NCBI GenBank assembly: GCA_965263295.1
Contig: OZ253665.1
Coordinates: 1-64,000, forward strand
Direction of reading: 5' to 3'
From: Spirochaetia bacterium
GTDB taxonomy: Bacteria > Spirochaetota > Spirochaetia > SP-2023
Length of the DNA stretch: 64,000 nt
Part shown: piece by piece, positions 1-64,000 of the stretch
Position numbering within the stretch: the stretch's first letter is position 1
Layout: every line of letters starts with the position of its first letter
Position numbers and translations under genes: made by a program
The notes under the pieces: model-generated
Seen by the model: only the letters and a program-made list of their open reading frames with translations
What the model was told of the DNA's origin: nothing
Databases searched by the model: none

Positions 1-783
1 ATTGATGGCGCTGCATATTTATTCAAAATTCTCGAAGATGCAAACAATGCGGAATACAGCAATGCCGAGTGGGGTGCTGCCGCAAAGGCTTTGGGGCAGA
101 TGAACAAAACTGCGGCGGTCGGCATGATTTTGCAGCAATTCCGCAATGGCAATAGCCAGGAACGCTATCAAGCGGTAATGGCTCTCAGCTCTTTTGCGCC
201 ACAGCCTGAGTTTGAAGCTGTGGTTTTGCAGGGTTTTCAGGAGGCTTACTGGAAGACGCGCGAAGAAGCGGCCAAAGCTGCCGGTCGCCTCAATTTGCAA
301 TCGGCAATCCCCAGCCTGATGTACAAGGTGGCCAAAGATAGCGTGGCAAGTGTCCGGCTTGCCGCCATTCAGGCTTTGCGCCATCTGGGGGCTGCCGGCA
401 GCAGCGCCCTTAAAGAACTGGTACAGGACCCGGATGTCGGCGAGACCCAGCGTCTGGCCGTATTGCAGGCTTTAATCAAAGCACAAGATCAGAGTGCCGT
501 GGAAATTTTTCGCCAACTGCTGGACGATTCAGAGAACAAGTTTAAAATATCACGTGCGGGAATCTTCCGTATTGCCGCCAGTGAGCCCTGGTCGGCACTG
601 GACTTTGTCTACACTGAAATGCTTGCACACAGAGATCGAAGGACCCGGCAGCAGGCACTGCATTCAATTGCCCGTGCGCGCATCAAGAATTTGCAGGGAC
701 AAGTCGAGGACCTGGCAGAGAATTCACCTGATTCGGCGCTCCGTCAAAGCGCCAAGGCGACTTTGACGACATTGGATTCCTGA
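1..783 (+). CDS. HEAT-repeat protein, 5' end outside window
   Basis: Frame open from base 1; repeated HEAT-like helices (VRLAAIQALRHLG, TREEAAKAAGRL, TRQQALHSIAR). Confidence 0.75.
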   Translation: MDGAAYLFKILEDANNAEYSNAEWGAAAKALGQMNKTAAVGMILQQFRNGNSQERYQAVMALSSFAPQPEFEAVVLQGFQEAYWKTREEAAKAAGRLNLQSAIPSLMYKVAKDSVASVRLAAIQALRHLGAAGSSALKELVQDPDVGETQRLAVLQALIKAQDQSAVEIFRQLLDDSENKFKISRAGIFRIAASEPWSALDFVYTEMLAHRDRRTRQQALHSIARARIKNLQGQVEDLAENSPDSALRQSAKATLTTLDS

Positions 784-842
784 GTGCCTCAGGCTCCGCT
801 TGAGACACCTCTTTGGCGCCCGGGGACGGAGCACGAAAGCAT

Positions 843-1814
843 ATGACAAAAATTAATTGGTTTCCGGGGCATATGAATAAAGCCCTGCGGCAGATTGAGT
901 CGGCCTTGGACGGGGCCGACTTTGTACTTGAGCTGCGCGACGCCCGCGCGCCATTGGCCTCGGCCAATCCCTTGCTGGGGCAACTCCTGCGGGGGCGCAA
1001 ACGTCTAATTGTGCTGAACAAGGCGGATTTGGCCGATCCGCGCCAGAATGATGCCTGGGCGCAGTTTTATCGAAAACAGCAACTTGAGACGGTCAGTACT
1101 TCCTTTGCTCACCAACAGCAAAAGAATGGCCAGAAGTTGCTGCGGGCCCTGGAGCAGAATTTTGGCGGGCAGAAGAAGAAGGGACCCCACGGAGCGCAGT
1201 GGAGCCGCGCTGCGCGCGGCCTGGTTGTCGGCATACCGAATGTGGGCAAGTCGACTTTAATCAATTCTCTTGTGGGGCAGCGAAAACTCAAGACTGAGGA
1301 CCGTGCCGGTGTGACCCGGCAGCTCAGCCTGGTGCGTTTGAATCAAAATTATAGCCTTTTTGACAGTCCGGGCATGTTGTGGCCAGACTTGCAGGATCAG
1401 CGTGCGGCGGCCCGCCTGACCTTAATGGGGTCGCTAAAAGATCAAATTGTCGAAGAGGAACTGCTGCTTTGTTTTTTTATACAAGAATTTGAAATTTTGT
1501 ACCCAAAGTTGCTCGAAACACATTATCGCCTGGCGGCTGCGTCCCTTTGTGAGTTGCGCGAAGCTCTGCGCGCGGGCGGGCAGGAGGCCTCAGCCGCTTG
1601 TGATGAATCGCCGCGTGCGCCGGGCATATTGCTGGCGGGGCTAGACCCGTGCCTGCTGTATGCGGCGCTGGACTGCCTGGGTTTGCGTCTGCAGTGCCGG
1701 CACAGAGCGGACAGGATGGATTATCGCCGGCTGCTTGGTCACTTGCTGCGCGATTTTCAGCGCGGTAAACTGGGGCGGATCAGTTTAGAGCACTGCCGGG
1801 TTCACGGGCGTTGA
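843..1814 (+). CDS. ylqF: Ribosome biogenesis GTPase YlqF/RbgA
   Basis: INWFPGHM N-terminus; circularly permuted motifs NKAD, GIPNVGKS, DSPG; ATG at 843. Confidence 0.95.
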   Translation: MTKINWFPGHMNKALRQIESALDGADFVLELRDARAPLASANPLLGQLLRGRKRLIVLNKADLADPRQNDAWAQFYRKQQLETVSTSFAHQQQKNGQKLLRALEQNFGGQKKKGPHGAQWSRAARGLVVGIPNVGKSTLINSLVGQRKLKTEDRAGVTRQLSLVRLNQNYSLFDSPGMLWPDLQDQRAAARLTLMGSLKDQIVEEELLLCFFIQEFEILYPKLLETHYRLAAASLCELREALRAGGQEASAACDESPRAPGILLAGLDPCLLYAALDCLGLRLQCRHRADRMDYRRLLGHLLRDFQRGKLGRISLEHCRVHGR

Positions 1815-2523
1815 CTGGCCCTTCGGCTCCGGGATGTCGCAGCGCGACCGGCGCCGTCTCACAGGCCCGGCAAAACTTCAGGATACTTTCGATGCTCCAG
1901 TGTTTGAGCTGTCCGCTGGCGGGGTGGCTCTTGAGGCCATAGGCGGCAATTTGCGGGCGCTGCCAGCCTTTGAGCAGGTAGGCAATTTGCGCTGAGGGCA
2001 AGACGGCGTGTAGAGACTGTATGTGATATATTAATTTTGTGTGAATAAAGTCTGCGAAAATTTCTTTTTTATTTTCCCGAACAGATGACCGGCAAGATGC
2101 CTGCGAAAAGACTTGGGCGAAGCGCAGTTGCGGGAATAATTTCGGCAAGCGCTCGCTGTAGAGTTCGGAAAGCAAAAGGCTGCTCGCGCTACCTGTGATG
2201 GGGTAGAGCAATACCGCGCCGCTGCCTGCCTCTTGAACTAATGTTTGGCAATTTTCTGCCATCAGGGCCAAGTTTTTTTCTACAGGCAAGTCTGGATCTA
2301 AGTGTGACAATAAAATAGCTGGCATTGCGCTGTCCTGCGAGCCGTGTGCATTTTGTCGCCGCGCGAGCCGCAGCTGCAAGGCCAGTTGCCGCAGTTGCCT
2401 GTGCGCTGTGATGTCGCAGCCTGAACCGCCAGATAAAAACAGCCGGGCCATCGCATCATCGCCGATGAACTGGTTCATTTCAAAGTGTATGCGGGTGTCG
2501 CTGAGTCGGGTGACAGCAGACAT
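1780..2523 (-). CDS. Hypothetical protein
   Basis: 247-aa ORF filling the gap between ylqF and the M23 gene; no family recognised. Confidence 0.55.
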   Translation of the reverse strand: MSAVTRLSDTRIHFEMNQFIGDDAMARLFLSGGSGCDITAHRQLRQLALQLRLARRQNAHGSQDSAMPAILLSHLDPDLPVEKNLALMAENCQTLVQEAGSGAVLLYPITGSASSLLLSELYSERLPKLFPQLRFAQVFSQASCRSSVRENKKEIFADFIHTKLIYHIQSLHAVLPSAQIAYLLKGWQRPQIAAYGLKSHPASGQLKHWSIESILKFCRACETAPVALRHPGAEGPVNAREPGSALN

Positions 2524-2692
2524 GCTTTGCTCCTCTGATACTTAAAAGGAACAAAATCTGTGAATTTTCTGGCGTGTATTTTTACGCAAAAAAGGAACCG
2601 AGGCCAAGTGGATATTTTTGCAGGCTCTTGTATAATTGTATTTTGCCATTACAATGCCGCTCTTGCGAGAGCTTGAGTGGGGAGCCAATCCT

Positions 2693-3730
2693 ATGACAGA
2701 TGATAAAATCAAGTCGGTTTTTCGGCACTTCGTCAGAAGGCGTTTAGTCGCGCTTTTGGCCTGGTCCAACCAGAGGGTCCCGCTGATCCTCGTCCCCGCT
2801 TCGCACAGCAACCCCATAGTTCTAAATTTTCGGCCCCTGTGGCCTATCCTGTTTGTCGTGGTGGTGGCCGTCATTGTCGGGACTAGCGCCATCGTTTTGT
2901 CCAACGGCGCCAGGACGCACCTAGCCAAGGCCACGCTGGCCCGAGAGCTGGACGATAGTCGCAAGGCTCTCGACGATGTGCACTCGCAGATTGAAAACAT
3001 GCTTCAATTGATGGATCGCTTTCAAAATACGATCTCCCTGTTGAGATCAGATTCTAATGAGTCAAACATAGGTGCAGACTATAGTCCGCAGGATTTTATC
3101 GACATTACTGCTGCCGCGGGCATGGTTGGTTCAAGCAATATGAGTGATGTCGAGCGCCTTAAACTGCTGAATGCGGCGATTGAAAACTCAATAGCCCCGC
3201 TCAGGAAGTCCCTGAGTCTGCTGGCGAATCAGCAGCAACTGTTGATTGAGTTGCCGACGATGTGGCCGGTGAAAAACCACCAGGGGCGGATATCTTTTTT
3301 GTTCGGTCCGAATTTGGATCCTATTCTTCGCACTCGCTGGTACCTGCATCGAGGCCTGGACATCGCGGATAATCCCGGAACCCCTCTGGTTGCCGCGGCG
3401 GGAGGCAAGGTGGTTGAGGTTGACCACAGTCCCAGAGCCTATGGAAACTATGTCGTCATCAAACACAAGTATGGCCTTTCGACCCTGTATGCCCATCAAC
3501 AGCAGGTCTTTGTCGGCCTGGGCGATATCGTCCGGCAGGGCGACATCATAGGTCTGATGGGCGCTACGGGACGGGTCACGGGGCCCCATGTTCACTTTGA
3601 GATCCGCATCGGTTCGGAGGTCGTCGATCCCGTTGTTTATTTGAGCATGTCTGAGAGCAATCGCAAGAGTATTGATGATTATTTCAATCACGATCAGAGA
3701 AATTTAACAGGTGGTAGAGGTAGGTGGTAG
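2693..3730 (+). CDS. M23 family metallopeptidase
   Basis: N-terminal TM plus coiled coil; HRGLD and YAH...HVHFE zinc motifs; ATG at 2693 after GGAG. Confidence 0.92.
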   Translation: MTDDKIKSVFRHFVRRRLVALLAWSNQRVPLILVPASHSNPIVLNFRPLWPILFVVVVAVIVGTSAIVLSNGARTHLAKATLARELDDSRKALDDVHSQIENMLQLMDRFQNTISLLRSDSNESNIGADYSPQDFIDITAAAGMVGSSNMSDVERLKLLNAAIENSIAPLRKSLSLLANQQQLLIELPTMWPVKNHQGRISFLFGPNLDPILRTRWYLHRGLDIADNPGTPLVAAAGGKVVEVDHSPRAYGNYVVIKHKYGLSTLYAHQQQVFVGLGDIVRQGDIIGLMGATGRVTGPHVHFEIRIGSEVVDPVVYLSMSESNRKSIDDYFNHDQRNLTGGRGRW

Positions 3731-3736
3731 ATACGG

Positions 3737-4405
3737 ATGTCTGAAGTACAGAATCAAGCCATGGGGCGTTACAATTCGTCCAGCTTTTCAATCATTGGCG
3801 AGGCGGCCGTTTACCGTGGCGATGTCGAATTTGAGGGTGTGCTGCAGATCAACGGCGATTTCTTCGGCAATATCAAGGGCAATGGGGACTTGGTGATCGG
3901 ACTTTCGGGGCGGATTCGTTCGGTGGTTGAAGCCAATAATGTGATTATCAGTGGTCTGGTCTGTGGCAATGTGTATGCCTTGGGACGCGTTGGCATAAAA
4001 TCTTCGGCGATTGTGATCGGCGATATCCAGGCTGCCTCTCTGGTCGTCGAGGAAGGGTCAATTTTGCACGGCAAGTTGGAGATTCTGGAGCGGGAGGAGG
4101 GCCGCAAGGTCGCCCGTTCAAGTCTATTTTCACAGCGCAAGCCGGCAAATAAGCTTGAAAATAAACCGGCAGATATTGTCGATGCGCCAGCTGCCAATGA
4201 TAACAAAGAGGACGCACAGGGCCAAGAGCTGACCGGCGCTGTGCGTGTGCCCGGCGAGACGGAAAAGGGCGCTGTGTCAAGAAAAATACCAGAGGAAATG
4301 CCAGAAGAGACGCCAGGAAAAACGCCGGCGAAAATCTCAGAAGAGACGCCGGACAAATCGCATGAACCCGCGATTCGCAAGGGCAAGTATTCGGTTTGGA
4401 ATTAG
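3737..4405 (+). CDS. Bactofilin (polymer-forming cytoskeletal protein)
   Basis: SIIGE...GDVEFEGVLQING...GDIQAASLVVEEG beta-helix pattern; follows M23 gene. Confidence 0.9.
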   Translation: MSEVQNQAMGRYNSSSFSIIGEAAVYRGDVEFEGVLQINGDFFGNIKGNGDLVIGLSGRIRSVVEANNVIISGLVCGNVYALGRVGIKSSAIVIGDIQAASLVVEEGSILHGKLEILEREEGRKVARSSLFSQRKPANKLENKPADIVDAPAANDNKEDAQGQELTGAVRVPGETEKGAVSRKIPEEMPEETPGKTPAKISEETPDKSHEPAIRKGKYSVWN

Positions 4406-4417
4406 GGCGGGACGACG

Positions 4418-4915
4418 GTGGCGGCCAAGCTACAAAATCTGGATCAGAATCTGTCTGCCGCCGGCCTGCTCGCGGTGCGCGATCAACGCGGGAGAAAGAC
4501 GGAGCGGCCCGCAGCCGTCAGGGCAAAATTCCTGCGTCTGCTGCAGAAACAGGAGGGTGCAACCGCTGGCGTGGGGGCGACAGAGCGCGGGGAGCATCTG
4601 CGCGACTGTCTAGAGCAAGTGACACGGGCGGGACGGCGCTTGCAGCAGGCACCGAGCTGCAGTGCACTGCGCGAGTACCGCAGTGCGGTTCAGGGCTTTT
4701 TGCAACAGAGCTTGGCTGCCTTGTACCAGACTGAAGAAGTGCTGGGGCGGCTCAATTACAGCACGGGCCAACGCAAAAAATATTGCCTGATCCAGGTAAT
4801 TGACGAGAAGCTGGAACAATTGGTGCGAGCGGTGCTGAATGAACAGCGTGCGAATCTGGAAATTCTGCGACGCATTGAGGAGATCAATGGCTTGCTGGTC
4901 GATCTGCTGTATTGA
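4418..4915 (+). CDS. YaaR/DUF327 family protein
   Basis: LREYRSAVQGFL and C-terminal IEEINGLLVDL signature. Confidence 0.85.
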   Translation: MAAKLQNLDQNLSAAGLLAVRDQRGRKTERPAAVRAKFLRLLQKQEGATAGVGATERGEHLRDCLEQVTRAGRRLQQAPSCSALREYRSAVQGFLQQSLAALYQTEEVLGRLNYSTGQRKKYCLIQVIDEKLEQLVRAVLNEQRANLEILRRIEEINGLLVDLLY

Positions 4916-5192
4916 AGCTTCGGGCAAAACTTTAGAAGCAAACTTGGCGGCGGGGCTTGAGACAAGCTCTCCTGTCACGTAAAGCGGGGACCAAAATCTT
5001 GACTCGGGGATTTTTCTTATGAAAGGCGAAATCTGCGTGCAAAATCCGTCTCGCAACCTCTTTTAATACCTGTATTGTAAGCTATTTTAACTATATTTAT
5101 AATCTAACTAAGGTTTAAATCATGCTGGAGTTTGAAGGGTGGTTAAATATGGGAAATCTGGACGCGACTCGGCAGGTCAGTAAGAGAAGCCG

Positions 5193-6164
5193 GTGATTCG
5201 CCGATACTTGAACGCCAAAGGCCTTCTGAGGCTGGACAATCATCCCGACGGGGAAACCGGCAAGGTGGTGTGGTTTGACCTGCTAAACCCGACCGCCGAA
5301 GATGATGCCTGGCTCGGTGCGGAACTGGGGATTACTCTGCCCCGACGCGAAGACATGGAAGAGATTGAGGTATCCTCCCGCCTCTACTATGACGACGATG
5401 CCGCCGTCATGACGGCGACACTGCTCGCCCAGTCAGATCGCGACTACTATCAGATGGCGCCGGCGGCTTTCATGCTGACGGCCGACCGGCTGATAACCAT
5501 TCGCTATCACGAGCCGTGCGCTTTCGCAACCTTTCCGGCTCGCGTCGAAAAGGTTGCGATGAAATGCAGCGACGGCGAGGTGGTACTGGTGGCTCTACTG
5601 GATGCGATTATCGACCACATTGCCGATACTCTAGAAATTGCCGGCCGCGACATTGATGGCATTTCCCACAATGTCTTCCAGCCCTGCAGTACCACCTCCG
5701 GCGCGACCCGCGACTTCCAGGCCATACTGGAGTCGCTCGGCCACAAAGGCGACCTGATCTCAAAGGTCCGCGACAGCCTGGTGACCCTGGAACGGCTGAT
5801 TGCGTTCCTCAGCCAGGTGACTATCCAGCGCAAGAGCATCAAGGACGTACTGCACCGCGTGAAGACGCTGGCCCGCGACGCCCGCTCTTTGATTGATCAT
5901 GCGGCCTTCCTGTCACAGAAGATATCCTTTTTGCTGGACGCCTCACTGGGCATGATCAACATCCAGCAGAATTCCATCATCAAGATCTTCTCTGTGGTCG
6001 CTGTCGCCTTTATGCCGCCGACCCTCATTGCGTCGGTTTACGGCATGAACTTTTTGCATATGCCCGAGCTGGGTTGGCCCTGGGGCTATCCGCTGGCGAT
6101 TGCTCTGATGGTAATCTCGGCGGCTGTGCCTCTGTGGTATTTTAAACGGCGCGGCTGGCTCTAG
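5193..6164 (+). CDS. corA: Magnesium transporter CorA
   Basis: EIEVSSRLY, PPTLIASVYGMNF (GMN motif), MPELGW and two C-terminal TMs. Confidence 0.95.
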   Translation: MIRRYLNAKGLLRLDNHPDGETGKVVWFDLLNPTAEDDAWLGAELGITLPRREDMEEIEVSSRLYYDDDAAVMTATLLAQSDRDYYQMAPAAFMLTADRLITIRYHEPCAFATFPARVEKVAMKCSDGEVVLVALLDAIIDHIADTLEIAGRDIDGISHNVFQPCSTTSGATRDFQAILESLGHKGDLISKVRDSLVTLERLIAFLSQVTIQRKSIKDVLHRVKTLARDARSLIDHAAFLSQKISFLLDASLGMINIQQNSIIKIFSVVAVAFMPPTLIASVYGMNFLHMPELGWPWGYPLAIALMVISAAVPLWYFKRRGWL

Positions 6165-6301
6165 AGCCAAGATCAAGGCCTAGTCGCCCGCTGCGATATC
6201 AGAAGTATTTCACGTTCTGGCCCGTCTCAACCTTGATGCTGTCGCTGATGTGGGTGCGCCCCGCGCTTGGCCAGCAGCACATCGAATACCTGGAGGCTTA
6301 A

Positions 6302-7620
6302 GTGACCGCACTGCAAACGGAGCTGACGTTGCGGAACTTTTCGAGCTATGCCGCACTTGCCTTCATGATCTGGTCTGGTGACTGTGGGCGTCACCGACCT
6401 TCTGATGGTCGGCGTGCTCGGTGTCACCCATGTCGCCGCAGTCGGACAAGGCGACTTGATCGCGACCTGCATCCTCGCTGCGTTTATCGGCTTTGTCGAT
6501 GTCTTTGCGACACGGTGGCGACCGCCGAAGAGTCCGTAGACCGGCGCGCGGCAGATCGGACTGTCTTTGGGTTTCCTCTGCGCCGTTCTTCTCTGCGCGG
6601 CGGCAGCCATTGTGGCGGGCATGCTGATCCATCCTGCTCTCGTGCTGATGCAGCAGGTCGACGAGTTGATCGATCCGATCAATGCCTATGTGGTGCATCG
6701 GCTATACGGGGTGGCGCCTTCCCTCATTTACATGGCCGCCAGCGAGGCGCTCAAAATCTCCGGACTTCGGACGCGCGCCCTTCATATCCTGCTGTTCGGC
6801 TTCGCCGCCAATGCTGGTCTGAACGCGCTTTTTCTTTACACGCCGACCGCGGCTCTGTTCGACTCGCCGGAGGCCGCGGTAGCGGTGGCGACGATGCTTG
6901 TGAACATTGCGATGGACGCCATCGCCGCACTTGTCTGGATCAGGCATGTCAAGGCCCCGCCCTCCGAAGAGCGTGTCGGGATATGGAAGCTGGCGCGACT
7001 GAATCTGGGCTTTCTGTTTTGAACCGCGCCCGGTATCAGCGCGCGCATCCTGAACGACTATGCCAGCAGCGTCATTCCGATCCTGTTCATTGGCACAATG
7101 AATACCGTCGCCGCGGCAGCCGTCGCAACCAAAATCTATACATTGTTCTGCCGTTTGCCGCAGGCGGCCTTCGCGGCCTCCTTCGTCTACTATAGCTATG
7201 AGCTTGAGGCGCGAGAGGGTAAGCCTGACTCGGAAGACTCGCGAAGGGTGATCCGCACACTGTTGCGCTGCGCTGCCTGGCCGACGGCGATCGCACTAGT
7301 TGCGACGCTGGCCGCTTCACCTTGGCTGGTACGGCTGCTTTTCGGCGGCGGCATCGACATGCCACTGGCACGAAGTCTGCTCTTGGCGTATCTGCTCTAT
7401 TTTTTTGAACACTTCTATGGCGAGCTGTTGACCGCAAATGCGCGCGCGGGTCTTCTGTTCAGCACATCGACTGCGGCCACCTACCTCCTCACGATTCCGA
7501 TCGCTTACATCTCGGTTTTCCTGGCGGATTCTGCCTTTTCGCTATCCTCGGCAAAGGTGTCGCCGTGGCGTTGCTCGCTTTCGTCTACTGGTCACAATTC
7601 CGCCGCGTGCACCGACGGCA
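6302..7620 (+). pseudogene. MATE-like efflux transporter, multiply frameshifted
   Basis: Hydrophobic MATE-like segments in different frames (TDLLMVGVLGVTHVAAVG ~6395, ORFs 6567-7022 and 7098-7700); ends approximate. Confidence 0.7.
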
Positions 7621-7793
7621 AGGAACGTTCTCAATGCATGACGGTGTCTCGGCATTCCGGCACATGGAGTGATCAACGACGAAAGGAGCAAAGGGCCTGA
7701 CTGTTGTAGATCATTTTTTATAAACAGTTTACAATTTTTTGTTGGCAAATTTTTATCAATTATTGCAATATAATATTTTCTTGTTATAATATT

Positions 7794-8837
7794 TTGATAT
7801 TGAAAGTATTATCATCAAGGAAAGAAATTGTGTTTGACTTTAAAAATGAATTCCCACATCACTACCGGGATGTTTTTGCGAGGCCATCGCTGCTGAAAAC
7901 ATACTTAAACGAAGCCGGCTTTGTGCATGCCGTTGAAAAAATGATGTATAATAGTCAGTTGAGTTACTTCCGCGCGGAGCCAGACTGTGTGGCCGAGTTT
8001 CTGCTGGAGTATCGGCAAACTATGCTGCACGCTCTGGCAAACTTTGTCCACAAAGGGATCTCGTTGGAACAATATATTGGACACTTATTAAAATTGTACC
8101 GCAGGAACTTTGCCAAGCTCAAACAGGCCCAGTCTGAGAAGTACGAGATGCTGCACAGTTCCTACAGCGAGATCACCCTAAATCGCGATACTGGGCAGGA
8201 GCATTTGGAGAATCTGAGGGAGCCGGACTGCAATTATTGTGGGCCTAGCGCGGCCTGGGACGAACAATTGACGTTGTTGCAGGCACCACAATCAGGAGAT
8301 GGCCGGGAGATTCGGGAACTAATTTTGCACATCGCGCGTGAAATTGCGGGCGATGACAGGGAAAATTTGGGCAATAAAATACAGTTCTCCAGGTTATTAC
8401 AGGTTTTGTTAGTATTGAATACAGAGCATGTCGGGTCCCCATTCATCGACACGCTGCTGCGAAAAGCCGGTTTTTCTGCCTTGCAATATGAAAATATGTT
8501 GACAAAACGCGAAACTTATTTGGCCGCATATCGCCAGAAACGCAATGAGCAACAACGCCTGCTGCATCGTTGTTACCTAAAGTATCTTGCAACGCAACGT
8601 CGACTTCACCACAGTGGCGACGAGCACGAAGCCGCAACCGCAGAACGAGAGGATTGTAAAAACGATTTGCAGCGACAGTACCGAGCCCTGAATGCCCTGC
8701 GTATGCGCTACAGCCGCATGCGCAGGGCTATTTCTATCCAGCAACTCGCCGAATTACTACAAATCCCGGCTTTTGAATTGAGGCCCTACTTCGTAAAAAT
8801 TCAGGAATATATGATGCTTAAAATGTTGAATAAATGA
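7794..8837 (+). CDS. Hypothetical protein with possible C-terminal HTH
   Basis: 347-aa ORF; C-terminal SIQQLAELLQIP resembles an HTH; start uncertain. Confidence 0.65.
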   Translation: MILKVLSSRKEIVFDFKNEFPHHYRDVFARPSLLKTYLNEAGFVHAVEKMMYNSQLSYFRAEPDCVAEFLLEYRQTMLHALANFVHKGISLEQYIGHLLKLYRRNFAKLKQAQSEKYEMLHSSYSEITLNRDTGQEHLENLREPDCNYCGPSAAWDEQLTLLQAPQSGDGREIRELILHIAREIAGDDRENLGNKIQFSRLLQVLLVLNTEHVGSPFIDTLLRKAGFSALQYENMLTKRETYLAAYRQKRNEQQRLLHRCYLKYLATQRRLHHSGDEHEAATAEREDCKNDLQRQYRALNALRMRYSRMRRAISIQQLAELLQIPAFELRPYFVKIQEYMMLKMLNK

Positions 8838-8854
8838 GTTTAAGCATGCTAGAT

Positions 8855-10447
8855 TTATTTCAATAACAAACCACAGTGCCGCAAGAAACGCCGCCAGGCG
8901 CCATCGCTTGTCAGGACGCCACAGTGGTTTAAGCCTTCGACAAAAACCTCGGCAACTTTTTTTTGCAAATAATCTTGCAGCTCTTGAGTCCCTCTTGATT
9001 GTGCCTCGTCTCCACTCAGTTGCCGCAACCACGGCAGGTGCTGCCGCAGAGCCGCACTTTGCTCCAGTGACTGTCGCTCCTCGCTCTTGGCGGAGGCCAG
9101 CAGGTAATCGGCCATCAGCTTCATCTCCGCTTTCAGGCGGCCGGGCAGTATGGCTAGTCCCATGACCTCAATCAGGCCGATGTTTTCCTTCTTTATGTGA
9201 TGGATTTCGGCATGGGGATGATAAATTCCCAGCGGGTGTTCGGCGCTGCAGCGGTTGTTGCGCAGCACGAGAAAAAACTCATATAGCCCTTTGTGCTGGC
9301 GAACGATGGGTGTTATGGTATTGTGTGGGGCTTCGGTCTGGGCCAAGATATTGTTGGCTTGGTCCGAATAGCTGCGCCAGCACTCCAGGACTGCGGTTCC
9401 CAATTCTGCCAATGGCTCGGCTTCTTTGGCGCGCAGGCGCAGGCAGGATAGCGGCCATTGCAGGATGTCCGCGCTCGCGCCTGCAGGTAGGTGCCGCCAG
9501 GGGAGTTCGCGGCTGAAGGGTTGCACGGCGGCGCGGAACATCGGGAACTCATAACGCCCAGCTTGAAAGTGGTGATGACTGAGGATTGAGCCCCCCACAA
9601 TCGGCAAGTCCGCGTTGGAACCGACCATGTAGTGGGGAAATTGGCGCACAAAGTCAAATAACTCGGCAAAGGCTTCGCGCCCAATTGCCATCGGCTTGTG
9701 TTCGCGAGATAATAAAATACTGTGTTCAGGATAATAAAGGTAGGGCGAATACTGTAAAGCGAAATCGTTGCCGTTCAATTTTAGCTCAATTACCCGGTGA
9801 TTGAAACGCGGGGCCCAGTTCATGTGTCCGGGGTAGCCTTCGTTTTCTTGGCACAGCACGCAACGGGGGTAGTCGCTGGACTGTTTCTGCCTTGCAGCTG
9901 CCGCAATGGCCTTGGGGTCCTTCTCTGGCTTTGCGAGGTTTATGGTGATCTCCATGGTGCCGTAGAGACTATCACTTTGCCAGGAAAAGTTTTGAGCCAG
10001 TCGGTCCCGACGAATGTAGCCGCTATCTTGCGAGATTTGATAAAATGAGTCGGTAGCCGCGGTAGCGGCTATGCTGTACTTTTGCCAGAAGCAGGCTTCC
10101 AGTTGACTGGGTAGAGGGCAGACTTGGCCGAGCAGATTGCTCAAAAACAGGTCGGCCTCAGTGACGCTCTGCTCGTCGTAGAGTGACTGTGCGGCAGCCC
10201 ATTTCAGAATGGCTTTGCTCAGGCTGTATATATCTTGGTTTTTGTCGTTATCGGAGCTGTACAAAGACCTAGAATCTGACTGTGGATCCTGGCCTTCCAG
10301 GTGCAGAAATAAATATAAGCGCCCCCTAGCCACCAGACGGTCGCGCGCTTGTAAAAGCAGGCGCCGCTCGGCGAAGTCGAGCAGCCTTTCGAGTTGGGCG
10401 TAAATGTCTCCACTCTCGCCAATCCTTGATTTTCTGAGAGTTTCCAT
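8855..10447 (-). CDS. galT: Galactose-1-phosphate uridylyltransferase (GalT type 2)
   Basis: EITINLAKPEKDPK, YPRCVLCQENEGY, SNADLPIVGGSILSH, HIKKENIGLIEVMGLAILPGRLK; ATG at 10447. Confidence 0.95.
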   Translation of the reverse strand: METLRKSRIGESGDIYAQLERLLDFAERRLLLQARDRLVARGRLYLFLHLEGQDPQSDSRSLYSSDNDKNQDIYSLSKAILKWAAAQSLYDEQSVTEADLFLSNLLGQVCPLPSQLEACFWQKYSIAATAATDSFYQISQDSGYIRRDRLAQNFSWQSDSLYGTMEITINLAKPEKDPKAIAAAARQKQSSDYPRCVLCQENEGYPGHMNWAPRFNHRVIELKLNGNDFALQYSPYLYYPEHSILLSREHKPMAIGREAFAELFDFVRQFPHYMVGSNADLPIVGGSILSHHHFQAGRYEFPMFRAAVQPFSRELPWRHLPAGASADILQWPLSCLRLRAKEAEPLAELGTAVLECWRSYSDQANNILAQTEAPHNTITPIVRQHKGLYEFFLVLRNNRCSAEHPLGIYHPHAEIHHIKKENIGLIEVMGLAILPGRLKAEMKLMADYLLASAKSEERQSLEQSAALRQHLPWLRQLSGDEAQSRGTQELQDYLQKKVAEVFVEGLNHCGVLTSDGAWRRFLRHCGLLLK

Positions 10448-10490
10448 GCTCGTGTTCCTTGTTCGTATCCCTTTAGGCGGGGGGCCTGGA

Positions 10491-11726
10491 CTAGATTTGG
10501 ATTTCGGCCACACCGCCAGTGGCATCAGAGAGATAAAACTCTGGCTCCCAGCCAAACTGCTGCCGATAGGCACTGGCGATGCGTTGCTGCATTGGCTTTA
10601 ACAGCGCTTGATCGGCGGCCGCATCTCCACCGAGCTGTAACAGGGCGATACAACAACCGCCGAATCCAGCTCCAGTCATGCGCGCGCCCAACACGGCATT
10701 CTCGCTTTCGAGCAAGCTCACCAGGCTGTCTAGGTGCGGCCCACTGACTTCGTAGTCATTTTGTAACGATCGGTGCGAAGCTGTCAGCAATTTGCCCAGT
10801 TGGGCCCAGGCGCCCGCCCGCATGGCGGCGGCGGCGGCACGGGTGCGGCTGTTTTCAGTAACTGCGTGGCGCACTCGGTTTTGCAGTTTTGCACTATCGG
10901 CCAGAAAGTCGAGGGCGCGGGGCAGGTCGGTTTCTGAAATACCACACAGCTGGCTGATGTTGCGAAAATCTGGGGCCTGTTGCAAGATCTTCAGAGCTGC
11001 GGCACATTCGCTGCGGCGTTCGTTGTACCTGGATTCCTGTAGTTTGCGCGGCAGTTTGGTATTGGCGATAAGAAAGGCAGAGGTTCCCAGGCGCAACGGT
11101 ATCTGTTCGTAGTTCAAGGTGGCGCAGTCCAGATAGCAAGCCTTTTTTGCCTGGGCCACGGCAATGATAAACTGGTCCATAATTCCGCAGCGCATATCGC
11201 AGAATTCATTTTCGGCTTTTTGGGCGAGTGTGGCCAGGCGTTCGCGGCTCAGTTCCAGAGCGCTGTAACTCTGCAGAATGTAGCCCGTCAAGACTTCAAT
11301 TGAGGCCGAGGAGGAGAGGCCGGAGCCTCCGCTGGGCAGGTTCCCGAAAAATACAATGTCCAATCCGCAAGGCAGCTCCATTCCCTCTTGACGCAGCACC
11401 TCAACCATGCCGAGAACGTAGTTGCACCAACCCTGTTCTGCGCGGTAAGTCAGTTTGTCGCCCGCCATGGCAAAAGTCTGCGGTCCGCTTTCTTTGAAGT
11501 TGTGGGAGTACAAACGCAGGAGCCTGTCGCCGCGCGGAGCGACGGCGGCAGCCGTGCCCAGACTTATGGCACAGGGGAACACCTTGCCACCATTATAATC
11601 AATGTGCTCGCCAATGATGTTGATGCGCCCGGGAGCAAAAAAATATCTCTGCGCCGCCAGTTCATAATGCCGCTCAAATTGCTGTCGGCAGACTGCTGCC
11701 AGTTCTGCGCCTGAATTTTGTACCAT
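10491..11726 (-). CDS. galK: Galactokinase
   Basis: APGRINIIGEHIDYNGG, GSGLSSSAS, CGIMDQ, GARMTGAGFGG. Confidence 0.97.
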   Translation of the reverse strand: MVQNSGAELAAVCRQQFERHYELAAQRYFFAPGRINIIGEHIDYNGGKVFPCAISLGTAAAVAPRGDRLLRLYSHNFKESGPQTFAMAGDKLTYRAEQGWCNYVLGMVEVLRQEGMELPCGLDIVFFGNLPSGGSGLSSSASIEVLTGYILQSYSALELSRERLATLAQKAENEFCDMRCGIMDQFIIAVAQAKKACYLDCATLNYEQIPLRLGTSAFLIANTKLPRKLQESRYNERRSECAAALKILQQAPDFRNISQLCGISETDLPRALDFLADSAKLQNRVRHAVTENSRTRAAAAAMRAGAWAQLGKLLTASHRSLQNDYEVSGPHLDSLVSLLESENAVLGARMTGAGFGGCCIALLQLGGDAAADQALLKPMQQRIASAYRQQFGWEPEFYLSDATGGVAEIQI

Positions 11727-11929
11727 GCATTTTACCTTTGTTCTATGACCGCAGTATTTTGTGCCATAGTAATGAAATTTGTCAAGTATTCAATACGATA
11801 TGCGAGAATAATCACATACGGTGCTCCACTTGCAAAGCGCAATACGGCTAGCCTTCCGTATAAAAAAATACCCTGATATACGGAAGAAATTGGACGAGAT
11901 AACTAACTTTTGAATTACCTTAGCTTTAA

Positions 11930-12339
11930 AGGGAGGTATGAATAGCAAATTGCATGTTCTGAGCGATGGGGCAGGGCGCCCGCTCTAGCTGCATCTAACA
12001 GAAAGGCAGAGAATTGATTTCAAATGTGCGGATGTTTTGCTTTCTGAATTGCCGGCGGCGCAAGCTCTGATTGTGGCTTGAGGCTAAGATAGTTTTAGAG
12101 TAAGAAAAGTGCTTGCAGATAAGAATATTGCGAGTTGTATTCCCTGTCGCAAGAACCGTCAGGAGCCAATCGCATATTCTAAAACGAGTTATAAAAAGCA
12201 CCATAAAGTCGAGAATATTTTTGCAAAACTGGACATATGGCGCATTGCGATGCGATATGATCGTTGCGCACATACCTTCAAATCGGCAATTTACATTGTG
12301 CGACAATCGTCTTGTTCTGGATATGAATCATTAACCTAG
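11930..12339 (+). mobile_element. IS5-family transposase remnant (3' part)
   Basis: GGMNSKLHVLSDGAGRP and YKKHHKVENIFAKLDIWRIAMRYDRCAHTF fragments with stops and frameshifts; ends at CTAG. Confidence 0.85.
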
Positions 12340-12441
12340 AAGATAAATCCTAAATTTATTCATAATTTTTTCTCTACTATCGGTCTTTTCCCCGAATCAA
12401 AAGAGATTTTATCATAAAAATCCCATTAATTTTTTTTGCGC

Positions 12442-13353
12442 TCAGTTGATCAAAGTGTGCATCCCAACCACAGCGAGTGGCACCGTAATGATTGCCAATA
12501 ATGTGCTGACCATAACCGAAAATGCCGCCTTTTCAGGATGAACGCCCAGATTACTGGCTATCACGACGGTATTTGCCGCCATGGGAGAGGCCAGCATCAG
12601 GACAATAACCGCCAAGGTCTTTGGGGGAATCGTCGTCAGATGGCAAAAAAGGAATGAGGCAAGCAGCGGGTAGACACAATGCTTCCAGCCGATGGCTGCC
12701 AAAAGAAACGACCAGTCAACCCGTATTTTCTGATATGTGGCCAAAGTAATTCCGATCACCATCATGCCCAAGACACTGTAGGCCCCTTTAAAATTGGCCA
12801 GAGTCGAAAGCACAATTTCACCGGGGTCAAAGTCAAAGGACTTCAGCAGCATGCCGGCAATGGCGGCATAAATAGTCGGAAGCTTGGCGATGCGCCGCAG
12901 ACTCTCCCCCGCACTTGAAAAGACGCGGGCTGCAACAAAATAGCCGACAGTGAATTCGTAAAAATTGACTCCAATGATTATGAATACGGCAATAGCAACC
13001 TGATTTTCATCAAACAATGCAAAGGCGATAGGCAGCCCAAAATAGCCGGTATTTCCCGTGCCACCTGCGAATGAAAACAGGTTTACCCGAGCATCTTTCC
13101 ACAAGGCTGCGCCGACCAGGTATGCGGCGGCGGCAGAGGCGGAGGCGGTAAGCAAAGCCGCCAGGGAGTAACCCAGGTAAGACCATTTAGCCGGCGATTG
13201 AAGTATGGATATAAATATGACAAAAGGCGATATGATATAAATCAGGAGAGCCGAGATGCCGCGCGGCTGAATCTTAAGGGCAAAACCTGCAGTCCAGCCC
13301 AGTCCCGCCAGGAAAATCAGCGACAAAACTCGTATAAAAATTTCGATGGTCAT
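12442..13353 (-). CDS. AEC (auxin efflux carrier) family transporter
   Basis: GNTGYFGLP and ASPMAANT motifs, about 10 TMs. Confidence 0.88.
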   Translation of the reverse strand: MTIEIFIRVLSLIFLAGLGWTAGFALKIQPRGISALLIYIISPFVIFISILQSPAKWSYLGYSLAALLTASASAAAAYLVGAALWKDARVNLFSFAGGTGNTGYFGLPIAFALFDENQVAIAVFIIIGVNFYEFTVGYFVAARVFSSAGESLRRIAKLPTIYAAIAGMLLKSFDFDPGEIVLSTLANFKGAYSVLGMMVIGITLATYQKIRVDWSFLLAAIGWKHCVYPLLASFLFCHLTTIPPKTLAVIVLMLASPMAANTVVIASNLGVHPEKAAFSVMVSTLLAIITVPLAVVGMHTLIN

Positions 13354-13507
13354 GGCTATCGTCAGTCTTTAGGCCGCAGCAACGCAGCGGCATAGATTAT
13401 GCGAGAACCAGCACCTCCCAGATGATCTTTCTCTTAATCTTTCTCTGGACATGCAATCGGGGTCATGCAGCAAAAATTTTACTGAATACGCTAAGCTGCC
13501 GGCCCCC

Positions 13508-13544
13508 AAAATCAAGGCCCTAAAATCAAGGCCCTAAAATCAAG
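13508..13544. repeat. 14-bp tandem repeat (AAAATCAAGGCCCT, ~2.6 copies)
   Basis: Units begin at 13508, 13522 and 13536. Confidence 0.85.
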
Positions 13545-13923
13545 TTATCGGGCAAGCAGCCCGCATCTTGAAATGTCTGATTTCCGCACAGGGCTAGATG
13601 AATTAAAAAATTATTGTAAACAGAATGCCGGGGTTGTCAATTAAGTCGGCGAGAAAATCAATGAGGAAAGTAAATTGCGCGACTGAGTCGTGCCGCCATA
13701 ATTTTATATACTTTTCGCTATTATTTATTCGCCATGTTAAGGCCCGCTGGCCAAATGAGCTGCCCCCAAATGCAAGCTAAATTATCAGCCAGGCGCAAGG
13801 CTTTAAATACCGCACCTAGTTCTGCATCAGGGCTTGCAATATAATCTGATTTGCATTATCTTTTATGCTCAAAATTTAATCTGAAATAATTAAAGAATAA
13901 AGCTTTGTAGAGACTAAAATTAT

Positions 13924-14769
13924 ATGGATGTCGATGCAAATGATCGGATCAAGTCTGCAATCTTCGCGCAAGGTTTTGCGGCGATTAAGCATTGGCATGC
14001 TGCTGTCGTGCAGACTTTCACCGTTCTTGCCTTGCCTGTCTCCGCCGTAATCGTCTGGCAGGTCGGTTCAACTTATGGCTGGATTAACAACTATTTGTTC
14101 CCTCCTCCCTCTGAGGTGTGGATCGCGGCGGTGGACTTATGGGATAAAGGACTTTTGGCCAAACATTTACAGGTCAGTCTCGCGCGCGTACTGAGCGGCT
14201 TTACAATTTCTGCCGGCACGGCTCTTTTGTCGGCCGGATTAAATTTTCGCTTTCCCCTGCTTCGACGCATGACTTTCATTCCCCTGGAATCCGTTCGCAT
14301 TATTCCCCCTCTGGCTCTTGTGCCGGTGCTTATTCTATGGTTTGGCATTGGCGAAGGGTCAAAACTGGCCGTCATCATTCTCGCCAGTTTTTTCCCGATT
14401 TACCTCTCGACATTAACGGCCTTGCAGAACGTCGATCCGAAATTGCTACAAATGGCCCAGACACTCAATTTGAGCAAAGTGGACATGGTGCGTTTCGTCC
14501 TTATACCCGGTGCCAGTACCGGCCTAGCCACAGGTCTGCGGCTCGGATTTGCCTATGCCTGGCGCGCCCTTGTCGGTGCTGAAATGATTGCCGCCAGCGC
14601 GGGCCTCGGCTATTTGATTCTCGATTCCGAAGAGCTGGCGCGCACCGACCGGATCTTCGTCGGCATTATCGCGATAGCGCTTACCGGCATGTTGCTCGAT
14701 GCGGTTTTCCGCCATTTGCTGCCGTCCGAGTCCGATGGCAGACGGCAAATTTTGAAAGGGATCTTGTGA
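13924..14769 (+). CDS. ABC transporter permease, SsuC/TauC-like
   Basis: IPPLALVPVLILWFGIGE; WRALVGAEMIAASAGLGY. Confidence 0.9.
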   Translation: MDVDANDRIKSAIFAQGFAAIKHWHAAVVQTFTVLALPVSAVIVWQVGSTYGWINNYLFPPPSEVWIAAVDLWDKGLLAKHLQVSLARVLSGFTISAGTALLSAGLNFRFPLLRRMTFIPLESVRIIPPLALVPVLILWFGIGEGSKLAVIILASFFPIYLSTLTALQNVDPKLLQMAQTLNLSKVDMVRFVLIPGASTGLATGLRLGFAYAWRALVGAEMIAASAGLGYLILDSEELARTDRIFVGIIAIALTGMLLDAVFRHLLPSESDGRRQILKGIL

Positions 14770-15575
14770 TGATCCGATCAAATTCAGAGCCGATATCGCA
14801 TTCTGATATCCGTGTCCGCGGACTCCGCAAATATTTTGACGCAGCGGAACCCGCCGCGGGTTCCGCCAAAGTTTTAAAAGTCATTGACGATTTGTCGTTG
14901 AATATCAACAAAGGTGAAATTGTCGCTCTCACAGGCCGCTCAGGTTGCGGCAAGACCACTCTTTTGCATTGCCTCGCCGGATTGCTTGCTCCCGATGGCG
15001 GCGAGATAAGTCCGGTTGAGCTGCCCCGGCATTGCGCAGTAGTGTTTCAGGACTGTCGCTTGCTGCCGTGGGCAAGCCTGGAGAAGAATCTGATGCTAGC
15101 GCTGCAATCGCGTACCGATCTTCCCAAATCAGTCAAGCAAAAACGTGTCGCCGGCATGCACAAGGAGCTAGGTTTGTCCCGTTTCGCCGCCACCAAAGCA
15201 TCCCTGCTTTCCGGTGGCATGGCACAAAGGGCCGCACTGGGGCGAGCCTTGCTGCAAGAGCCTGTATTGCTCCTGATGGACGAGCCCTTTGCTTCGCTGG
15301 ATGCGCTGACCCGCAGGGATATGCAAGATATGCTGCTTTCCCTCCACGCCCAAAAAATCCAGACTATTCTTTTTGTCACACACGATTTAACAGAAGCAGT
15401 CCAGCTGGCGGATCGGGTATTGGTTATGGCAAGTGGGCGCATTCGCGCGGATTGCCGGATAGCCGCGACCAAACCTCGCGACCCTGAGAATCGCGATATT
15501 CTCGATATCCGACGACATCTGCGGCGATTGGTAATGAGTCTTCCCGATATACCTTCATCACAGCCAGGTTCGTGA
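14766..15575 (+). CDS. ABC transporter ATP-binding protein, SsuB/TauB-like
   Basis: GRSGCGKT, LSGGM, LLLMDEPF, VTHD. Confidence 0.92.
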   Translation: MMIRSNSEPISHSDIRVRGLRKYFDAAEPAAGSAKVLKVIDDLSLNINKGEIVALTGRSGCGKTTLLHCLAGLLAPDGGEISPVELPRHCAVVFQDCRLLPWASLEKNLMLALQSRTDLPKSVKQKRVAGMHKELGLSRFAATKASLLSGGMAQRAALGRALLQEPVLLLMDEPFASLDALTRRDMQDMLLSLHAQKIQTILFVTHDLTEAVQLADRVLVMASGRIRADCRIAATKPRDPENRDILDIRRHLRRLVMSLPDIPSSQPGS

Positions 15576-15641
15576 TATTGATGACAAAAAATTATCAATG
15601 TTAAAAAATATGCAAAATATGATTTTAAATGGAGCTAAGAT

Positions 15642-16595
15642 ATGTTTTCAAGATTTGCGATAATTTTTGCGTTGTTTACAACAAGCGTTTCATTCACAAT
15701 AAGCCCAACCTTTGCCGACGTCCCGCGGGAAATCAATGTTTCCTATGTGACCTCACCCTTCAATCTGCAAGTCATGGTAACCAAACTGCAGGGGCGCCTT
15801 GAGAAGGAGTTCAAGAAAGACGGAATCAGAATCAATTGGCATGAAATAACGTCCGGCGCCAAACAAGCTCAGGCTATGGCCGCAGGTTCTCTCGATTTCG
15901 GCATGGTCATGAACTCTACATCCGTGCTTATGGCCAATGCCGCGGGCAATCCGCTTATTATCGTATCCGCTGTATCCCGTCCTTCGCAAACCTTTGCAAT
16001 TGTCGCGGGAGAAAATGGTCCCCGGACCATCGCTGATCTGAAGGGTAAAACTGTCGCCGGTCCCAAGGGAACCGTACTGCATCAAATGCTGCTTGCAGCC
16101 CTTCAAAAGGCAGGGCTCAGACAAAGCGATGTCCAATTTTTCTCCATGGGACTACCTAAAGCGCGCGCGGCCATGCTCTCTGGTGACGTCGATGCCGCAT
16201 TGCTGGCCGCTTCGCTCGTTATCCGGTCTCTTGCAGAAGGCGCTCACGTGATTGCAACCGCAGAAGGCCTCGTAACCCCGAAGCTGGTTTTGGCCGCACG
16301 CGGCGACTTCGTGGCGCAGCATCCCAATCTGGTGGCGCGCGTTGTTAAGGTGCACAAGGAAGCCCAAGTATATATTGATGAAAACCGGTCCGAAGCGATT
16401 GCCATGGGAGCCAAAGAGAAAAATATCTCCGTTGCGGACGCCAGCAAGCTGGCCGAATGGGCAGATTTTACCACGAGTCTCACCCCAGAAGATTTGCAGA
16501 GCATGGAGGCTGATATGGATTTTCTTATTGCCAACGATCTCATTAAGAAAGCCGTTGATCTAAATGATGTGGTTGCGCCGAGCGCCATTGAGTAA
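15642..16595 (+). CDS. ABC substrate-binding protein, SsuA/NrtA-like
   Basis: Signal peptide; DLKGKTVAGPKGT pattern; operonic with the permease and ATPase. Confidence 0.88.
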   Translation: MFSRFAIIFALFTTSVSFTISPTFADVPREINVSYVTSPFNLQVMVTKLQGRLEKEFKKDGIRINWHEITSGAKQAQAMAAGSLDFGMVMNSTSVLMANAAGNPLIIVSAVSRPSQTFAIVAGENGPRTIADLKGKTVAGPKGTVLHQMLLAALQKAGLRQSDVQFFSMGLPKARAAMLSGDVDAALLAASLVIRSLAEGAHVIATAEGLVTPKLVLAARGDFVAQHPNLVARVVKVHKEAQVYIDENRSEAIAMGAKEKNISVADASKLAEWADFTTSLTPEDLQSMEADMDFLIANDLIKKAVDLNDVVAPSAIE

Positions 16596-16648
16596 CCGAG
16601 ATATTCAGTTTGGGGTTACGATTCCGAATCGCGGTCATGTACAACTGA

Positions 16649-16700
16649 CACGCGACAGGATCAAAGCCAGGCGCAAGCCTGGCTTTGATCCTGTCGCGTG
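16649..16700. terminator. Perfect 24-bp inverted repeat with GCAA loop, possible terminator between convergent genes
   Basis: CACGCGACAGGATCAAAGCCAGGC-GCAA-GCCTGGCTTTGATCCTGTCGCGTG; no U-tract. Confidence 0.6.
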
Positions 16701-16874
16701 AACTCGTGGCAATATAGCAAAGAAATTTACAAACGACGTAATAAAATTGAGCGTCTTTTCACAGATTAAAGGAGTTTAGACGCACATTTTCACGTTTTGA
16801 AAAACTTGATAATGTTCAAAGCATTCATAGAATTTGCTCTTATCATTGCTATGACTAATGTCAAGGCGCCCTAA
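16701..16874 (+). mobile_element. IS5-family transposase 3'-end remnant
   Basis: Across two frameshifts it reads WQYSKEIYKRRNKIERL / HRLKEFRRTFSRFEKLD / MFKAFIEFALIIAMTNVKAP*; ends GTCAAGGCGCCC-TAA. Confidence 0.8.
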
Positions 16875-18185
16875 TTTATGCTCTTCTTTTCTAAACCCTG
16901 TCAAAGTAATAATTCTAGGCTTGGATTCAGTATCTGCATGATTAGAAATGGTGATCTTTAAAGTACCCTCAGCATCAGCTTCAAGTTCAATATCATCATC
17001 TTCTAAAAAGCTTAAACCAAGAATATTTCTAATAATACGTCCAATTTCATCTTTTGTTACCGCACTTGGGACTCTTTTCCTGTCAATTGAGACAAAATTT
17101 CTTGCACTCAAATCTTTGAAAGCTTCTTCATCAATGTCAATTATTTTAACATTGTTGTCGGTGTCTCTACAAAGATCAAGGAATAAATTATGTGATATGT
17201 CCAATGATTTAATTTTTTCATTATCATTACATTGTAAACATCGGAGACGAGGATTCCCTCTTAAATCTAGTTTTTCAAGTTTATTATTGTTAGCTATCAA
17301 AAAATTTAGCTTAGTATTCTTTGATAAGTTGATCTCTCTAATTAAATTATTATTACAATTCAGAGTGATAAGCTTCTCATTTTTTTCCATGTTCAATTCT
17401 TCAAGTTTATTATTTGCACATTTTAAAGTATTCAAATTTCCATTTTTTCTTAAATCCAATTTTGTAATTAAATTAAAGCTACAATTCAAAGTCTCCAAGA
17501 TTTTATTTTTGCTTAAATCCAATTCTTTAAGTTCATTATTCACGCAATTAAGATCTTTCAAATTAGTAAAATATTGAATACCTTGCAGTGATTTTATGCG
17601 TTTTTTTTGCACATTTATGTCATCTAAATTTATTACATATAATGAATAGGCGTCCATCACATCAGTCCCGTAATGAAACGCCGCCGGTATTTTATACTGT
17701 AAATATGCCCTGAAATTATCATCGGGAATGTACACCGGCAGGCCATTATAATGCATGTTCAATGTAATAGTCTTTTCTTTCGCCCAGTCATACCCGGTCA
17801 GTTTCCTCATGTCGCGGGCGGAAATTGGGATTACAATTTGTTCGGGTCGAGGGGTCGCAAAATCATAAACTGAGCTTAAAATATTCCTAAATTGTTTCTT
17901 ACAAATTATCTCTTCATCATTTAATAAATTACGAATACCTGGCGTCTTTTGGGCTGCCTCAAAAAACTCATGTACAACCTTATCTATATTAATATCTTCA
18001 TTTTCAAAATAAGTCTCTAAAGTATCTGGTACCATGTCCATGAAACTCGATCGGGGAGTCGGTTTAGGATCGTTAAAATCTTCGACGTGGCAAGAGAATA
18101 TTAGGCCAGTCAGTAGAACTGATATATATATATATATATATATATCATTATTTAGAAAAAACTTTTTCTTAATTGTGTTTTTCAT
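16776..18185 (-). CDS. Leucine-rich-repeat lipoprotein (internalin-like 21-aa LRRs)
   Basis: Lipobox-like LIFSC; IPDDNFRAYL cap; repeated LxxLNCxxNxLxxLDLxKN; AT-rich; ATG at 18185 after GAGG. Confidence 0.85.
   Translation of the reverse strand: MKNTIKKKFFLNNDIYIYIYISVLLTGLIFSCHVEDFNDPKPTPRSSFMDMVPDTLETYFENEDINIDKVVHEFFEAAQKTPGIRNLLNDEEIICKKQFRNILSSVYDFATPRPEQIVIPISARDMRKLTGYDWAKEKTITLNMHYNGLPVYIPDDNFRAYLQYKIPAAFHYGTDVMDAYSLYVINLDDINVQKKRIKSLQGIQYFTNLKDLNCVNNELKELDLSKNKILETLNCSFNLITKLDLRKNGNLNTLKCANNKLEELNMEKNEKLITLNCNNNLIREINLSKNTKLNFLIANNNKLEKLDLRGNPRLRCLQCNDNEKIKSLDISHNLFLDLCRDTDNNVKIIDIDEEAFKDLSARNFVSIDRKRVPSAVTKDEIGRIIRNILGLSFLEDDDIELEADAEGTLKITISNHADTESKPRIITLTGFRKEEHKLGRLDISHSNDKSKFYECFEHYQVFQNVKMCV
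18122..18145. repeat. (AT)12 microsatellite in the LRR signal peptide
   Basis: Directly visible; encodes IYIYIYI. Confidence 0.95.
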
Positions 18186-18394
18186 TATGAAATTCCTCAA
18201 AATTAAATATAAAAAATTAAAAAAATAAATTACCTAAACGATTTCGGGCTTATCCATAAATTCGTTTCTAAGAATTGGCGCTGTGGCAAACGGGCACAAA
18301 AAAATTGCTTTTAACTAATCATCACCCCCTTTTATCGCCACCCCATATCGGTGTACAAGAATTTACGATACAAATCTTATATTTATTCTTTAAT

Positions 18395-18445
18395 AATTCA
18401 ATTATCTTGATAAAAAAATGATTTTTTTATCAAGATAATTGAATT
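18395..18445. repeat. Perfect 25-bp inverted repeat with 1-nt spacer
   Basis: AATTCAATTATCTTGATAAAAAAAT-G-ATTTTTTTATCAAGATAATTGAATT. Confidence 0.9.
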
Positions 18446-18586
18446 TCCAAACGGTATTTTAACTTCGTGTCTTTGACTTCGCCGTCCAACAGGATTTTAA
18501 CCGCCAGACTAGTTGCCCACCATTTTAACGGAGAAGCTTGTCAGGCCGACAAATGCCTGCTTTGGGGAACGAGAAGAGCTTTTGCA

Positions 18587-19648
18587 TCAAAAAAGCGCTG
18601 GCTGACGAGGCCTCCTCGTCAGCGCCTGCAGCCCCGAATAAGTGACACCGACCAGCCGCACCGGGAGATGTTGTGGGGTATCGGCATAGAGCAAATGAAT
18701 CCAGTCATGTGCGCTTTCGGCATCGGGAAAAGGTTCCTCAATACTGCGAGTGCGAGTGATCTGGCTGAAATCGCGGTATTTGATTTTGATGGTCAATGTG
18801 CGTGCGCCTAGGCTTTTATCCGCCATTGCGGCAAAGGCGCTCCGATTCTGCTGGAACAGCGCGGCGAGAATCTCGCCACTGTCGCTGAGATCATTTACAA
18901 AGGTGAGCTCCGAACCGACGGATTTGCGCACGCGAGAGGGTGTAACTTCGCGCAGATCGACGCCGTGGGCAACCTGATGATAAAACTTGCCGCGTTTGCC
19001 GAAATGCTGGGTCAAAATCGCTTCCCGAGCAGCGCGTAAATCGGCGCCGGTGTGGATACCCAGGGCATTGAGGCGGGCGGCGGTCGCCTTGCCGATTCCG
19101 TGGAATCTGGCGACCGGCAAGTGGCCTATGAACGCATCCGCCGCCTCTGGTGGGATGACGGCGATCCCGTTGGGCTTGTTTAGGTCCGAGGCGATTTTAG
19201 CGAGCATTTTGTTGTAGGAAATACCCGCGGAAGCAGTCAGACCGGTCTCGCGGTAGATTGCCGCCCGCAGCGCTTCGGCGATACGGGTGGCGGATCCACG
19301 GAAAAGCCGGCTTGCGCTGACATCAAGATAAGCTTCATCGAGTGACAGTGGCTCTATTGTTTCGCTGAAGCGGCACATGATCGCGCATATCTCCACGCTT
19401 GCCCGGCGATAAACGGCAAAACGGGGACGCAAAAAAATACCATTCGGGCAAAGCTTTCTCGCTTGCGCAGCAGGCATTGCCGAATGCACACCCAGACGTC
19501 TGGCTTCATAACTACACGTCGAAACGACCCCGCGGGCACTCGGATCACCGCCGACGATCACCGGTTTACCGCGCAGGGCCGGATTGTCGCGCTGCTCGAC
19601 TGCGGCAAAGAATGCGTCCATGTCGAGATGGATGATTTTACGCGTCAT
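18587..19648 (-). CDS. dinB: DNA polymerase IV
   Basis: HLDMDAFFAAVEQRD, SYEAR, SLDEAYLD, KIASDLNKPNG. Confidence 0.97.
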   Translation of the reverse strand: MTRKIIHLDMDAFFAAVEQRDNPALRGKPVIVGGDPSARGVVSTCSYEARRLGVHSAMPAAQARKLCPNGIFLRPRFAVYRRASVEICAIMCRFSETIEPLSLDEAYLDVSASRLFRGSATRIAEALRAAIYRETGLTASAGISYNKMLAKIASDLNKPNGIAVIPPEAADAFIGHLPVARFHGIGKATAARLNALGIHTGADLRAAREAILTQHFGKRGKFYHQVAHGVDLREVTPSRVRKSVGSELTFVNDLSDSGEILAALFQQNRSAFAAMADKSLGARTLTIKIKYRDFSQITRTRSIEEPFPDAESAHDWIHLLYADTPQHLPVRLVGVTYSGLQALTRRPRQPALF

Positions 19649-20727
19649 ACCCGAACAAAAAAAACAAACCAGAGTCCTGCAATATGGCGATAATTTTTAA
19701 CCGCCTGATGCCAATTAAACACGGCCCTTGTCGCATCCGTTTGGCGTAGAAATATTGGGCACGATATGCCTTTCCATCCCGGCAGCTGAAACCAAAAATG
19801 GTGATTGAAATTGGCACAAAATCAACGAGGTGGTTTATGGAGGCATTTCTGCATTGCCGTCTTGAGTCGGTCGCTAATCATCTGATGGATAAATCAAATA
19901 ATTAGCGACAGTCATATGAAACAAAATAAGAACGTTAGCGTATATTTTCTCGCAGTAGACATTGCGAGTCAAGAACCCGACAAATTCATTCTGGGACTTT
20001 CGGAAAGTTTGAGGGCAAATACGGGTGGCTTCCCCCTCGGTATTTTTAGCAAGTTTGCCCGACTCAAAATATTGCTAATATCAAATTAATACTTACAAAA
20101 CTTGGCGATCTCATCGACACCGCCGAGAGAAAAATGAGACGCCGACCTGAACCCGATTCTTGAGCCACATGTGATTAAAGTTGAATCAGATAATTGGCCT
20201 TCAATACCTTTGGTTTTGCCCCGGTTTTGCGCCGTGTTTCCTCCCCCCTTGGAAGTCGCCTTGGGCAATCTTTGACAGGGAGGAACAAAACAGCTATACT
20301 TTTATTGCCTATCTTGTATAGGTGGCGGTTGCAGCTTGCTGTCGGCATTGGTTCTGCCGGTTCGGGAGTACATGCCTCTCTCCCGGACAGCCGTCTTTTG
20401 TAATGTTTCAACTCTTTGTTCCAGAATGCGGAATTAGGCACCTGTACCTCGGCCTTTTGGGCGTAGTTAGCCCTATCTATAATTCTACCCTGTTGCTCTT
20501 TTACATCTGCCAGGATTTTTGCTTTGCGAGTGGCGATCGACTCGTCAATGTCCTGATATCTGGCGTGTTTTTCCTGCTGGGTTAGCTCGCTGCCGCGATT
20601 TTTACTGGTGCCGAATTTTCAGAGGGAACCCAATAGCAGGCAAACCTCTATTGGTTGACAATCTAGGCTCAGGAACCATTGACTTCAGGAAAGCAAAGTA
20701 GAAATATCTCTAAAATAGAGCCTCCCC

Positions 20728-21398
20728 ATGAGCAATCTATTTTAGCTCAGCAATGAGCGGATGTCGCGTCTTAAACTCCATTTCCCAAGTCCACACGAGG
20801 GGGCGCGTCCCAGGGTCAATGACAAACGTGTCTTGAGAAGAACTGGTCAAGCCAAGCACTGCAGTGGACGACATGCTGATGATTGATTCCACTCATTTCA
20901 AGGCACACCGCAAGGCATTGAGCCTCAAAAAAGGTGGGATTTGAGCCACGCTTTGATTGGGCTTACTATTCTCAGCCAATATCTCTGAAGGTAGGTATGA
21001 ATAGCCAATTGCATGTTCTGAGCGATGGGGCAGGGCGCCCGATCCGGCTGCATCTGAGAGAAGGGCAAAGAAGTGATTTCAAAGGTTCGGATGTTTTGCT
21101 TTCTGAGTTTCCAGCGGCGTAAGTGCTGATTGCGGATTGAGGCTACGATACTTTTAAAGTAAGAAAAATACTTGCAGATCAGAATATTGCGAGTTGTATT
21201 TCCTGGGTCAAGAACTGTAAGGAGCCAATCGCATATTGTAAAACGACCTATAAAAATAGCCATAAATTCGAGAATATTTTTGCTAAACTGAAATAATGTC
21301 AGTGCATTGTGATGCGATATAATTGTTGAGAACACACCTTTGATTCGACAATTTACATCGCGACAATCGTCTTGTTCTGGATATAAGTCCTGAGCTTA
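20728..21398 (+). mobile_element. IS5-family element, internally deleted and degenerate
   Basis: MSNLF*LSNERMSRL...PRVNDKRVL, MIDSTHFKAHR, GMNSQLHVLSDGAGRP; highly similar to 11930-12339. Confidence 0.85.
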
Positions 21399-21399
21399 A

Positions 21400-21752
21400 G
21401 TGATCTCGAAAGGAACAGGCCGGCACTGTTTGGCCATGTCCTTGAGAATTTCGTTGCAACAGAACTGTTGAAGCTGATGACGTTCCCCAATGACAAGCTG
21501 GATCTACTCCATTTCAGAACGAGCGACAACAAGGAGGTCGACTTTGTCGTGGAGAAACCAAGTGGTCAATTAGCCGCAATTGAAGTAAAACAACGCGATA
21601 ACGTTATCAAATCCGATTTCAAAGGTCTGGAATACTTGCAAAGCATAACCAGCGATGAATTTGCTTGCGGTATTATCCTTTATCGCGGCCGCGATGTTGT
21701 GCCTTTCGGTAAGAATTTCTGGGCCGTGCCGCTGAGTAATCTATGGAAATAA
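21400..21752 (+). pseudogene. C-terminal DUF4143-like fragment of an AAA ATPase, truncated by the IS
   Basis: GHVLENFVATELLK...HFRTSDNKEVDFVVE...AIEVK; N-terminus replaced by IS5. Confidence 0.8.
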
Positions 21753-21821
21753 AAACAAATTACGCAATAGCCCATGCCGTTTACGGCTTGCCATCCATAA
21801 ATTTACTTGGCGACTCGCCAT

Positions 21822-22457
21822 TCAAAAGGCGACAATTTCATCTGCCGCCAGCTGCAAAAGTTCATGATCATGACTGATAAACAGTACTCCGCCGCCTCTT
21901 TCGGCGAATTTACGAACGGCATGAACGACGGTCGCTGTTGTTGCCGGATCCAGCATCGCCGACATTTCATCCATAACGACGTATTGGGGTTGCGCCGCCA
22001 GCGTCCTGACCAGCATTGCCCTTTGCAATTGTCCATCCGAAACCTGGCTGGGAAAGCGCTCAAGCAGATCTCTCGTCAATGATGCGTCATTGAGCAACGC
22101 ATCAATATGAGTGTTTCGCGAAGCAGCCAGTTGAATACTCTTGCCCAAGGTCATGCGCGGATCAAAAGAGCGCCGCGGAGACTGGAAGATCATACCAATG
22201 CATCCTGAGGCGGCGCGACCGGACTTTCTGCGGGCATTCCCAACTTTCACACCGTCACAATGTACAGAACCGGCAGAAGGTGTTGTCAGACCGGCCATGA
22301 CACGCCCAAGTGTCGTTTTGCCGCGACCGGAGGGTCCGGTTAATCCAACGATCACACCCGGCCGAACCGACAAGCTCACCTCATCCAGAACACGCAGCAC
22401 ATTGCCAGAAGGTTGCTTGAATTCAACCACCACATTCTGGGCCGACAAAGCATTCAC
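21822..22457 (-). CDS. Peptide/nickel ABC transporter ATP-binding protein (DppF-like)
   Basis: GPSGRGKT, VSDGQLQR, VMDE, ISHD. Confidence 0.88.
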   Translation of the reverse strand: MNALSAQNVVVEFKQPSGNVLRVLDEVSLSVRPGVIVGLTGPSGRGKTTLGRVMAGLTTPSAGSVHCDGVKVGNARRKSGRAASGCIGMIFQSPRRSFDPRMTLGKSIQLAASRNTHIDALLNDASLTRDLLERFPSQVSDGQLQRAMLVRTLAAQPQYVVMDEMSAMLDPATTATVVHAVRKFAERGGGVLFISHDHELLQLAADEIVAF

Positions 22458-23311
22458 GATTGTTCTCCAGCCGACATAAGGCGCTTTTCATAACAATAAT
22501 CTTCAGGAAGATTTATAAGCACAGGGGTCGGGCCCTTTATCGGATGCAATCCATTTCGCGGCAGCGCTTTAAGCAAATCCTGGGTATACGGGTGCCGGGC
22601 TTGGCCAAACAGAAGCGCGTTTGCCTCTCCCGTTTCAACAATCCGCGAGGCGTAAACAACACTCACCTCGTCGGCGACGTTGGCATCCATAAGCTCAGAA
22701 ATGTCATGGGTTATAAACATGACGGCGACGCCTTGATCGGCAATTTCGCGCAAGAGCATCAGGATGCCATGCGTGAGATCCGGATCAAGCGAAGCCGTCG
22801 GTTCGTCGGCGACAATCACTTGCGGATCACCGGCCAAAGCAAATGCGACAGCAGCCCTTTGCGCCATGCCTCCCGATATTTCATGGGGATAAAGATTGAG
22901 TGCATCAACACTCAGATTGACGCGGTCCATTAGCTCTGCTGGATTCTGCTTTCCATCAAGCACTCTGACCGTTTCCTCCAATTGGGCGCCAACTGTCAAG
23001 ACAGGGGTCAAAAAGGTCGGCGCGGATTGGGGTATAAAAGCAATTTGGCGTCCCGCCAGTTGGGCTTCACGGCCAAAAACACTTTCCCCATCGTAAAACA
23101 CGTCACCACTGACCACGGCTGATCGCGGTAGCAGGCCCGTCAGTGATTTGGCGATGATTGATTTACCGCATCCCGATTCTCCAATAACGGCGTGAATACT
23201 GCCTCGCTGCAGGTTGAAGCAAATTTCTGTCGCGGCATGCACATGTCCGCCTTTTCGCAAGGGTATGCGAACACTCAGCTTGTCCATGGAGACAATCGTG
23301 GAGGCAATCAT
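22454..23311 (-). CDS. Peptide/nickel ABC transporter ATP-binding protein (DppD-like)
   Basis: GESGCGKS, YPHEISGGMAQR, ADEPT, HPYT. Confidence 0.9.
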   Translation of the reverse strand: MIASTIVSMDKLSVRIPLRKGGHVHAATEICFNLQRGSIHAVIGESGCGKSIIAKSLTGLLPRSAVVSGDVFYDGESVFGREAQLAGRQIAFIPQSAPTFLTPVLTVGAQLEETVRVLDGKQNPAELMDRVNLSVDALNLYPHEISGGMAQRAAVAFALAGDPQVIVADEPTASLDPDLTHGILMLLREIADQGVAVMFITHDISELMDANVADEVSVVYASRIVETGEANALLFGQARHPYTQDLLKALPRNGLHPIKGPTPVLINLPEDYCYEKRLMSAGEQS

Positions 23312-24210
23312 CGCAACATCTCATCCGCACCCGTCAAGCGATCTTTCAAGTTCCAACCGATCACACCGACTGAAAGCGTGGTCGCAACCAGAAAGATACT
23401 TGGGAAGAGCAGTATCCACCAATGACCCAAAAGCAAAGCGCCTTCGGCATCGGCTAACAAGGTACCCAGTGATGCTTCATGACGCGGCAGCCCCAAGCCG
23501 AGGAACGAAAGTGTCGACTCGTGCCAAACCGTATGGGGGATGAGCAACACAAAGCCGACCATGCTTTGTCCTAAAGCCGCGGGGACAAGGTGATGGCGGA
23601 TAATTTGCCATCGGCTCATACCGATAAGCCAAGCCGCTTCAACGTATTCGGCATAGCGCAGCCCAAGTATCTGGGCGCGCACAATTCTGGCGATTGGCAC
23701 CCAATGAGTCAAAACAAGGGATGCAATGATGGCGAGGACGGACCCTCGGTAAAAGGAGAGGATAACCACGCCTACAATGAGCGTGGGCAAAGAATTCAAT
23801 CCGTCGATCACCCGCATGATCAGACGATCAACCCAACCGCCCGTCATGCCCGCAAGGATACCCATGAAAGTGCCCAAGCAGGCAGAGAAACAAGATACAA
23901 TCAGAGTAATAAAAAGGGAGACTCTTAAACCGGCCGCGACACGGATGAACAGGTCGTGACCAGCCGAATCTGTTCCAAATAGATTTTGCCAGTTGGGAGG
24001 CAATTCGGCGCGGGCAAAATCGGTAAGATACGGATCGACAGTTAGCAACCACGGGATAAAAATGGCATACAGAAAAATAGCCACCAAAACCACGTAGGCG
24101 GCCGCGACCCGGATCGGAAGGCGATTGAGGCGCTTTGATCCCCATCGCCATTTAAGCAAAACGCCAAGGTTTCTCGAAAATGAGAACTGAGTACTGAGTG
24201 TTTTGAGCAT
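23308..24210 (-). CDS. Peptide/nickel ABC permease (DppC-like)
   Basis: FGTDSAGHD, YVEAA, ESTLSFLGLG. Confidence 0.9.
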   Translation of the reverse strand: MLKTLSTQFSFSRNLGVLLKWRWGSKRLNRLPIRVAAAYVVLVAIFLYAIFIPWLLTVDPYLTDFARAELPPNWQNLFGTDSAGHDLFIRVAAGLRVSLFITLIVSCFSACLGTFMGILAGMTGGWVDRLIMRVIDGLNSLPTLIVGVVILSFYRGSVLAIIASLVLTHWVPIARIVRAQILGLRYAEYVEAAWLIGMSRWQIIRHHLVPAALGQSMVGFVLLIPHTVWHESTLSFLGLGLPRHEASLGTLLADAEGALLLGHWWILLFPSIFLVATTLSVGVIGWNLKDRLTGADEMLR

Positions 24211-24268
24211 CTGCCTCTACCTCCTCAAAGTTTGGGAAGATATTCTATAGACCCGATTTCTAATCGCT

Positions 24269-25297
24269 TTAAGCATCCGCCTCTACGCGAGGATCAAGAA
24301 GAACGAAAATAATATCTGCAAGTAGATTGCCAACGGTGACGAAAAAGATTACCCCAACGGTCAGGGACGCAAGCAATGCAAAGTCAAGAGACTGCGCGGC
24401 ACGGGTGAGCGCGCTTCCCAAGCCCGGCCAGGCGAAAATCGTCTCAACTAAGGTGCAACCGACAATCAATTCCGGGAGTCGGGCGCCGACTAGCGCCACA
24501 AACGAGGGAAGCGCCGTTGGCAATGCATGAAAAAAGGCAATCCTATGGTGGGGAATGCCGCGCACGCGCGCACCAGCCACCGCGTCGGACGCCAAAGTTT
24601 CCGCGATGGACTCGCGCAGGCTCAAAACAAGCCAGGGAATTTGCGAGATACCCAGCACAAGGGCTGGAAGGACCAAATGCTCCAGGGTCGCGGAGACGGT
24701 AATAGGGCGCCCCGGATAACTCAACCCTCCAGTCGGCGCCCAATGCAGGCCCAAGGAAAACACACCCAAAGCCATAAGAGCCAGAATAAATAGCGGTGTC
24801 GCTTGCAAAATGGTGCTGAAGGCACTGATGACCTTGTCTAAAACTCCACCGGGGTGGAATCCGGCCCATGCGCCCAAGACGAAAGACACCAAAACGGAGA
24901 TTGATAGCCCCAAGGCACCGAGCAGAGCTGACCAGGGAAAGCGCTCTGCCAGAACCTGTGTGACGGGCTCGTAGTAAACGCGTGAAGTCCCCAGATCCAG
25001 ATGCAGGAAATTACGAAACCACATCCACCATGATTGATACCAAGGGAGGTCTAGTCCGAGCTGCTCAATCAGTTGCCGTTCCTGCGCGATTGTCAGTTCT
25101 CCAGCGTTGCCTCGCATATAGGCATCAAGGGGATCAAAAGGGCTGACGGCGGCAAGGGCGAACAGACCTATTGTCACCAGAAAGATAAGTAAAACCAAAA
25201 AATACAGGCGCCGCAGGACCATGGAGGCGACTTCATGTCGCCGCCTGTGCCATCGCCCGATTGCCCTTGATCCAGTGGAAAGTGGAGCGGAGCTCAT
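24269..25297 (-). CDS. Peptide/nickel ABC permease (DppB-like)
   Basis: LGLDLP, DLGTS, VETIFAWPGLG, LDPRV; ATG overlaps the upstream TGA (ATGA). Confidence 0.9.
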   Translation of the reverse strand: MSSAPLSTGSRAIGRWHRRRHEVASMVLRRLYFLVLLIFLVTIGLFALAAVSPFDPLDAYMRGNAGELTIAQERQLIEQLGLDLPWYQSWWMWFRNFLHLDLGTSRVYYEPVTQVLAERFPWSALLGALGLSISVLVSFVLGAWAGFHPGGVLDKVISAFSTILQATPLFILALMALGVFSLGLHWAPTGGLSYPGRPITVSATLEHLVLPALVLGISQIPWLVLSLRESIAETLASDAVAGARVRGIPHHRIAFFHALPTALPSFVALVGARLPELIVGCTLVETIFAWPGLGSALTRAAQSLDFALLASLTVGVIFFVTVGNLLADIIFVLLDPRVEADA

Positions 25298-26926
25298 CTC
25301 TGCCAACTCTCAATTTCATACCACGGGCCGAAATTCACACCGTGCGCATGTGGTTCAAGAATAGGAATCACGTTTTTATACCCTTGGTTCCGTTGAACAT
25401 AGACATGGTTCATGTAAACAAGCTGGAGCATGGCTGGTTTTGACCGGTATTCTTTGGCAACGGAGCGGTAAAGCGCCGCTTGTTTGGCCGTATCCGACTC
25501 TGAGCGAGCATCGTCAAGGAGCTTGTCAACACTTGGGTTACTATAGTCCGAGCCATTGTCCCACTTGGCGCCAGAGCCAAATTCGGCATATTTGGAATGC
25601 AGGATGTGATAGACTTGCCCATCGAGAGAATAGGGCTCCCCGCCGCCGCCCAGCATGACAGATACATGCGCATAATCCTCGCGCGTGACCGACTTTGAGT
25701 TGCGCGAAATCGGCGTCACTTCAATTCCAATTTTTTTCAGATCGCTCGCGACAGCCAAAGATAAATCCCGGCGTGCACTATCCCGGTTTGGAAAATAAAT
25801 GACATCGAAAGCAGCGCGCTGCCCGTTTTTAACCCGGACCCCGTCGGACCCCACTATCCAGCCAGCCTGATCCAGAATTGCTTCCGCTTTTTCTGGGTCA
25901 TAAGGAAACTCTAGCGAGGGATCGTAAGCATCACCGTAAGCGCTGGCCACGAATAGAGAGTTGGCGGTGGGCGTGCCCCTTCAGAACATACTTGACCATG
26001 TAGTCGCGATTCACGGCGTAATTAACGGCAAGGCGCATGGCGTCATCGCCTGTAACCGGATGGCCGGCCGGCAGCGTCATGCCGCGCCAATCCAACGTTT
26101 TGACGGAGAGCACCTCATAGTCCGGGGCCCCAAACGTTTCGGCGAGGTCCTCCGGCAGGATTGTGCCGTCTCCCTCCCCGGCACGTATTTGTTGTGCGCG
26201 CGCATTGTCATCCTCGGTGTGACGGATGACGAGCTTCTTGACGAGTGGCTTTTTGCGCCAGTAATCCTCGCGTGCAATAAATATCGCCTGATCCGACCGA
26301 AGCTCCGACAAAACATACGGACCGGTGCCAACCGGATGCGTATTCAGTGATGAATCCGTCGCTTTTTGCAGATGGTCAAAATCAAATGCTTCTGACGGCG
26401 CAATCGCGTTCAACAACCGGCGATCAAATTGGTTGAACGGCTCCTTGAGGGTGAATTTGACTTGAGAGTTTTCGGCTTCAATCTTCTCAATATTGTCCCA
26501 GTGGGCAATTTGGGTTGAGGCGGAGCGGGGATCTATAAAAGCCCTATAGGTCGCAACGACGTCTTCTGGACCAAACGAGCTCCCGTCCGAGAATGTGACC
26601 CCAGAGCGGAGCGGAACAGTCCAGAGGCGATTCCCATTGGAAGCGATGGCGGGACCCGACGCCAGTAAGGGCAAAAGTTTGGGCTGTCTGTCGAACACGC
26701 CGGGTTCGATGCGATAAAGCCCCTGATACACATGGGAATCACCGTTGCGACCGTGGCCGCTGATCGGATTGTAACGGCCGAGCATGTTGTTATCGAGAAC
26801 AACAACCGTATCGGAGGCTCCCTGCGCACTGGAAGCATGGCCGCGCGCGGCGACAGAAGAAAGGCCGGCAAAAGACTGGGCCGCGTAGACAGACAGTAGA
26901 AGTGCTGATAGTTTGACAATTTTCAT
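25294..26926 (-). pseudogene. SBP family 5 substrate-binding protein split by one frameshift (~25970)
   Basis: ORFs 25931-26926 and 25294-25950 join as ...KGHA/TANSLFVASAYG... if one C is removed; TFSDGS and PVGTGPY motifs. Confidence 0.85.
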
Positions 26927-26984
26927 GAGTTGACTCCTTTCATAAACATTAAATTCAATGATAACTTTCCATGATATATGATCA

Positions 26985-26999
26985 TGAGAATAGCTATCA
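26985..26999. promoter_or_regulatory. Possible Fur-family box upstream of the peptide/metal ABC operon
   Basis: TGAGAAT-A-GCTATCA matches 11 of 14 positions of the TGATAAT-N-ATTATCA 7-1-7 consensus. Confidence 0.3.
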
Positions 27000-27194
27000 A
27001 TACTTGAGATTATTTATAGTTTATAATGTATGAATTGTCAAGTAACTGTGCACAAAATGAGGATGAAAATCAAAAAGATTTACATAAAGAATGAAACGAC
27101 TATCCTGAATACAAAAACGTTGTCCTCGTCGATACATGGACTGTCGATCCGACGCGGGACCGGCTCAGTTTTGCGGGTATCTCAGGCGCATCTC

Positions 27195-28637
27195 TCAATT
27201 CAGGGCAGTAATCGACTTGACTCCACGTGTGAATGCAAGTTTGACAGAGGCCACAAAACGCCGCCAGAGTAAAAGGCTCGTCGCGCCGAAACCCAAGCAG
27301 AGCCCAAACCAGACGCCGTTGCCAGACCAGCCAAGTGGATATCCGCAAACTACCATCGCCGGTATGCCGATACACCAATAACCAATCAGTGTGTTGGTCA
27401 GCCCGGAGCGGGTGTTGCCAATCCCGCGCAAAAGCCCAACACAGATGTTTTGTGAGCCCTTGAAAAGTTGATGGGCAATCGCGAAGCGCAGCAGTATGGC
27501 AGCTGTGGCGAGAACGGCCGGATTACCTGTCATCCCCAGAAACGGACGCAATATAACGTATGGCACCGCCAGGTAAGCCAGCCCGACAAACGTCATCGCC
27601 AGAAAGCTGATCGTCAGAGCTCTGCGCGCAACCGCACCGATCTCGCCATATTCTTCTTTCCCGATCGCGCGACTGACCAGGATTGAGGCGCCGTGCGACA
27701 AGCCGATATTGAACTGATAAACGATATAGGCGAGTTGGTTAACGATGTTGGATGCGGCAAGCGCAATCGGCCCGAAAGTCCCCATCAGCAAGGTGGCGAT
27801 TGATGTGATCGCGGCCTCCGAACCGTAGGTCAGCGCGATCGGAATGCCCATCCGCACGATCTTTAGGACGGTTGTCAGCCGTGCGCGCCAAACGACAAGC
27901 GATAACAGCCCGCCCAGCCGCTCATCGCATCGCACTGCCCTTAGATAAACGAAAAACGTCCACAGCTGCACAAGCGTTGTCGAAAGGCCAATACCTGCCA
28001 AACCGAGGCGAGGGATGACGAAGCACCCGTAAATAAAGATGGCATTCAACGCTGCGTTGACGACGATGGAGCACAGCGTGACCGTCAACAAAGAGCCAGC
28101 ACGACGCATGCCAACCGCGAATTGCCGCAGTACATTCAGCCACAGCATCGGCAGGAAGCCGGGCGCCATGACGAAAATAACCGGCCTGGCCCTAGCGGCT
28201 ACGGCGGACGCTTGACCCAAAAATGTCAGACAGTAACCGATCGCGATCAATAATCCCGCGGCTACAACTGCGACAATCGTGGCAAGAAACAACGCGGCGC
28301 GGACGAGATCGCGGACCTCTTGCCGGACGAGCTCATCGGGTAGATCTCGACGCAAATCCTGGCCTGTCCGTTTCTCGCCCCGCCCCACGGATGTCGCAAT
28401 AAGATTGCCCAAGCCCGTCACCACGCCGACGCACATGGTGCGAAACTGATTGTACAGCAAAATGGCAAGACCTCCGGCCGCAACCGCATCGACACCGATC
28501 CATCCCATCATGAGAAAATCGGTACTCGTCAGCGCCACCTGCGCGAACTGTATTCCCGCAATCGGCGCGGACAATCCGATGATTTCCCGGTAAGGACGGG
28601 GCAAAAACTTCATGCCATGCTCTCGGATAGGCTGCAA
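27195..28637 (-). CDS. MATE family efflux transporter
   Basis: 12-TM MATE pattern, GLLRGIGNTR, GVWFGL; start may be MKF at ~28613. Confidence 0.9.
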   Translation of the reverse strand: MQPIREHGMKFLPRPYREIIGLSAPIAGIQFAQVALTSTDFLMMGWIGVDAVAAGGLAILLYNQFRTMCVGVVTGLGNLIATSVGRGEKRTGQDLRRDLPDELVRQEVRDLVRAALFLATIVAVVAAGLLIAIGYCLTFLGQASAVAARARPVIFVMAPGFLPMLWLNVLRQFAVGMRRAGSLLTVTLCSIVVNAALNAIFIYGCFVIPRLGLAGIGLSTTLVQLWTFFVYLRAVRCDERLGGLLSLVVWRARLTTVLKIVRMGIPIALTYGSEAAITSIATLLMGTFGPIALAASNIVNQLAYIVYQFNIGLSHGASILVSRAIGKEEYGEIGAVARRALTISFLAMTFVGLAYLAVPYVILRPFLGMTGNPAVLATAAILLRFAIAHQLFKGSQNICVGLLRGIGNTRSGLTNTLIGYWCIGIPAMVVCGYPLGWSGNGVWFGLCLGFGATSLLLWRRFVASVKLAFTRGVKSITALN

Positions 28638-28943
28638 TCTAGGCGGCTCAATTAAAGAAACTCTACTTCAATTTCAATGGACAAGAGCATTATCAAAGTA
28701 ACGAGAGCCATAAAAGTAACAAGAGCCATATCGGATGCTTGAATGTCGGATTTGATGAACTCTGGTTGCACAGGCAAATCTATTGTCAAGTTCTTTAACT
28801 GAATCGGTGTAAATTTTTTTCGCCTCAGTGATCTGTTCCGTTTCACACGTCTCCGGTATCGCTGCAAAGACATCAATGGGGGGCTCTTTGATGTCGAAAA
28901 TGGCCGACAACGAACTTTGAAAGGCGGTCGTCGATACGCGCGA

Positions 28944-29456
28944 TTATTTGATATTGTTTGCTCGCTTCCATTTGCGCAGCCGCGTGCGGGCGTTGGCATA
29001 GGGCGACGAGGTGTTGAACTGGATCATGCGCCCCAGCGTATATTTTTTGTACCAACTTGCCCCATAGAGGCGGTCATCCGTCTGGTCCGAAATGAAGGCA
29101 AGAATCCTTTGCTTGGCGTCCTTGAAGTCCTTCAAAAGCTGATCAAAGGGAAGGTCTTCGTAGTCTGAATAGAACTTCTGGGCGAGCACGCCGAGCTCAT
29201 TCCATTTAAAGCCTGTTTCCGGAAAATCAATCGCGGCGCCTTTAGTATAAAGGTCAATCCACTTCAGGACCAGGCGGTTCCATCCGATCAGATAGCTAAC
29301 CAGATTATGCACATTCATCATCGTGCCCTTGGCGTGCCCTTCCAAAGTCCTTTCACGGCATTGCGCCTCGGGAACAGTCTCAAGGTCCTTGAACAGCTTG
29401 GCAAAGTTACCTTCAATTGCGTCGAGCAACTCGGTGCGGGAAGTTGGGATCGGCAT
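28944..29456 (-). CDS. ClbS/DfsB (DUF1706) family protein
   Basis: LVSYLIGW, FPETGFKWNELG, IQFNTSSPY...RLRKWK. Confidence 0.88.
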   Translation of the reverse strand: MPIPTSRTELLDAIEGNFAKLFKDLETVPEAQCRERTLEGHAKGTMMNVHNLVSYLIGWNRLVLKWIDLYTKGAAIDFPETGFKWNELGVLAQKFYSDYEDLPFDQLLKDFKDAKQRILAFISDQTDDRLYGASWYKKYTLGRMIQFNTSSPYANARTRLRKWKRANNIK

Positions 29457-29479
29457 GGTGGGCCATCTCCTTGTTTCAT

Positions 29480-29539
29480 TTTAATCGGCAATTTACATCG
29501 TGACAATCGTCTTGTTCTGGATATGAGTTTTGAGCCTAG
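29480..29539 (+). mobile_element. Isolated IS5 right-end remnant (~60 bp)
   Basis: CGGCAATTTACATCGTGACAATCGTCTTGTTCTGGATATGAG...CCTAG matches the IS ends near 12285-12339 and 21345-21398. Confidence 0.85.
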
Positions 29540-31035
29540 CCTTGCTTCATACTGTAGTTGGGAGCTTCGCTGGTAATTTGCACATCGTGGGGATGGTTTT
29601 CACGCACGCCGGCAGTGCTGATACGTGTAAACTGTATCTCATGTAGTTCCTCAATTTGCGCACAGCCGCAGTAACCCATACCCGAACGAATACCGCCGGT
29701 CAGCTGATAAACTACGTCGGCCAGTTGGCCCTTGTAAGGTACGCGGGCTGCGATGCCTTCGGGCACCAGTTTTTTAGCTTGTTTCTGGTCCTCCTGAAAG
29801 TAGCGCTCGCCAGAGCCGCGCTGCATGGCCTCAAGTGATCCCATGCCCTGGTAGCTTTTATACTGTCGTCCATTGTAAATTATGGTGTCGCCGGGCGATT
29901 CCGCGACGCCGGCAAAAAGCCCGCCAGCCATCACGCACGAAGCCCCGGCGGCTAAGGCTTTGACGATGTCGCCTGAGTAGCGCAGGCCGCCGTCGGCAAT
30001 CACTGGGACGCCGGCTTTGCGAGCTACTTTATAGACGTGATAAATTGCCGAAATCTGCGGTACTCCAACTCCGGCGACTACCCTTGTGGTACAAATGGAG
30101 CCGGGCCCAATGCCTACCTTGAGTGCATCTGCACCGGCTTCAATCAGTAGTTCGGCCGCTTCGGCGGTGGCAATATTACCGACGATTACCTCAACTCGGG
30201 GCCAGAGGCTTTTGAGTTGGCGCAGCAGTTTGACCATGCCTTTAGAATGTCCGTGAGCCGAGTCTAGTACCAGCACATCCACTTCGGCCTCAATTAAAGC
30301 TGCCGCGCGCTCCCGCCATGCGCCGCCAATGCTCAGTGCAGCCCCTGTGCGCAGACGCCCCTGGCTATCTTTACAGGCAAAAGGCTTATCGTGGGCCCAG
30401 GCGATGTCCTTGTAAGTCATCAGCCCCAGCAAGCGATCTGTGCCAGGTTCGACGATAGGCAGTTTTTCGACTTTATGTTGCAGGAGTATCTTGGCGGCAT
30501 CCTCTAGATTGATCATATGATCCACAGTGATCAACTTTTCGCGTTTAGTCATCACTTCGTCTAAGGCTTTGCTGTGGTCCGGCACAAAGCGTAGGTCGCG
30601 GCTCGTCAATAGGCCCTTCAACCGTTTTTGCTCATCGACGACAGGAATGCCGCCAATGTGCTCTGTTTGCATCAAATGCAGGGCGTCATCAATCTTGGCA
30701 CCGCTCAAAATACAGTGCGGCTCCTGAATGACAACGCTTTCGGCACGTTTGACCTGGCGAACCATCATGACTTGTCTTTCGACCGGCATATTTTTATGCA
30801 GGATGCCCAGCCCCCCCTCTCGGGCCATGGCAATGGCCAGATCGGCCTCGGTGACCGTGTCCATCGCCGCTGAAATTATGGGGATTTTTAGCTCAATATT
30901 TTTTGTCAGGTGGCTGCAGAGGTCTACCTCGCAGGGCAATAACTCCGCATAGCGCGGAATGAGCAAGACGTCGTCAAAGGTCACGCCATCAAAAGCTACA
31001 CGCTCCTGGATAAATTGTTGGCTCGCTTGATTCAT
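29536..31035 (-). CDS. guaB: IMP dehydrogenase
   Basis: [19 protein letters not shown] pair, [22 protein letters not shown] at 31035 after AGGAG. Confidence 0.98.
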
Positions 31036-31139
31036 ACAAAAGGTCTCCTGAAGATTTGCTTTAGTTTTAGGCAAACCCGCAAAAGACCAACCTGTTGGAG
31101 CATAGCCAGAACTGGCGGTTTTGTCCAGTGGACGGGCTT

Positions 31140-32138
31140 TTATAGCAGCAGTTGCCGTAACGCTTGGCCATCTTTATTCAGGTTTGAGGGGCTGTCTTTT
31201 TGCAGCAGCGCTGAGTTCAGGATGACGGGAGCCCAAGGGTTTGGCGGGAAGAGGAAGCCCTGGACAAAACCTTGTTGCCACAGGGCCAGGTAATCTGGCT
31301 CGCTTTGGGGGCCACCTTTCCAGTACAGATAGATGCCATCTTGATGCCATTTGCCACTTTGTGCGGCGCGCCGGCGCAGTTCGGCCAGGGCGGGGCAGTC
31401 AAATGCCGTTTTACCTGGCTCCTGTAGACTCAGAGTTTGCGCCAGGGCCTGGATCAGGGCCTCCATTTGTAGTGGGCTGCAGATGTCAGAAGGAGGAAGT
31501 TTGTTTTGTTTGTCGAAGCTTATTAGCAGGTAAGGTAAAGCCAGACTGGAGAGGCCCAGCACCGGCACAATTAGCCCCTGTGCTGCAAGTTCGCGCTCGC
31601 CTTCATTTGCTCCGACTCCTGACTTTGGGCTGGGTCTTGTGGCTGCAAGTGGGCGCCACAGGCTGATTTTGTCACTCTGCCCCTGGCGCAGCAGTTGAGC
31701 GAGTGAAAAATTTGCCTGAATGCGGTCGATACTTTGTAAGTTGTGCAAAAGGCGAAAATCTTGCAGATCGGGAAAGAGGCGCTGTAAGAGTATGCGCGCG
31801 CGCGCTGCGCCGCGCTCGCTGGGGAGTGCGGCATATAAGCCGCGTGACATAAGGTTTTTTAGTCGCGCTGTGGCAGCAGATGAACGATAGCCACTTAAGG
31901 CCTGACCGGCATCTAGGTAAAGGTCTAAAATACGCGATACCTGGCCTGACTTTCGCAGTTTGCTCTGTCCTGGTAGGCGATGGCCCGGCAAGTCATGACC
32001 CGCCAGGCGATCAAAATACAGGTAGAAACCGCGTGCGCGGCGCAGGCGCGCGCGCTGCAATTGCCGCATGCTGTTCGACAGTTGCTTGGCCAGTTCCGGT
32101 CCGGCCGACTCACACGACCAATATGCAGAAGAAAACAT
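31140..32138 (-). CDS. Hypothetical protein
   Basis: 332-aa ORF co-oriented between the TPR gene and guaB. Confidence 0.6.
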   Translation of the reverse strand: MFSSAYWSCESAGPELAKQLSNSMRQLQRARLRRARGFYLYFDRLAGHDLPGHRLPGQSKLRKSGQVSRILDLYLDAGQALSGYRSSAATARLKNLMSRGLYAALPSERGAARARILLQRLFPDLQDFRLLHNLQSIDRIQANFSLAQLLRQGQSDKISLWRPLAATRPSPKSGVGANEGERELAAQGLIVPVLGLSSLALPYLLISFDKQNKLPPSDICSPLQMEALIQALAQTLSLQEPGKTAFDCPALAELRRRAAQSGKWHQDGIYLYWKGGPQSEPDYLALWQQGFVQGFLFPPNPWAPVILNSALLQKDSPSNLNKDGQALRQLLL

Positions 32139-32176
32139 TGAGCTCCAGAGCGACGAGGATAAAGGATACTTTGAGC

Positions 32177-35100
32177 TTAACGAGGCTTGAACCGATCATA
32201 CTTGGCCTGCGCTTTGCCGGCACTGCGTTCATCACCCATCTGGGTGTAAATATCTGTTTGCAAATTATAGGCAGCAGCCAGTTTGCGGTCGTAGCTCAGA
32301 GCCAACTGACTGTCGGCTAGAGCACCTTGCAAGTCGCCCTTAGCCAGTTCGACCGCAGCTCGCCCGCAATAAAACGGCGCCCTCTGGTCGTTGATCTGGA
32401 TTGCTTTTTCCATTTCAGCCATGGCCAGATCAAGTTCCTCGCGAGCCAATAAAACCATCCCTCGACCATAATAAATTTCGGCATCATATTTATTTAGACT
32501 CAAAGCTTTGTCGAAGGCTTCACTGGCCTTGTCCAGGTCGCCCAGCAGGCGCTGGGCTTCGCCGAGGAAACGCCAGGCCTCGTAGTCGTCGCCGTAATGC
32601 TCAATATAATGTTGCAAATCTTTTAGTGCAGAGCTGTAGTCCTGTATTTTCAAGAACGCGCTGCCGCGCCCGATGAAGGCTTTGGGCTCAGGGTTTTCTT
32701 GCAAATTAATGGCATCGTCAAACAGGTCGATAGCTAGGTTATATTTATTTTTATATAGGGCAATCATGGCTTGGCCGTAGTGACCCTGGGCCGGGCCGGG
32801 AACGCTGTCTTCGCCGGCATCTAGCAGCTGCTTAAAAAGTTTTTGAGCTCTATTTGTTTTGCCCAGCCCGGTCAGTATCTGGGCGTAGTTAAAGATTAGG
32901 AAAGGATCATTGGTATTTGAGCGATACGCCTTTGCCATGCTCTCTTCTGCAGTTTCATAGTCTCCTAGTCGGAAGGCCAGGTAGCCCAGTAGATATTGGG
33001 CTTGAGGGTTGGCGCTGTCCTTTTGCAACAATTGGGCTATATCGGCCTCGGCCTCTGGGTAACGGTCTAGACGGAGCTCCAAGTTGGCGCGCTGTAGCTG
33101 GAAATCATCGCGTTCCTGATCTAGTTCCAGGGCCTGGGTCACCAACTTCAAGCCGTCATCTAGATTGCCGTTGGCGGAGATGAGCATGCCCTTCCAAAAC
33201 AGGCTGTCGGCATTCTGGGGCTCTAGCTCGACGGCTTTGCTTATATCGGTGAGAGCCAGCGCGCTTTCCCCGCGACTCTCGTGGAGTCCGGTGCGCAGAA
33301 TATAGAGCTCGACGTTTTCCGGGTCTAGCTGGAGGCCGGCGTCGGCGTCGGCGAGGGCCAGATCACTGTCTCCGAGGCTGTCGTGAAGTCTGGCGCGCAG
33401 GGTATAGAGCTCGACGTTTTCCGGGTCTAGCTGGAGGCCGGCGTCGGCGTCGGCGAGGGCCAGATCACTGTCTCCGAGGCTGTCGTGGAGCCTGGCGCGC
33501 AGGGTATAGAGCTCGACGTTTTCCGAGTCTAGCTGAAGGCCCGTGTCGGCGTCGGCGAGGGCTTGCTCGACTTTATCGAGCTGGAAATTAATTCTGGCTC
33601 GCAGGGCGTAGGTCTTGCTGTAGTCTGGGCGCAACTGGATTAATTTTTCCAGAGTTGCCAGGGCCGGGCGGTAAGAATGGCGGCGATAACGGGCCAGAGC
33701 CAGGGCATAGTAATATTCGGCGCTGTAAGGCTCGTAGTGCACGGCCTGTCGTAGGGAAATTTCGGCCTTGGCGTTGTCGTTGAGTTTGGCGTAAAGCAGC
33801 CCTTGGTAGTAATAGGCACTGCCGTTCTCGCGTTCCAGTTTGACGGCGTTATTGACATCATTCAAGCCGGCCTCTAAGTCTCCCATTTGGGCCTTGGCGC
33901 TGCCGCGCAAGTAGCGCGGTTTTGCAGACCCTGGCCCCTTTTCGGGCGCCAGGCGCACAGCTTGTTCGTAGCTGGCCAAGGCCTCTTTATATTGGCCTTT
34001 TGCGACTTGGACATTGCCAATGCCCGTGTAGACATCGCTGTTTTTGACCTCGCGTTGCAACAGGATATCAAAATCTTCCATTGCGGCATCGGGCTGGTCT
34101 AGTTGCAGCTGTACATCTCCTCGGTACTGGAAGAGCAAGAGGAGTTCGGTTTCGTCCAGCTTTTCGCCATCGCGGGTTTTGAATAGATTGGCATTTAACA
34201 GTCCAATCCCCTTGTTGTAGTCGTCCAAGGCCTCCTGGAAACGGCCCATACTCTGATAAAAGGCTCCGCGTAGCTGGTAGACTTCAAAGTCTTTCGGGGC
34301 TAGCTCGACAGCTTCATTATAGTCTTTTTCGGCCTCTTCAAGGCGGCCGGTACCTTGTTCAAACTGGGCCCGTCGCCAGTACAATTCGCTAATTTCCGTA
34401 TTGCGAACAAAGGCCTGGTCAAAATATTTTTGGGCGCGCCGGGGTTTAGAGTTTGCGGCCTCGACGGCTGCCAGTCCGGCATAAATGTAGGGGTTGTCAC
34501 TGTCAAAGCGCCGAGCTCTGAGTAGAGCCTTGCGCACTTGTTTATATTTTTGTTGGCGCAGCAGGCTGCGACCCAGTCCGACATAAGCTTGTCCGACTTG
34601 AGTTTTGGTTTTGTTTCGAGCTGCCAGCTCAATAGCCTGGGTGTAGTCGTTGCTGGCATCGGCCCAGCGTCGCTGCGCCAGGTTTGCATCACCTCGACTC
34701 AGGTAGAGTTGGGCCAGCTGGGGTTTGTCTTTGGTATTTGAAATCGCGTTGTCGTAGTCCAGAAGCGCCAAAAAAGGCACATACGGCTGCAAGACATCGC
34801 CGCGCAGCAAATAGGCTCTAGCATTTTGACCGTCAAGCTCGACGATGCGGCTGTAAACCTGCCAAGCCAGCTTGGGATCGTTGTTTTTCATCGCAATGCG
34901 CCCGTAGCCGTAATACGCTTCAAAGGCGCGATTGTCTAACCCGATTGCCTGGCCGTAGCTTTTGAGTGCGGTGTCGTCATCGCCAAAGGCTTCAAAAACT
35001 TGACCCAAGGCCAGGAATGCTTCTGTATAGTCTGATTTTAACTGTAAGGCTTGAAATAATAGGGTTCTGGCATTTTCGTAATCTTTGGCGTCAATAGCCT

Positions 35101-35272
35101 CCAGGCTTTGTTCATACAGGGCTTCGGGGCTTTCAGTGCCACTTTGAGCTTGCAGGGCAAGCGCCAGGGGGGGGAGGAGAGGTAGATTCAAATTGCCCCA
35201 GATTATACCCAGAAACAAAGGCAGCAGCAGTTTAACTGCAGGCAGGGGATTGGATGGATGCCGTAACTGCAT
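32177..35272 (-). CDS. Large tetratricopeptide-repeat protein with signal peptide
   Basis: Many 34-aa TPR motifs (AYY.RG, A..DY..AI.L.P); hydrophobic N-terminus. Confidence 0.92.
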   Translation of the reverse strand: MQLRHPSNPLPAVKLLLPLFLGIIWGNLNLPLLPPLALALQAQSGTESPEALYEQSLEAIDAKDYENARTLLFQALQLKSDYTEAFLALGQVFEAFGDDDTALKSYGQAIGLDNRAFEAYYGYGRIAMKNNDPKLAWQVYSRIVELDGQNARAYLLRGDVLQPYVPFLALLDYDNAISNTKDKPQLAQLYLSRGDANLAQRRWADASNDYTQAIELAARNKTKTQVGQAYVGLGRSLLRQQKYKQVRKALLRARRFDSDNPYIYAGLAAVEAANSKPRRAQKYFDQAFVRNTEISELYWRRAQFEQGTGRLEEAEKDYNEAVELAPKDFEVYQLRGAFYQSMGRFQEALDDYNKGIGLLNANLFKTRDGEKLDETELLLLFQYRGDVQLQLDQPDAAMEDFDILLQREVKNSDVYTGIGNVQVAKGQYKEALASYEQAVRLAPEKGPGSAKPRYLRGSAKAQMGDLEAGLNDVNNAVKLERENGSAYYYQGLLYAKLNDNAKAEISLRQAVHYEPYSAEYYYALALARYRRHSYRPALATLEKLIQLRPDYSKTYALRARINFQLDKVEQALADADTGLQLDSENVELYTLRARLHDSLGDSDLALADADAGLQLDPENVELYTLRARLHDSLGDSDLALADADAGLQLDPENVELYILRTGLHESRGESALALTDISKAVELEPQNADSLFWKGMLISANGNLDDGLKLVTQALELDQERDDFQLQRANLELRLDRYPEAEADIAQLLQKDSANPQAQYLLGYLAFRLGDYETAEESMAKAYRSNTNDPFLIFNYAQILTGLGKTNRAQKLFKQLLDAGEDSVPGPAQGHYGQAMIALYKNKYNLAIDLFDDAINLQENPEPKAFIGRGSAFLKIQDYSSALKDLQHYIEHYGDDYEAWRFLGEAQRLLGDLDKASEAFDKALSLNKYDAEIYYGRGMVLLAREELDLAMAEMEKAIQINDQRAPFYCGRAAVELAKGDLQGALADSQLALSYDRKLAAAYNLQTDIYTQMGDERSAGKAQAKYDRFKPR
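33280..33562. repeat. 102-bp tandem repeat (~3 copies) inside the TPR gene
   Basis: TATAGAGCTCGACGTTTTCC recurs at 33301, 33403 and 33505. Confidence 0.92.
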
Positions 35273-35335
35273 AGCAATTTAGTATAGTCAAGCGACAAAG
35301 TATAAGGAAGCCTGATCAGTGCGTAAAAAACGGTT

Positions 35336-36229
35336 TCAGTGATCCTCGCAATTGTTCAACACGGTTTGCAATTGTCTCTGTTCGGCCTGGCTGAGTGGCC
35401 AGAGAGGTGGGCGTACGCGCTGGCCGACAAGACCTTCAAGGTGCATTAAGGTTTTTACTGCCAGTGGATTGTTGCCGATGCTCAGCAGGGCGCGCATTAG
35501 TTCCAGCCACCGAAACTGTAGCGCTCGGGCTTTTTGCACGTCTTGCTTGGCCAAGGCACTTACGAGTTCGCGCATAGCCTGGGGACGCAGATTGCTTAGC
35601 ACTGAGACGACGCCGTCACCGCCTAGCAGCATCAGATGAAAAGCTAAGGCGTCGTCGCCACTGAGCACGGAAAAAAATTCGGGAGCCTTGCGGATGACGT
35701 CGCTGGCTTGGTTCAAGTCGCCGCTGGCTTCCTTGACGCCCCGAATGTTGGGACAGGCCTCAATGAGACGCAGCAAGGTCGGAGTTTCCAGGTTGACACC
35801 CGTGCGGCCGGGGATGTTGTATAAAAGAATTGGCCGCTCGGTCGCGCCAGCCAGGCGGCGGAAGTGATGAAACAAGCCCTCTTGTGTCGGTTTGTTATAA
35901 TAGGGGTTGACGATCATCATGGCATCGACGTCCAGTCGGTCGCACATGCGGGTCTCTTCTTCGGCAAAAGCGGTATCGTTGCTGCCAGTTCCAATGACGA
36001 CTTTGCAAGCTGTTGCGCTAGTTCTCTCGCGCACGAAGCGCACCAGACTTTCCATCTCGCGATTGTAGATCACGGGGCTTTCGCCGGTAGTTCCCATCAC
36101 CACCAGGCCGTCGACTTGAGCTTGAATCTGTTGCTTGAGAAGGCGCTCCAAAGCGGGATAATCAATTTGATTATCATCAGTAAAAGGTGTCACCAGTGCC
36201 GTGTAGAGACCTCTAAAGAATTTACTCAT
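35336..36229 (-). CDS. dapA: 4-hydroxy-tetrahydrodipicolinate synthase
   Basis: TALVTPF, GTTGES, PYYNKP, LYNIPGRTG, GVKEASG, LSGDD. Confidence 0.96.
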   Translation of the reverse strand: MSKFFRGLYTALVTPFTDDNQIDYPALERLLKQQIQAQVDGLVVMGTTGESPVIYNREMESLVRFVRERTSATACKVVIGTGSNDTAFAEEETRMCDRLDVDAMMIVNPYYNKPTQEGLFHHFRRLAGATERPILLYNIPGRTGVNLETPTLLRLIEACPNIRGVKEASGDLNQASDVIRKAPEFFSVLSGDDALAFHLMLLGGDGVVSVLSNLRPQAMRELVSALAKQDVQKARALQFRWLELMRALLSIGNNPLAVKTLMHLEGLVGQRVRPPLWPLSQAEQRQLQTVLNNCEDH

Positions 36230-36519
36230 ATATTACCAACCTTCGCCAAGGCACCAAGGCAGGTATCAACTGTAAGGAAATGGAAAGTCTGTGTCAATGT
36301 ATGCCTCTATTTCGCAGGGGCCTTTTCCTCAAATGATGTTGCGATAAAAATTTTTCGAGGCCAATCTTCGGGTCCCAATTTACTGATGAAAATTGACTTG
36401 AGGAGATTGTAGAGCTGAAATTATTGAACCTCAACTTGTCGATATGGCGATTTTTTGTATTATATTTTCTTGATAATACTTATTATTTTATATCAACTAA
36501 AAACTAGGAGGATTTTTAG

Positions 36520-37539
36520 ATGAAAAAAATATTTTTTGGCCTCTTTATCCTGGCTTTTGCGGCAGTGCTCAGCGCCCGCGGGAATGCCCCTGTAGAGCCG
36601 GTTGACCGCTGTGAGCCTGTCGGCGCTACAGAGAAAAATGTTCGTATCGTGACCCCAGGTATTGGGCCACCTGGACTGGCTATGGCTAAATTATTACTTG
36701 ATCAAGACAATATTCTGGAAGGCTACGAGGTCCATTATGAAACTTTCTCTGCGCATGTGCCGATTCAAACTGAAGTGATGAAGTGCGGCCCCAGCATTGC
36801 CATTGTGCCTTCGACTATGGCGGCTAAAGTGTACAATTCTAATGGCGGCTACAAGATACTGGGGACATCTGGCTATGGCAATTTGTACTTTGTCACTACG
36901 GAAAATATCTCCAATTTCAAGCTAGAGGACCTGGCAGGTAAGACCATTGGCATGATTGGCCAGCATGCTACGCCGGATTTAACGGCACAGTATGTATTGG
37001 AGGAAAATAATATTTATAATTATAAATTTTCTTACTATGCCAATGGTCAGCTTGTCCTCCCTGAACTCATCAATGGGAAACTGCAGTATGCCTTGTTGCC
37101 TGAGCCTTTAGTTACACTCCGTTCTGATGTTGCCGGTATTATGGCTGACATCAGTTTAAACGAAGAATTCTCGAAAATTCCTGGCAACGAACATTATGCC
37201 CATGGATTTCCTCAGGCGACCTTGATTGTGAAAAGTCAATTTGCGCGAACTCATGGCGAGTTTGTCGATGCCTTTCAGGCGCAGCTCAAGGAAAGCATAG
37301 CCTGGGTTCGCGATAGTGCGAATAGTGCCCAGCTGCAAGAAATGATGCCAAAATTGAAGCTGGGCTTAGCGGGAGCTTCGTTGGAAAAACTAGCTGCGCT
37401 TAATGATCGGTTAAATTATGGCTACAACACCGTCGCGGACGAGCGACAATTGTACCGTGATTATTACAAAATTCTATATCTGCGCTATGCCGATATAATT
37501 GGCGGGCAAATCCCCGATGACCAAATCTTCTATTATTAA
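36520..37539 (+). CDS. ABC substrate-binding protein, NitT/TauT family
   Basis: Signal peptide, DLAGKTIG, ALLPEP, IGGQIPDD; strong RBS AGGAGG. Confidence 0.85.
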   Translation: MKKIFFGLFILAFAAVLSARGNAPVEPVDRCEPVGATEKNVRIVTPGIGPPGLAMAKLLLDQDNILEGYEVHYETFSAHVPIQTEVMKCGPSIAIVPSTMAAKVYNSNGGYKILGTSGYGNLYFVTTENISNFKLEDLAGKTIGMIGQHATPDLTAQYVLEENNIYNYKFSYYANGQLVLPELINGKLQYALLPEPLVTLRSDVAGIMADISLNEEFSKIPGNEHYAHGFPQATLIVKSQFARTHGEFVDAFQAQLKESIAWVRDSANSAQLQEMMPKLKLGLAGASLEKLAALNDRLNYGYNTVADERQLYRDYYKILYLRYADIIGGQIPDDQIFYY

Positions 37540-38272
37540 CAGGCTCATTAATATTGGCTCTGTAGTTTCCATGCTGTTGGCATGGGAGCTATATGCCATA
37601 ATTATGAATAAAGGATTTTTGTATCCTAGACTATCAGAAATATTTTCAAATATAATTGCAATAATTGGTAGCGCTAGGTTTTACAATAACCTCTCGGTAA
37701 GTCTGGGGAGGGCCTTGCTCGCTTTATTTTTTTCTTTACTTTTAGCCCTGACTCTCAGTATTCTCAGGCGTTGTCATAAATATATTGATAGTCTGGTTTT
37801 GCCCTACCAGTTGGCGTTTTCGTCATTTCCACCTATGGTCATGGTGGTCGTTTTTATGATTTTATACGATAAATCAACCATTCCTTATCTGCTTAGCTTG
37901 CTGGTTCTACTACCTGTTCTAACCGAGACCATTACCCACAGAATAGATAGTACGGATAGGAATTTACTTCGGATGTGCCAGCTATTTCAGGTCGGCAGAG
38001 CTAAAAAGATCAGAAATGTTTATTTTCCACATGTTATGAGGGGAATAATTTCGATATTATTTGCGATGTTTGCCAATTCGTTTAAATTTGTTTTAGCCGG
38101 CGAGGTCTTCGCAAATCCGAGTAAAGGCATTGGGTCTGAGTTAAACCTGCTGCGGGCAAATTTTCAAATATCGATGTTATTTGCCTGGGTTGTCATTATT
38201 GCCGTTATTTCAACCATTCTGTATGGCTTACAGAAACTGATTTTCAGGAAAGCTCTCGCTGAAGAACTTTGA
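37517..38272 (+). CDS. ABC permease, NitT/TauT family
   Basis: Six TMs; FKFVLAGEV...GIG. Confidence 0.85.
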   Translation: MTKSSIINRLINIGSVVSMLLAWELYAIIMNKGFLYPRLSEIFSNIIAIIGSARFYNNLSVSLGRALLALFFSLLLALTLSILRRCHKYIDSLVLPYQLAFSSFPPMVMVVVFMILYDKSTIPYLLSLLVLLPVLTETITHRIDSTDRNLLRMCQLFQVGRAKKIRNVYFPHVMRGIISILFAMFANSFKFVLAGEVFANPSKGIGSELNLLRANFQISMLFAWVVIIAVISTILYGLQKLIFRKALAEEL

Positions 38273-38922
38273 TGTTAAAGATTGAGAACCTGAATATTCG
38301 CTATGGCGACCAGGAAATCTTGAAAAATATTTCGGCTGATTTTTGTCCGTCTAAGGTTCATATTTTACTGGGCAGGTCCGGTATCGGGAAAACCAGTCTG
38401 CTGAATACAGCTTTGCTCGACTACAAAAATGCAGATGGGCAGATTCAGCGGAAATTTCAGACATGTTCCATGGTTTTTCAGGAAGACCGGTTGCTTCCTT
38501 ATGCCAATATTTATCGAAATATTGAATTGGTCCTCAAGACCTCAAAAGCGAATAAAATGGAAAAAATCCATCAAGCCTTAAGATTTGTCAATCTGGAAGG
38601 CCAAGCCGACAAAATGCCCTACCAGCTTAGTGGCGGCATGAGGCAGCGCGTCAACATTGCCCGAGCCCTGGCTCATGACGGCGATCTCATCGTCATGGAT
38701 GAAGCTTTTAAGTCCATTGACTACAATAATAAATGGCATATTGTAGAAGAGCTAAAACGCTATTTTCACGCCAGACAAAAAACGGTAATAGTTGTCACTC
38801 ACGATATTGAAGTTGCCCTGGCCTTAGGTGATTTTATCCACGTTCTGCGCTCGGATCATATACATGTATTGCAAAATGATGTCGGGATTTCAAAACTGGA
38901 TCTGATTACGATTTATGATTAG
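38272..38922 (+). CDS. ABC ATP-binding protein, NitT/TauT family
   Basis: GRSGIGKT, FQEDRLLP, LSGGMRQR, VTHD. Confidence 0.9.
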   Translation: MLKIENLNIRYGDQEILKNISADFCPSKVHILLGRSGIGKTSLLNTALLDYKNADGQIQRKFQTCSMVFQEDRLLPYANIYRNIELVLKTSKANKMEKIHQALRFVNLEGQADKMPYQLSGGMRQRVNIARALAHDGDLIVMDEAFKSIDYNNKWHIVEELKRYFHARQKTVIVVTHDIEVALALGDFIHVLRSDHIHVLQNDVGISKLDLITIYD

Positions 38923-38949
38923 AGCTGAGTAATTTTGAAATATCTGCTT

Positions 38950-40086
38950 TTAAAACCAATTGCGCAACCAGCTGGGCCAAGGGATATCGCTTGGGCGAAA
39001 GTTGGTAGCAAAGTCGACAAATTTATGCCACAATCTCGCAATACGGCTATCTAAGCGCTTGTACTTGCGTTGCCGTTGCTCTACGGCTTCTTGAACTTGG
39101 GCTTTTACTTGCTCTATGCCACTGAGTAGTTCGGGGTTAGGCAGGTGTAATAGGTAGGGCTCTTTGTGTATTCGCTCGTCATCGGCCTGTCGGATGTCTT
39201 GGGCGTCAGAGAGGGGCTCTAGCTGAATGGCAGCCTGAACTAGGGGGCGATAGTCTGTATCTAGGCTGAGTAGAATTTGCTGCTTTATATCTTGACTGTC
39301 GCCGAAATTTTCCACCATAAATAGGCTATTTTCGTCAGAAGAAAGCTTGCGATAAGCATAGCGTGAAAGTTGCGCTAAGCCGAGCACGATCAAGTTCGCA
39401 GAAGCATCAATCTTCTCCATTGCGAGGTTCAGTTCATTGACTTCGGCTGCATAATAGCGTTGCGTAGCCAAACTTTTTGCAGCGGGGCTGCCCTGCGACT
39501 TAAAGCCCTCGACGAAAGATTGATAATACTTGTCGTAGCTGCTGCCGCGGTAGAACATGGCAATTGTCTGTTGGCGTTCTGGGTGTTGTTGCATAAATAT
39601 TTTGGCAATTTGTCCCATTTGGTGGTAGCCTGCTTCTAAGTCGGTACACACCGTCTGGATTTTGGGGTTGCGCGATACCGCATCAATCAAAACTAATTGA
39701 CCGTTGGAAAATTCTTTGGAAAACTCTTTGGGAAATTCTAGGGTTTGTTCTTCGAGATTGCGCAGCCAGTATGGGCTCAAGAGCACTTTGTAGCCATCAC
39801 TTAGCAGATCTTCCAAGATAATTTTCAAAGAAGTTGTCTTTTCTAGATCGTTTTCGTCCTCGCCGTCTTCGTCTTCTGGGCGCAGCCATTGGGTCTCGTC
39901 TGTCGTTGGTATAATGTGCACAAAGTAGCCGGCGTTGAGCCCCATGCGCCGTATTTGCCAAAAACCGACATCCGTGGCCGTTTCCCAGTAAGGATCGGCA
40001 ATAAAATACAGCTGTTTCACGCAGCTGAACATAAGGCTGAACGGTATCAGGAGAAGCAGGAAACTGAAAAGGCGCCGGCTGGACAT
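38950..40086 (-). CDS. Hypothetical lipoprotein
   Basis: MSSRRLFSFLLLLIPFSLMFSC lipobox-like signal; ATG at 40086. Confidence 0.7.
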   Translation of the reverse strand: MSSRRLFSFLLLLIPFSLMFSCVKQLYFIADPYWETATDVGFWQIRRMGLNAGYFVHIIPTTDETQWLRPEDEDGEDENDLEKTTSLKIILEDLLSDGYKVLLSPYWLRNLEEQTLEFPKEFSKEFSNGQLVLIDAVSRNPKIQTVCTDLEAGYHQMGQIAKIFMQQHPERQQTIAMFYRGSSYDKYYQSFVEGFKSQGSPAAKSLATQRYYAAEVNELNLAMEKIDASANLIVLGLAQLSRYAYRKLSSDENSLFMVENFGDSQDIKQQILLSLDTDYRPLVQAAIQLEPLSDAQDIRQADDERIHKEPYLLHLPNPELLSGIEQVKAQVQEAVEQRQRKYKRLDSRIARLWHKFVDFATNFRPSDIPWPSWLRNWF

Positions 40087-40194
40087 CGGAATATTATACT
40101 GAAATATGCGAGAAGCCGGCGGCAAAATGCCGGGGCCCCGCTGAATTAAGGACTAAAGATTAGAAGTGATGAACTCCTATTTTAAAGCTTAGAA

Positions 40195-41172
40195 TTAGTG
40201 ACGACCCCGAGCATGCAGCTTTTGAATTACATACGCGCCGACACTCTTGTTGTCGATCAGGCGCAGTTGTACATCGGCCACTAGGTAGGGTACCTGTAGC
40301 TCGTCGCCAGAATAGATGTTCTTCAGCAAGCTGCTGACCTGTTCGTTCTCGCTGATGACGGGGATAGGCTGGGGCGATATTTCATGGATGACACCGCAGA
40401 TGTTGCCCAATTCTTCACTGCGACGTTTGGCGGGTACGGTGAAGGAAATAACTTGGTAGTTGAGGGTCTTGTTTAATTCAGGATGGCCGCCGATGAGCTC
40501 AATACATTGATCGACGATGGCATTAGCTTGCATTCCGTTGTAATCAAGTCTGAAAATACTGCCGTTGGCACTTGCCGTCACGACAATTTCAGTGCGGGAG
40601 TAGAAGTCAATTGAGCCAAGTTCAAAGAAGGTGTGGAGTTGCTTGAGCTGAACGGGACTCAAACCTAAGTGCTTGCGCCCAGCCTTGCGCAAAATTTCTT
40701 TCATTTTGGGTTCCAGAAACTGGGATATAAAGTGATAAAACAGAGATTTTTCTGTGTCGTCCGGATCTTTATCGCTGGCTTCACCTCTGTCTCTCTTGCG
40801 CTCTTTGACTACGCTGAGCAGTGGCTGCAGGCTGCTGGGCTCACTGCTCAATTTTTCGTGATCAAGCAAGGCATTGACGTCAGCCTTGCGATAGTGACGC
40901 AGTTCAATGCGGTAAGGCTCGTGCTGTAGGCTCTGAACATTGAGTATGTGGGCTTCGGGATTGTAACCGTGGCTGCGCAGATAATACGCAAACAAGTCGT
41001 TGAGGGCTTGAGTAGATTTTATCAACTTGCTGAGTGGCAGCATGCGATTCTGCTCAAGTACCAGGCGAACGGTTTCACAGAATTCCAAGTTCTCTTCGTC
41101 GTTGATGCTGTTTAGCAGTTCAAGTGAGCTGCTGTCTTCTAATTCTACTTTGCGCTTGCGCAATGTTGCCAT
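40195..41172 (-). CDS. Hypothetical protein
   Basis: ATG at 41172 preceded by GAGGAGG; 325 aa. Confidence 0.75.
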   Translation of the reverse strand: MATLRKRKVELEDSSSLELLNSINDEENLEFCETVRLVLEQNRMLPLSKLIKSTQALNDLFAYYLRSHGYNPEAHILNVQSLQHEPYRIELRHYRKADVNALLDHEKLSSEPSSLQPLLSVVKERKRDRGEASDKDPDDTEKSLFYHFISQFLEPKMKEILRKAGRKHLGLSPVQLKQLHTFFELGSIDFYSRTEIVVTASANGSIFRLDYNGMQANAIVDQCIELIGGHPELNKTLNYQVISFTVPAKRRSEELGNICGVIHEISPQPIPVISENEQVSSLLKNIYSGDELQVPYLVADVQLRLIDNKSVGAYVIQKLHARGRH

Positions 41173-41514
41173 GGTACCCCTCCTCGGCTCAGATGCGTAA
41201 TAAACGGAATAACGAGTCGGGCCTCTAAACTTAGAGGAAACTCGCCGCCTCAATCCGCTGTGATCTATTGACAGTTGACTTTTTGTCACAACCTGCATTG
41301 CATTGTAATCATAGTCAGAATTTTAAAAAATAGCAAAATTGTAAGAAATTTTTTTTGGCAGAATTTGCGATCTTGCCTGCCGATTAATATATAACGACTG
41401 AGTGCCTTTGTGCCGAACACCTTGGGCGCGCCGGCGGTTTTACTAAAAACTGTAATAATTTTGCAAATTCTGGGCCACAGTGCGGCAAAATAATTTCTTG
41501 AATGTAGAGTCCGT

Positions 41515-42876
41515 TTACAACCAGCGTGCGCAGAGCTGACGCAGCAACTCTGCTGCAAAATCATACTTGCCTAGCAGTGGCAGGGATACTTCAGGGCCCT
41601 CTGCGAAGAATAATTGTGCCTGGGCACAGCTGCTCTCAAGGTTCTGCGGACGGTTGAGTACAATCGCGTCGGCATTTTTCGTTTGCATTTTGGCCAAGGC
41701 ATGGTCTCGCTCTTGTGCTGGGGCCGCGCTGGGGTTCGCTCCCTCGCTCTCAAGGGCAAAGCCCAGAACTTTTTGGCGCTCTGTCTTGTGTGCGCCCCAG
41801 TGGGCCAGGATGTCGGGGTTCAGCTGCAGCTCAAGTGAATAGTTTTCTTGCTTGGGATTCTTTTTTATTTTTTTGTTGTGGTACTGGGTTGGGCGGAAAT
41901 CGCAAACTGCGGCGACGGCCAAGGCCCAGTCGCAGTGCGGGAAATGATCTGCGGCGTAATGAGCCATCTCGCTGGCGCTGTTGCAGTCCAGCACGCGAAT
42001 GCCGAAAAGTTGTTGCGCTAGCGTGTCGCGCACGGGGTGCTGAACTGCCATACCAAAGTGATTGGGGCCAAAGCGCTCGCGCTCAATACCCGAAATTAGG
42101 GTGACTTCCGCACCGAAGTCTCTTGCGGCGCAGGCCAGCGCGATGCCCGTCTTGCCGCTGCTGCGGTTGCTGATGTATCTGACCGGGTCCAATGCTTCGC
42201 GCGTGGGGCCCGCACTCAGCAGTATTTTTTTGCCGGCAAGTGGCTTGTACTTGGGTGAACGCAGTGCCGCTTCGACGCGATAGTAAAGTTCTTCGGGTTC
42301 GGCCATGCGCCCCTGGCCTTCGGCGCGGCAGGCCAAAAAACCACTCGCGGGCTCAATGAACTGGCAACCTAGTTGCCTCAGGCGTTGCACGTTTTGTCGT
42401 AAAACTTCTTTGCGCCACATTTCGGAGTTCATCGCCGGGGCGAAGAGCAAAGGCTTGCCGCCGCCATTTTTGTCTGCTAGCGGCCATGCGGCGAAAACAA
42501 GACTCAGCAGGTCGTCGGCAAGGCCGTTGGCGGCCTTGCCGATCCAGTTATAAGTGGCCGGAGCCACTAGAAAAATATCGGCTTCTTCGACCAGGGCGAT
42601 GTGCAGGACCGGGCTGCTGGCTCTTGCGGCATAGTTTGCGCCATCACTTATATTTGCGCCGTCGTAGCGCCGCCACATGTCCGAATAGACGATTTGCCCC
42701 GAAAGGGCTTCCAGCGCCTCGCGGCTGGCGAAGCGAGCGCCGGCTTCGCTGAGTATCACCCGGACGCGAAATCCCTGCTGGCCGAGCAGTGAGACCAGAC
42801 CGGGAATTTTATAGGCGGCGATGCCGCCGCCGATACCGAGCAGGACATTGCCTCTGCCCCCTGCGTTTGGTTTCAC
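41515..42876 (-). CDS. coaBC: Bifunctional phosphopantothenoylcysteine decarboxylase/ligase
   Basis: GGIAAYK, APAMN..MW, LAC..GQGRMAEPE, AGPTREALDPVRYISNRSSGK, GFALE. Confidence 0.97.
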   Translation of the reverse strand: MKPNAGGRGNVLLGIGGGIAAYKIPGLVSLLGQQGFRVRVILSEAGARFASREALEALSGQIVYSDMWRRYDGANISDGANYAARASSPVLHIALVEEADIFLVAPATYNWIGKAANGLADDLLSLVFAAWPLADKNGGGKPLLFAPAMNSEMWRKEVLRQNVQRLRQLGCQFIEPASGFLACRAEGQGRMAEPEELYYRVEAALRSPKYKPLAGKKILLSAGPTREALDPVRYISNRSSGKTGIALACAARDFGAEVTLISGIERERFGPNHFGMAVQHPVRDTLAQQLFGIRVLDCNSASEMAHYAADHFPHCDWALAVAAVCDFRPTQYHNKKIKKNPKQENYSLELQLNPDILAHWGAHKTERQKVLGFALESEGANPSAAPAQERDHALAKMQTKNADAIVLNRPQNLESSCAQAQLFFAEGPEVSLPLLGKYDFAAELLRQLCARWL

Positions 42877-44363
42877 AGCTTCGGCTGGCTCCGCCGAAAG
42901 AGAACCGTTGGACTAGCTGTGAGTCCGTAAGCCACCAGGCCGACCAGCAGGCTGTAAGGCAAAAGTCTGACGCCGCCAAAGTCGGGATATAGCCAGTTGA
43001 GTGCGGTGTATGAGCAGAGCCCCAGCAGGCTTGAGCTAATTGCGGCATGGGCACCTGGGCGCCGCGTCAAGATACCCAGAACTATGGGCCACAGCAGGGC
43101 GACCTGGGTAATTCCCAGGGCATACAGGTTTAAAGTCACCAGTAATTGCGGGGGCTTCAGGGCGAGTATGGCACAAATTACGATAGTCAACGCAGCTAAA
43201 ATGCGGCTGAGGCGAAAATGCCGTTGCTCGCTGCTGGATGTTTGCGCGCGACTGGATGATCGGCTGAAACGGCTGAAACGGCGCGGCAGCAGATGGCGAT
43301 AGATGCACAGTCCCAGGGTGTTTAACGCCGAGTCGGCCGTGGACATAATGGCGGCGAGCATGGCGCTGATCAGCATGCCGCTAAAGAGGCTGCCAATTGC
43401 GCCGTATTGCGGCGCGCGGAACAGTTGGCCGATGCGTCCCATCACTTGGTCTGGCTCTGAGATATCCGGCAGCACAATACGGCCAAGAAAGCCGATAAAA
43501 TGGGGCAGAAAGACTAGCGAGCCGAGGACAGCAATCGAAATCAAAATCCCCTTGCGCAAACTCTGGCCATGCTCCAGGGCCAATAGGCGCGAAAAGCTAA
43601 TGGGTTGCACGATCATGCCGAATCCGACCAGGATGGTAAAATTGAGCGTGTAGCTTAGTGGCACCAAGCCGCCGCCGTCGGCCTGGAAGAGTTCTGGGTT
43701 TCCCCTGGCAAAGTGGCTCAGCCCGTTGGCACCGCCGGCTTTCTGCCAAAGGAAGGCGAACAGTATCAAGCTCGCTAGCAGCATCCAGGCACCTTGCAGA
43801 ATATCTGTCAATACCACGGCGCGCAGGCCGCCCAGCAGAGTGTAGACCCCCAAGGCCAGGCTAAATATGAATAAAATTTTTCCGTAGCTAATGTCATATT
43901 CGCTTAACGCCCCTTGGAGCAGGCGGCTGCCGCCCATGATGGCAATCATCAGTTGTATGGCGAGTATTATGGCAATTAGCATGGCGCAAAAACGACTGTA
44001 GAGGCGCGAGCGATAGCGCAGCAACAAGTAGTCGGCCAAGTCGTAGAGCTGGTGCCTATGGCCTAGTTGCCGTATCTGTTGGCCAAATATGCCCATGATA
44101 ATCAGGCTGACCGGGTATTGCACGGCGGCCAGGAAAACCCAGGCCAAGCCCCGGCTGTAGGCGACGCCGGGGCCGCCGATAAACGACGAGGCGCTCACAT
44201 AGGTCGCGGCAGTGGTCATAGCCAGAGAGAAAATGCCCAGTTGGCGCCCGCTCAAGAAGTAGTCGAAAGCCAGGTTTTTGGCACCGCGGCTGCGGCCGCG
44301 ATGCCGGCTGTACAGGGCAACGGCAATCAAAAGGACAAAGTAGGCGAAGATAGTGACGATCAT
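42873..44363 (-). CDS. panF: Sodium/pantothenate symporter
   Basis: AMTTAATYVSASSFIGGPG, GGLRAVVLTD, AAIMSTADS; ATG at 44363. Confidence 0.9.
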   Translation of the reverse strand: MIVTIFAYFVLLIAVALYSRHRGRSRGAKNLAFDYFLSGRQLGIFSLAMTTAATYVSASSFIGGPGVAYSRGLAWVFLAAVQYPVSLIIMGIFGQQIRQLGHRHQLYDLADYLLLRYRSRLYSRFCAMLIAIILAIQLMIAIMGGSRLLQGALSEYDISYGKILFIFSLALGVYTLLGGLRAVVLTDILQGAWMLLASLILFAFLWQKAGGANGLSHFARGNPELFQADGGGLVPLSYTLNFTILVGFGMIVQPISFSRLLALEHGQSLRKGILISIAVLGSLVFLPHFIGFLGRIVLPDISEPDQVMGRIGQLFRAPQYGAIGSLFSGMLISAMLAAIMSTADSALNTLGLCIYRHLLPRRFSRFSRSSSRAQTSSSEQRHFRLSRILAALTIVICAILALKPPQLLVTLNLYALGITQVALLWPIVLGILTRRPGAHAAISSSLLGLCSYTALNWLYPDFGGVRLLPYSLLVGLVAYGLTASPTVLFRRSQPKL

Positions 44364-44668
44364 AGCCGTCCTCCCGCCTGTTGCCGGCCCGAATCCGCGG
44401 CCGGCCGCGGATTGTCGGGCAGCAGCCAGATGCTCAGGCTGAACAGCAGAGGCAAGCTGACAATGCTGCTGAGCCAGAACCACAGAGGCAGCCCTAAAAA
44501 TATTAAATTTAGCCTCGCAGCGAGGCCGCTGTGGGTGCCGAGAACAGCCCAGAGGAACCACCAGGCAAAAAATGCGAGACTTAATATCAAGCTGCGTTTG
44601 CCGAGTGTCGGAGCTTGAGAATTTTGTTCACTTTGCCAGTCTTGGGTATTTTGCTCTTGATCGTTCAT
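44360..44668 (-). CDS. YhdT/DUF997-like small membrane protein
   Basis: Two TMs with GLPLWFWLS; immediately upstream of panF, as in yhdT-panF operons. Confidence 0.75.
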   Translation of the reverse strand: MNDQEQNTQDWQSEQNSQAPTLGKRSLILSLAFFAWWFLWAVLGTHSGLAARLNLIFLGLPLWFWLSSIVSLPLLFSLSIWLLPDNPRPAADSGRQQAGGRL

Positions 44669-45150
44669 AATGACTCCTTTTGCGCTTGTTTGACGCGCTT
44701 GTTTGATTTGTGGAGCCAAATAGAAGGCCGTCCGAGGCGGGGACTATGCGGCCGGGGAGTGGAGAAAATTAGGCTAGGTCCCAATTACAGTATCAATTGA
44801 CAATTGCCTGCTGTCATTGTCGATTGCGGTGGTACCTGGATTTCAGGTCCTGCGATGGCAGCACTTTGGGATTCGCCTAGTTTGATATTCGCCGGCAAGA
44901 GAGTCCAAGTCCAGAATCCTGCGATCTCGGCTCCGTCAAGCGCCCGCCATGCTAGTTTTTTTGTTTTTGACCGTCAAGAAGGGGAAGGCAGAGAAAACCT
45001 TTTCTGCTAAGATGACAATTCGGCTGGGCTTTTGGGGTGCTGGGCCTGGTGCGGGCGGTTTCAAGCGGCCTGATCCAGCGGCTTGATCAATCATATGTGT
45101 CCGGACCAGAATTCATGCGCCCAAGCCGGGCAGTGAGCAAAGGAGGGTGT

Positions 45151-45687
45151 ATGTTCTCAAATGAGAATATTCCATCAAATACTATCAATGGTAGCGATGC
45201 CAAACTTGGAATTTGCCTGCAGTATCGCTCAAAAAATTTTGGTCCGTTGCTTGTCGGCCTGCGCGAGCTGGAACCGGGCGACTACCACAAAGGCTACATG
45301 CAGCTTTGTGCCACGCTGACCAGTTGCCCTGAAATTTCGGAGGCCCAGTTTCATCAGATTCTGGCTGAGCGCGAGGCGGGGCGCTGGCATACCTGGGTAC
45401 TGACCGATAGCGTCGCAGATCAGGAGCGCTTGGTGGCGACCATTAGTTTGCACCTGGAGCGAAAATTCTACCGCGATGGTCGCTATGTGGGGCATATCGA
45501 AGATCTAATTGTATTGCCAGAATACCAGCAACATCAACTAGGGAAAAGTTTGATGCAGTTCGCGATTGACAAGGCGGAGGCCATGAACTGTTATAAAATT
45601 ATCCTCGACTGTGACGAAAGATTGCAAGAATTTTACAGTAAAAGTGATCTGAAATACAGCAATATCCAGATGGCCAAGTATTTTTGA
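45151..45687 (+). CDS. GNAT acetyltransferase, glucosamine-6-phosphate N-acetyltransferase (GNA1)-like
   Basis: LRELEPGDYHKGYMQL, LERKFY...VGHIEDLIV, LGKSL, CYKIILDC, FY; ATG at 45151 after AAGGAGG. Confidence 0.85.
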   Translation: MFSNENIPSNTINGSDAKLGICLQYRSKNFGPLLVGLRELEPGDYHKGYMQLCATLTSCPEISEAQFHQILAEREAGRWHTWVLTDSVADQERLVATISLHLERKFYRDGRYVGHIEDLIVLPEYQQHQLGKSLMQFAIDKAEAMNCYKIILDCDERLQEFYSKSDLKYSNIQMAKYF

Positions 45688-45697
45688 CGGCGCGAAC

Positions 45698-47716
45698 ATG
45701 TGTGGGATTATTGCGTATTGTGGTGAAGAAAACGCCCAGCCCGTAATACTTTCTGGCTTAAAAAAACTGGAATACCGTGGCTATGACTCTGTAGGCATGG
45801 CTTGTGCCCAGGTCAAAGGTCTGGATGCGGGGTTTGCCATGTACAAGGAAGTGGGCAAAGTAGAGGACCTGGAACGCCTCTGTGAAGAGCACAGCTTGCA
45901 AGGCTTCAGCGGAATTGGCCACTGTCGTTGGGCGACGCATGGTGCCGTGACCTGGGCCAATGCCCATCCTCATCTCAGTTTCGACGGCCAGGTCATCCTG
46001 GTGCACAATGGCATTATCGAAAACTACCTGGAATTGCGACGTTTTCTCGAAGGCGAGGGCCTGGTTTTTCAATCGGAAGGGGATACCGAAACGGTTGCCA
46101 ACCTCTTGGCTTATTTATTGCAAGTGGGCCAGGGGCGCGATTTGTCGCCGGCGGCCACCCGCATTTCGGCGCGAGCCCGGCTGCACGGCGAACAGGGGCA
46201 GGACCTCGCTTTGCGCGCCCTGCAGAGCCTGCCTCACTGGTTGAAGGGGGCCTATGCCCTGGCCATAATGTTTGCCGCCCGGCCAGATGAAATTTATGCC
46301 GTCCGCTGTGAAAGCCCACTCGTGCTCGGCCTGGGACAGCGGGGCAATTATCTCGCTTCCGATGTATTGCCCATTTTGGATTACAGCCGCGAAGTCATTT
46401 ATTTGCAAAACCACGAGATTGTCCGTTTAAGACGACCCGGTGACTCCGGTGACTCTGCCGCCGGGTCCGGTTTTGCGGCCATGCAACTCTACGATGCCGC
46501 CGCCCGGCGATTAGAGCCTAGCACAGTGCGCGCGACAAGGCTGCAAAAGCTACAAGAAAGCGCCGAAGTCGTCGACAAACAAGGCTACCAGCATTTTATG
46601 GCCAAAGAGATATACGAACAGCCCAGGGTCTTCCGCGACTTGTTTCGGCGCCATGTGGATGCGCACGGCTGGCGGCCGCGTTTTGCCTTTGATGAGCAGC
46701 AGGAGCAGAAACTACGGGGTATTCAGCAGATCGTTTTTGTCAGTTGCGGCACCAGCTACCATTCTTCGGTCTATGCCAAATACTTGTTGGAAAAATACTG
46801 CGGTATTGCCGTTCGCGTTGAATATGCCTCTGAATTTCGCTACCGCGAACCGCTGCTGGGTCCGCATACTTTGGTCATCGGTCTGTCCCAGAGTGGCGAG
46901 ACGGCAGACACCCTGGCGGCTTTGCGTTTGGCTAAAGATCTGGGCGCGGCGACTCTCGGCCTGGTCAACGTGGCCAGCAGCAGCATTGCCCGCATGGTGG
47001 ATATTTTGCTGTGCAGTCACTGCGGGCCAGAGATCGGCGTGGCTTCGACCAAGGTCTACACGGCCCAGTTGCTGATTCTCTATTATCTGACGTTCTACCT
47101 GGCTCACTTGCGCGGCCTGGGCACGCGCGAACTAGTGGCGCAAAAGTTGCAAGAAAGTCAAAAGCTGGCGGTGTTTGCCGGACGGATTCTGAGCCAGGCG
47201 GACAGCTTGCGCGAGCTGGGCCGGGCGTATGCGGGCTACCAGCACATGCTCTACCTCGGACGCGGATTGTATTATCCGCTGGCCCTGGAGGGGGCTTTGA
47301 AGCTCAAGGAGCTGAGCTACATCCACGCCGAAGCTTACGCTGCGGCTGAAATGAAACACGGCCCCATCGCGTTAATTGACAATCGCATGCCCGTGCTGGT
47401 GCTGGTACCGAGCTGTGGCACCCTCTACGAAAAAATGCAGAGCAATATTGCCGAGGTGAAAGCTCGTGGCGGCCGCATCCTGGCATTTGTCGGCGCGGCC
47501 GCCGGCAGTCAAGAGACAGAAGAAGCCGGCGCAGCCTCGTTTGCCGAGCTAAAAGCTCTCTACAACGACCATTTTGTGCTGCCGTCCATTAGCGAAGAGC
47601 TGGATGTGCTGATTCTCGCCTTGCCTCTGCAGCTGTTTGCCTACCATATTGCCGTGGTCAAGGGCATCGACCCGGACCAGCCGCGCAACCTAGCTAAATC
47701 CGTGACGGTGGAATAA
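45698..47716 (+). CDS. glmS: Glutamine-fructose-6-phosphate transaminase
   Basis: MCGI, LEYRGYDS, RWATHG, SQSGETADT, EGALKLKE, PRNLAKSVTVE. Confidence 0.98.
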   Translation: MCGIIAYCGEENAQPVILSGLKKLEYRGYDSVGMACAQVKGLDAGFAMYKEVGKVEDLERLCEEHSLQGFSGIGHCRWATHGAVTWANAHPHLSFDGQVILVHNGIIENYLELRRFLEGEGLVFQSEGDTETVANLLAYLLQVGQGRDLSPAATRISARARLHGEQGQDLALRALQSLPHWLKGAYALAIMFAARPDEIYAVRCESPLVLGLGQRGNYLASDVLPILDYSREVIYLQNHEIVRLRRPGDSGDSAAGSGFAAMQLYDAAARRLEPSTVRATRLQKLQESAEVVDKQGYQHFMAKEIYEQPRVFRDLFRRHVDAHGWRPRFAFDEQQEQKLRGIQQIVFVSCGTSYHSSVYAKYLLEKYCGIAVRVEYASEFRYREPLLGPHTLVIGLSQSGETADTLAALRLAKDLGAATLGLVNVASSSIARMVDILLCSHCGPEIGVASTKVYTAQLLILYYLTFYLAHLRGLGTRELVAQKLQESQKLAVFAGRILSQADSLRELGRAYAGYQHMLYLGRGLYYPLALEGALKLKELSYIHAEAYAAAEMKHGPIALIDNRMPVLVLVPSCGTLYEKMQSNIAEVKARGGRILAFVGAAAGSQETEEAGAASFAELKALYNDHFVLPSISEELDVLILALPLQLFAYHIAVVKGIDPDQPRNLAKSVTVE

Positions 47717-47722
47717 AGCCTT

Positions 47723-48298
47723 ATGGATGATAAGATGGCTGACATGGGCAAAACAAAGCGGCGGGCCATTCTGACAAAGAGGGGCTGGATCATCTTTCTG
47801 GCCGTTTTTTTGTGTTATATCCTGGTATTATCGTATTTCGCATATCCGTATATCAAATTTATATTTATCAATGAAACAATTAATCGGCACAAAGCGAATA
47901 AAGCGATGCAGGAACTCATAACAGAGATGCCGTACCGGGATGCGGTAAAAAAGAGTGAAATAGCTCATTTTCACTGGAATAGTAACTACTGCTTCTATGT
48001 CGCGATCGCGTATATCTCGGATATTCCCGCGGCAGAACCGGAACAGGTAAAGGATTCCATATTTCACTATCTCAAGACTGCGCGAGAAGTGCCCTCAATA
48101 TATCATGTCGAGCACAATGGCAAGGAGACTGTCACTAGCTTGGAACACGGCATTTATATGAAAGACTACGACTATGACCGATCTACCGATGAGCAATTTC
48201 GGGACCACTTTTCTTCGATAAAAATACCGCCAGATGTCCATTTTATTGTGGGCTGGGAAGTCATCGAAGATTATCAGGATTCCTTGCAATGCCATTGA
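47723..48298 (+). CDS. Hypothetical membrane-anchored protein
   Basis: Single N-terminal TM; more AT-rich than its neighbours. Confidence 0.65.
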   Translation: MDDKMADMGKTKRRAILTKRGWIIFLAVFLCYILVLSYFAYPYIKFIFINETINRHKANKAMQELITEMPYRDAVKKSEIAHFHWNSNYCFYVAIAYISDIPAAEPEQVKDSIFHYLKTAREVPSIYHVEHNGKETVTSLEHGIYMKDYDYDRSTDEQFRDHFSSIKIPPDVHFIVGWEVIEDYQDSLQCH

Positions 48299-48520
48299 GT
48301 GCCCGTCACTGGCTCAGGCCTCGTGTGGCCTTGAATCTGGGCGTGTGTTTTCTGAGTCTGGCGCGGGGCGTCCTCTCTTGCGGCTGTTCAACTTGACGAT
48401 ACACACAAAACCGCGAATCATTGAGCGCAGAGGATAAAAACGAACAGTTCAGCCTTGCCCGGGATTCTTAGAGGTGACAATGGGAGCGTCAAAGTTGACC
48501 GCCAAAATACGGGGGAAAAT

Positions 48521-49945
48521 ATGCCAAATAACGCCTTGCGCGGCAAGCACCGCGCGCCAAATGATCGAGCAGAACAGACGGCACAGCTCGATTTAGAGCG
48601 GGGAACCAGGGCTTACAGTGGGGAGGAACTCAGGCAAATGGACCGGGCGCACGTCTGGCATCCTTACAGCGATATTGACGAGTTGCAGCAGCTTGAGTTT
48701 CCGCTGCTTGAGCGCGCTGAGGGTTGTTATCTCTATGACCGCGACGGCGGCCGCTATCTGGATGGTATTGCCTCGTGGTGGTGCGTCAACTTTGGCCATT
48801 CTCACCCGCGCCTACTGGCAGCCATCCGCGCGCAGAGCGAGGCGTTGCAGAATGTGATCCTCGCGGGTATGTCGCACGAGAAGGCCATTTTGCTGGCGCG
48901 GAAGCTGGCCGGCCTGGCGCCGATTCCCGGCGCTCATTGCTATTTTGCCAGCGATGGGGCCTCCGCGGTCGAGGCGGCCCTGCGCATGGCCCTGCATTAC
49001 TGGGAAAATGTGGGCGAACGGCGGCGCAAGAAATTCCTTTGCCTGCAGGACGGCTACCACGGTGACACGATGGGAACGCTGGGCGTGGGTTATGTCGAGC
49101 GTTTCCACCACCAATTGCGCGATCTGCTGCCACAGAACTACCGCGCGGCTTCGCCGCACTGCGCGGCCTGCCCGTACGGCCTGAAGCCCGCTTCTTGCCA
49201 GGCGCAATGCTTTGCCAGCATGGAGCGGCTGTTTGCCGAGCACGCCCAGGACTGCGCGGCGGTGATCGTCGAGCCGCTGTGCCAGGGCGCCGGCGGTGTG
49301 CGCATTTATTCATCAATATATTTGCAAAAGTTGCGCCAGCTCTGCGATCAGACTGGCGTGCTCTTGATCTGCGACGAGATTGCCGTGGGTTTTGGCCGCA
49401 CCGGGGCGATGTTCGCTTGCGAGAAAGTGGGTATCGTGCCGGACCTGATGACGGTGGGCAAGGGCCTCACGGGCGGTTACCTGCCGATGAGCGCGGTGCT
49501 CGCCCGCGATGAAATTTACCAAAGTTTTCGCCCCTCGCGCGGCGGCGATACCTTTTTTCACGGCCACACTTACTGCGGCAACCCGATCGTTTCGGCTCTG
49601 GCCCTGCGGGCTCTGGACTTGTATGGCGAGGAGCGCGTCCTCGAGCGCATCCAGCCGCTAATCGCGCTGCTGACCACAGAAATCACGGCCTTGCAGCAAA
49701 ACTTTTTGCCGCAGTCGTACAGCAATTCTCTGGGCATGATTGCGGCCATCGAAATTTGCGAGGCCGAAGGGGGCGCCCGTGCCGCCGCCGAGTTGGCTGC
49801 CGCCGCCTGGCGGCGCGGACTGTTTGTGCGCCCCTTGTCGAATGTCTTGTACCTGTGGCCGCCGCTGCTGATCAGCGAGGCCGAGCTGCGTTTTTGTTTT
49901 AACGTGCTGCGCGAGTGCCTGGCGGAGCGCGGCCGAGCCGGCTGA
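48521..49945 (+). CDS. bioA: Adenosylmethionine-8-amino-7-oxononanoate transaminase
   Basis: VWHPY, DGIASWW, YHGDT, DEIAVGFGRTG, GKGLTGGYLP, HGHTYCGNP; start uncertain (48521 or 48638). Confidence 0.92.
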   Translation: MPNNALRGKHRAPNDRAEQTAQLDLERGTRAYSGEELRQMDRAHVWHPYSDIDELQQLEFPLLERAEGCYLYDRDGGRYLDGIASWWCVNFGHSHPRLLAAIRAQSEALQNVILAGMSHEKAILLARKLAGLAPIPGAHCYFASDGASAVEAALRMALHYWENVGERRRKKFLCLQDGYHGDTMGTLGVGYVERFHHQLRDLLPQNYRAASPHCAACPYGLKPASCQAQCFASMERLFAEHAQDCAAVIVEPLCQGAGGVRIYSSIYLQKLRQLCDQTGVLLICDEIAVGFGRTGAMFACEKVGIVPDLMTVGKGLTGGYLPMSAVLARDEIYQSFRPSRGGDTFFHGHTYCGNPIVSALALRALDLYGEERVLERIQPLIALLTTEITALQQNFLPQSYSNSLGMIAAIEICEAEGGARAAAELAAAAWRRGLFVRPLSNVLYLWPPLLISEAELRFCFNVLRECLAERGRAG

Positions 49946-50026
49946 TGGCATAAAATTACTTTGCCCCCTTGCTAGAGCGGCGGCTTTTGCTTAAACTGAT
50001 TTCACTTCTTCGCCCCAAACTTTTAC

Positions 50027-50399
50027 GGGGGTGTACTGGATTCGACTGGAGGTTTATGGTAGCTGGACGGCAGGTGGAGCGTAACTCCTTAAAATGCAAA
50101 CTCTTTTAGTTGCCAAGGAAGAAGAAAACTTCGTACTCGCAGAAGCTGAGTACGAAGAATTGGCACTGGCTGCCTAGCAGCCACGGGCTTAGGGAATGCG
50201 GCTTCGAGTTCCCGTTAGCTTGTTAGACTCCGAGGCTTGCCGCTGTTCATGTGCTGCGGGGCAGTGGGACTTTTAGCAGTGCTGGCAGTCGCCAAGCACG
50301 TTAGCTTGTCTTTGCGGCTGTGAGATCCGATAGCTGACTAAACCTGTAGAAGTTCATCTGTCACCCTTTGGCACGCGGGTTCGATTCCCGCCACCTCCA
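50027..50399 (+). ncRNA. ssrA: tmRNA
   Basis: 5' GGGGGTGTACTGGATTCGAC; 3' GCGGGTTCGATTCCCGCCACCTCCA; tag ORF 50112-50177 encodes AKEEENFVLAEAEYEELALAA*. Confidence 0.96.
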
Positions 50400-50450
50400 A
50401 TTATAATAAAAGCCGCAGCATACGCTGCGGCTTTTATTATAATTGGAGGT
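50393..50450 (+). terminator. Perfect 27-bp hairpin, probable ssrA terminator
   Basis: ACCTCCAATTATAATAAAAGCCGCAGC-ATAC-GCTGCGGCTTTTATTATAATTGGAGGT; GC stem followed by TTTTATT. Confidence 0.8.
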
Positions 50451-50642
50451 CCAGTTTGGAGGCCAGGATTGAGAGTTGAGTATCTGGCAGCGATCGTTTG
50501 CTTTTGTTCCCCTGTGACTTGCGGCAGTCAAGTGAGTTACGATCTTTAAACCGGCGGGATGAATTGACATAGCGGCCAGATTTTCTTACTTTTGCTAAAA
50601 ATACCTTGTTGATGAGCCAGGTTATTGGTAGGAGGTGATTTA

Positions 50643-52226
50643 ATGGATAAGAATCAAGACAATTTGGATTTAGCGATGCTGATTGAAAACGGCGCGTCTG
50701 AAGGCGAGGTTCAGGCGGACGCTTTGGCCGATAAAATGGATATACCGCCAGACGGCGCAGAGAAGACCCGGGGCGTTGTCCGTTCGTTTATTCGCTCATA
50801 CAAGAATAAGTCTCCTGAGCTATCGAATAGGGAATGGCTTGCTAGTGAATTTTCCAAATATCCGGAAATTTGGCTTGATCAGAGTGAATTGACCCAAACT
50901 GTGGGGGAAGTGGTTGGGCAAGTGGAGCTCTTTGATGCCTCAAATCAGGAACTCGCAGAACATCATCACAAAGGGCTGAGTACAAATAATTGGCTTGCGA
51001 AAAAAATTGAACAGGGGGCATCGGCAAGTGGTGTCACCAATTTGGGAGCTTATGCCGGAGAAATTGATGGGGCGATTGAAACAGCCAACAAGGCGAATGT
51101 CGACTTGCTGTATCGCAATGATGGTCAACTGAATCAACAGTACAACCTGGATGGTTTCATTGCCGAACAGCATCATGCCGATACTTTCAATTTAGATGCG
51201 GCGGCCAAAGGCAGTGGATACCGGGCAGAGGTTTTGCAACCGAAACCTGGCGAGCCGTATGGAAAAAATTCAGTGGATATTGTTGTTCGGAATGGGGATG
51301 GCAAAATTGTCCGTCGCTACCAGTCTAAGTATGGTAAAGATGCCGATGCCACGGATGCGATGTTAAAACAAGGTGATTATCGCGGGCAGCGCAAGCTGGT
51401 TCCTAAAGGGCAGTCCGAAGATATTGCCGGCAGCACCGAGAAAATTGAAATTGATGGCGTGGAGTCGCAGCCGCTTTCCAAGCATGAAGCCAAAGAGTGG
51501 CAACGCAAAGCGCAGGAAAAAGCCGAGGCCAGGCAATATGACTGGAATCAAACCAGCAGAATAGATATCGCCAAGAATATCGGCAAAAAAGCCGGCGCGA
51601 CCGCGCTGCTATCTGTGGGCTTCCAAGGCGCCCGCATTCTCGGCCGGCGGATATGGAACAAAATCAAGGGAAAAGAAAATAAGAGCGTAGAAGAGGATCT
51701 CCAAGAGTTTGTCGGGAGTTCAATTAAATCCGCGGCGACGTCCGGCCTGACGGTTGCGGTCACAGGAGGCTTGACGGTTGCGGTAAAAAGCGGTTGGCTG
51801 GGCAAAGTCCTGAAAGCGACTCCGGCGGGCAGGATTGCGAATGCCGTTTGCCTGGGGATTGAAAATGTCAAAATCCTCTACAAATATGCAACGGGCGAGC
51901 TGAGCAGAGAAGAAGCCCTCAATCAAGCAAGCAGCGCCACATGCAGCCTCGTCGGCGGTCTAGCTGGCGGCGCGAAGGGGGCGAGTGTCGGGGCCGCAGT
52001 CGGGACCGCACTGGGACCGGTTGGCACTGCAATTGGCGGCGTGGTCGGTGGCGTGGTCGGCGGAATCGCGGGAAGTAGCGTCGGCCAAGCGATACACGAA
52101 GGTGGCAAAAAAATTGTTACCGCCGTTGTTGAAAAGGTTAAGTCCGTTGGAACCGCGATCTACAGCGGTGTAAAATCAATTTTCAGTGGCGTAAAATCAC
52201 GTGTAAAATCAATATTGGGGTTTTAG
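50643..52226 (+). CDS. Uncharacterised protein: putative PD-(D/E)xK-like central domain plus C-terminal glycine zipper
   Basis: GFIAEQHH..TFN...SVDIVV...YQSKY; Gly-rich GxxxG stretch near the C-terminus; ATG at 50643 after AGGAGG. Confidence 0.8.
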   Translation: MDKNQDNLDLAMLIENGASEGEVQADALADKMDIPPDGAEKTRGVVRSFIRSYKNKSPELSNREWLASEFSKYPEIWLDQSELTQTVGEVVGQVELFDASNQELAEHHHKGLSTNNWLAKKIEQGASASGVTNLGAYAGEIDGAIETANKANVDLLYRNDGQLNQQYNLDGFIAEQHHADTFNLDAAAKGSGYRAEVLQPKPGEPYGKNSVDIVVRNGDGKIVRRYQSKYGKDADATDAMLKQGDYRGQRKLVPKGQSEDIAGSTEKIEIDGVESQPLSKHEAKEWQRKAQEKAEARQYDWNQTSRIDIAKNIGKKAGATALLSVGFQGARILGRRIWNKIKGKENKSVEEDLQEFVGSSIKSAATSGLTVAVTGGLTVAVKSGWLGKVLKATPAGRIANAVCLGIENVKILYKYATGELSREEALNQASSATCSLVGGLAGGAKGASVGAAVGTALGPVGTAIGGVVGGVVGGIAGSSVGQAIHEGGKKIVTAVVEKVKSVGTAIYSGVKSIFSGVKSRVKSILGF

Positions 52227-52228
52227 GT

Positions 52229-54247
52229 ATGGATTCTAAAAGAATTGTTGAAAAAATTCGTTCTGGTGTCTCAGGCCTCCATATACAGTCTGGCGATTAC
52301 AAACGTGTCGATAAAGTGATTGGATCAATCGCCACCGAATTAGATTTTAGGGTCTCCGAGTGGAATAGGGGATACGGGTGGGTCGATTTTAAGACCAAGC
52401 AGCCGCGCGATTCTAATGCCGAGGTATGCCTTTATAAAGACTTGCAAGCCATTGCCGATGACGACCCCTCTACCCCTAGGGGAAAAATTTATGTCATTCA
52501 AGATGCCCGCTCCGCGTTGGAAAACAGCCCTGGGGCTCCCGAACGTCTGAAACGGGAATTATTGCGACTCCAGACTCATTTCGGGGGGCATGCAGCGATT
52601 CTTCTGGTCGCCAAAGAAGGCATTAGTTTTCCAGCATTTTCCGATCTGATCAAGACCTTTCCTTGCCCCCCGCTCGCATCTGATGAGGTCAAAGCAATTC
52701 TGACTGCATTTCAGGCCGAGAACGATATTTCAATGGCTCCTGCGGTAAAAAACAAACTCATATCCACCTGCTCGGGCATGGAAGAGTATATGGTGCTTCA
52801 GGTCCTGAAAATTTTAAAGAACAACCATGGCCAGTCCTTCGCCGAAGGAGCGGTAGATGATGCTGTAAATCAAAAAAAGTCCTTCCTGTCACAGTCCGGG
52901 CTGCTTGAGCTGATTGATGCGCCAATCAACATGGCTGGAATTGGCGGTTTGGGCCGGTTTAAAAGGTGGTTGCGGGACAAGAAGAAGCCCATCATGGATG
53001 ATTTGTCCCAGGCACAAGAATATGGCATCGCCGCCCCGAAAGGCGTCCTGTTGGCCGGTATGCCCGGATGCGGGAAATCAATGAGTGCCAAGGCTGCGGC
53101 GTCACTATTCAATGTCCCCCTGCTGCGCTTGGACGTTGGATCTGTAATGGGAAAATTTGTCGGCGAAAGTGAAGCCAACATGAAGGCGGCACTTCAAGTG
53201 GCAGAAACAGCGAGCCCCTGTGTGTTATGGATGGATGAACTTGAGAAGGCCTTTGCCGGGGTCAATAGTTCTGGCGGCAGCACGGAGATAACCACGCGAC
53301 TTTTTGGTTATTTTCTGACGTGGATGCAGGAGAAGCCGGGAGCCGTCTTTGTGGTGGCCACAGTGAATGATCTTAGCTCTACACCTCCTGAATTATTGAG
53401 GCGTGGGCGTTTTGATGAGATTTTTTATATTGATCTGCCTGCTGAGTTTGAGCGTGAGGAGATTTTTGAATTAAAGATTAAGGGACTATCCACCAAATCT
53501 AAAGCTGCTGTCAACGTTTCCCAAAACCTGGATTTTGCCGCATTGGCCGAAAACAGCGAAGGTTTCTCCGGGGCGGATATTGAACAAGTTATCCAAGGTG
53601 CCTTGACAGACCTGTTTCTGCAGCGTAATTCATCGGAGGAAAATCTAGAGTTGACCCAGGCGGATCTCGCGCGACACATTCAGTCGACCACCCCGATGAG
53701 CGTGGCTCTCAAAGACAAGGTTCAAAGCGACAGAAAAAATTTTGAGGGTTATAAACTTGAAAATGCTTCATTTTCGGAGGAAGAGCACCGTAAATTTCAG
53801 TCCACCCAACCCATGGGTGTGGTTGTCAAAGACAAGATTCAAATTGGCAAAGAACAGTCTGAGCAATATAAAGAACAGCCTAAGCAATATAAAATTAAAA
53901 GGTTTGAAGAAACATTTAGAGAATTTTACATGTCTTACCAACATCTAATATTTAACCGTAATCGCCTAAAATTTTATTCAAATTTAAGCGATAACGAACG
54001 TGAAGAATATAAAGAAGACTTTGAAGGATATAAAGAAGACTTTGAAGAATATAAAGAACACTTTGAAAAATTCAAGAACATTAGATACTTAGATAGTTTT
54101 TTTACAAGAAAATATGAAAGATTTTTGGAAGGCTTTCAAAAATTGAAAAGAACTGAATTATTTAAATCAGAAAATTTTAAAGAATTATTTGAAGAGCTTG
54201 AAGAAATATTTACCATCTTGGGTGATATATATGCTATTGTGAGCTAA
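52229..54247 (+). CDS. AAA+ ATPase, Ycf46-like
   Basis: IGGLGRFKRWL, PKGVLLAGMPGCGKS, VLWMDELEKAF, PPELLRRGRFDEIFYIDLP, GFSGADIE. Confidence 0.92.
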   Translation: MDSKRIVEKIRSGVSGLHIQSGDYKRVDKVIGSIATELDFRVSEWNRGYGWVDFKTKQPRDSNAEVCLYKDLQAIADDDPSTPRGKIYVIQDARSALENSPGAPERLKRELLRLQTHFGGHAAILLVAKEGISFPAFSDLIKTFPCPPLASDEVKAILTAFQAENDISMAPAVKNKLISTCSGMEEYMVLQVLKILKNNHGQSFAEGAVDDAVNQKKSFLSQSGLLELIDAPINMAGIGGLGRFKRWLRDKKKPIMDDLSQAQEYGIAAPKGVLLAGMPGCGKSMSAKAAASLFNVPLLRLDVGSVMGKFVGESEANMKAALQVAETASPCVLWMDELEKAFAGVNSSGGSTEITTRLFGYFLTWMQEKPGAVFVVATVNDLSSTPPELLRRGRFDEIFYIDLPAEFEREEIFELKIKGLSTKSKAAVNVSQNLDFAALAENSEGFSGADIEQVIQGALTDLFLQRNSSEENLELTQADLARHIQSTTPMSVALKDKVQSDRKNFEGYKLENASFSEEEHRKFQSTQPMGVVVKDKIQIGKEQSEQYKEQPKQYKIKRFEETFREFYMSYQHLIFNRNRLKFYSNLSDNEREEYKEDFEGYKEDFEEYKEHFEKFKNIRYLDSFFTRKYERFLEGFQKLKRTELFKSENFKELFEELEEIFTILGDIYAIVS

Positions 54248-54324
54248 TATTTTGAGAGGTATTAGGAACAGGAAATCCTTATGCCGGAATCCGCGCTGCG
54301 GAAATACCCGTGCCGGTGGCTTGA

Positions 54325-54335
54325 GGGGGGGGGGG
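54325..54335. repeat. G11 homopolymer
   Basis: Directly visible, 153 bp upstream of the ATG at 54488. Confidence 0.9.
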
Positions 54336-54487
54336 CTGGATTTCAAGGGACTGCGGCTCCCCAACAAGACCGCGATTACAAATACCTTGCGGCCCGGCGG
54401 CCAAATTTTGAATATAGGGGATTGTCGCTTTTTTCTTTGGGCACGGGAAAGCGTTACACGAGTGGGCGACGATACAGGAGATTTAGC

Positions 54488-55579
54488 ATGGGAAAAGACA
54501 AAAACATTTCCATAAAGTTAAGAAAAATATCCATTGAGAACTACAAAGGCATTGATTCCTTCTCAATGGATTTTCCGGTGCCTAAGCTGCCTGGAGACCC
54601 TGATATACTGATTATGGGAAGTGAAAATGGTTTAGGGAAAACATCGATTATTGAGTGCTGCGCTCTTCTTTTGATGTGTCTGAGTATAAAGGAAAAAACT
54701 TTTGAGTTGAGGGATAGGTATCTTCCAATTGATGTCCCAGATCTGCTCATTAGGGCGGGAAGCAATGCCGCTGGGATAACGGGTGATATCGTTATTGATG
54801 ACAAAATTATAAAGATTGGGATATCAATTGATCGAGATGGGGTGGTCAAAATAAATAAAAATATCCCAAAATCGAAATCTTCTGAGACTTCTCTCATTGA
54901 TGAAGATAGTGATGTTGAGGAATTGCTGAAAGTGATCTGTGGCTTTTCGCTCAACCCGGTTATTGAGAATTCATTTCTGCTTTTCCACAGCTACCGTAAA
55001 GTTCAGGAAGGTAACCCTGAGTTGGGCATGATGGTCAGTGACACTGAGTCTAGAAAAATGCGTAGAATGCTGGCATACCGTCGTATGGAAATGCCTTTGA
55101 GTAAATTTAAAATTCTTTTTCTTCGCTCATTGATGAACCGAGCTGATCTCTTTGAATTTTCCGAGGAAAAAGAATCGAAGGAAACCATCGATAAATTGAA
55201 CGAGTTGGTGGAATTCTACGCTGGCGGAAGAATCAGCAAGTTGCGACCGTCGCCAGAAAATACGTTGGATTTTAGAATTAAACTTGGTAATGCCAGTCAC
55301 TCCGTTACATTTGATGGACTCAGCTCCGGCCAGAAGGAGATTATTTCAACACTATTTCTTATTTGGTATCAAACCAAGAACAAACATTCGGTCGTGTTTA
55401 TTGATGAACCCGAGCTGCACCTGAATGCTCAGTGGCACAGAAATTTTGTAAACATGCTGATTAAGCTGGCACCTGAAAATCAGTATGTTTTTGCTACGCA
55501 TTCCGAAGATATTATGGATTCTGTTGCAGAGAATTGCCGTATTATCCTCGTGAAAGATAAGGGGAACAGCAATGCTTAA
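54488..55579 (+). CDS. ABC-type (AAA_15/AAA_21) ATPase of OLD/AbiEii-like defence modules
   Basis: ISIENYKGI, GSENGLGKTS, LSSGQKE, VFIDEPELHL, ATHS; ATG at 54488 after AGGAG. Confidence 0.88.
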   Translation: MGKDKNISIKLRKISIENYKGIDSFSMDFPVPKLPGDPDILIMGSENGLGKTSIIECCALLLMCLSIKEKTFELRDRYLPIDVPDLLIRAGSNAAGITGDIVIDDKIIKIGISIDRDGVVKINKNIPKSKSSETSLIDEDSDVEELLKVICGFSLNPVIENSFLLFHSYRKVQEGNPELGMMVSDTESRKMRRMLAYRRMEMPLSKFKILFLRSLMNRADLFEFSEEKESKETIDKLNELVEFYAGGRISKLRPSPENTLDFRIKLGNASHSVTFDGLSSGQKEIISTLFLIWYQTKNKHSVVFIDEPELHLNAQWHRNFVNMLIKLAPENQYVFATHSEDIMDSVAENCRIILVKDKGNSNA

Positions 55580-56476
55580 GGCAAGAAACCCATTTCTCCT
55601 GAAGAGGTTTGTTTTGCCAGTCAGCACGTATTGTTTGTAGAGGGGGACGAAAAATCTTTTGATTGTAAGGTGCTGGAAGAGCTTTTTGACCGTAAACTCC
55701 GCATTGAACCTCTTGGGGCATCTTTTTCTGTTAAAAGCGTGGCACAAGCCTTATCTACTTACCACCCGTCTTATTATTTCCTGATTGATAGAGACCATCA
55801 GAAAGATGAAGATGTCGAGAAATGTTGGAAAAATTTTCCCAATCTAGATACGTACAACCTTCTTGTCTGGAAGCGTAGAGAAATCGAGAACTATTTTTTG
55901 GAACCAGATTATCTCTCTGAATCGCAATATTGTGAGGTCTCAAAAGAAGAGCTGAAACAAAAGATTCTTAAATTTTCAAAGGCCAGAATATTTCTGGATG
56001 CTGCCAACCATGTTCTTATTTCCATCAGAGAAGAATTGAAACAGACTTGGATTAAAAAGTTTAAAAATCCCCATGATTTTTCGAGCAAAAAAGCCGCATG
56101 GAAAAAACTGAAAGATGCCAGTGAATTTGAACAACACGTTGCGGATGTACACCGACAGGTTTCGCTTGATGAACGTAAAAAAAGATTCGATCAGTACCTT
56201 GATCACATGACCGGTGGACAGTGTCAAATATCCTTTGGGACTGGATCATGGCTAAGCCTGATTCAGGGAAAAGAGGTTTTAAACCAAATTATCAATTCGG
56301 AATGTTTTAAGGTTAAGGCTAACGACGGTACTCAATTAGACGGTAAAGATAAAAAGAAGACTGTCATCCAGGACCTTCTTAAGAAAGATGAGAGTATCCT
56401 TCCTTCTGACTTTAATGAGCTAAAAAAACTGATTAATATTAAAGTAAACGGTGGAATTAAACGAACAAGTCTATGA
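55580..56476 (+). CDS. TOPRIM/DUF4435-like protein, start ambiguous
   Basis: LFVEG, LIDRD, REIENY motifs; frame open from 55580; ATG at 55572 is out of frame by 1 nt. Confidence 0.75.
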   Translation, partial: GKKPISPEEVCFASQHVLFVEGDEKSFDCKVLEELFDRKLRIEPLGASFSVKSVAQALSTYHPSYYFLIDRDHQKDEDVEKCWKNFPNLDTYNLLVWKRREIENYFLEPDYLSESQYCEVSKEELKQKILKFSKARIFLDAANHVLISIREELKQTWIKKFKNPHDFSSKKAAWKKLKDASEFEQHVADVHRQVSLDERKKRFDQYLDHMTGGQCQISFGTGSWLSLIQGKEVLNQIINSECFKVKANDGTQLDGKDKKKTVIQDLLKKDESILPSDFNELKKLINIKVNGGIKRTSL

Positions 56477-56530
56477 CTACGTCATCACCGATTCGAAAAC
56501 CGAACGCCGCTTTGTTCAGGCGCTCGACAA
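56460..56530 (+). pseudogene. Short fragment resembling a type III restriction (Res) C-terminus
   Basis: QVYDYVITDSKTERRFVQALD. Confidence 0.5.
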
Positions 56531-56739
56531 CTTTTCTGGGGCAGCCCTGTCCACAGTCGGTTCTGCAATTGACCGCAGACGCACGCTGATTGGTCAGCTG
56601 CAGGAACTTCGTTTCAATTCCTCTGAAGGACTCCCAGCCGCCAAACGCATCCTGCCATTCACACCACGGGGCATTCTGTCTCGGGTGCTCTTCCAAAAAT
56701 TGCCACAGCCGGGTTTCACTCACCGTCGTCCTCCGCGCC

Positions 56740-57365
56740 GGAAATAACAAATCCACGGCGAATCAGCCACTCTTCCAGAATTTCGGCATCATCATCGGCA
56801 CTCACAACGGCACCATCTACAACGCCGATTACCTGTTCCGCAGGCCCGGCCTGCCGCGCTATGCCGAGGTGGACAGCGAGCTGTTTTTCCGGCTGGCCGA
56901 CCGCTTTGCACCCGACGGAACCATCGACGGCAGAGGCTTCCGCAAAGCCCTGCGCCTGTATCGCGGCCAAATGAGCGCCGTGTTGGCCTCACGACTCGAT
57001 CCCGTGGCCATCACCGTCATCAAGGGGAACAAACCGCTGTCGCTGCGTTACAGCCGCAAACACCGGGCGGTGCTCTACGCCTCGGAACCGGAATATATTG
57101 ATTGGGGATTGCAGATTGGCGATTGCGGATTTGAAGACATAGCTGCAGTCCGAAGCTCACACGCCCAAACCGCCCATTCTAAAAATCCACAGTCCGAAAT
57201 CCAAAATCCGATCTGGATGACCTGCGTGGCTGGCGCGAGCTGGAAATTCCGCCGCTCACCATCCTGACTTTCCGCCATGAAGCCCTCAAGGAATGGCAGA
57301 GCCATCCCTTCAGATTTGTCTGTCAGGAACGTAAAGGAACCTTACCCGAAGAAGTGAAAGCATGA
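56740..57365 (+). pseudogene. Class II glutamine amidotransferase-like gene, 5'-truncated and interrupted
   Basis: IIGTHNGTIYNAD, AEVDSE, KGNKPL, LYASE; C-terminus LDDLRGWRELEIPP...EVKA* resumes at 57213 in another frame. Confidence 0.75.
57100..57213. repeat. Inverted heptamer-repeat hairpin element
   Basis: GATTGGG GATTGCA GATTGGC GATTGCG GATT ... AATCCAC AGTCCGA AATCCAA AATCCGA. Confidence 0.8.
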
Positions 57366-57781
57366 AAAACAACGACAACCAACTCCGGCTTTTTGTCTAT
57401 GGAACCCTGAAAAAGGGATTCTGGAACTTTGACCGGTTCTGCACCCGGGCCATCAGTATTGAACCAGCCACCACTTGGGGAAGACTCTACCAGCTGCCCG
57501 CCGGATTCCCCGCCTTGGAAGTCCCGGAGCGCTCAATAATAGCCACCGGTATCGCCGATCCGCTGGCCGCTGGCCGATACCCGAACCCAGAACACCATCG
57601 AGCTACCCCAAAATGGAATGACCCGCCCGGAAGGCGATTGCGATCTGGTCCACGGGGAACTAATGACCTTCGCCAATCCCGGCTTCGACCTGCCGCCTAT
57701 CGATCGGTGGACATACCATGGCTTCGACCATATCCTCCGAGGCAGTTTGCGCCTTCCCGATGGGTACTGGGATGGCAATAA
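57362..57781 (+). pseudogene. Gamma-glutamylcyclotransferase, frameshifted and truncated
   Basis: LFVYGTLKKGFWN, GRLYQLPAGFPAL; the continuation DLVHGELMTFANPGFDLPPIDR lies in another frame. Confidence 0.8.
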
Positions 57782-57953
57782 ATTCGGCTAAACTCGGTTA
57801 AATCAGGAAAGAAAACTTGATTTTTTCATTTCATCTATATATCTTTATCCCTGTTTAACCTAATGTAGCCGGATTGTGCCGCTATGGGATGCCGTCCGGT
57901 TAAATAACTTGACGAGCCGTTTGGACGGCTCTCAAAGAATGATGGAGTCGAAA

Positions 57954-58202
57954 ATGGAAGACAGATGGTTGTCCGTAGATGAAATTGGAGACTATCTCGG
58001 GATCAAGCGAGATACCGTCTATAAGTGGATAAGCGAGAAAGGCATGCCCGCTCATAAAATCGGTCGTCTTTGGAAATTCAAAAAGGAACAGATCGATGCA
58101 TGGGTGGAAGCTGGCGGCGCAGCAACAGGAACAACAGAAGATCAGGCAGAGACGATGCCGGTGAAAAAGAATTTAAAGCAGTCTGGAGGCGATAATGAGT
58201 AA
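57954..58202 (+). CDS. Excisionase-like HTH (HTH_17) protein
   Basis: [26 protein letters not shown]...[11 protein letters not shown]. Confidence 0.9.
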
Positions 58203-59829
58203 CAACAACACCGGTGCAAATCTCGGATTTGAAGATAAACTTTGGATGGCGGCTGACAAGCTGCGCGGCACAATGGACTCCGCAGAGTACAAACATGTGG
58301 TGCTCGGTCTGATCTTTTTGAAATATATCTCCGACTCTTTTCTCGAAAAATACGAAGCATTGCAGGCTGAAGAATTCGCTGATCCGGAAGACCGTGATGA
58401 ATATCTGGCGGACAACGTGTTCTGGGTTCCTACGGAAGCTCGCTGGAGCTTCTTGCAAGGCAAGGCCAAAGACCCGAAGATCGGCCAGCTGATCGATGAG
58501 GCCATGATGGCTATTGAGCGGGACAACAAAACGCTCAAAGGCGTTCTGCCTAAAGACTATGCTCGGCCTGCGCTCGATAAATCCCGCCTTGGACAATTGA
58601 TAGATTTGATTGCCACTATCGGCCTTGGTGATGCCGAGAGCAGAAAGAAAGATATTCTGGGTCGTGTGTATGAATACTTTCTCGCCAAGTTTGCTGAAAA
58701 AGAAGGCAAAGGCGGTGGTGAATTCTATACGCCGCAGTGTGTGGTAAAGCTGTTGGTTGAAATGCTGGAGCCTTACAGCGGCCGAGTCTATGACCCGTGC
58801 TGCGGTTCAGGCGGTATGTTTGTTCAGGCCATTAAGTTTGTACAGGCCCATTCCAACGGAAACGGCAATGGTAACGGTGTTCCCAATGGCGTGAAGCGGG
58901 ATATCGCCATTTACGGGCAGGAATCCAACTACACTACCTTCCGTCTGGCCAAGATGAATATGGCCATTCGCGGCATTGATGCCCACATCGAATGGGCTGA
59001 TACGTTCCAGAACGACAAACACAAGGATCTCAAAGCCGACTACATCATTGCCAATCCGCCGTTCAATGATGAGGACTGGGGATTCTCCAAGGTAAAAGAA
59101 GATGTCCGCTGGGCATTCGGCACCCCTCCAGCAGGCGGCCCCCGTAAGCAGAAGGACGGCTCAACCATCAACGTGGATGGTGGCAACGCCAACTATGCGT
59201 GGATTCAACATTTTGTTCACCACCTTAGCCCCGGAGGAACAGCCGGTTTTGTTCTGGCCAACGGCTCCATGTCCACAAACACTTCCGGCGAAGGTGAAAT
59301 CCGCCAGAAACTGATCGAAGCCGACATGGTCGATTGCATGATCGCGCTGCCCGGCCAGCTCTTCTACACCACGCAGATTCCGGTATGCCTCTGGTTCATG
59401 ACCCGCTCCAAGAAAGTCGATGCCAAACGCGGATATCGCGACCGGCAAGGTGAAACCCTCTTTATCGACGCTCGTAAAATGGGTTCATTGATCGACCGGA
59501 CACATCGCGAACTTTCTTCTGACGGCCCGGAGAGTGAAATTGCTGAAATCGCTCGCACCTACCACGCTTGGCGTGGTGAGAAAAAAGACGGCGACTATGA
59601 AGATAAGCCAGGTTTCTGTAAATCCGCCACTTTGGATGATATTAAGTCCCATCACTATGTACTGACTCCCGGCCGTTATGTCGGAGCAGAAGCCATTGTG
59701 GATGACGGGATTCCTTTTGAAGAAAAAATAGCTGAGCTTTCCGACACCCTTTACGAGCAGATGCGAGAATCCATTGAACTGGATGCGGTGATTCGAAAGA
59801 ATCTGGAGGTGCTGGGCTATGGAGAATAA
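58195..59829 (+). CDS. hsdM: Type I restriction-modification methyltransferase subunit
   Basis: [40 protein letters not shown]. Confidence 0.96.
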
Positions 59830-61702
59830 TTGGTCGCCAGTTTCCTTTTCTGATGCTGTTAATCTGAACCCTACGGTGAAATTAACAAAGGGTGAGGAAT
59901 ATCCTTTTGTTGACATGAAATCGGTTGATCCAGCTTGGCGTGAAGTCACTTTTAGCGAGCTACGCGCTTTTAAAAGCGGTGGCGCAAAATTTATTCCCAA
60001 AGACACTTTAATGGCACGGATTACTCCATGCCTTGAGAATGGAAAGATTGCTCGCTATCTCCCAGCAGGGAAGAAGGGTGAAGCTTTCGGCTCAACTGAG
60101 TTCATTGTCATTCGCGGCAAAGATGGTGTAACGGATAATGACTTTGCTTATTACTTAACCATGTGGCCGGAATTTAGAGATTTTGCTATCTCCCAAATGA
60201 CAGGGAGTTCCGGAAGACAGAGAGTACCTGTTGATTCGTTGGCAGGTTTTAATTTCAACCTTCCCCCCCTTACCGAACAAAGAGCCATTGCCCATGTTCT
60301 CGGTTCACTGGATGACAAGATCAAACTGAACCGGCGGATGAATGAAACGCTGGAGGCGATGGCGCAGGTGCTGTTTAAAAGCTGGTTTATTGATTTTGAC
60401 CCAGCATTGGATAATGCGATATTAGCCGGTAATCCGATCCCTGATGCACTTGAAGAAAGAGCAGAGATACGACGGGCTATACTGGCTCAAAATCAACCCT
60501 CACCGCCAGCCCCTCTCCCAGAGGTAGAGGGGAGTAATGCTTTGTGCCCTCATCCTCAGTCCTTTTCTCAGAGTGAGAAGGATGCAAATTATAGGGGTGG
60601 GTTTGATTTTTCAGGCTTAGCAGACACTGCCCGAGAATTGAGACAGAAACAAACTCCTGCTGAAAAGGTGATGTGGTCAATGCTTCGTAACCGAAATTTC
60701 ATGGGGCTGAAATTTAGGCGGCAGCATCAGATTGGCGAATACATCGCCGACTTCTACTGCCACGAAGAAAAACTGGTTGTCGAATTGGACGGAAAAATCC
60801 ATGAACAGAAAATCGCAAAAGACCAGAAGCGCAATGCCTATATGCAATCCATAGGGTTAATCGTTTTACGTTTTACAAACGAACAATTCCTCTCGGATCC
60901 AGAAGTCGTGCTAAACGATATTGCCAACGTTTTACAGAAAGAAAAAAGCGAGAAATTGCAGGATCACAATAGCTCCTCTCCCACTGGGAGAGGCGGGAGT
61001 GAGGGATTTTCGGATTCCATCCGAAAATTATTCCCCTCCGAATTTGAACACACCGAAGAAATGGGCTGGATTCCGAAGGAGTGGACCACACAACCTCTGT
61101 ATGAAATAGCAAACTTCATTAATGGTGCTGCTTATAAAAATTTCCATTTCACTGATGAACCGGGGGCACTGCCTGTGGTGAAAATTGCTGAAATCAAGAA
61201 TGGTGTGTCTGCTCAGACTAAGTTCACCAAAACAGAGCTTGCAGATAAATATCGAATTGATGACGGTGACATTCTTTTCTCGTGGTCTGGAAATCCAGAT
61301 ACTTCTATTGATACCTTCGTGTGGACTGGTGGCCCAGGGTGGCTGAATCAACACATTTTCAATGTCTCATTGAACGATGATGCTGATAGAAATTTTGTTT
61401 ACTATCAACTCAAGCTTTTGAGGCCAGATTTTGCAGAAATCGCACGCAACAAGCAGACGACAGGTTTAGGCCATGTAACAGCTCAAGATATGAAGAGAAT
61501 GCACGTCACCAAATGCCCATCTTCAATCTTGCAGGCTTTTAACACTTATGCTGGCTCGCTATTCGATAGATGGTATTCAAACTTATTGGCTATCAAGAAT
61601 AAATCCAAGCTTCGCGACACCCTTCTCCCCAAACTTTTATCCGGCGAGATACGGATACCCGAAGCGGAAAAGCTGATAAAAAGTGTGAATGGTGAAGGGT
61701 AA
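59819..61702 (+). CDS. hsdS: Type I restriction-modification specificity subunit with in-frame DUF559 insertion
   Basis: [42 protein letters not shown]; internal [12 protein letters not shown]...[17 protein letters not shown]...VELDG..H. Confidence 0.93.
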
Positions 61703-61713
61703 AGGGTGAAAAT

Positions 61714-62043
61714 ATGAAGCGAGATTTACCAGACAGAACCAAAGAGTTTGCCTTGCGGGTTATCCGCCTTTGTCAGGTTTTGGATGAAAAGCCGGGTATT
61801 AACCGAGCACTTGCGAAACAGTTATTACGCTCTGGAACATCTATTGGAGCGAATGTCGCAGAAATGGGTGAAATTGACAGTGCATCTTTCTCATTTCGTT
61901 ACGATGGCGATTGGAGTAAGGGTGAATACTGGATCGGCTATGATAACCTGAAAAACGATTTTAACTGGTTTTTTGACGGGCTAGAAAAAGCCTATCATCT
62001 GGTTTTAAAAAATCAGGGAAAACAGACAGGGGTGAAGCAATGA
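61714..62043 (+). pseudogene. Four-helix-bundle (23S rRNA IVP-like) N-terminus fused to an unrelated fragment
   Basis: RTKEFALRVIRL...QLLRSGTSIGANVAE, then non-family sequence; heptamer repeats at 61685-61712. Confidence 0.7.
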
Positions 62044-63356
62044 TTTCTATTGATTCAATACATGATTTTAACTTTGAGCATGTCCCCATAGATTCCTTTT
62101 GGAACACCGGCGTTCAGCGTGAACAGAAAATGCATAGGATACACGCATACCCGGCCAAGTTTCCAGCATTCATCACAAGCAAGGCTCTGGAATATTGGAA
62201 TAGCAATAGCGCCAATCCTCCTGAGCGCATAGCAGATATATTTTGTGGCTGCGGAACCACAGCATTCGAAGCCAGGCGAAATTCGATTGATTTTTGGGGT
62301 TGCGACATAAATCCTGTAGCAACCCTAATTGCAAAAGCTAAGAGCCGCAAATATCAACCCGGTAGACTTCAGAGTTATTATGATAAGATTTTGGATGATT
62401 ACGCAGTATCTCTTCGTGAAGATCGTTATGAAGCGGCTCCTGAACGTTTGCAATATTGGTATTTTAAAGATCAGTACAATGATCTGTCACATTTGAAGGA
62501 TGTTATTTTCTCTGTCACACCGGAAAATAGTGACTACCGACTATTTTTCCTCTGCGCCTTCTCAAACATATTAAAACCGACCTCACGATGGCTGACCAAG
62601 TCTATCAAGCCTCAAGTCGATCCCAACAAGAAGCTTCCTAAAGTCATAGATGTGTTTAGAGAACAGTTCAAAATGATGTATTCCGCAAATCAGGAAATAG
62701 AAGATTTGAGCAGCGCGGATTCGAATATTGTGACAGGAAGTTTTTTAAGTGATTCATGGGATGTCCCTTCGGTTGATATGATCATAACAAGTCCCCCTTA
62801 TGTTACATCATATGAATATGCCGATTTACATCAACTTTCATCTCTATGGTTGGGCTACGTCGATGATTACAGGGATTTGAGAAACGGGACAATTGGAAGC
62901 CTTCACCACGACTATAACTTCAACAAGGAATTGAAGAGGCTGAATTCAACTGGGTTGAAAATCGTAACTCTCTTACTGGATCAGCATAAATCAAAGGCGA
63001 GGTCTGTTGCCAAATACTTTCTCGACATGCAGTCGGTTGCTCAAAAGACGTTTTCAATTCTTAATTCGAGTGGAGCAGCATTATTTGTTATCGGAAACAC
63101 AGAATACAAAAACGTGCGAATTGATAATGCCAAGCACCTAGCCGAGTCTCTGTTTGATGCAGGCTTTTCTTCCGTGAATGTAACCAAACGGAAAATAAGC
63201 AATAAAATCCTGACTCCTTACAGGGATAAACGCGGCAAGTTTACGACCAATGCGGCCGGACGGAAAGTGTACAGTGAAGAGTTTATAATTATCGGGAGAA
63301 AATTAATATGGAACAGAAAAAACAACTTCAAATCAGGCCCTATGCCCGACTGCTGA
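62040..63356 (+). CDS. Site-specific DNA methyltransferase (amino-MTase, likely m4C)
   Basis: IHAYPAKFP, DIFCGCGTT, DINP, IITSPPY. Confidence 0.9.
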   Translation: MISIDSIHDFNFEHVPIDSFWNTGVQREQKMHRIHAYPAKFPAFITSKALEYWNSNSANPPERIADIFCGCGTTAFEARRNSIDFWGCDINPVATLIAKAKSRKYQPGRLQSYYDKILDDYAVSLREDRYEAAPERLQYWYFKDQYNDLSHLKDVIFSVTPENSDYRLFFLCAFSNILKPTSRWLTKSIKPQVDPNKKLPKVIDVFREQFKMMYSANQEIEDLSSADSNIVTGSFLSDSWDVPSVDMIITSPPYVTSYEYADLHQLSSLWLGYVDDYRDLRNGTIGSLHHDYNFNKELKRLNSTGLKIVTLLLDQHKSKARSVAKYFLDMQSVAQKTFSILNSSGAALFVIGNTEYKNVRIDNAKHLAESLFDAGFSSVNVTKRKISNKILTPYRDKRGKFTTNAAGRKVYSEEFIIIGRKLIWNRKNNFKSGPMPDC

Positions 63357-64000
63357 CAATGTTGGGTGAGCAGCTGATTAAAAACGAAAGAATCGCCCTC
63401 ATCGAGCTGATTAAGAATTCTTACGATGCGGATGCAGGTTGGGTAAAAGTGACTTTTCAGGGATTCGGCAATAACTACAAAATTGAAGAGGGATCTAAAA
63501 TCATTATTGAAGACAATGGTCACGGTATGAGTCAGGATCTGATTGAAAATCACTGGCTTAACCCGGCAACCCCTGAAAAGAAGCGCAGAAAAAAGACGAA
63601 AGATACGACCAGCAAAGGCAGGATCATACAAGGTGAAAAAGGTATCGGGCGCTTTGCCATCCTCAAGCTAGGGCGGCGGATAGAAATTATCAGCAAGACA
63701 AACGAGGATCTGCAGGAACACCATATTTCGTATGATTTCTCACGATATGATGACGATTTTCTTTCGGAAAACGGTGATGAAAAAGATCTGTACATTGACG
63801 ATCTAAGGGTGACGCTTTTAAACCGCAATCCCCAAAGAATAGTCCCCTCAGAACTTACATTCGGTTCCCGAAAAAAAGAGAGGCTAAACCATGGCACCAT
63901 CATTGAGATAAGCGACCTAAAGGGAAGCTGGACAGAAAAGAAGGTCGAATCGGTTTACAGAGATCTAACCAAGCTGGAGTCGATATTTTTGAAAAGAGAA
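63308..64000 (+). CDS. GHKL (HATPase_c_3) ATPase / histidine-kinase-like protein, runs off the window
   Basis: IRPYARLLTMLGEQLIKNERIALIELIKNSYDADA, EDNGHGM, GEKGIGRFA, HGTII. Confidence 0.9.
   Translation, partial: MEQKKQLQIRPYARLLTMLGEQLIKNERIALIELIKNSYDADAGWVKVTFQGFGNNYKIEEGSKIIIEDNGHGMSQDLIENHWLNPATPEKKRRKKTKDTTSKGRIIQGEKGIGRFAILKLGRRIEIISKTNEDLQEHHISYDFSRYDDDFLSENGDEKDLYIDDLRVTLLNRNPQRIVPSELTFGSRKKERLNHGTIIEISDLKGSWTEKKVESVYRDLTKLESIFLKRE

Follow-up and report, generated by a model that had tools for sequence, protein, structure and literature searches.

How does a walled bacterium with a eukaryote-type acetyltransferase gene placed in front of glmS make its UDP-GlcNAc? According to a review (PMC10087520), acetylation of GlcN-6-P belongs to the eukaryotic order of this pathway, while GlmU is the bacterial rule. 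The gene pair lies in the window, a 64,000-nt stretch of DNA (contig OZ253665.1, positions 1 to 64,000) from the single-contig, 2.41 Mb genome of a member of Spirochaetia (G000; 92.6% complete), which among named organisms is closest to Candidatus Haliotispira prima of the same class (70% identity). The first-pass annotation described a 178-aa GNAT ending 10 nt before glmS, and this arrangement was reproduced exactly:

45140..45146, plus strand: Shine-Dalgarno-like AAGGAGG, 4 nt upstream of the GNA1 ATG (read from the sequence)
45151..45687, plus strand: GNA1-family GNAT P0001, 178 aa (PDB sequence search, AlphaFold2 model, Foldseek, site residues)
45688..45697, plus strand: spacer of 10 nt separating the stop of GNA1 from the start codon of glmS (read from the sequence)
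45698..47716, plus strand: glmS, product P0002, glutamine--fructose-6-phosphate transaminase, 672 aa (TIGR01135, NF001484)

The frame of P0001 starts with ATG and its stop ends at 45687, while the ATG of glmS is at 45698. An alternative upstream GTG at 45037 would extend the protein to 216 aa; relatives can be aligned only from about residue 31 onward. In the profile search P0002 exceeded the cut-offs of both TIGR01135 (678 bits against 418) and NF001484 (696 bits), and its N-terminal MCGII is intact. The spacing by itself suggests that the two genes may be co-transcribed. Codon use of the GNA1 gene is ordinary for the genome.

P0001 is a GNA1-family acetyltransferase with the fold and the site residues of GNA1. 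Its Pfam class is GNAT, and all motifs earlier regarded as hallmarks of eukaryotic and giant-virus enzymes are present, namely ERKF (103-106), GHIED (114-118), LGK (130-132), CYKIILDC (147-154) and FY (161-162), except that the valine following GHIED stands one position later than it had been placed (GHIEDLIV). The aligned GNA1 of Aspergillus has GHIEDIAV and CYKTILDC, that of Arabidopsis GHIEDVVV and CYKVILDC. A PDB sequence search gave 11 matches at E<=0.01, of which the top nine were GNA1 or its Trypanosoma orthologue (E from 1.4e-23 to 1.9e-12), and the next match reached only 1.7e-4. In the AlphaFold2 model (mean pLDDT 87) the folded core extends approximately over residues 31-178, the N-terminal 30 residues being of low confidence. 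Among the Foldseek matches listed for this model, all ranks down to 24 were occupied by chains of GNA1 or of its Trypanosoma orthologue (E from 1e-13 to 6e-9), while the first non-GNA1 GNAT appeared at 4e-8. Thus, the nearest structures in sequence and in fold were GNA1 rather than unrelated GNATs, and the family membership proposed at the first pass was borne out, most of the compared residues of the sugar-phosphate site pointing the same way. In C. elegans GNA1 the 3- and 4-hydroxyls of the sugar are bound by E104 and D105, the 6-phosphate pocket includes K136 and R164, and conserved C141, Y149 and M161 lie near acetyl-CoA (PMC3413214). According to the alignment, the hydroxyl-binding pair (E117/D118), the pocket lysine (K149) and all three residues near acetyl-CoA (C154, Y162, M174) are kept in P0001, whereas the phosphate-binding R164 is replaced by Y177, as it is by tyrosine in the Arabidopsis (3t90) and Aspergillus (2vez) enzymes. 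E117, D118, K149, C154, Y162 and M174 are retained in 10/10 rows of the clade of P0001, and the three nearest non-GNA1 GNATs do not have E103, K105, H115, D118, C154 and Y177. Prokaryotic and viral loci were fetched by the patterns CYK-LDC or HIED, so for them agreement in those columns is circular.

Coupling of this gene to glmS is not confined to the window. GNA1 adjoins glmS in three of the four members of the genus (gaps of 10 nt in G000, 5 nt in G001 and 190 nt in G002) and is again upstream of it, at 31 nt, in G221, which belongs to another family (f43). In the remaining member of the genus, G003 (94% complete), the search detected neither GNA1 nor glmS; adjacency and joint absence agree with the association initially noticed at one locus. 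In G046 a GNA1-like stretch interrupted by a stop lies 11 kb from a fragment of glmS that contains 8 stops. Four GNA1s at 49-56% identity come from records whose longest contigs have the same lengths (19957, 13884, 9491, 8761) as those of four of the five nearest glmS, which suggests that they may reside on the same contigs. There are also carriers of another kind. No glmS was detectable in GNA1-carrying G007 and Entomospira nematocerorum, and at two loci (L078, L079) GNA1 is apart from glmS, beside a PF04488 glycosyltransferase. The presence of GNA1 in the Entomospira family with no accompanying glmS and this glycosyltransferase neighbour, as well as the NeuA/NeuB-like genes present in G000, would fit a protein that has some other substrate, or whose GlcNAc-6-P only traps scavenged glucosamine or feeds surface sugars, the wall being served by an unrecognised enzyme. 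Against such a role speak the recurrent adjacency to glmS in unrelated lineages, the joint absence in G003 and the joint decay in G046; we consider it improbable, and the distribution of GNA1 in the class discussed below points the same way.

The rest of the pathway was searched for in the whole genome. MurA is over the cut-off in the profile search, and UDP-GlcNAc is therefore required. The search for glmU and glmM suggested at the first pass found neither of them in G000: the best GlmU score was 27 bits against a cut-off of 367, in a Vat/CatB-like protein (9/14 over the cut-off in the control), and the best GlmM score was 79.5 bits against 448, in the lone phosphohexomutase. The genome encodes three hexapeptide-repeat proteins, Vat/CatB-like, gamma-carbonic-anhydrase-like and GlgC-like. 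No N-terminal half of GlmU was found in it by tblastn with half-GlmU queries from CPR loci, and no DUF4954 protein by tblastn or profile. The candidates for the later steps, in genome coordinates, are:

528286-530064: lone phosphohexomutase, 593 aa, the single PF02878 match in the genome
330394-331995: PF01704 protein, 534 aa (38.7 bits, cut-off 22)
1030029-1031051: 3pnn-family candidate uridylyltransferase, 341 aa (PDB 3pnn match, E 2.6e-52)
686623-687822: NahK-like kinase (match to solved NahK at E 5e-66)

Judging from family, fold, site residues, adjacency to glmS and the lack of GlmU, GlmM and DUF4954 matches in G000, P0001 rather probably replaces the acetyltransferase half of GlmU and acetylates GlcN-6-P made by GlmS, the lone mutase acting afterwards. 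GlmS would supply GlcN-6-P, P0001 would convert it with acetyl-CoA into GlcNAc-6-P, and the 593-aa phosphohexomutase would shift the phosphate to C1, giving GlcNAc-1-P. The UDP-GlcNAc used by MurA would then come from one of two stand-alone candidates, the 3pnn-family protein of 341 aa or the PF01704 protein of 534 aa, and the NahK-like kinase could bring in salvaged GlcNAc as GlcNAc-1-P. A NagA-like gene is also present (222 bits, marginally under the cut-off of 226); NagA would undo the acetylation, and regulation would therefore be needed.

The mutase is the step where the eukaryote-like route envisaged at the first pass only partly stands: GNA1 is there and GlmU and GlmM were not found, but neither was an AGM1-type mutase, and the 593-aa protein drew no AGM1 structure among its 46 PDB matches. 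Its length, rather than a model over the cut-off, is the reason for tentatively placing it in the PgcA/PGM2 type. This leaves room for the bacterial order of reactions, in which a mutase of the PgcA type would first make GlcN-1-P and GNA1 would then stand in for the C-terminal part of GlmU. Mimivirus GNA1 (L316) accepts GlcN-1-P too, although with a 5-fold preference for GlcN-6-P (PMC9614988), and B. subtilis PgcA is able to mutate GlcN-6-P, as a side activity (PMC6797236), both of which speak for this order; it would also be in line with the occurrence of other prokaryotic GNA1s together with half-GlmU and ordinary mutases. P0001, however, retains site residues through which GNA1s of solved structure bind GlcN-6-P, and in four spirochaete genomes GNA1 is linked to glmS and not to a mutase. 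With the preference of L316 added, we regard the bacterial order as rather unlikely.

Two proteins compete for the uridylylation step. The PF01704 protein is a member of a spirochaete-wide family. Its PDB matches are weak and represent UDP-glucose pyrophosphorylases (E 0.013), while both UDP-glucose and UDP-GlcNAc types are found among its Atlas neighbours. In G031 and G059 the gene of this family is flanked by a GH3 gene and a second mutase gene (Pfam confirms GH3 in both, the mutase in G059), and in the five other Pfam-checked loci it follows a glucokinase-family gene. A search of the two f43 genomes and Entomospira gave no match to this protein, nor did it match anything else. The 3pnn family was registered in 24/77 genomes, including all three other members of the genus and all four f43 genomes. 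In 4/12 loci examined a gene for a NahK-like kinase comes after that of the 3pnn-family protein, which points to GlcNAc-1-P as a putative substrate. Other nucleotidyltransferases of G000 are GlgC-, ManC-, IspD- and NeuA/PseF-like, besides a 264-aa protein of the cytidylyltransferase family. The NahK-like kinase of G000, its position behind the 3pnn-family gene elsewhere and the regular presence of that family in the genus and in f43 would also suit a bypass of the mutase, with GlcNAc-6-P dephosphorylated, phosphorylated at C1 by the kinase and uridylylated by the 3pnn-family enzyme. Such a detour spends one extra ATP and needs a phosphatase, and none was identified; salvage alone accounts for NahK, and no 3pnn-family match was obtained in f4 (0/4) or f44 (0/10). 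The bypass seems to us very improbable, and action of the lone mutase on GlcNAc-6-P is the reading followed below.

In what sense G000 departs from most bacteria became clear from a panel of 61 Spirochaetia genomes. GlmU was over the cut-off in 0/61 and GlmM in 0/61 of them, while glmS was found in 46 and PF01704 in 43. The contrast drawn at the first pass is thus correct for G000, but the absence is a trait of the class and not peculiar to the GNA1 locus; it leaves a gap in the known synthesis of cell-wall precursors of these bacteria. DUF4954 was found in 43/61 panel genomes and in 39 of the 46 with glmS. Both genomes of the same order (G004, G005) have it, and the search did not find it in any of the four members of the genus. 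A sample of 401 spirochaete genomes gave 21 GNA1-like matches at E<=1e-22, of which one (G282) was dropped after tree construction, leaving 20 genomes from four families. None of these 20 has DUF4954, as compared with 43/61 in the panel, and none has GlmU; kin are not independent, so the 20 genomes amount to about four lineages rather than twenty trials. This exclusion independently supports DUF4954 as the candidate for the usual acetyltransferase of the class, and it argues against a side role of P0001. Four glmS-positive genomes (G015, G016, G023, G052) have neither GNA1 nor DUF4954, which indicates that unrecognised enzymes do exist and is the remaining point in favour of such a role. We regard it as very probable that the bacterium uses P0001 as its glucosamine-phosphate acetyltransferase.

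A pattern scan of the genome collection gave 231 confirmed relatives. The best 80 of them, which were analysed, come from Spirochaetia, Nitrososphaerota, Patescibacteria, Planctomycetes, TM6, Woesearchaeota and a few other groups. Within flanks of <=6 kb glmS was present in 7 of these 80 loci and was not seen in the other 73, where many flanks are shortened by contig ends. An archaeal locus (L097) has an abutting run of glmS, mutase, 238-aa nucleotidyltransferase and GNA1; in two CPR loci (L099, L123) the order is glmS, GNA1 and a 250-aa half-GlmU, and in L122 GNA1 is followed by glmS. Whole-genome search of the GNA1 carriers behind 50 of the 80 loci (28 bacteria and 22 archaea, completeness unreported) found full-length GlmU in 0/50, the bacterial glmU model not being expected over its cut-off in archaea. 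In 19/28 bacteria there were matches to the N-terminal part of GlmU only, with at least 187 bits and ending at position 236-358 of the 452 in the model. Automatic annotation has already given the name glucosamine-phosphate N-acetyltransferase to some metagenome records. The viral collection contained 324 GNA1 relatives, 80 of which were retained, with up to 38% identity in the best full-length matches.

The origin of the gene was approached with FastTree (217 of 406 rows, thinned at 58% identity) and IQ-TREE (48 and 52 chosen rows). The clade of P0001 comprises Spirochaetia families f1 and f43 plus further rows (support 99 in FastTree, 100/99 in IQ-TREE). GNA1s of the Entomospira family and of f44 are outside it, those of f44 within the main prokaryotic clade, which forms a separate branch (98/93 and 99/100). 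Beside the clade of P0001 are viral and other rows (97/87, 80/92), three of these neighbours having been picked from the first tree, and P0001 is outside the eight named eukaryotes, mostly plants. AU tests rejected none of the tested sister groups: placement as sister to the prokaryotic clade had p 0.57 (the tree being 4.2 lnL better), named eukaryotes p 0.29 and Entomospira p 0.30. Residue 177 is Tyr in 10/10 rows of the P0001 clade, in 8/8 named eukaryotes and in 41/48 viruses, while Asp occupies this position in 16/23 rows of the main prokaryotic clade; the shared tyrosine may tilt the origin mildly toward the eukaryotic or viral side. A eukaryotic donor was not confirmed for this gene, whose horizontal acquisition had been considered possible at the first pass, GNA1-like genes being present in several prokaryotic groups and neither origin being rejected by the AU tests. 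The neighbouring glmS groups with glmS of G004 from the same order (96, long branches), so that in the simplest history a native glmS may have gained GNA1 while DUF4954 disappeared. As a tentative and rather doubtful synthesis one can suggest that de novo synthesis of UDP-GlcNAc in this bacterium, which has a peptidoglycan wall, follows the eukaryotic order without GlmU and GlmM, its GNA1 having come from the eukaryote or giant-virus side, displaced DUF4954 and become fixed before the native glmS as one of three separate recruitments of GNA1 in the class. In that case GlcNAc phosphates would be processed in spirochaetes by the single PgcA-type mutase and a stand-alone uridylyltransferase, and the class-wide gap in precursor synthesis would be closed.

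Among known systems the closest in structure are eukaryotic GNA1/GNPNAT1 (EC 2.3.1.4; 3t90, 2vez, 1i12/1i1d, 2huz, 4ag7), which have 28-35% identity to P0001, the same site residues and the same C-terminal IQMxxY motif; the model deviates from the Trypanosoma, yeast and human chains by an rmsd of 1.1-1.4 A. Unlike them, P0001 is bacterial, is encoded upstream of a bacterial-type glmS, forms its own clade and has no AGM1 orthologue in its genome. Mimivirus makes UDP-GlcNAc with L619 (GFAT), L316 (GNAT) and R689 (UAP), the mutase being unassigned in the account available (PMC9614988). The route predicted for G000 is a similar hybrid of GNA1 and a stand-alone uridylyltransferase, but G000 belongs to a cellular organism with MurA, the search of it for a GlmU-N-like uridylyltransferase gave no match, and its GNA1 and glmS are adjacent, whereas the Mimivirus genes are scattered. 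Compared with the bacterial GlmS-GlmM-GlmU pathway, G000 has an ordinary bacterial GlmS and presumably arrives at the same end product, while the acetyl step would be performed by a GNAT fold instead of the left-handed beta-helix of GlmU. S. aureus NagU is a eukaryote-like uridylyl enzyme in bacterial UDP-GlcNAc synthesis, and some species having only the N-terminal domain of GlmU must use an unidentified acetyltransferase (bioRxiv 10.64898/2026.06.23.733835). The main text of this preprint, as available, deals with no spirochaetes and no GNAT, GNA1 appearing in a reference only; NagU serves the uridylyl step and P0001 the predicted acetyl step. An archaeal homologue is mentioned, by mention alone, in the Mimivirus study (PMC9614988), and the literature covered, with subscription journals thinly represented, yielded neither a characterised GNA1 from a prokaryote nor any account of how spirochaetes synthesise UDP-GlcNAc. 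The locus offers a small soluble candidate acetyltransferase with a clear assay and named candidates for two later steps. With the prokaryotic GNA1 clade (CPR, Planctomycetes, Nitrososphaerota, Woesearchaeota), also linked to glmS and to half-GlmU, P0001 shares the family, but it is on a separate branch and has Tyr177 in place of mostly Asp; to these systems the locus adds a spirochaete case, a separate branch of GNA1 and the exclusion with DUF4954.

The gene for the GNA1-family acetyltransferase and the glmS gene that follows it are surrounded in the window by the following features:

41515-44719, minus strand: three consecutive genes, for a DUF997-like protein, a sodium:solute symporter and a flavoprotein resembling CoaBC (Pfam)
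47723-48298, plus strand: 191-aa ORF, 6 nt downstream of glmS, GC 0.43
50625-55579, plus strand: 533-aa protein, 672-aa AAA ATPase and 432-aa ATPase-like ORF (ORFs, Pfam)

The first row is divergent from the acetyltransferase gene and looks like a block for pantothenate uptake and CoA. For the 191-aa ORF the sole Pfam match, DUF3139, was sub-threshold, and no plus-strand ORF of similar size was found after glmS in loci L076 and L077. Within the last row the 533-aa protein had no match in the Pfam search and the 432-aa ORF has raised GC and AT skew; this segment is possibly a defence island or a mobile element.

Among relatives of the acetyltransferase, proteins of 223-438 aa with two GNA1-like stretches (P0013-P0025) made up the majority of best matches in the representative search. 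In family f43 the GNA1 gene and a PF04488 glycosyltransferase-like gene lie head to head with their starts nearly in contact (L078:5159-5959, L079:5141-5956, L297:693-1472). In genome G046 the GNA1-like gene and glmS are both broken and separated by 11 kb, with lipoprotein-like genes arrayed in tandem in the interval (L292, G046:C1:434000-453000), and the mutase is located 3 kb away from the former.

The stand-alone nucleotidyltransferase family matching PDB 3pnn is a candidate for the GlcNAc-1-P uridylyltransferase; a NahK-like kinase gene follows it in 4 of 12 loci (L318, L319, L321, L326). The PF01704 gene, a second candidate, has a GH3 gene on one side and a divergent second phosphohexomutase on the other in two small f28 genomes (L016, L017, L291), both of which lack glmS. 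Other genes of the window's genome, G000, include:

L001:1153-1809 (G000 1558429-1559085): Vat/CatB-like O-acetyltransferase, 260 bits against a Vat family model cut-off of 300

There, too, a phosphonopyruvate decarboxylase gene scoring over the cut-off adjoins a ManC-like gene, and NeuA/PseF-like and NeuB-like genes are adjacent (L005:1-1065 and L282:1453-3157).

Elsewhere in the class, a GlmM match of 412 bits, near the cut-off, adjoins a 294-aa ORF consisting of beta-helix only (G051:C1:1245166-1247193), and a GlmU-N-like domain of 124 bits is embedded in a 761-aa frame (G052:C130:7923-8723). These two arrangements are other solutions in Spirochaetia.

Follow-up and report, generated by a model that had tools for sequence, protein, structure and literature searches.

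Immediately beyond the tmRNA gene of a Spirochaetia bacterium lie two adjoining open reading frames, and the question they raise is whether the pair constitutes a new defence or toxin system, as was originally predicted, and what such a system might do. The DNA analysed is a stretch of 64,000 nucleotides (contig OZ253665.1; hereafter the window). That the pair is new, or at least matches nothing already named, does not hold: section 10 and supplementary file 1 of Bell et al. 2024 (PMC11090510) already describe it. As to function, our best explanation – at a rough probability of 0.55 – is that the window holds a stand-alone cassette of an ATPase and a protein with a REase-like core and a glycine zipper, predicted to act as an anti-phage (abortive-infection) module.

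The locus and its published kin

The features on which the argument draws are as follows.

50027..50399, + strand: ssrA (tmRNA), tag AEAEYEELALAA, called by ARAGORN; a chromosomal landmark directly upstream, context outside the module
50400-50445: hairpin then T-run after ssrA, read from the sequence
50610..50642, + strand: start of DNA homology to CoCoNuT-type relatives, and gene 1 ribosome-binding site AGGAGGTGA (blastn and sequence)
50643..52226, + strand: gene 1, 527 aa (ORF 50625/50643-52226); helical N-domain, REase-like core, helical/hydrophobic region with glycine zipper; predicted effector
51135..51422, + strand: REase-like core of gene 1, aa 165-260; helix with E175, then strands with D212 and Q227-x-K229
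51930..52097, + strand: glycine zipper of gene 1, aa 430-485
52229..54247, + strand: gene 2, 672 aa; Cdc48/SpoVK-like AAA+ ATPase
52229..52933, + strand: gene 2 N-domain, aa 1-235, without Walker motifs
53006..53788, + strand: active AAA+ core and lid of gene 2, aa 260-520; pore loop K-F-V-G at aa 309-312
53789..54247, + strand: orphan C-terminal tail of gene 2, aa 521-672; charged, repeat-containing, predicted helical

The tmRNA at 50027-50399 is the sole tRNA-like gene within the window, and genes 1 and 2 are therefore the first genes after ssrA. Just 2 nt (52227-52228) separate the stop of gene 1 from the ATG of gene 2; on this arrangement the ORF coordinates and the tmRNA call agree with what had been predicted. 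ATG 50643 is the true start of gene 1, because AGGAGGTGA sits just 5′ of it and homologues start at the same residue; blastn homology to six VWA-flanked relatives (L001-L006) starts at 50610-50630. Downstream come a PARIS-like pair and then type I/II restriction-modification genes, the neighbours being an ABC-type ATPase and an AriB-like gene, HsdM and HsdS, and a type II-like methylase – in essence the ATPase/TOPRIM pair, type I system and methylase that had been named. GATase and GGACT fragments also lie near the pair. The island end was not located: a search found no exact repeat of at least 14 nt of the ssrA 3′ end nearby.

The published counterpart comprises a SpoVK/Cdc48-like AAA+ ATPase adjoining a "bacteriocin-like glycine zipper" protein with a PD-(D/E)xK-type fold (Bell et al. 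2024, eLife, PMC11090510). In compound type III-A CoCoNuT operons it makes up the second 5′ extension, and its description is computational only (PMC11090510). Correspondence with the window pair extends to both protein families, the gene order and the zipper, and probably to the REase-like fold; gene 2 probably also has the p97/Cdc48-like tandem AAA layout in which only the second (C-terminal) module is active. A gene 1 homologue, EGR1697762.1 (our P0271), bears the accession number just before that of the published ATPase exemplar, EGR1697763.1, and falls in the 90% cluster of P0012, whose identity to gene 1 is 77%. PSW96631.1, which the paper gives as its exemplar of gene 1, did not appear in the clusters examined. 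Identity to L001-L006 is 76-79% for gene 1 and 55-60% for gene 2, and a quick tree places gene 1 within the VWA-flanked clade (7 rows, SH-aLRT 99). By sequence comparison the window pair is thus a stand-alone copy, kin of the CoCoNuT cassette.

The differences lie in what surrounds it. The published cassette has flanking VWA genes, a CARF nuclease, a TerY-P triad and the CoCoNuT core, none of which accompanies the window pair; in place of VWA genes it is flanked by ssrA upstream and an AriA-like gene downstream. For comparison, the series in E. coli ZF34 runs vWA, IS2, gene 1 homologue, gene 2 homologue, Card1-like, VWA, PP2C, kinase, helicase and further genes. This series ends in DUF2357, beside BREX-1. 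The C-termini differ too: the published ATPase ends in an LRV repeat and a biotin-carrier-like barrel, gene 2 in its orphan tail.

Such absences invite a less flattering interpretation, namely that the cassette was torn from a CoCoNuT operon by island rearrangement, shed its VWA partners and its LRV-barrel module, and no longer works. Consistent with this, DNA homology to relatives spans only 50610-53467, a search among proteins of 369-1176 aa found no kin for the terminal part of gene 2 (aa 500-672), and the nearby gene fragments suggest local decay. Whole-genome tblastn with the VWA, CARF and kinase ORFs of L005 found no homologue at E<1e-3 (the query set included no PP2C, whose overlapping ORF fell below the 150-aa limit), and in the quick tree the end branch of gene 1 measures 0.21 against 0.02-0.10 for its six clade mates. 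Yet both frames are open over their full length behind a strong ribosome-binding site, all conserved catalytic residues of both proteins are present, and most relatives would work without a CoCoNuT context (a VWA gene occurs in only 8/80 loci, and 72/80 lack one). We regard a non-working remnant as improbable.

The two proteins

Gene 1 carries the motifs GFIAEQHH (aa 171-178), SVDIVV (aa 210-215) and YQSKY (aa 226-230) followed by the GxxxG zipper, just as the original prediction had them, and in fold searches, a check that it had proposed, REase-fold entries dominate the result lists. The core domain was modelled with a pLDDT of 90 and a predicted alpha-beta-beta-beta-alpha-beta topology. Helix 169-188 of the model bears E175, strand 213-216 is preceded by D212, and strand 222-228 includes Q227 with K229 just after; the predicted structure thus follows the layout of the PD-(D/E)xK-superfamily core, in which helix 1 and strands 2 and 3 bear the acidic and lysine residues. 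Sequence-level searches returned no Pfam or NCBIfam family for gene 1, no PDB match with the single sequence, no PDB match at E<=10 with the core-domain profile, and 'hypothetical protein' clusters only in the ESM Atlas.

A critical issue is whether this core is catalytic. Across 81 sequences spanning 29-79% identity, E175 and D212 are kept in 81/81, K229 in 80/81 and Q227 in 78/81. The middle acidic position of the classical PD-(D/E)xK motif is thereby Q in 78/81, and the E...D...QxK arrangement occurs in active enzymes. Bell et al. read the fold of the zipper protein as inactivated and possibly nucleic-acid binding (PMC11090510); retention of the four residues in 78-81 of 81 homologues argues against inactivation.

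The second element of note is the C-terminal glycine zipper, which had also been predicted. It contains nine overlapping GxxxGxxxG runs (aa 438-473), and its hydrophobicity is borderline for a membrane helix (maximum Kyte-Doolittle 1.58, at aa 466). Against PHROG, aa 298-492 hit families of tail-lysin and tape-measure proteins (best E 5.2e-12). A kinship with toxins could be read into this region: gene 1 would be a bacteriocin-like or secreted weapon of bacterial competition, built colicin-style from a delivery domain, a nuclease and a pore zipper, with the ATPase aiding export or protecting the producer. The zipper has indeed been likened to class II bacteriocins (HHpred PF10439, E 7.8e-3), secretion has been proposed for the sister EssC-type extension (both PMC11090510), and gene 1 is multi-domain. 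But neither a signal peptide nor a double-glycine leader, an immunity gene or an exporter turns up in the conserved neighbourhood, the cassette sits inside restriction operons, and the regulators are of the WYL type reported from BREX and CBASS (BrxR/CapW). A secreted toxin is, on balance, very unlikely.

Gene 2 is an intact classical AAA+ ATPase with all motifs present, as the original prediction held (PF00004 AAA, E 1.8e-26); its best solved relatives are Cdc48/p97 D2 modules (E 1.7e-51). Walker A (G277-S284), Walker B (D336/E337), the arginine fingers (R391/R394), the sensor-1 residue N380 and the pore-loop glycines G308 and G312 are invariant in 54 relatives, and K309, Y/F310 and V311 are at least 90% conserved in the same sequences. 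The label 'Ycf46-like' amounts to a resemblance, no such model being among the Pfam, NCBIfam or PHROG matches. The N-domain is probably a degenerate AAA-like module: hhalign pairs it with the core at a probability of 62% (E 7.6e-5, 107 columns), and a PDB profile search returned RFC alone, at E 0.011. Relatives align to gene 2 only as far as aa 487-572, most to about aa 514-519, beyond which their extensions differ. Judged from these alignments, the tail (aa 521-672, no Pfam family) occupies the position that a variable module holds in relatives.

Relatives, the third module and a possible mechanism

The gene 1 family comprises 219 representative clusters at E<=1e-30, from Pseudomonadota, Bacillota, Spirochaetota, Campylobacterota and other phyla, with members on conjugative plasmids of Klebsiella and Enterobacter. 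Among 80 genome loci, 72 carry a gene 2 homologue on the same strand as the gene 1 homologue, and do so across phyla: directly downstream in 29, downstream after 0.9-4.5 kb in 26 and directly upstream in 17. With 219 clusters and a pairing that recurs in 72/80 loci, the pattern is far beyond chance. The Mantel r was 0.56, a value that is inflated by shared ancestry and was reached by 0/999 permutations. At L075, gene 1 is accompanied by an NTD gene, and no gene 2 lies within 4.2 kb.

Relatives add a third, variable component, and so the predicted 'two-gene system' stands as a conserved pair but is incomplete as a count. Among the 69 loci with a whole gene 2 ORF, 37 have a separate NTD-domain gene and a gene 2 extension of less than 100 aa, 28 lack the NTD gene and have an extension of 119-978 aa, none (0/69) combines an NTD gene with a long ATPase extension, and 4 have neither. 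Of these last, three come from contigs only 2.1-6.4 kb long, and the fourth, L076, stops some 90 nt beyond gene 1. The separate proteins share a conserved N-terminal domain of about 85 aa (NTD) and end in FGE-sulfatase, Lcl_C or pentapeptide domains; the fused versions in relatives consist of LRV/HEAT repeats.

The surroundings of related loci are suggestive of defence. An HTH-WYL-WCX regulator gene lies directly upstream in at least 35/80, and neighbours include AIPR, HsdR, Cap4 nuclease, Schlafen/AlbA_2, C5 methylases and BREX; the neighbourhood analysis that had been recommended thus returns a conserved module with defence-type regulators and neighbours. Enrichment in defence islands is partial, because many flanks consist of housekeeping genes (LeuRS, HemA/C, ThiG, SufB, MurG, MCPs). 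A phage origin was rejected, there being no relative among 2.9 million viral contigs. The 50,697 phage records yielded a single match, a short 'Bacteriophage sp.' contig without annotation.

Does the adjacency to ssrA carry meaning? It would if the Cdc48-like ring extracted stalled products as a helper of quality control or ribosome rescue, and beside the position of the pair directly after ssrA there is a published remark linking these ATPases to tmRNA-binding SmpB-like domains (PMC11090510). However, a tmRNA gene flanks only 1/80 related loci, which led us to reject a functional link as a general rule, and a search of 30 relatives, 3 from the same genus, did not find gene 1, which is therefore accessory. 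Moreover, ssrA is a common integration site of islands. We give a role in ribosome rescue hardly any credence.

We return to the abortive-infection module. Both genes are intact, the ATPase keeps all catalytic and pore-loop residues, and gene 1 keeps E175, D212, Q227 and K229. The ATPase hexamer would likely hold or remodel the gene 1 protein, and detection of a phage product would fall to the variable third part – in the window, gene 2's orphan tail of 150 aa. Recognition would lead to ATP-driven remodelling and release of the putative effector, whose zipper would insert into the inner membrane and/or whose nuclease-like site would target nucleic acid, and the infected cell would be halted in either case. 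In many relatives the WYL regulator would hold the operon silent. No WYL gene lies beside the window copy, since ssrA sits directly upstream, and the copy has neither an NTD gene nor a recognisable sensor domain; lacking these, and on its longer branch (0.21), it could be decaying.

The same parts could be put together the other way round, with the ATPase as the working component: the module would bring a phage protein, the ring would unfold and thereby neutralise it, gene 1 – an inactive nuclease-like fold – would do no more than bind nucleic acid or tether the ring to the membrane, and the cell would survive. An invariant pore loop and invariant ATPase residues fit well with this, as do the binding-type nature of the variable modules (LRV/HEAT, FGE-sulfatase, Lcl_C, pentapeptide), the glutamine that replaces the middle acidic residue in 78/81 sequences and the published reading of an inactivated fold (PMC11090510). 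Harder to reconcile are the retention of E175, D212 and K229 in 80-81 of 81 sequences at 29-79% identity, which exceeds the needs of an anchor, and a zipper that resembles pore-forming or bacteriocin-type segments. We think this arrangement unlikely, and continue to prefer gene 1 as the effector of an abortive-infection module.

A more speculative extension, which we offer tentatively and consider possible rather than probable, is that the cassette lies at the heart of a three-part immune system, widespread and as yet without a name, with the CoCoNuT add-on as no more than a side branch. Such a system would join a Cdc48-like unfoldase ring to an effector that is both nuclease and pore and to an exchangeable module for target binding, either fused to the ring or docked via the ~85-aa NTD, and the ring would arm the effector once the module catches a phage protein. 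The zipper may even co-assemble with phage tape-measure proteins at the membrane and block genome entry, because it resembles theirs.

Were the prediction true, the pair would represent a bacterial immune module in which a Cdc48-type unfoldase controls a membrane or nuclease effector, a logic for which we found no experimental demonstration in phage defence in the literature. The either/or rule of the third module offers a clear handle on target recognition, and the window's two-gene form, at 3.6 kb, is minimal and convenient for asking if the core works without VWA, CARF and WYL partners.

Comparison with known systems

What is already known is the pair itself; what sequence comparison adds here is the 72/80 linkage, the WYL regulators, the third module and the residue conservation. 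The WYL-regulated stand-alone forms and the either/or third module come from the present comparison and are absent from the available portions of Bell et al. 2024. Literature searches found no experiment on any cassette member and nothing on Ycf46 and phage defense, and for SpoVK and anti-phage function the CoCoNuT paper alone was relevant. The available part of Kaur et al. 2020 (PMC7159879) does not mention Ycf46, glycine zipper, LRV or CDC48; that of the DefensePredictor preprint, supplements aside, has no passage on WYL, glycine or CDC48, and the cassette could be among its validated systems.

Neither gene 1 nor the NTD proteins are covered by a model in PADLOC v2.0.0. Its weak matches to the gene 1 zipper (PDC-M09B, 2.5e-4; LeoB, 7.9e-4), the sole match among gene 1 relatives (LeoB, 9.8e-6, in the zipper of L062) and the AAA-core matches of gene 2 to IetA were all rejected as membership. 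Ietas, which Gao and colleagues are said to have described in 2020 as an IetA AAA+ ATPase with an IetS protease, is like the window pair a two-gene module built on a classical-clade AAA+ ATPase, and IetA models match gene 2 at E 3.7e-21. This match is confined to the AAA core (model positions 112-325 of 374), however, the NCBIfam model IteA reaches 71 bits where 510 is the cut-off, and the partner of gene 2, unlike IetS, is not a serine protease, no protease family having been found in gene 1; membership was accordingly rejected. With WYL-regulated defence operons of the BrxR/CapW type, at least 35 of the 80 related loci have in common the HTH-WYL-WCX gene upstream, which the window copy lacks.

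A further parallel is with the p97/Cdc48/VAT unfoldases. Gene 2 differs from them in its probably degenerate first module, and the cassette differs in that its adaptors are bacterial repeat or lectin-like domains, that it has a putative effector for a conserved partner and that it is not known to use a ubiquitin-like tag. In common are the aromatic-hydrophobic-Gly pore loop and the arginine fingers; and as p97, Cdc48 and VAT serve one ring with swappable substrate-recruiting parts, so, we infer, would the cassette.

The locus downstream of ssrA

The features of the locus, in order, are as follows.

50027-50399, plus strand: ssrA (tmRNA), by ARAGORN; the sole tRNA-like gene in the whole window
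50400-50445: hairpin and T-run directly 3′ of the tmRNA, by reading of the sequence
just 5′ of the ATG at 50643: AGGAGGTGA, by reading of the sequence
50625/50643-52226, plus strand: gene 1, from the ORF list; 527 aa counted from the ATG
52229-54247, plus strand: gene 2, from the ORF list; 672 aa

The original prediction had drawn attention to two ORFs 2 nt apart and to a series of motifs within them. The ORF list returns the coordinates and the 2-nt spacing, and every quoted motif is present; the observation is therefore confirmed.

Directly 3′ of gene 2 stands a putative PARIS-like or OLD-like ATPase/Toprim pair on the plus strand: an ABC-type ATPase (AAA_21/AAA_15; 54488-55579) matched by the PADLOC PtuA and AriA models (best 1.6e-22), and a protein (55631-56476) whose match to the fused AriAB model is confined to the model's C-terminal half (4.7e-11). 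A short GATase_6 ORF (56590-57267) and a GGACT ORF (57362-57781), both on the plus strand, look like pieces of metabolic genes caught within the island; they are followed by an HTH_17 (excisionase-type) gene (57876-58202). Further plus-strand genes encode a type I specificity subunit, HsdS (59819-61702, 627 aa), whose two target-recognition halves are separated by an entire DUF559 (Vsr-like endonuclease) domain (aa 268-372, E 7.5e-37); a truncated 23S-rRNA-IVP four-helix protein (61714-62043); a type II-like methylase (62040-63356; PADLOC MTase_II, 4.1e-41); and a HATPase_c_3 protein matching REase_II models (63308-64000), which continues past the window end. The 3′ end of ssrA (50340-50399) has no exact repeat of at least 14 nt downstream, its sole match in the genome being a tRNA-like T-arm at 1,849,404, and so the island end and integrase have so far not been located.

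Gene 1 and gene 2 as proteins

Gene 1 matches no family of Pfam or NCBIfam, and sequence searches of the PDB give it no relative. Its matches to named families are confined to the Gly-rich C-terminal part: those to PHROG are tail-associated lysin and tape-measure families (best E 5.2e-12, about aa 298-485), and the weak PADLOC matches likewise fall inside the zipper. Averaged over the full protein, the AlphaFold model has a pLDDT of 76; most of aa 40-300 exceeds 90, with a drop to about 68 at aa 121-140. Folded separately from a 63-row alignment, the domain at aa 130-305 reaches pLDDT 90 and pTM 0.88. The predicted core – helix 169-188, strands 194-197, 213-216 and 222-228, helix 234-243, strand 250-252 – has the alpha-beta-beta-beta-alpha-beta order of restriction-endonuclease-like folds. 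In the model E175 lies on the first helix, D212 just ahead of the second strand, and Q227-x-K229 ends the third. Foldseek with the domain model gave nothing at E<=1e-3, the best match being HindIII (E 0.023). Judged by title, about 40 of 50 rows in one list of fold-search results, and nearly all in another, are nuclease-type entries – restriction enzymes, Holliday-junction resolvases, PA-type endonucleases, Can/Card nucleases, YaeQ and 'restriction endonuclease-like fold' proteins – several of which we take to belong to the restriction-endonuclease-like fold class.

Among 81 relatives (29-79% identity) E175 and D212 are kept in all 81, K229 in 80, Q249 in 79, and Q227 and N183 in 78 each. This conservation supports a working site in the predicted nuclease-like core. 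A 204-aa hypothetical protein on the Acinetobacter soli plasmid pAS843-2 (locus L083, 6034-6648) resembles gene 1 at aa 156-277 (34% identity), matching the REase-like core alone and no other part; with N6 methylase, AAA/DUF3696, HNH and DUF262 genes for neighbours, it shows the core domain standing alone in a defence-type island as well.

The C-terminal 227 residues of gene 1 contain 38 Gly, 28 Ala and 27 Val, with nine GxxxGxxxG runs at aa 438-473, and the hydropathy maximum (1.58 at aa 466) is borderline for a membrane helix. With its zipper and conserved E/D/QxK site, gene 1 is a candidate effector-like partner. A bacteriocin-like toxin might also carry such a zipper; we consider that reading very improbable.

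Gene 2 belongs to the classical clade of AAA+ ATPases (PF00004, E 1.8e-26; Cdc48/p97 D2, E 1.7e-51) and resembles phrog_8638, of unknown function, across nearly its full length (E 2.7e-95). Invariant in 54 relatives are Walker A (G277-S284), Walker B (D336, E337), sensor-1 N380, R391/R394 and, in the pore loop, G308/G312; for K309, Y/F310 and V311 conservation is 90% or higher. Retention of an aromatic-hydrophobic-Gly pore loop is a mark of substrate-threading AAA+ rings, and gene 2 is predicted to be an ATPase with a threading pore. When its N-terminal 235 residues are compared with the active module, hhalign pairs them with the latter's second half over 107 columns (probability 62%, E 7.6e-5), a result that fits a degenerate first ATPase module. 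At the other end, aa 521-672 match no Pfam family, and for aa 500-672 a search among proteins of 369-1176 aa gave no relative.

Linkage, the third module and a possible mechanism

That homologues of gene 1 should be tied to the ATPase was borne out by neighbourhood analysis. Of the loci of 167 confirmed gene 1 relatives in the genome collection the best 80 were kept, and 72 of the 80 carry a homologue of gene 2 in the orientation of gene 1: directly downstream in 29, downstream past a 0.9-4.5 kb gap in 26, and directly upstream in 17, mostly Bacillota. In six of the eight loci without gene 2 the contig runs out no more than 737 nt downstream of gene 1, and in L012 after 1959 nt. The sole exception for which a contig end offers no explanation is L075, a Treponema MAG, where gene 1 and a gene with the N-terminal domain (NTD) described below (186-2796) have no gene 2 homologue in the following 4.2 kb. 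Pairwise distances of the two proteins are correlated (Mantel r 0.56, 59 pairs, reached by 0 of 999 permutations), a correlation that shared descent could give by itself. At L059, a Kluyvera MAG, the gene 2 homologue (3185-4681) has an in-frame stop codon, which may mark a pseudogene or a mistake in the assembly.

Third-module genes lie between gene 1 and gene 2 or, in Bacillota, just upstream of gene 2. Most match no Pfam family, some have FGE-sulfatase, Lcl_C, pentapeptide or LRV_2 domains at the C-terminus, and 23 of 32 sampled proteins form one BLASTP cluster; their alignment reveals a common N-terminal domain of about 85 aa, the NTD. An HMM built from 28 sequences places the NTD at a protein N-terminus in 40 of the 80 loci (two to four proteins in a few) and internally in one distal gene, at L035; an HMM search of the window's genome found none. 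Locus L034 holds four NTD ORFs (3775-6351 and 9942-11367), one with pentapeptide repeats and one with Sel1 repeats and a GTPase domain. At L014 a Fic/DOC-domain gene (10993-11745), among inserts between gene 1 and gene 2, adjoins an Lcl_C protein bearing the NTD.

Table. NTD gene and C-terminal extension of the ATPase in the 69 loci whose gene 2 ORF is whole (left out: L033, L045 and L059, where that ORF is interrupted or cut, and the eight loci without gene 2)
NTD gene present, extension <100 aa: 37 loci
NTD gene absent, extension 119-978 aa, often LRV/HEAT repeats: 28 loci
NTD gene absent, extension <100 aa: 4 loci (three on short contigs; in L076 the sequence stops some 90 nt past gene 1)
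NTD gene present, extension >=100 aa: 0 loci

With a 153-aa ATPase tail and no NTD gene, the window belongs to the 'fused' class of this pattern.

The CoCoNuT setting is that of a minority: a VWA gene is found in 8 of the 80 loci and a CARF nuclease in 5. HTH-WYL-WCX regulators are much commoner, occurring in 34 of the 80 (tblastn, 12 queries) and, by Pfam, in L069; WYL/WCX domains were Pfam-confirmed in 12 of 30 upstream ORFs in one scan and in 9 further ORFs in another. On a Clostridium butyricum megaplasmid the order is WYL, hypothetical gene, AAA, gene 1, hypothetical gene. The third module is variable and of binding type, and many relatives have WYL regulators. This wider WYL-regulated three-module family appears to have no description in the literature searched. 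The relatives' flanks (107 of 161 not previously scanned flanking ORFs of at least 170 aa) are mixed, with defence-type genes (AIPR + C5 methylase, HsdR, Cap4 nuclease, Schlafen/AlbA_2, AAA-ATPase_like/PDDEXK_9, dynamin, RhuM/Fic), mobility genes (resolvase, recombination directionality factor) and many housekeeping genes.

Gene 1 has 1132 relatives at E<=1e-3 among 8000 candidates scored, and 1401 representatives at E<=1e-3 (219 at E<=1e-30) in a 50%-identity library; the name given by the source is always 'hypothetical protein'. Horizontal spread is indicated by copies of 75-79% identity in Geobacter, Vibrio, Parashewanella, Pseudoalteromonas and Hahellaceae. The window's own genome (2.41 Mb) has one copy of gene 1, and none was found in 30 searched relatives of that genome, three from the same genus. 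Plasmid records with gene 1 number 21 of 72,556 (10 of the 21 plasmids conjugative), 3 of 5426 complete E. coli genomes have the CoCoNuT-type pair, and phage collections are essentially without relatives (2.9 million viral contigs; 50,697 phage records, one short contig matching). A tmRNA-linked quality-control role, which the neighbouring ssrA might bring to mind, is the least probable of the readings considered.

We put the probability that the pair acts in defence at about 0.6. How it would do so is a more tentative matter, and we hold the following chain of events to be less likely than not: the variable module may sense a phage product, the ATPase ring would then remodel gene 1, and the released zipper and/or nuclease-like site would stop the cell. 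The roles might also be distributed differently, the unfoldase being the neutralising part and gene 1 the anchor; the conserved pore loop speaks for such an arrangement, the conservation of E175, D212 and K229 against it, and we think it unlikely.

Relation to the published cassette

Bell et al. (2024, PMC11090510) describe a cassette, placed between two VWA genes, that forms the second 5′ extension of compound type III-A CoCoNuT operons; its ATPase is a SpoVK-family AAA+ protein, a p97/CDC48 homologue, with tandem ATPase modules of which the C-terminal one alone is active. The partner in that cassette is a bacteriocin-like glycine-zipper protein with a PD-(D/E)xK-type fold, which the authors take to be inactivated. 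The accession number of that study's ATPase exemplar, EGR1697763.1, adjoins EGR1697762.1, which falls into the 90% cluster of P0012, a relative 77% identical to gene 1. This operon recurs in annotated records: on a Raoultella plasmid it runs VWA, gene 1, gene 2, DUF1887 CARF, hypothetical gene, PP2C, kinase, AAA; that of E. coli ZF34, beside BREX-1, runs vWA, IS2, gene 1, gene 2, Card1-like, VWA, PP2C, kinase, DEAD/DEAH helicase...DUF2357. The gene 1-gene 2 pair is very probably a member of the published cassette family. The original prediction had not recognised the pair; it was already known from comparative genomics (Bell et al. 2024), without a name as a system of its own, and its role in phage defence is a predicted one.

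A quick maximum-likelihood tree, built on 59 gene 1 sequences, puts the window copy inside the VWA-flanked clade (7 rows, SH-aLRT 99), next to Geobacter sp. OR-1 and on a longer end branch (0.21). DNA homology to relatives in this clade is limited to 50610-~53467 and starts about 20 nt inside the VWA gene end of L005, one of the VWA-flanked loci. No homologue of VWA, CARF or kinase was found genome-wide (tblastn with the L005 operon proteins, E<1e-3); the window therefore holds a bare pair. Such a branch and such losses might be expected of a decaying remnant, a reading that is improbable. The pair is intact, conserved and co-inherited.

Among known systems, IetA is matched by gene 2 in the AAA core alone (NCBIfam 71 bits versus a cut-off of 510). 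Compared with its CoCoNuT-type relatives, the window pair stands bare and its ATPase tail is different: the locus is a stripped-down, stand-alone variant of the cassette noted in 2024, and not new as a pair.
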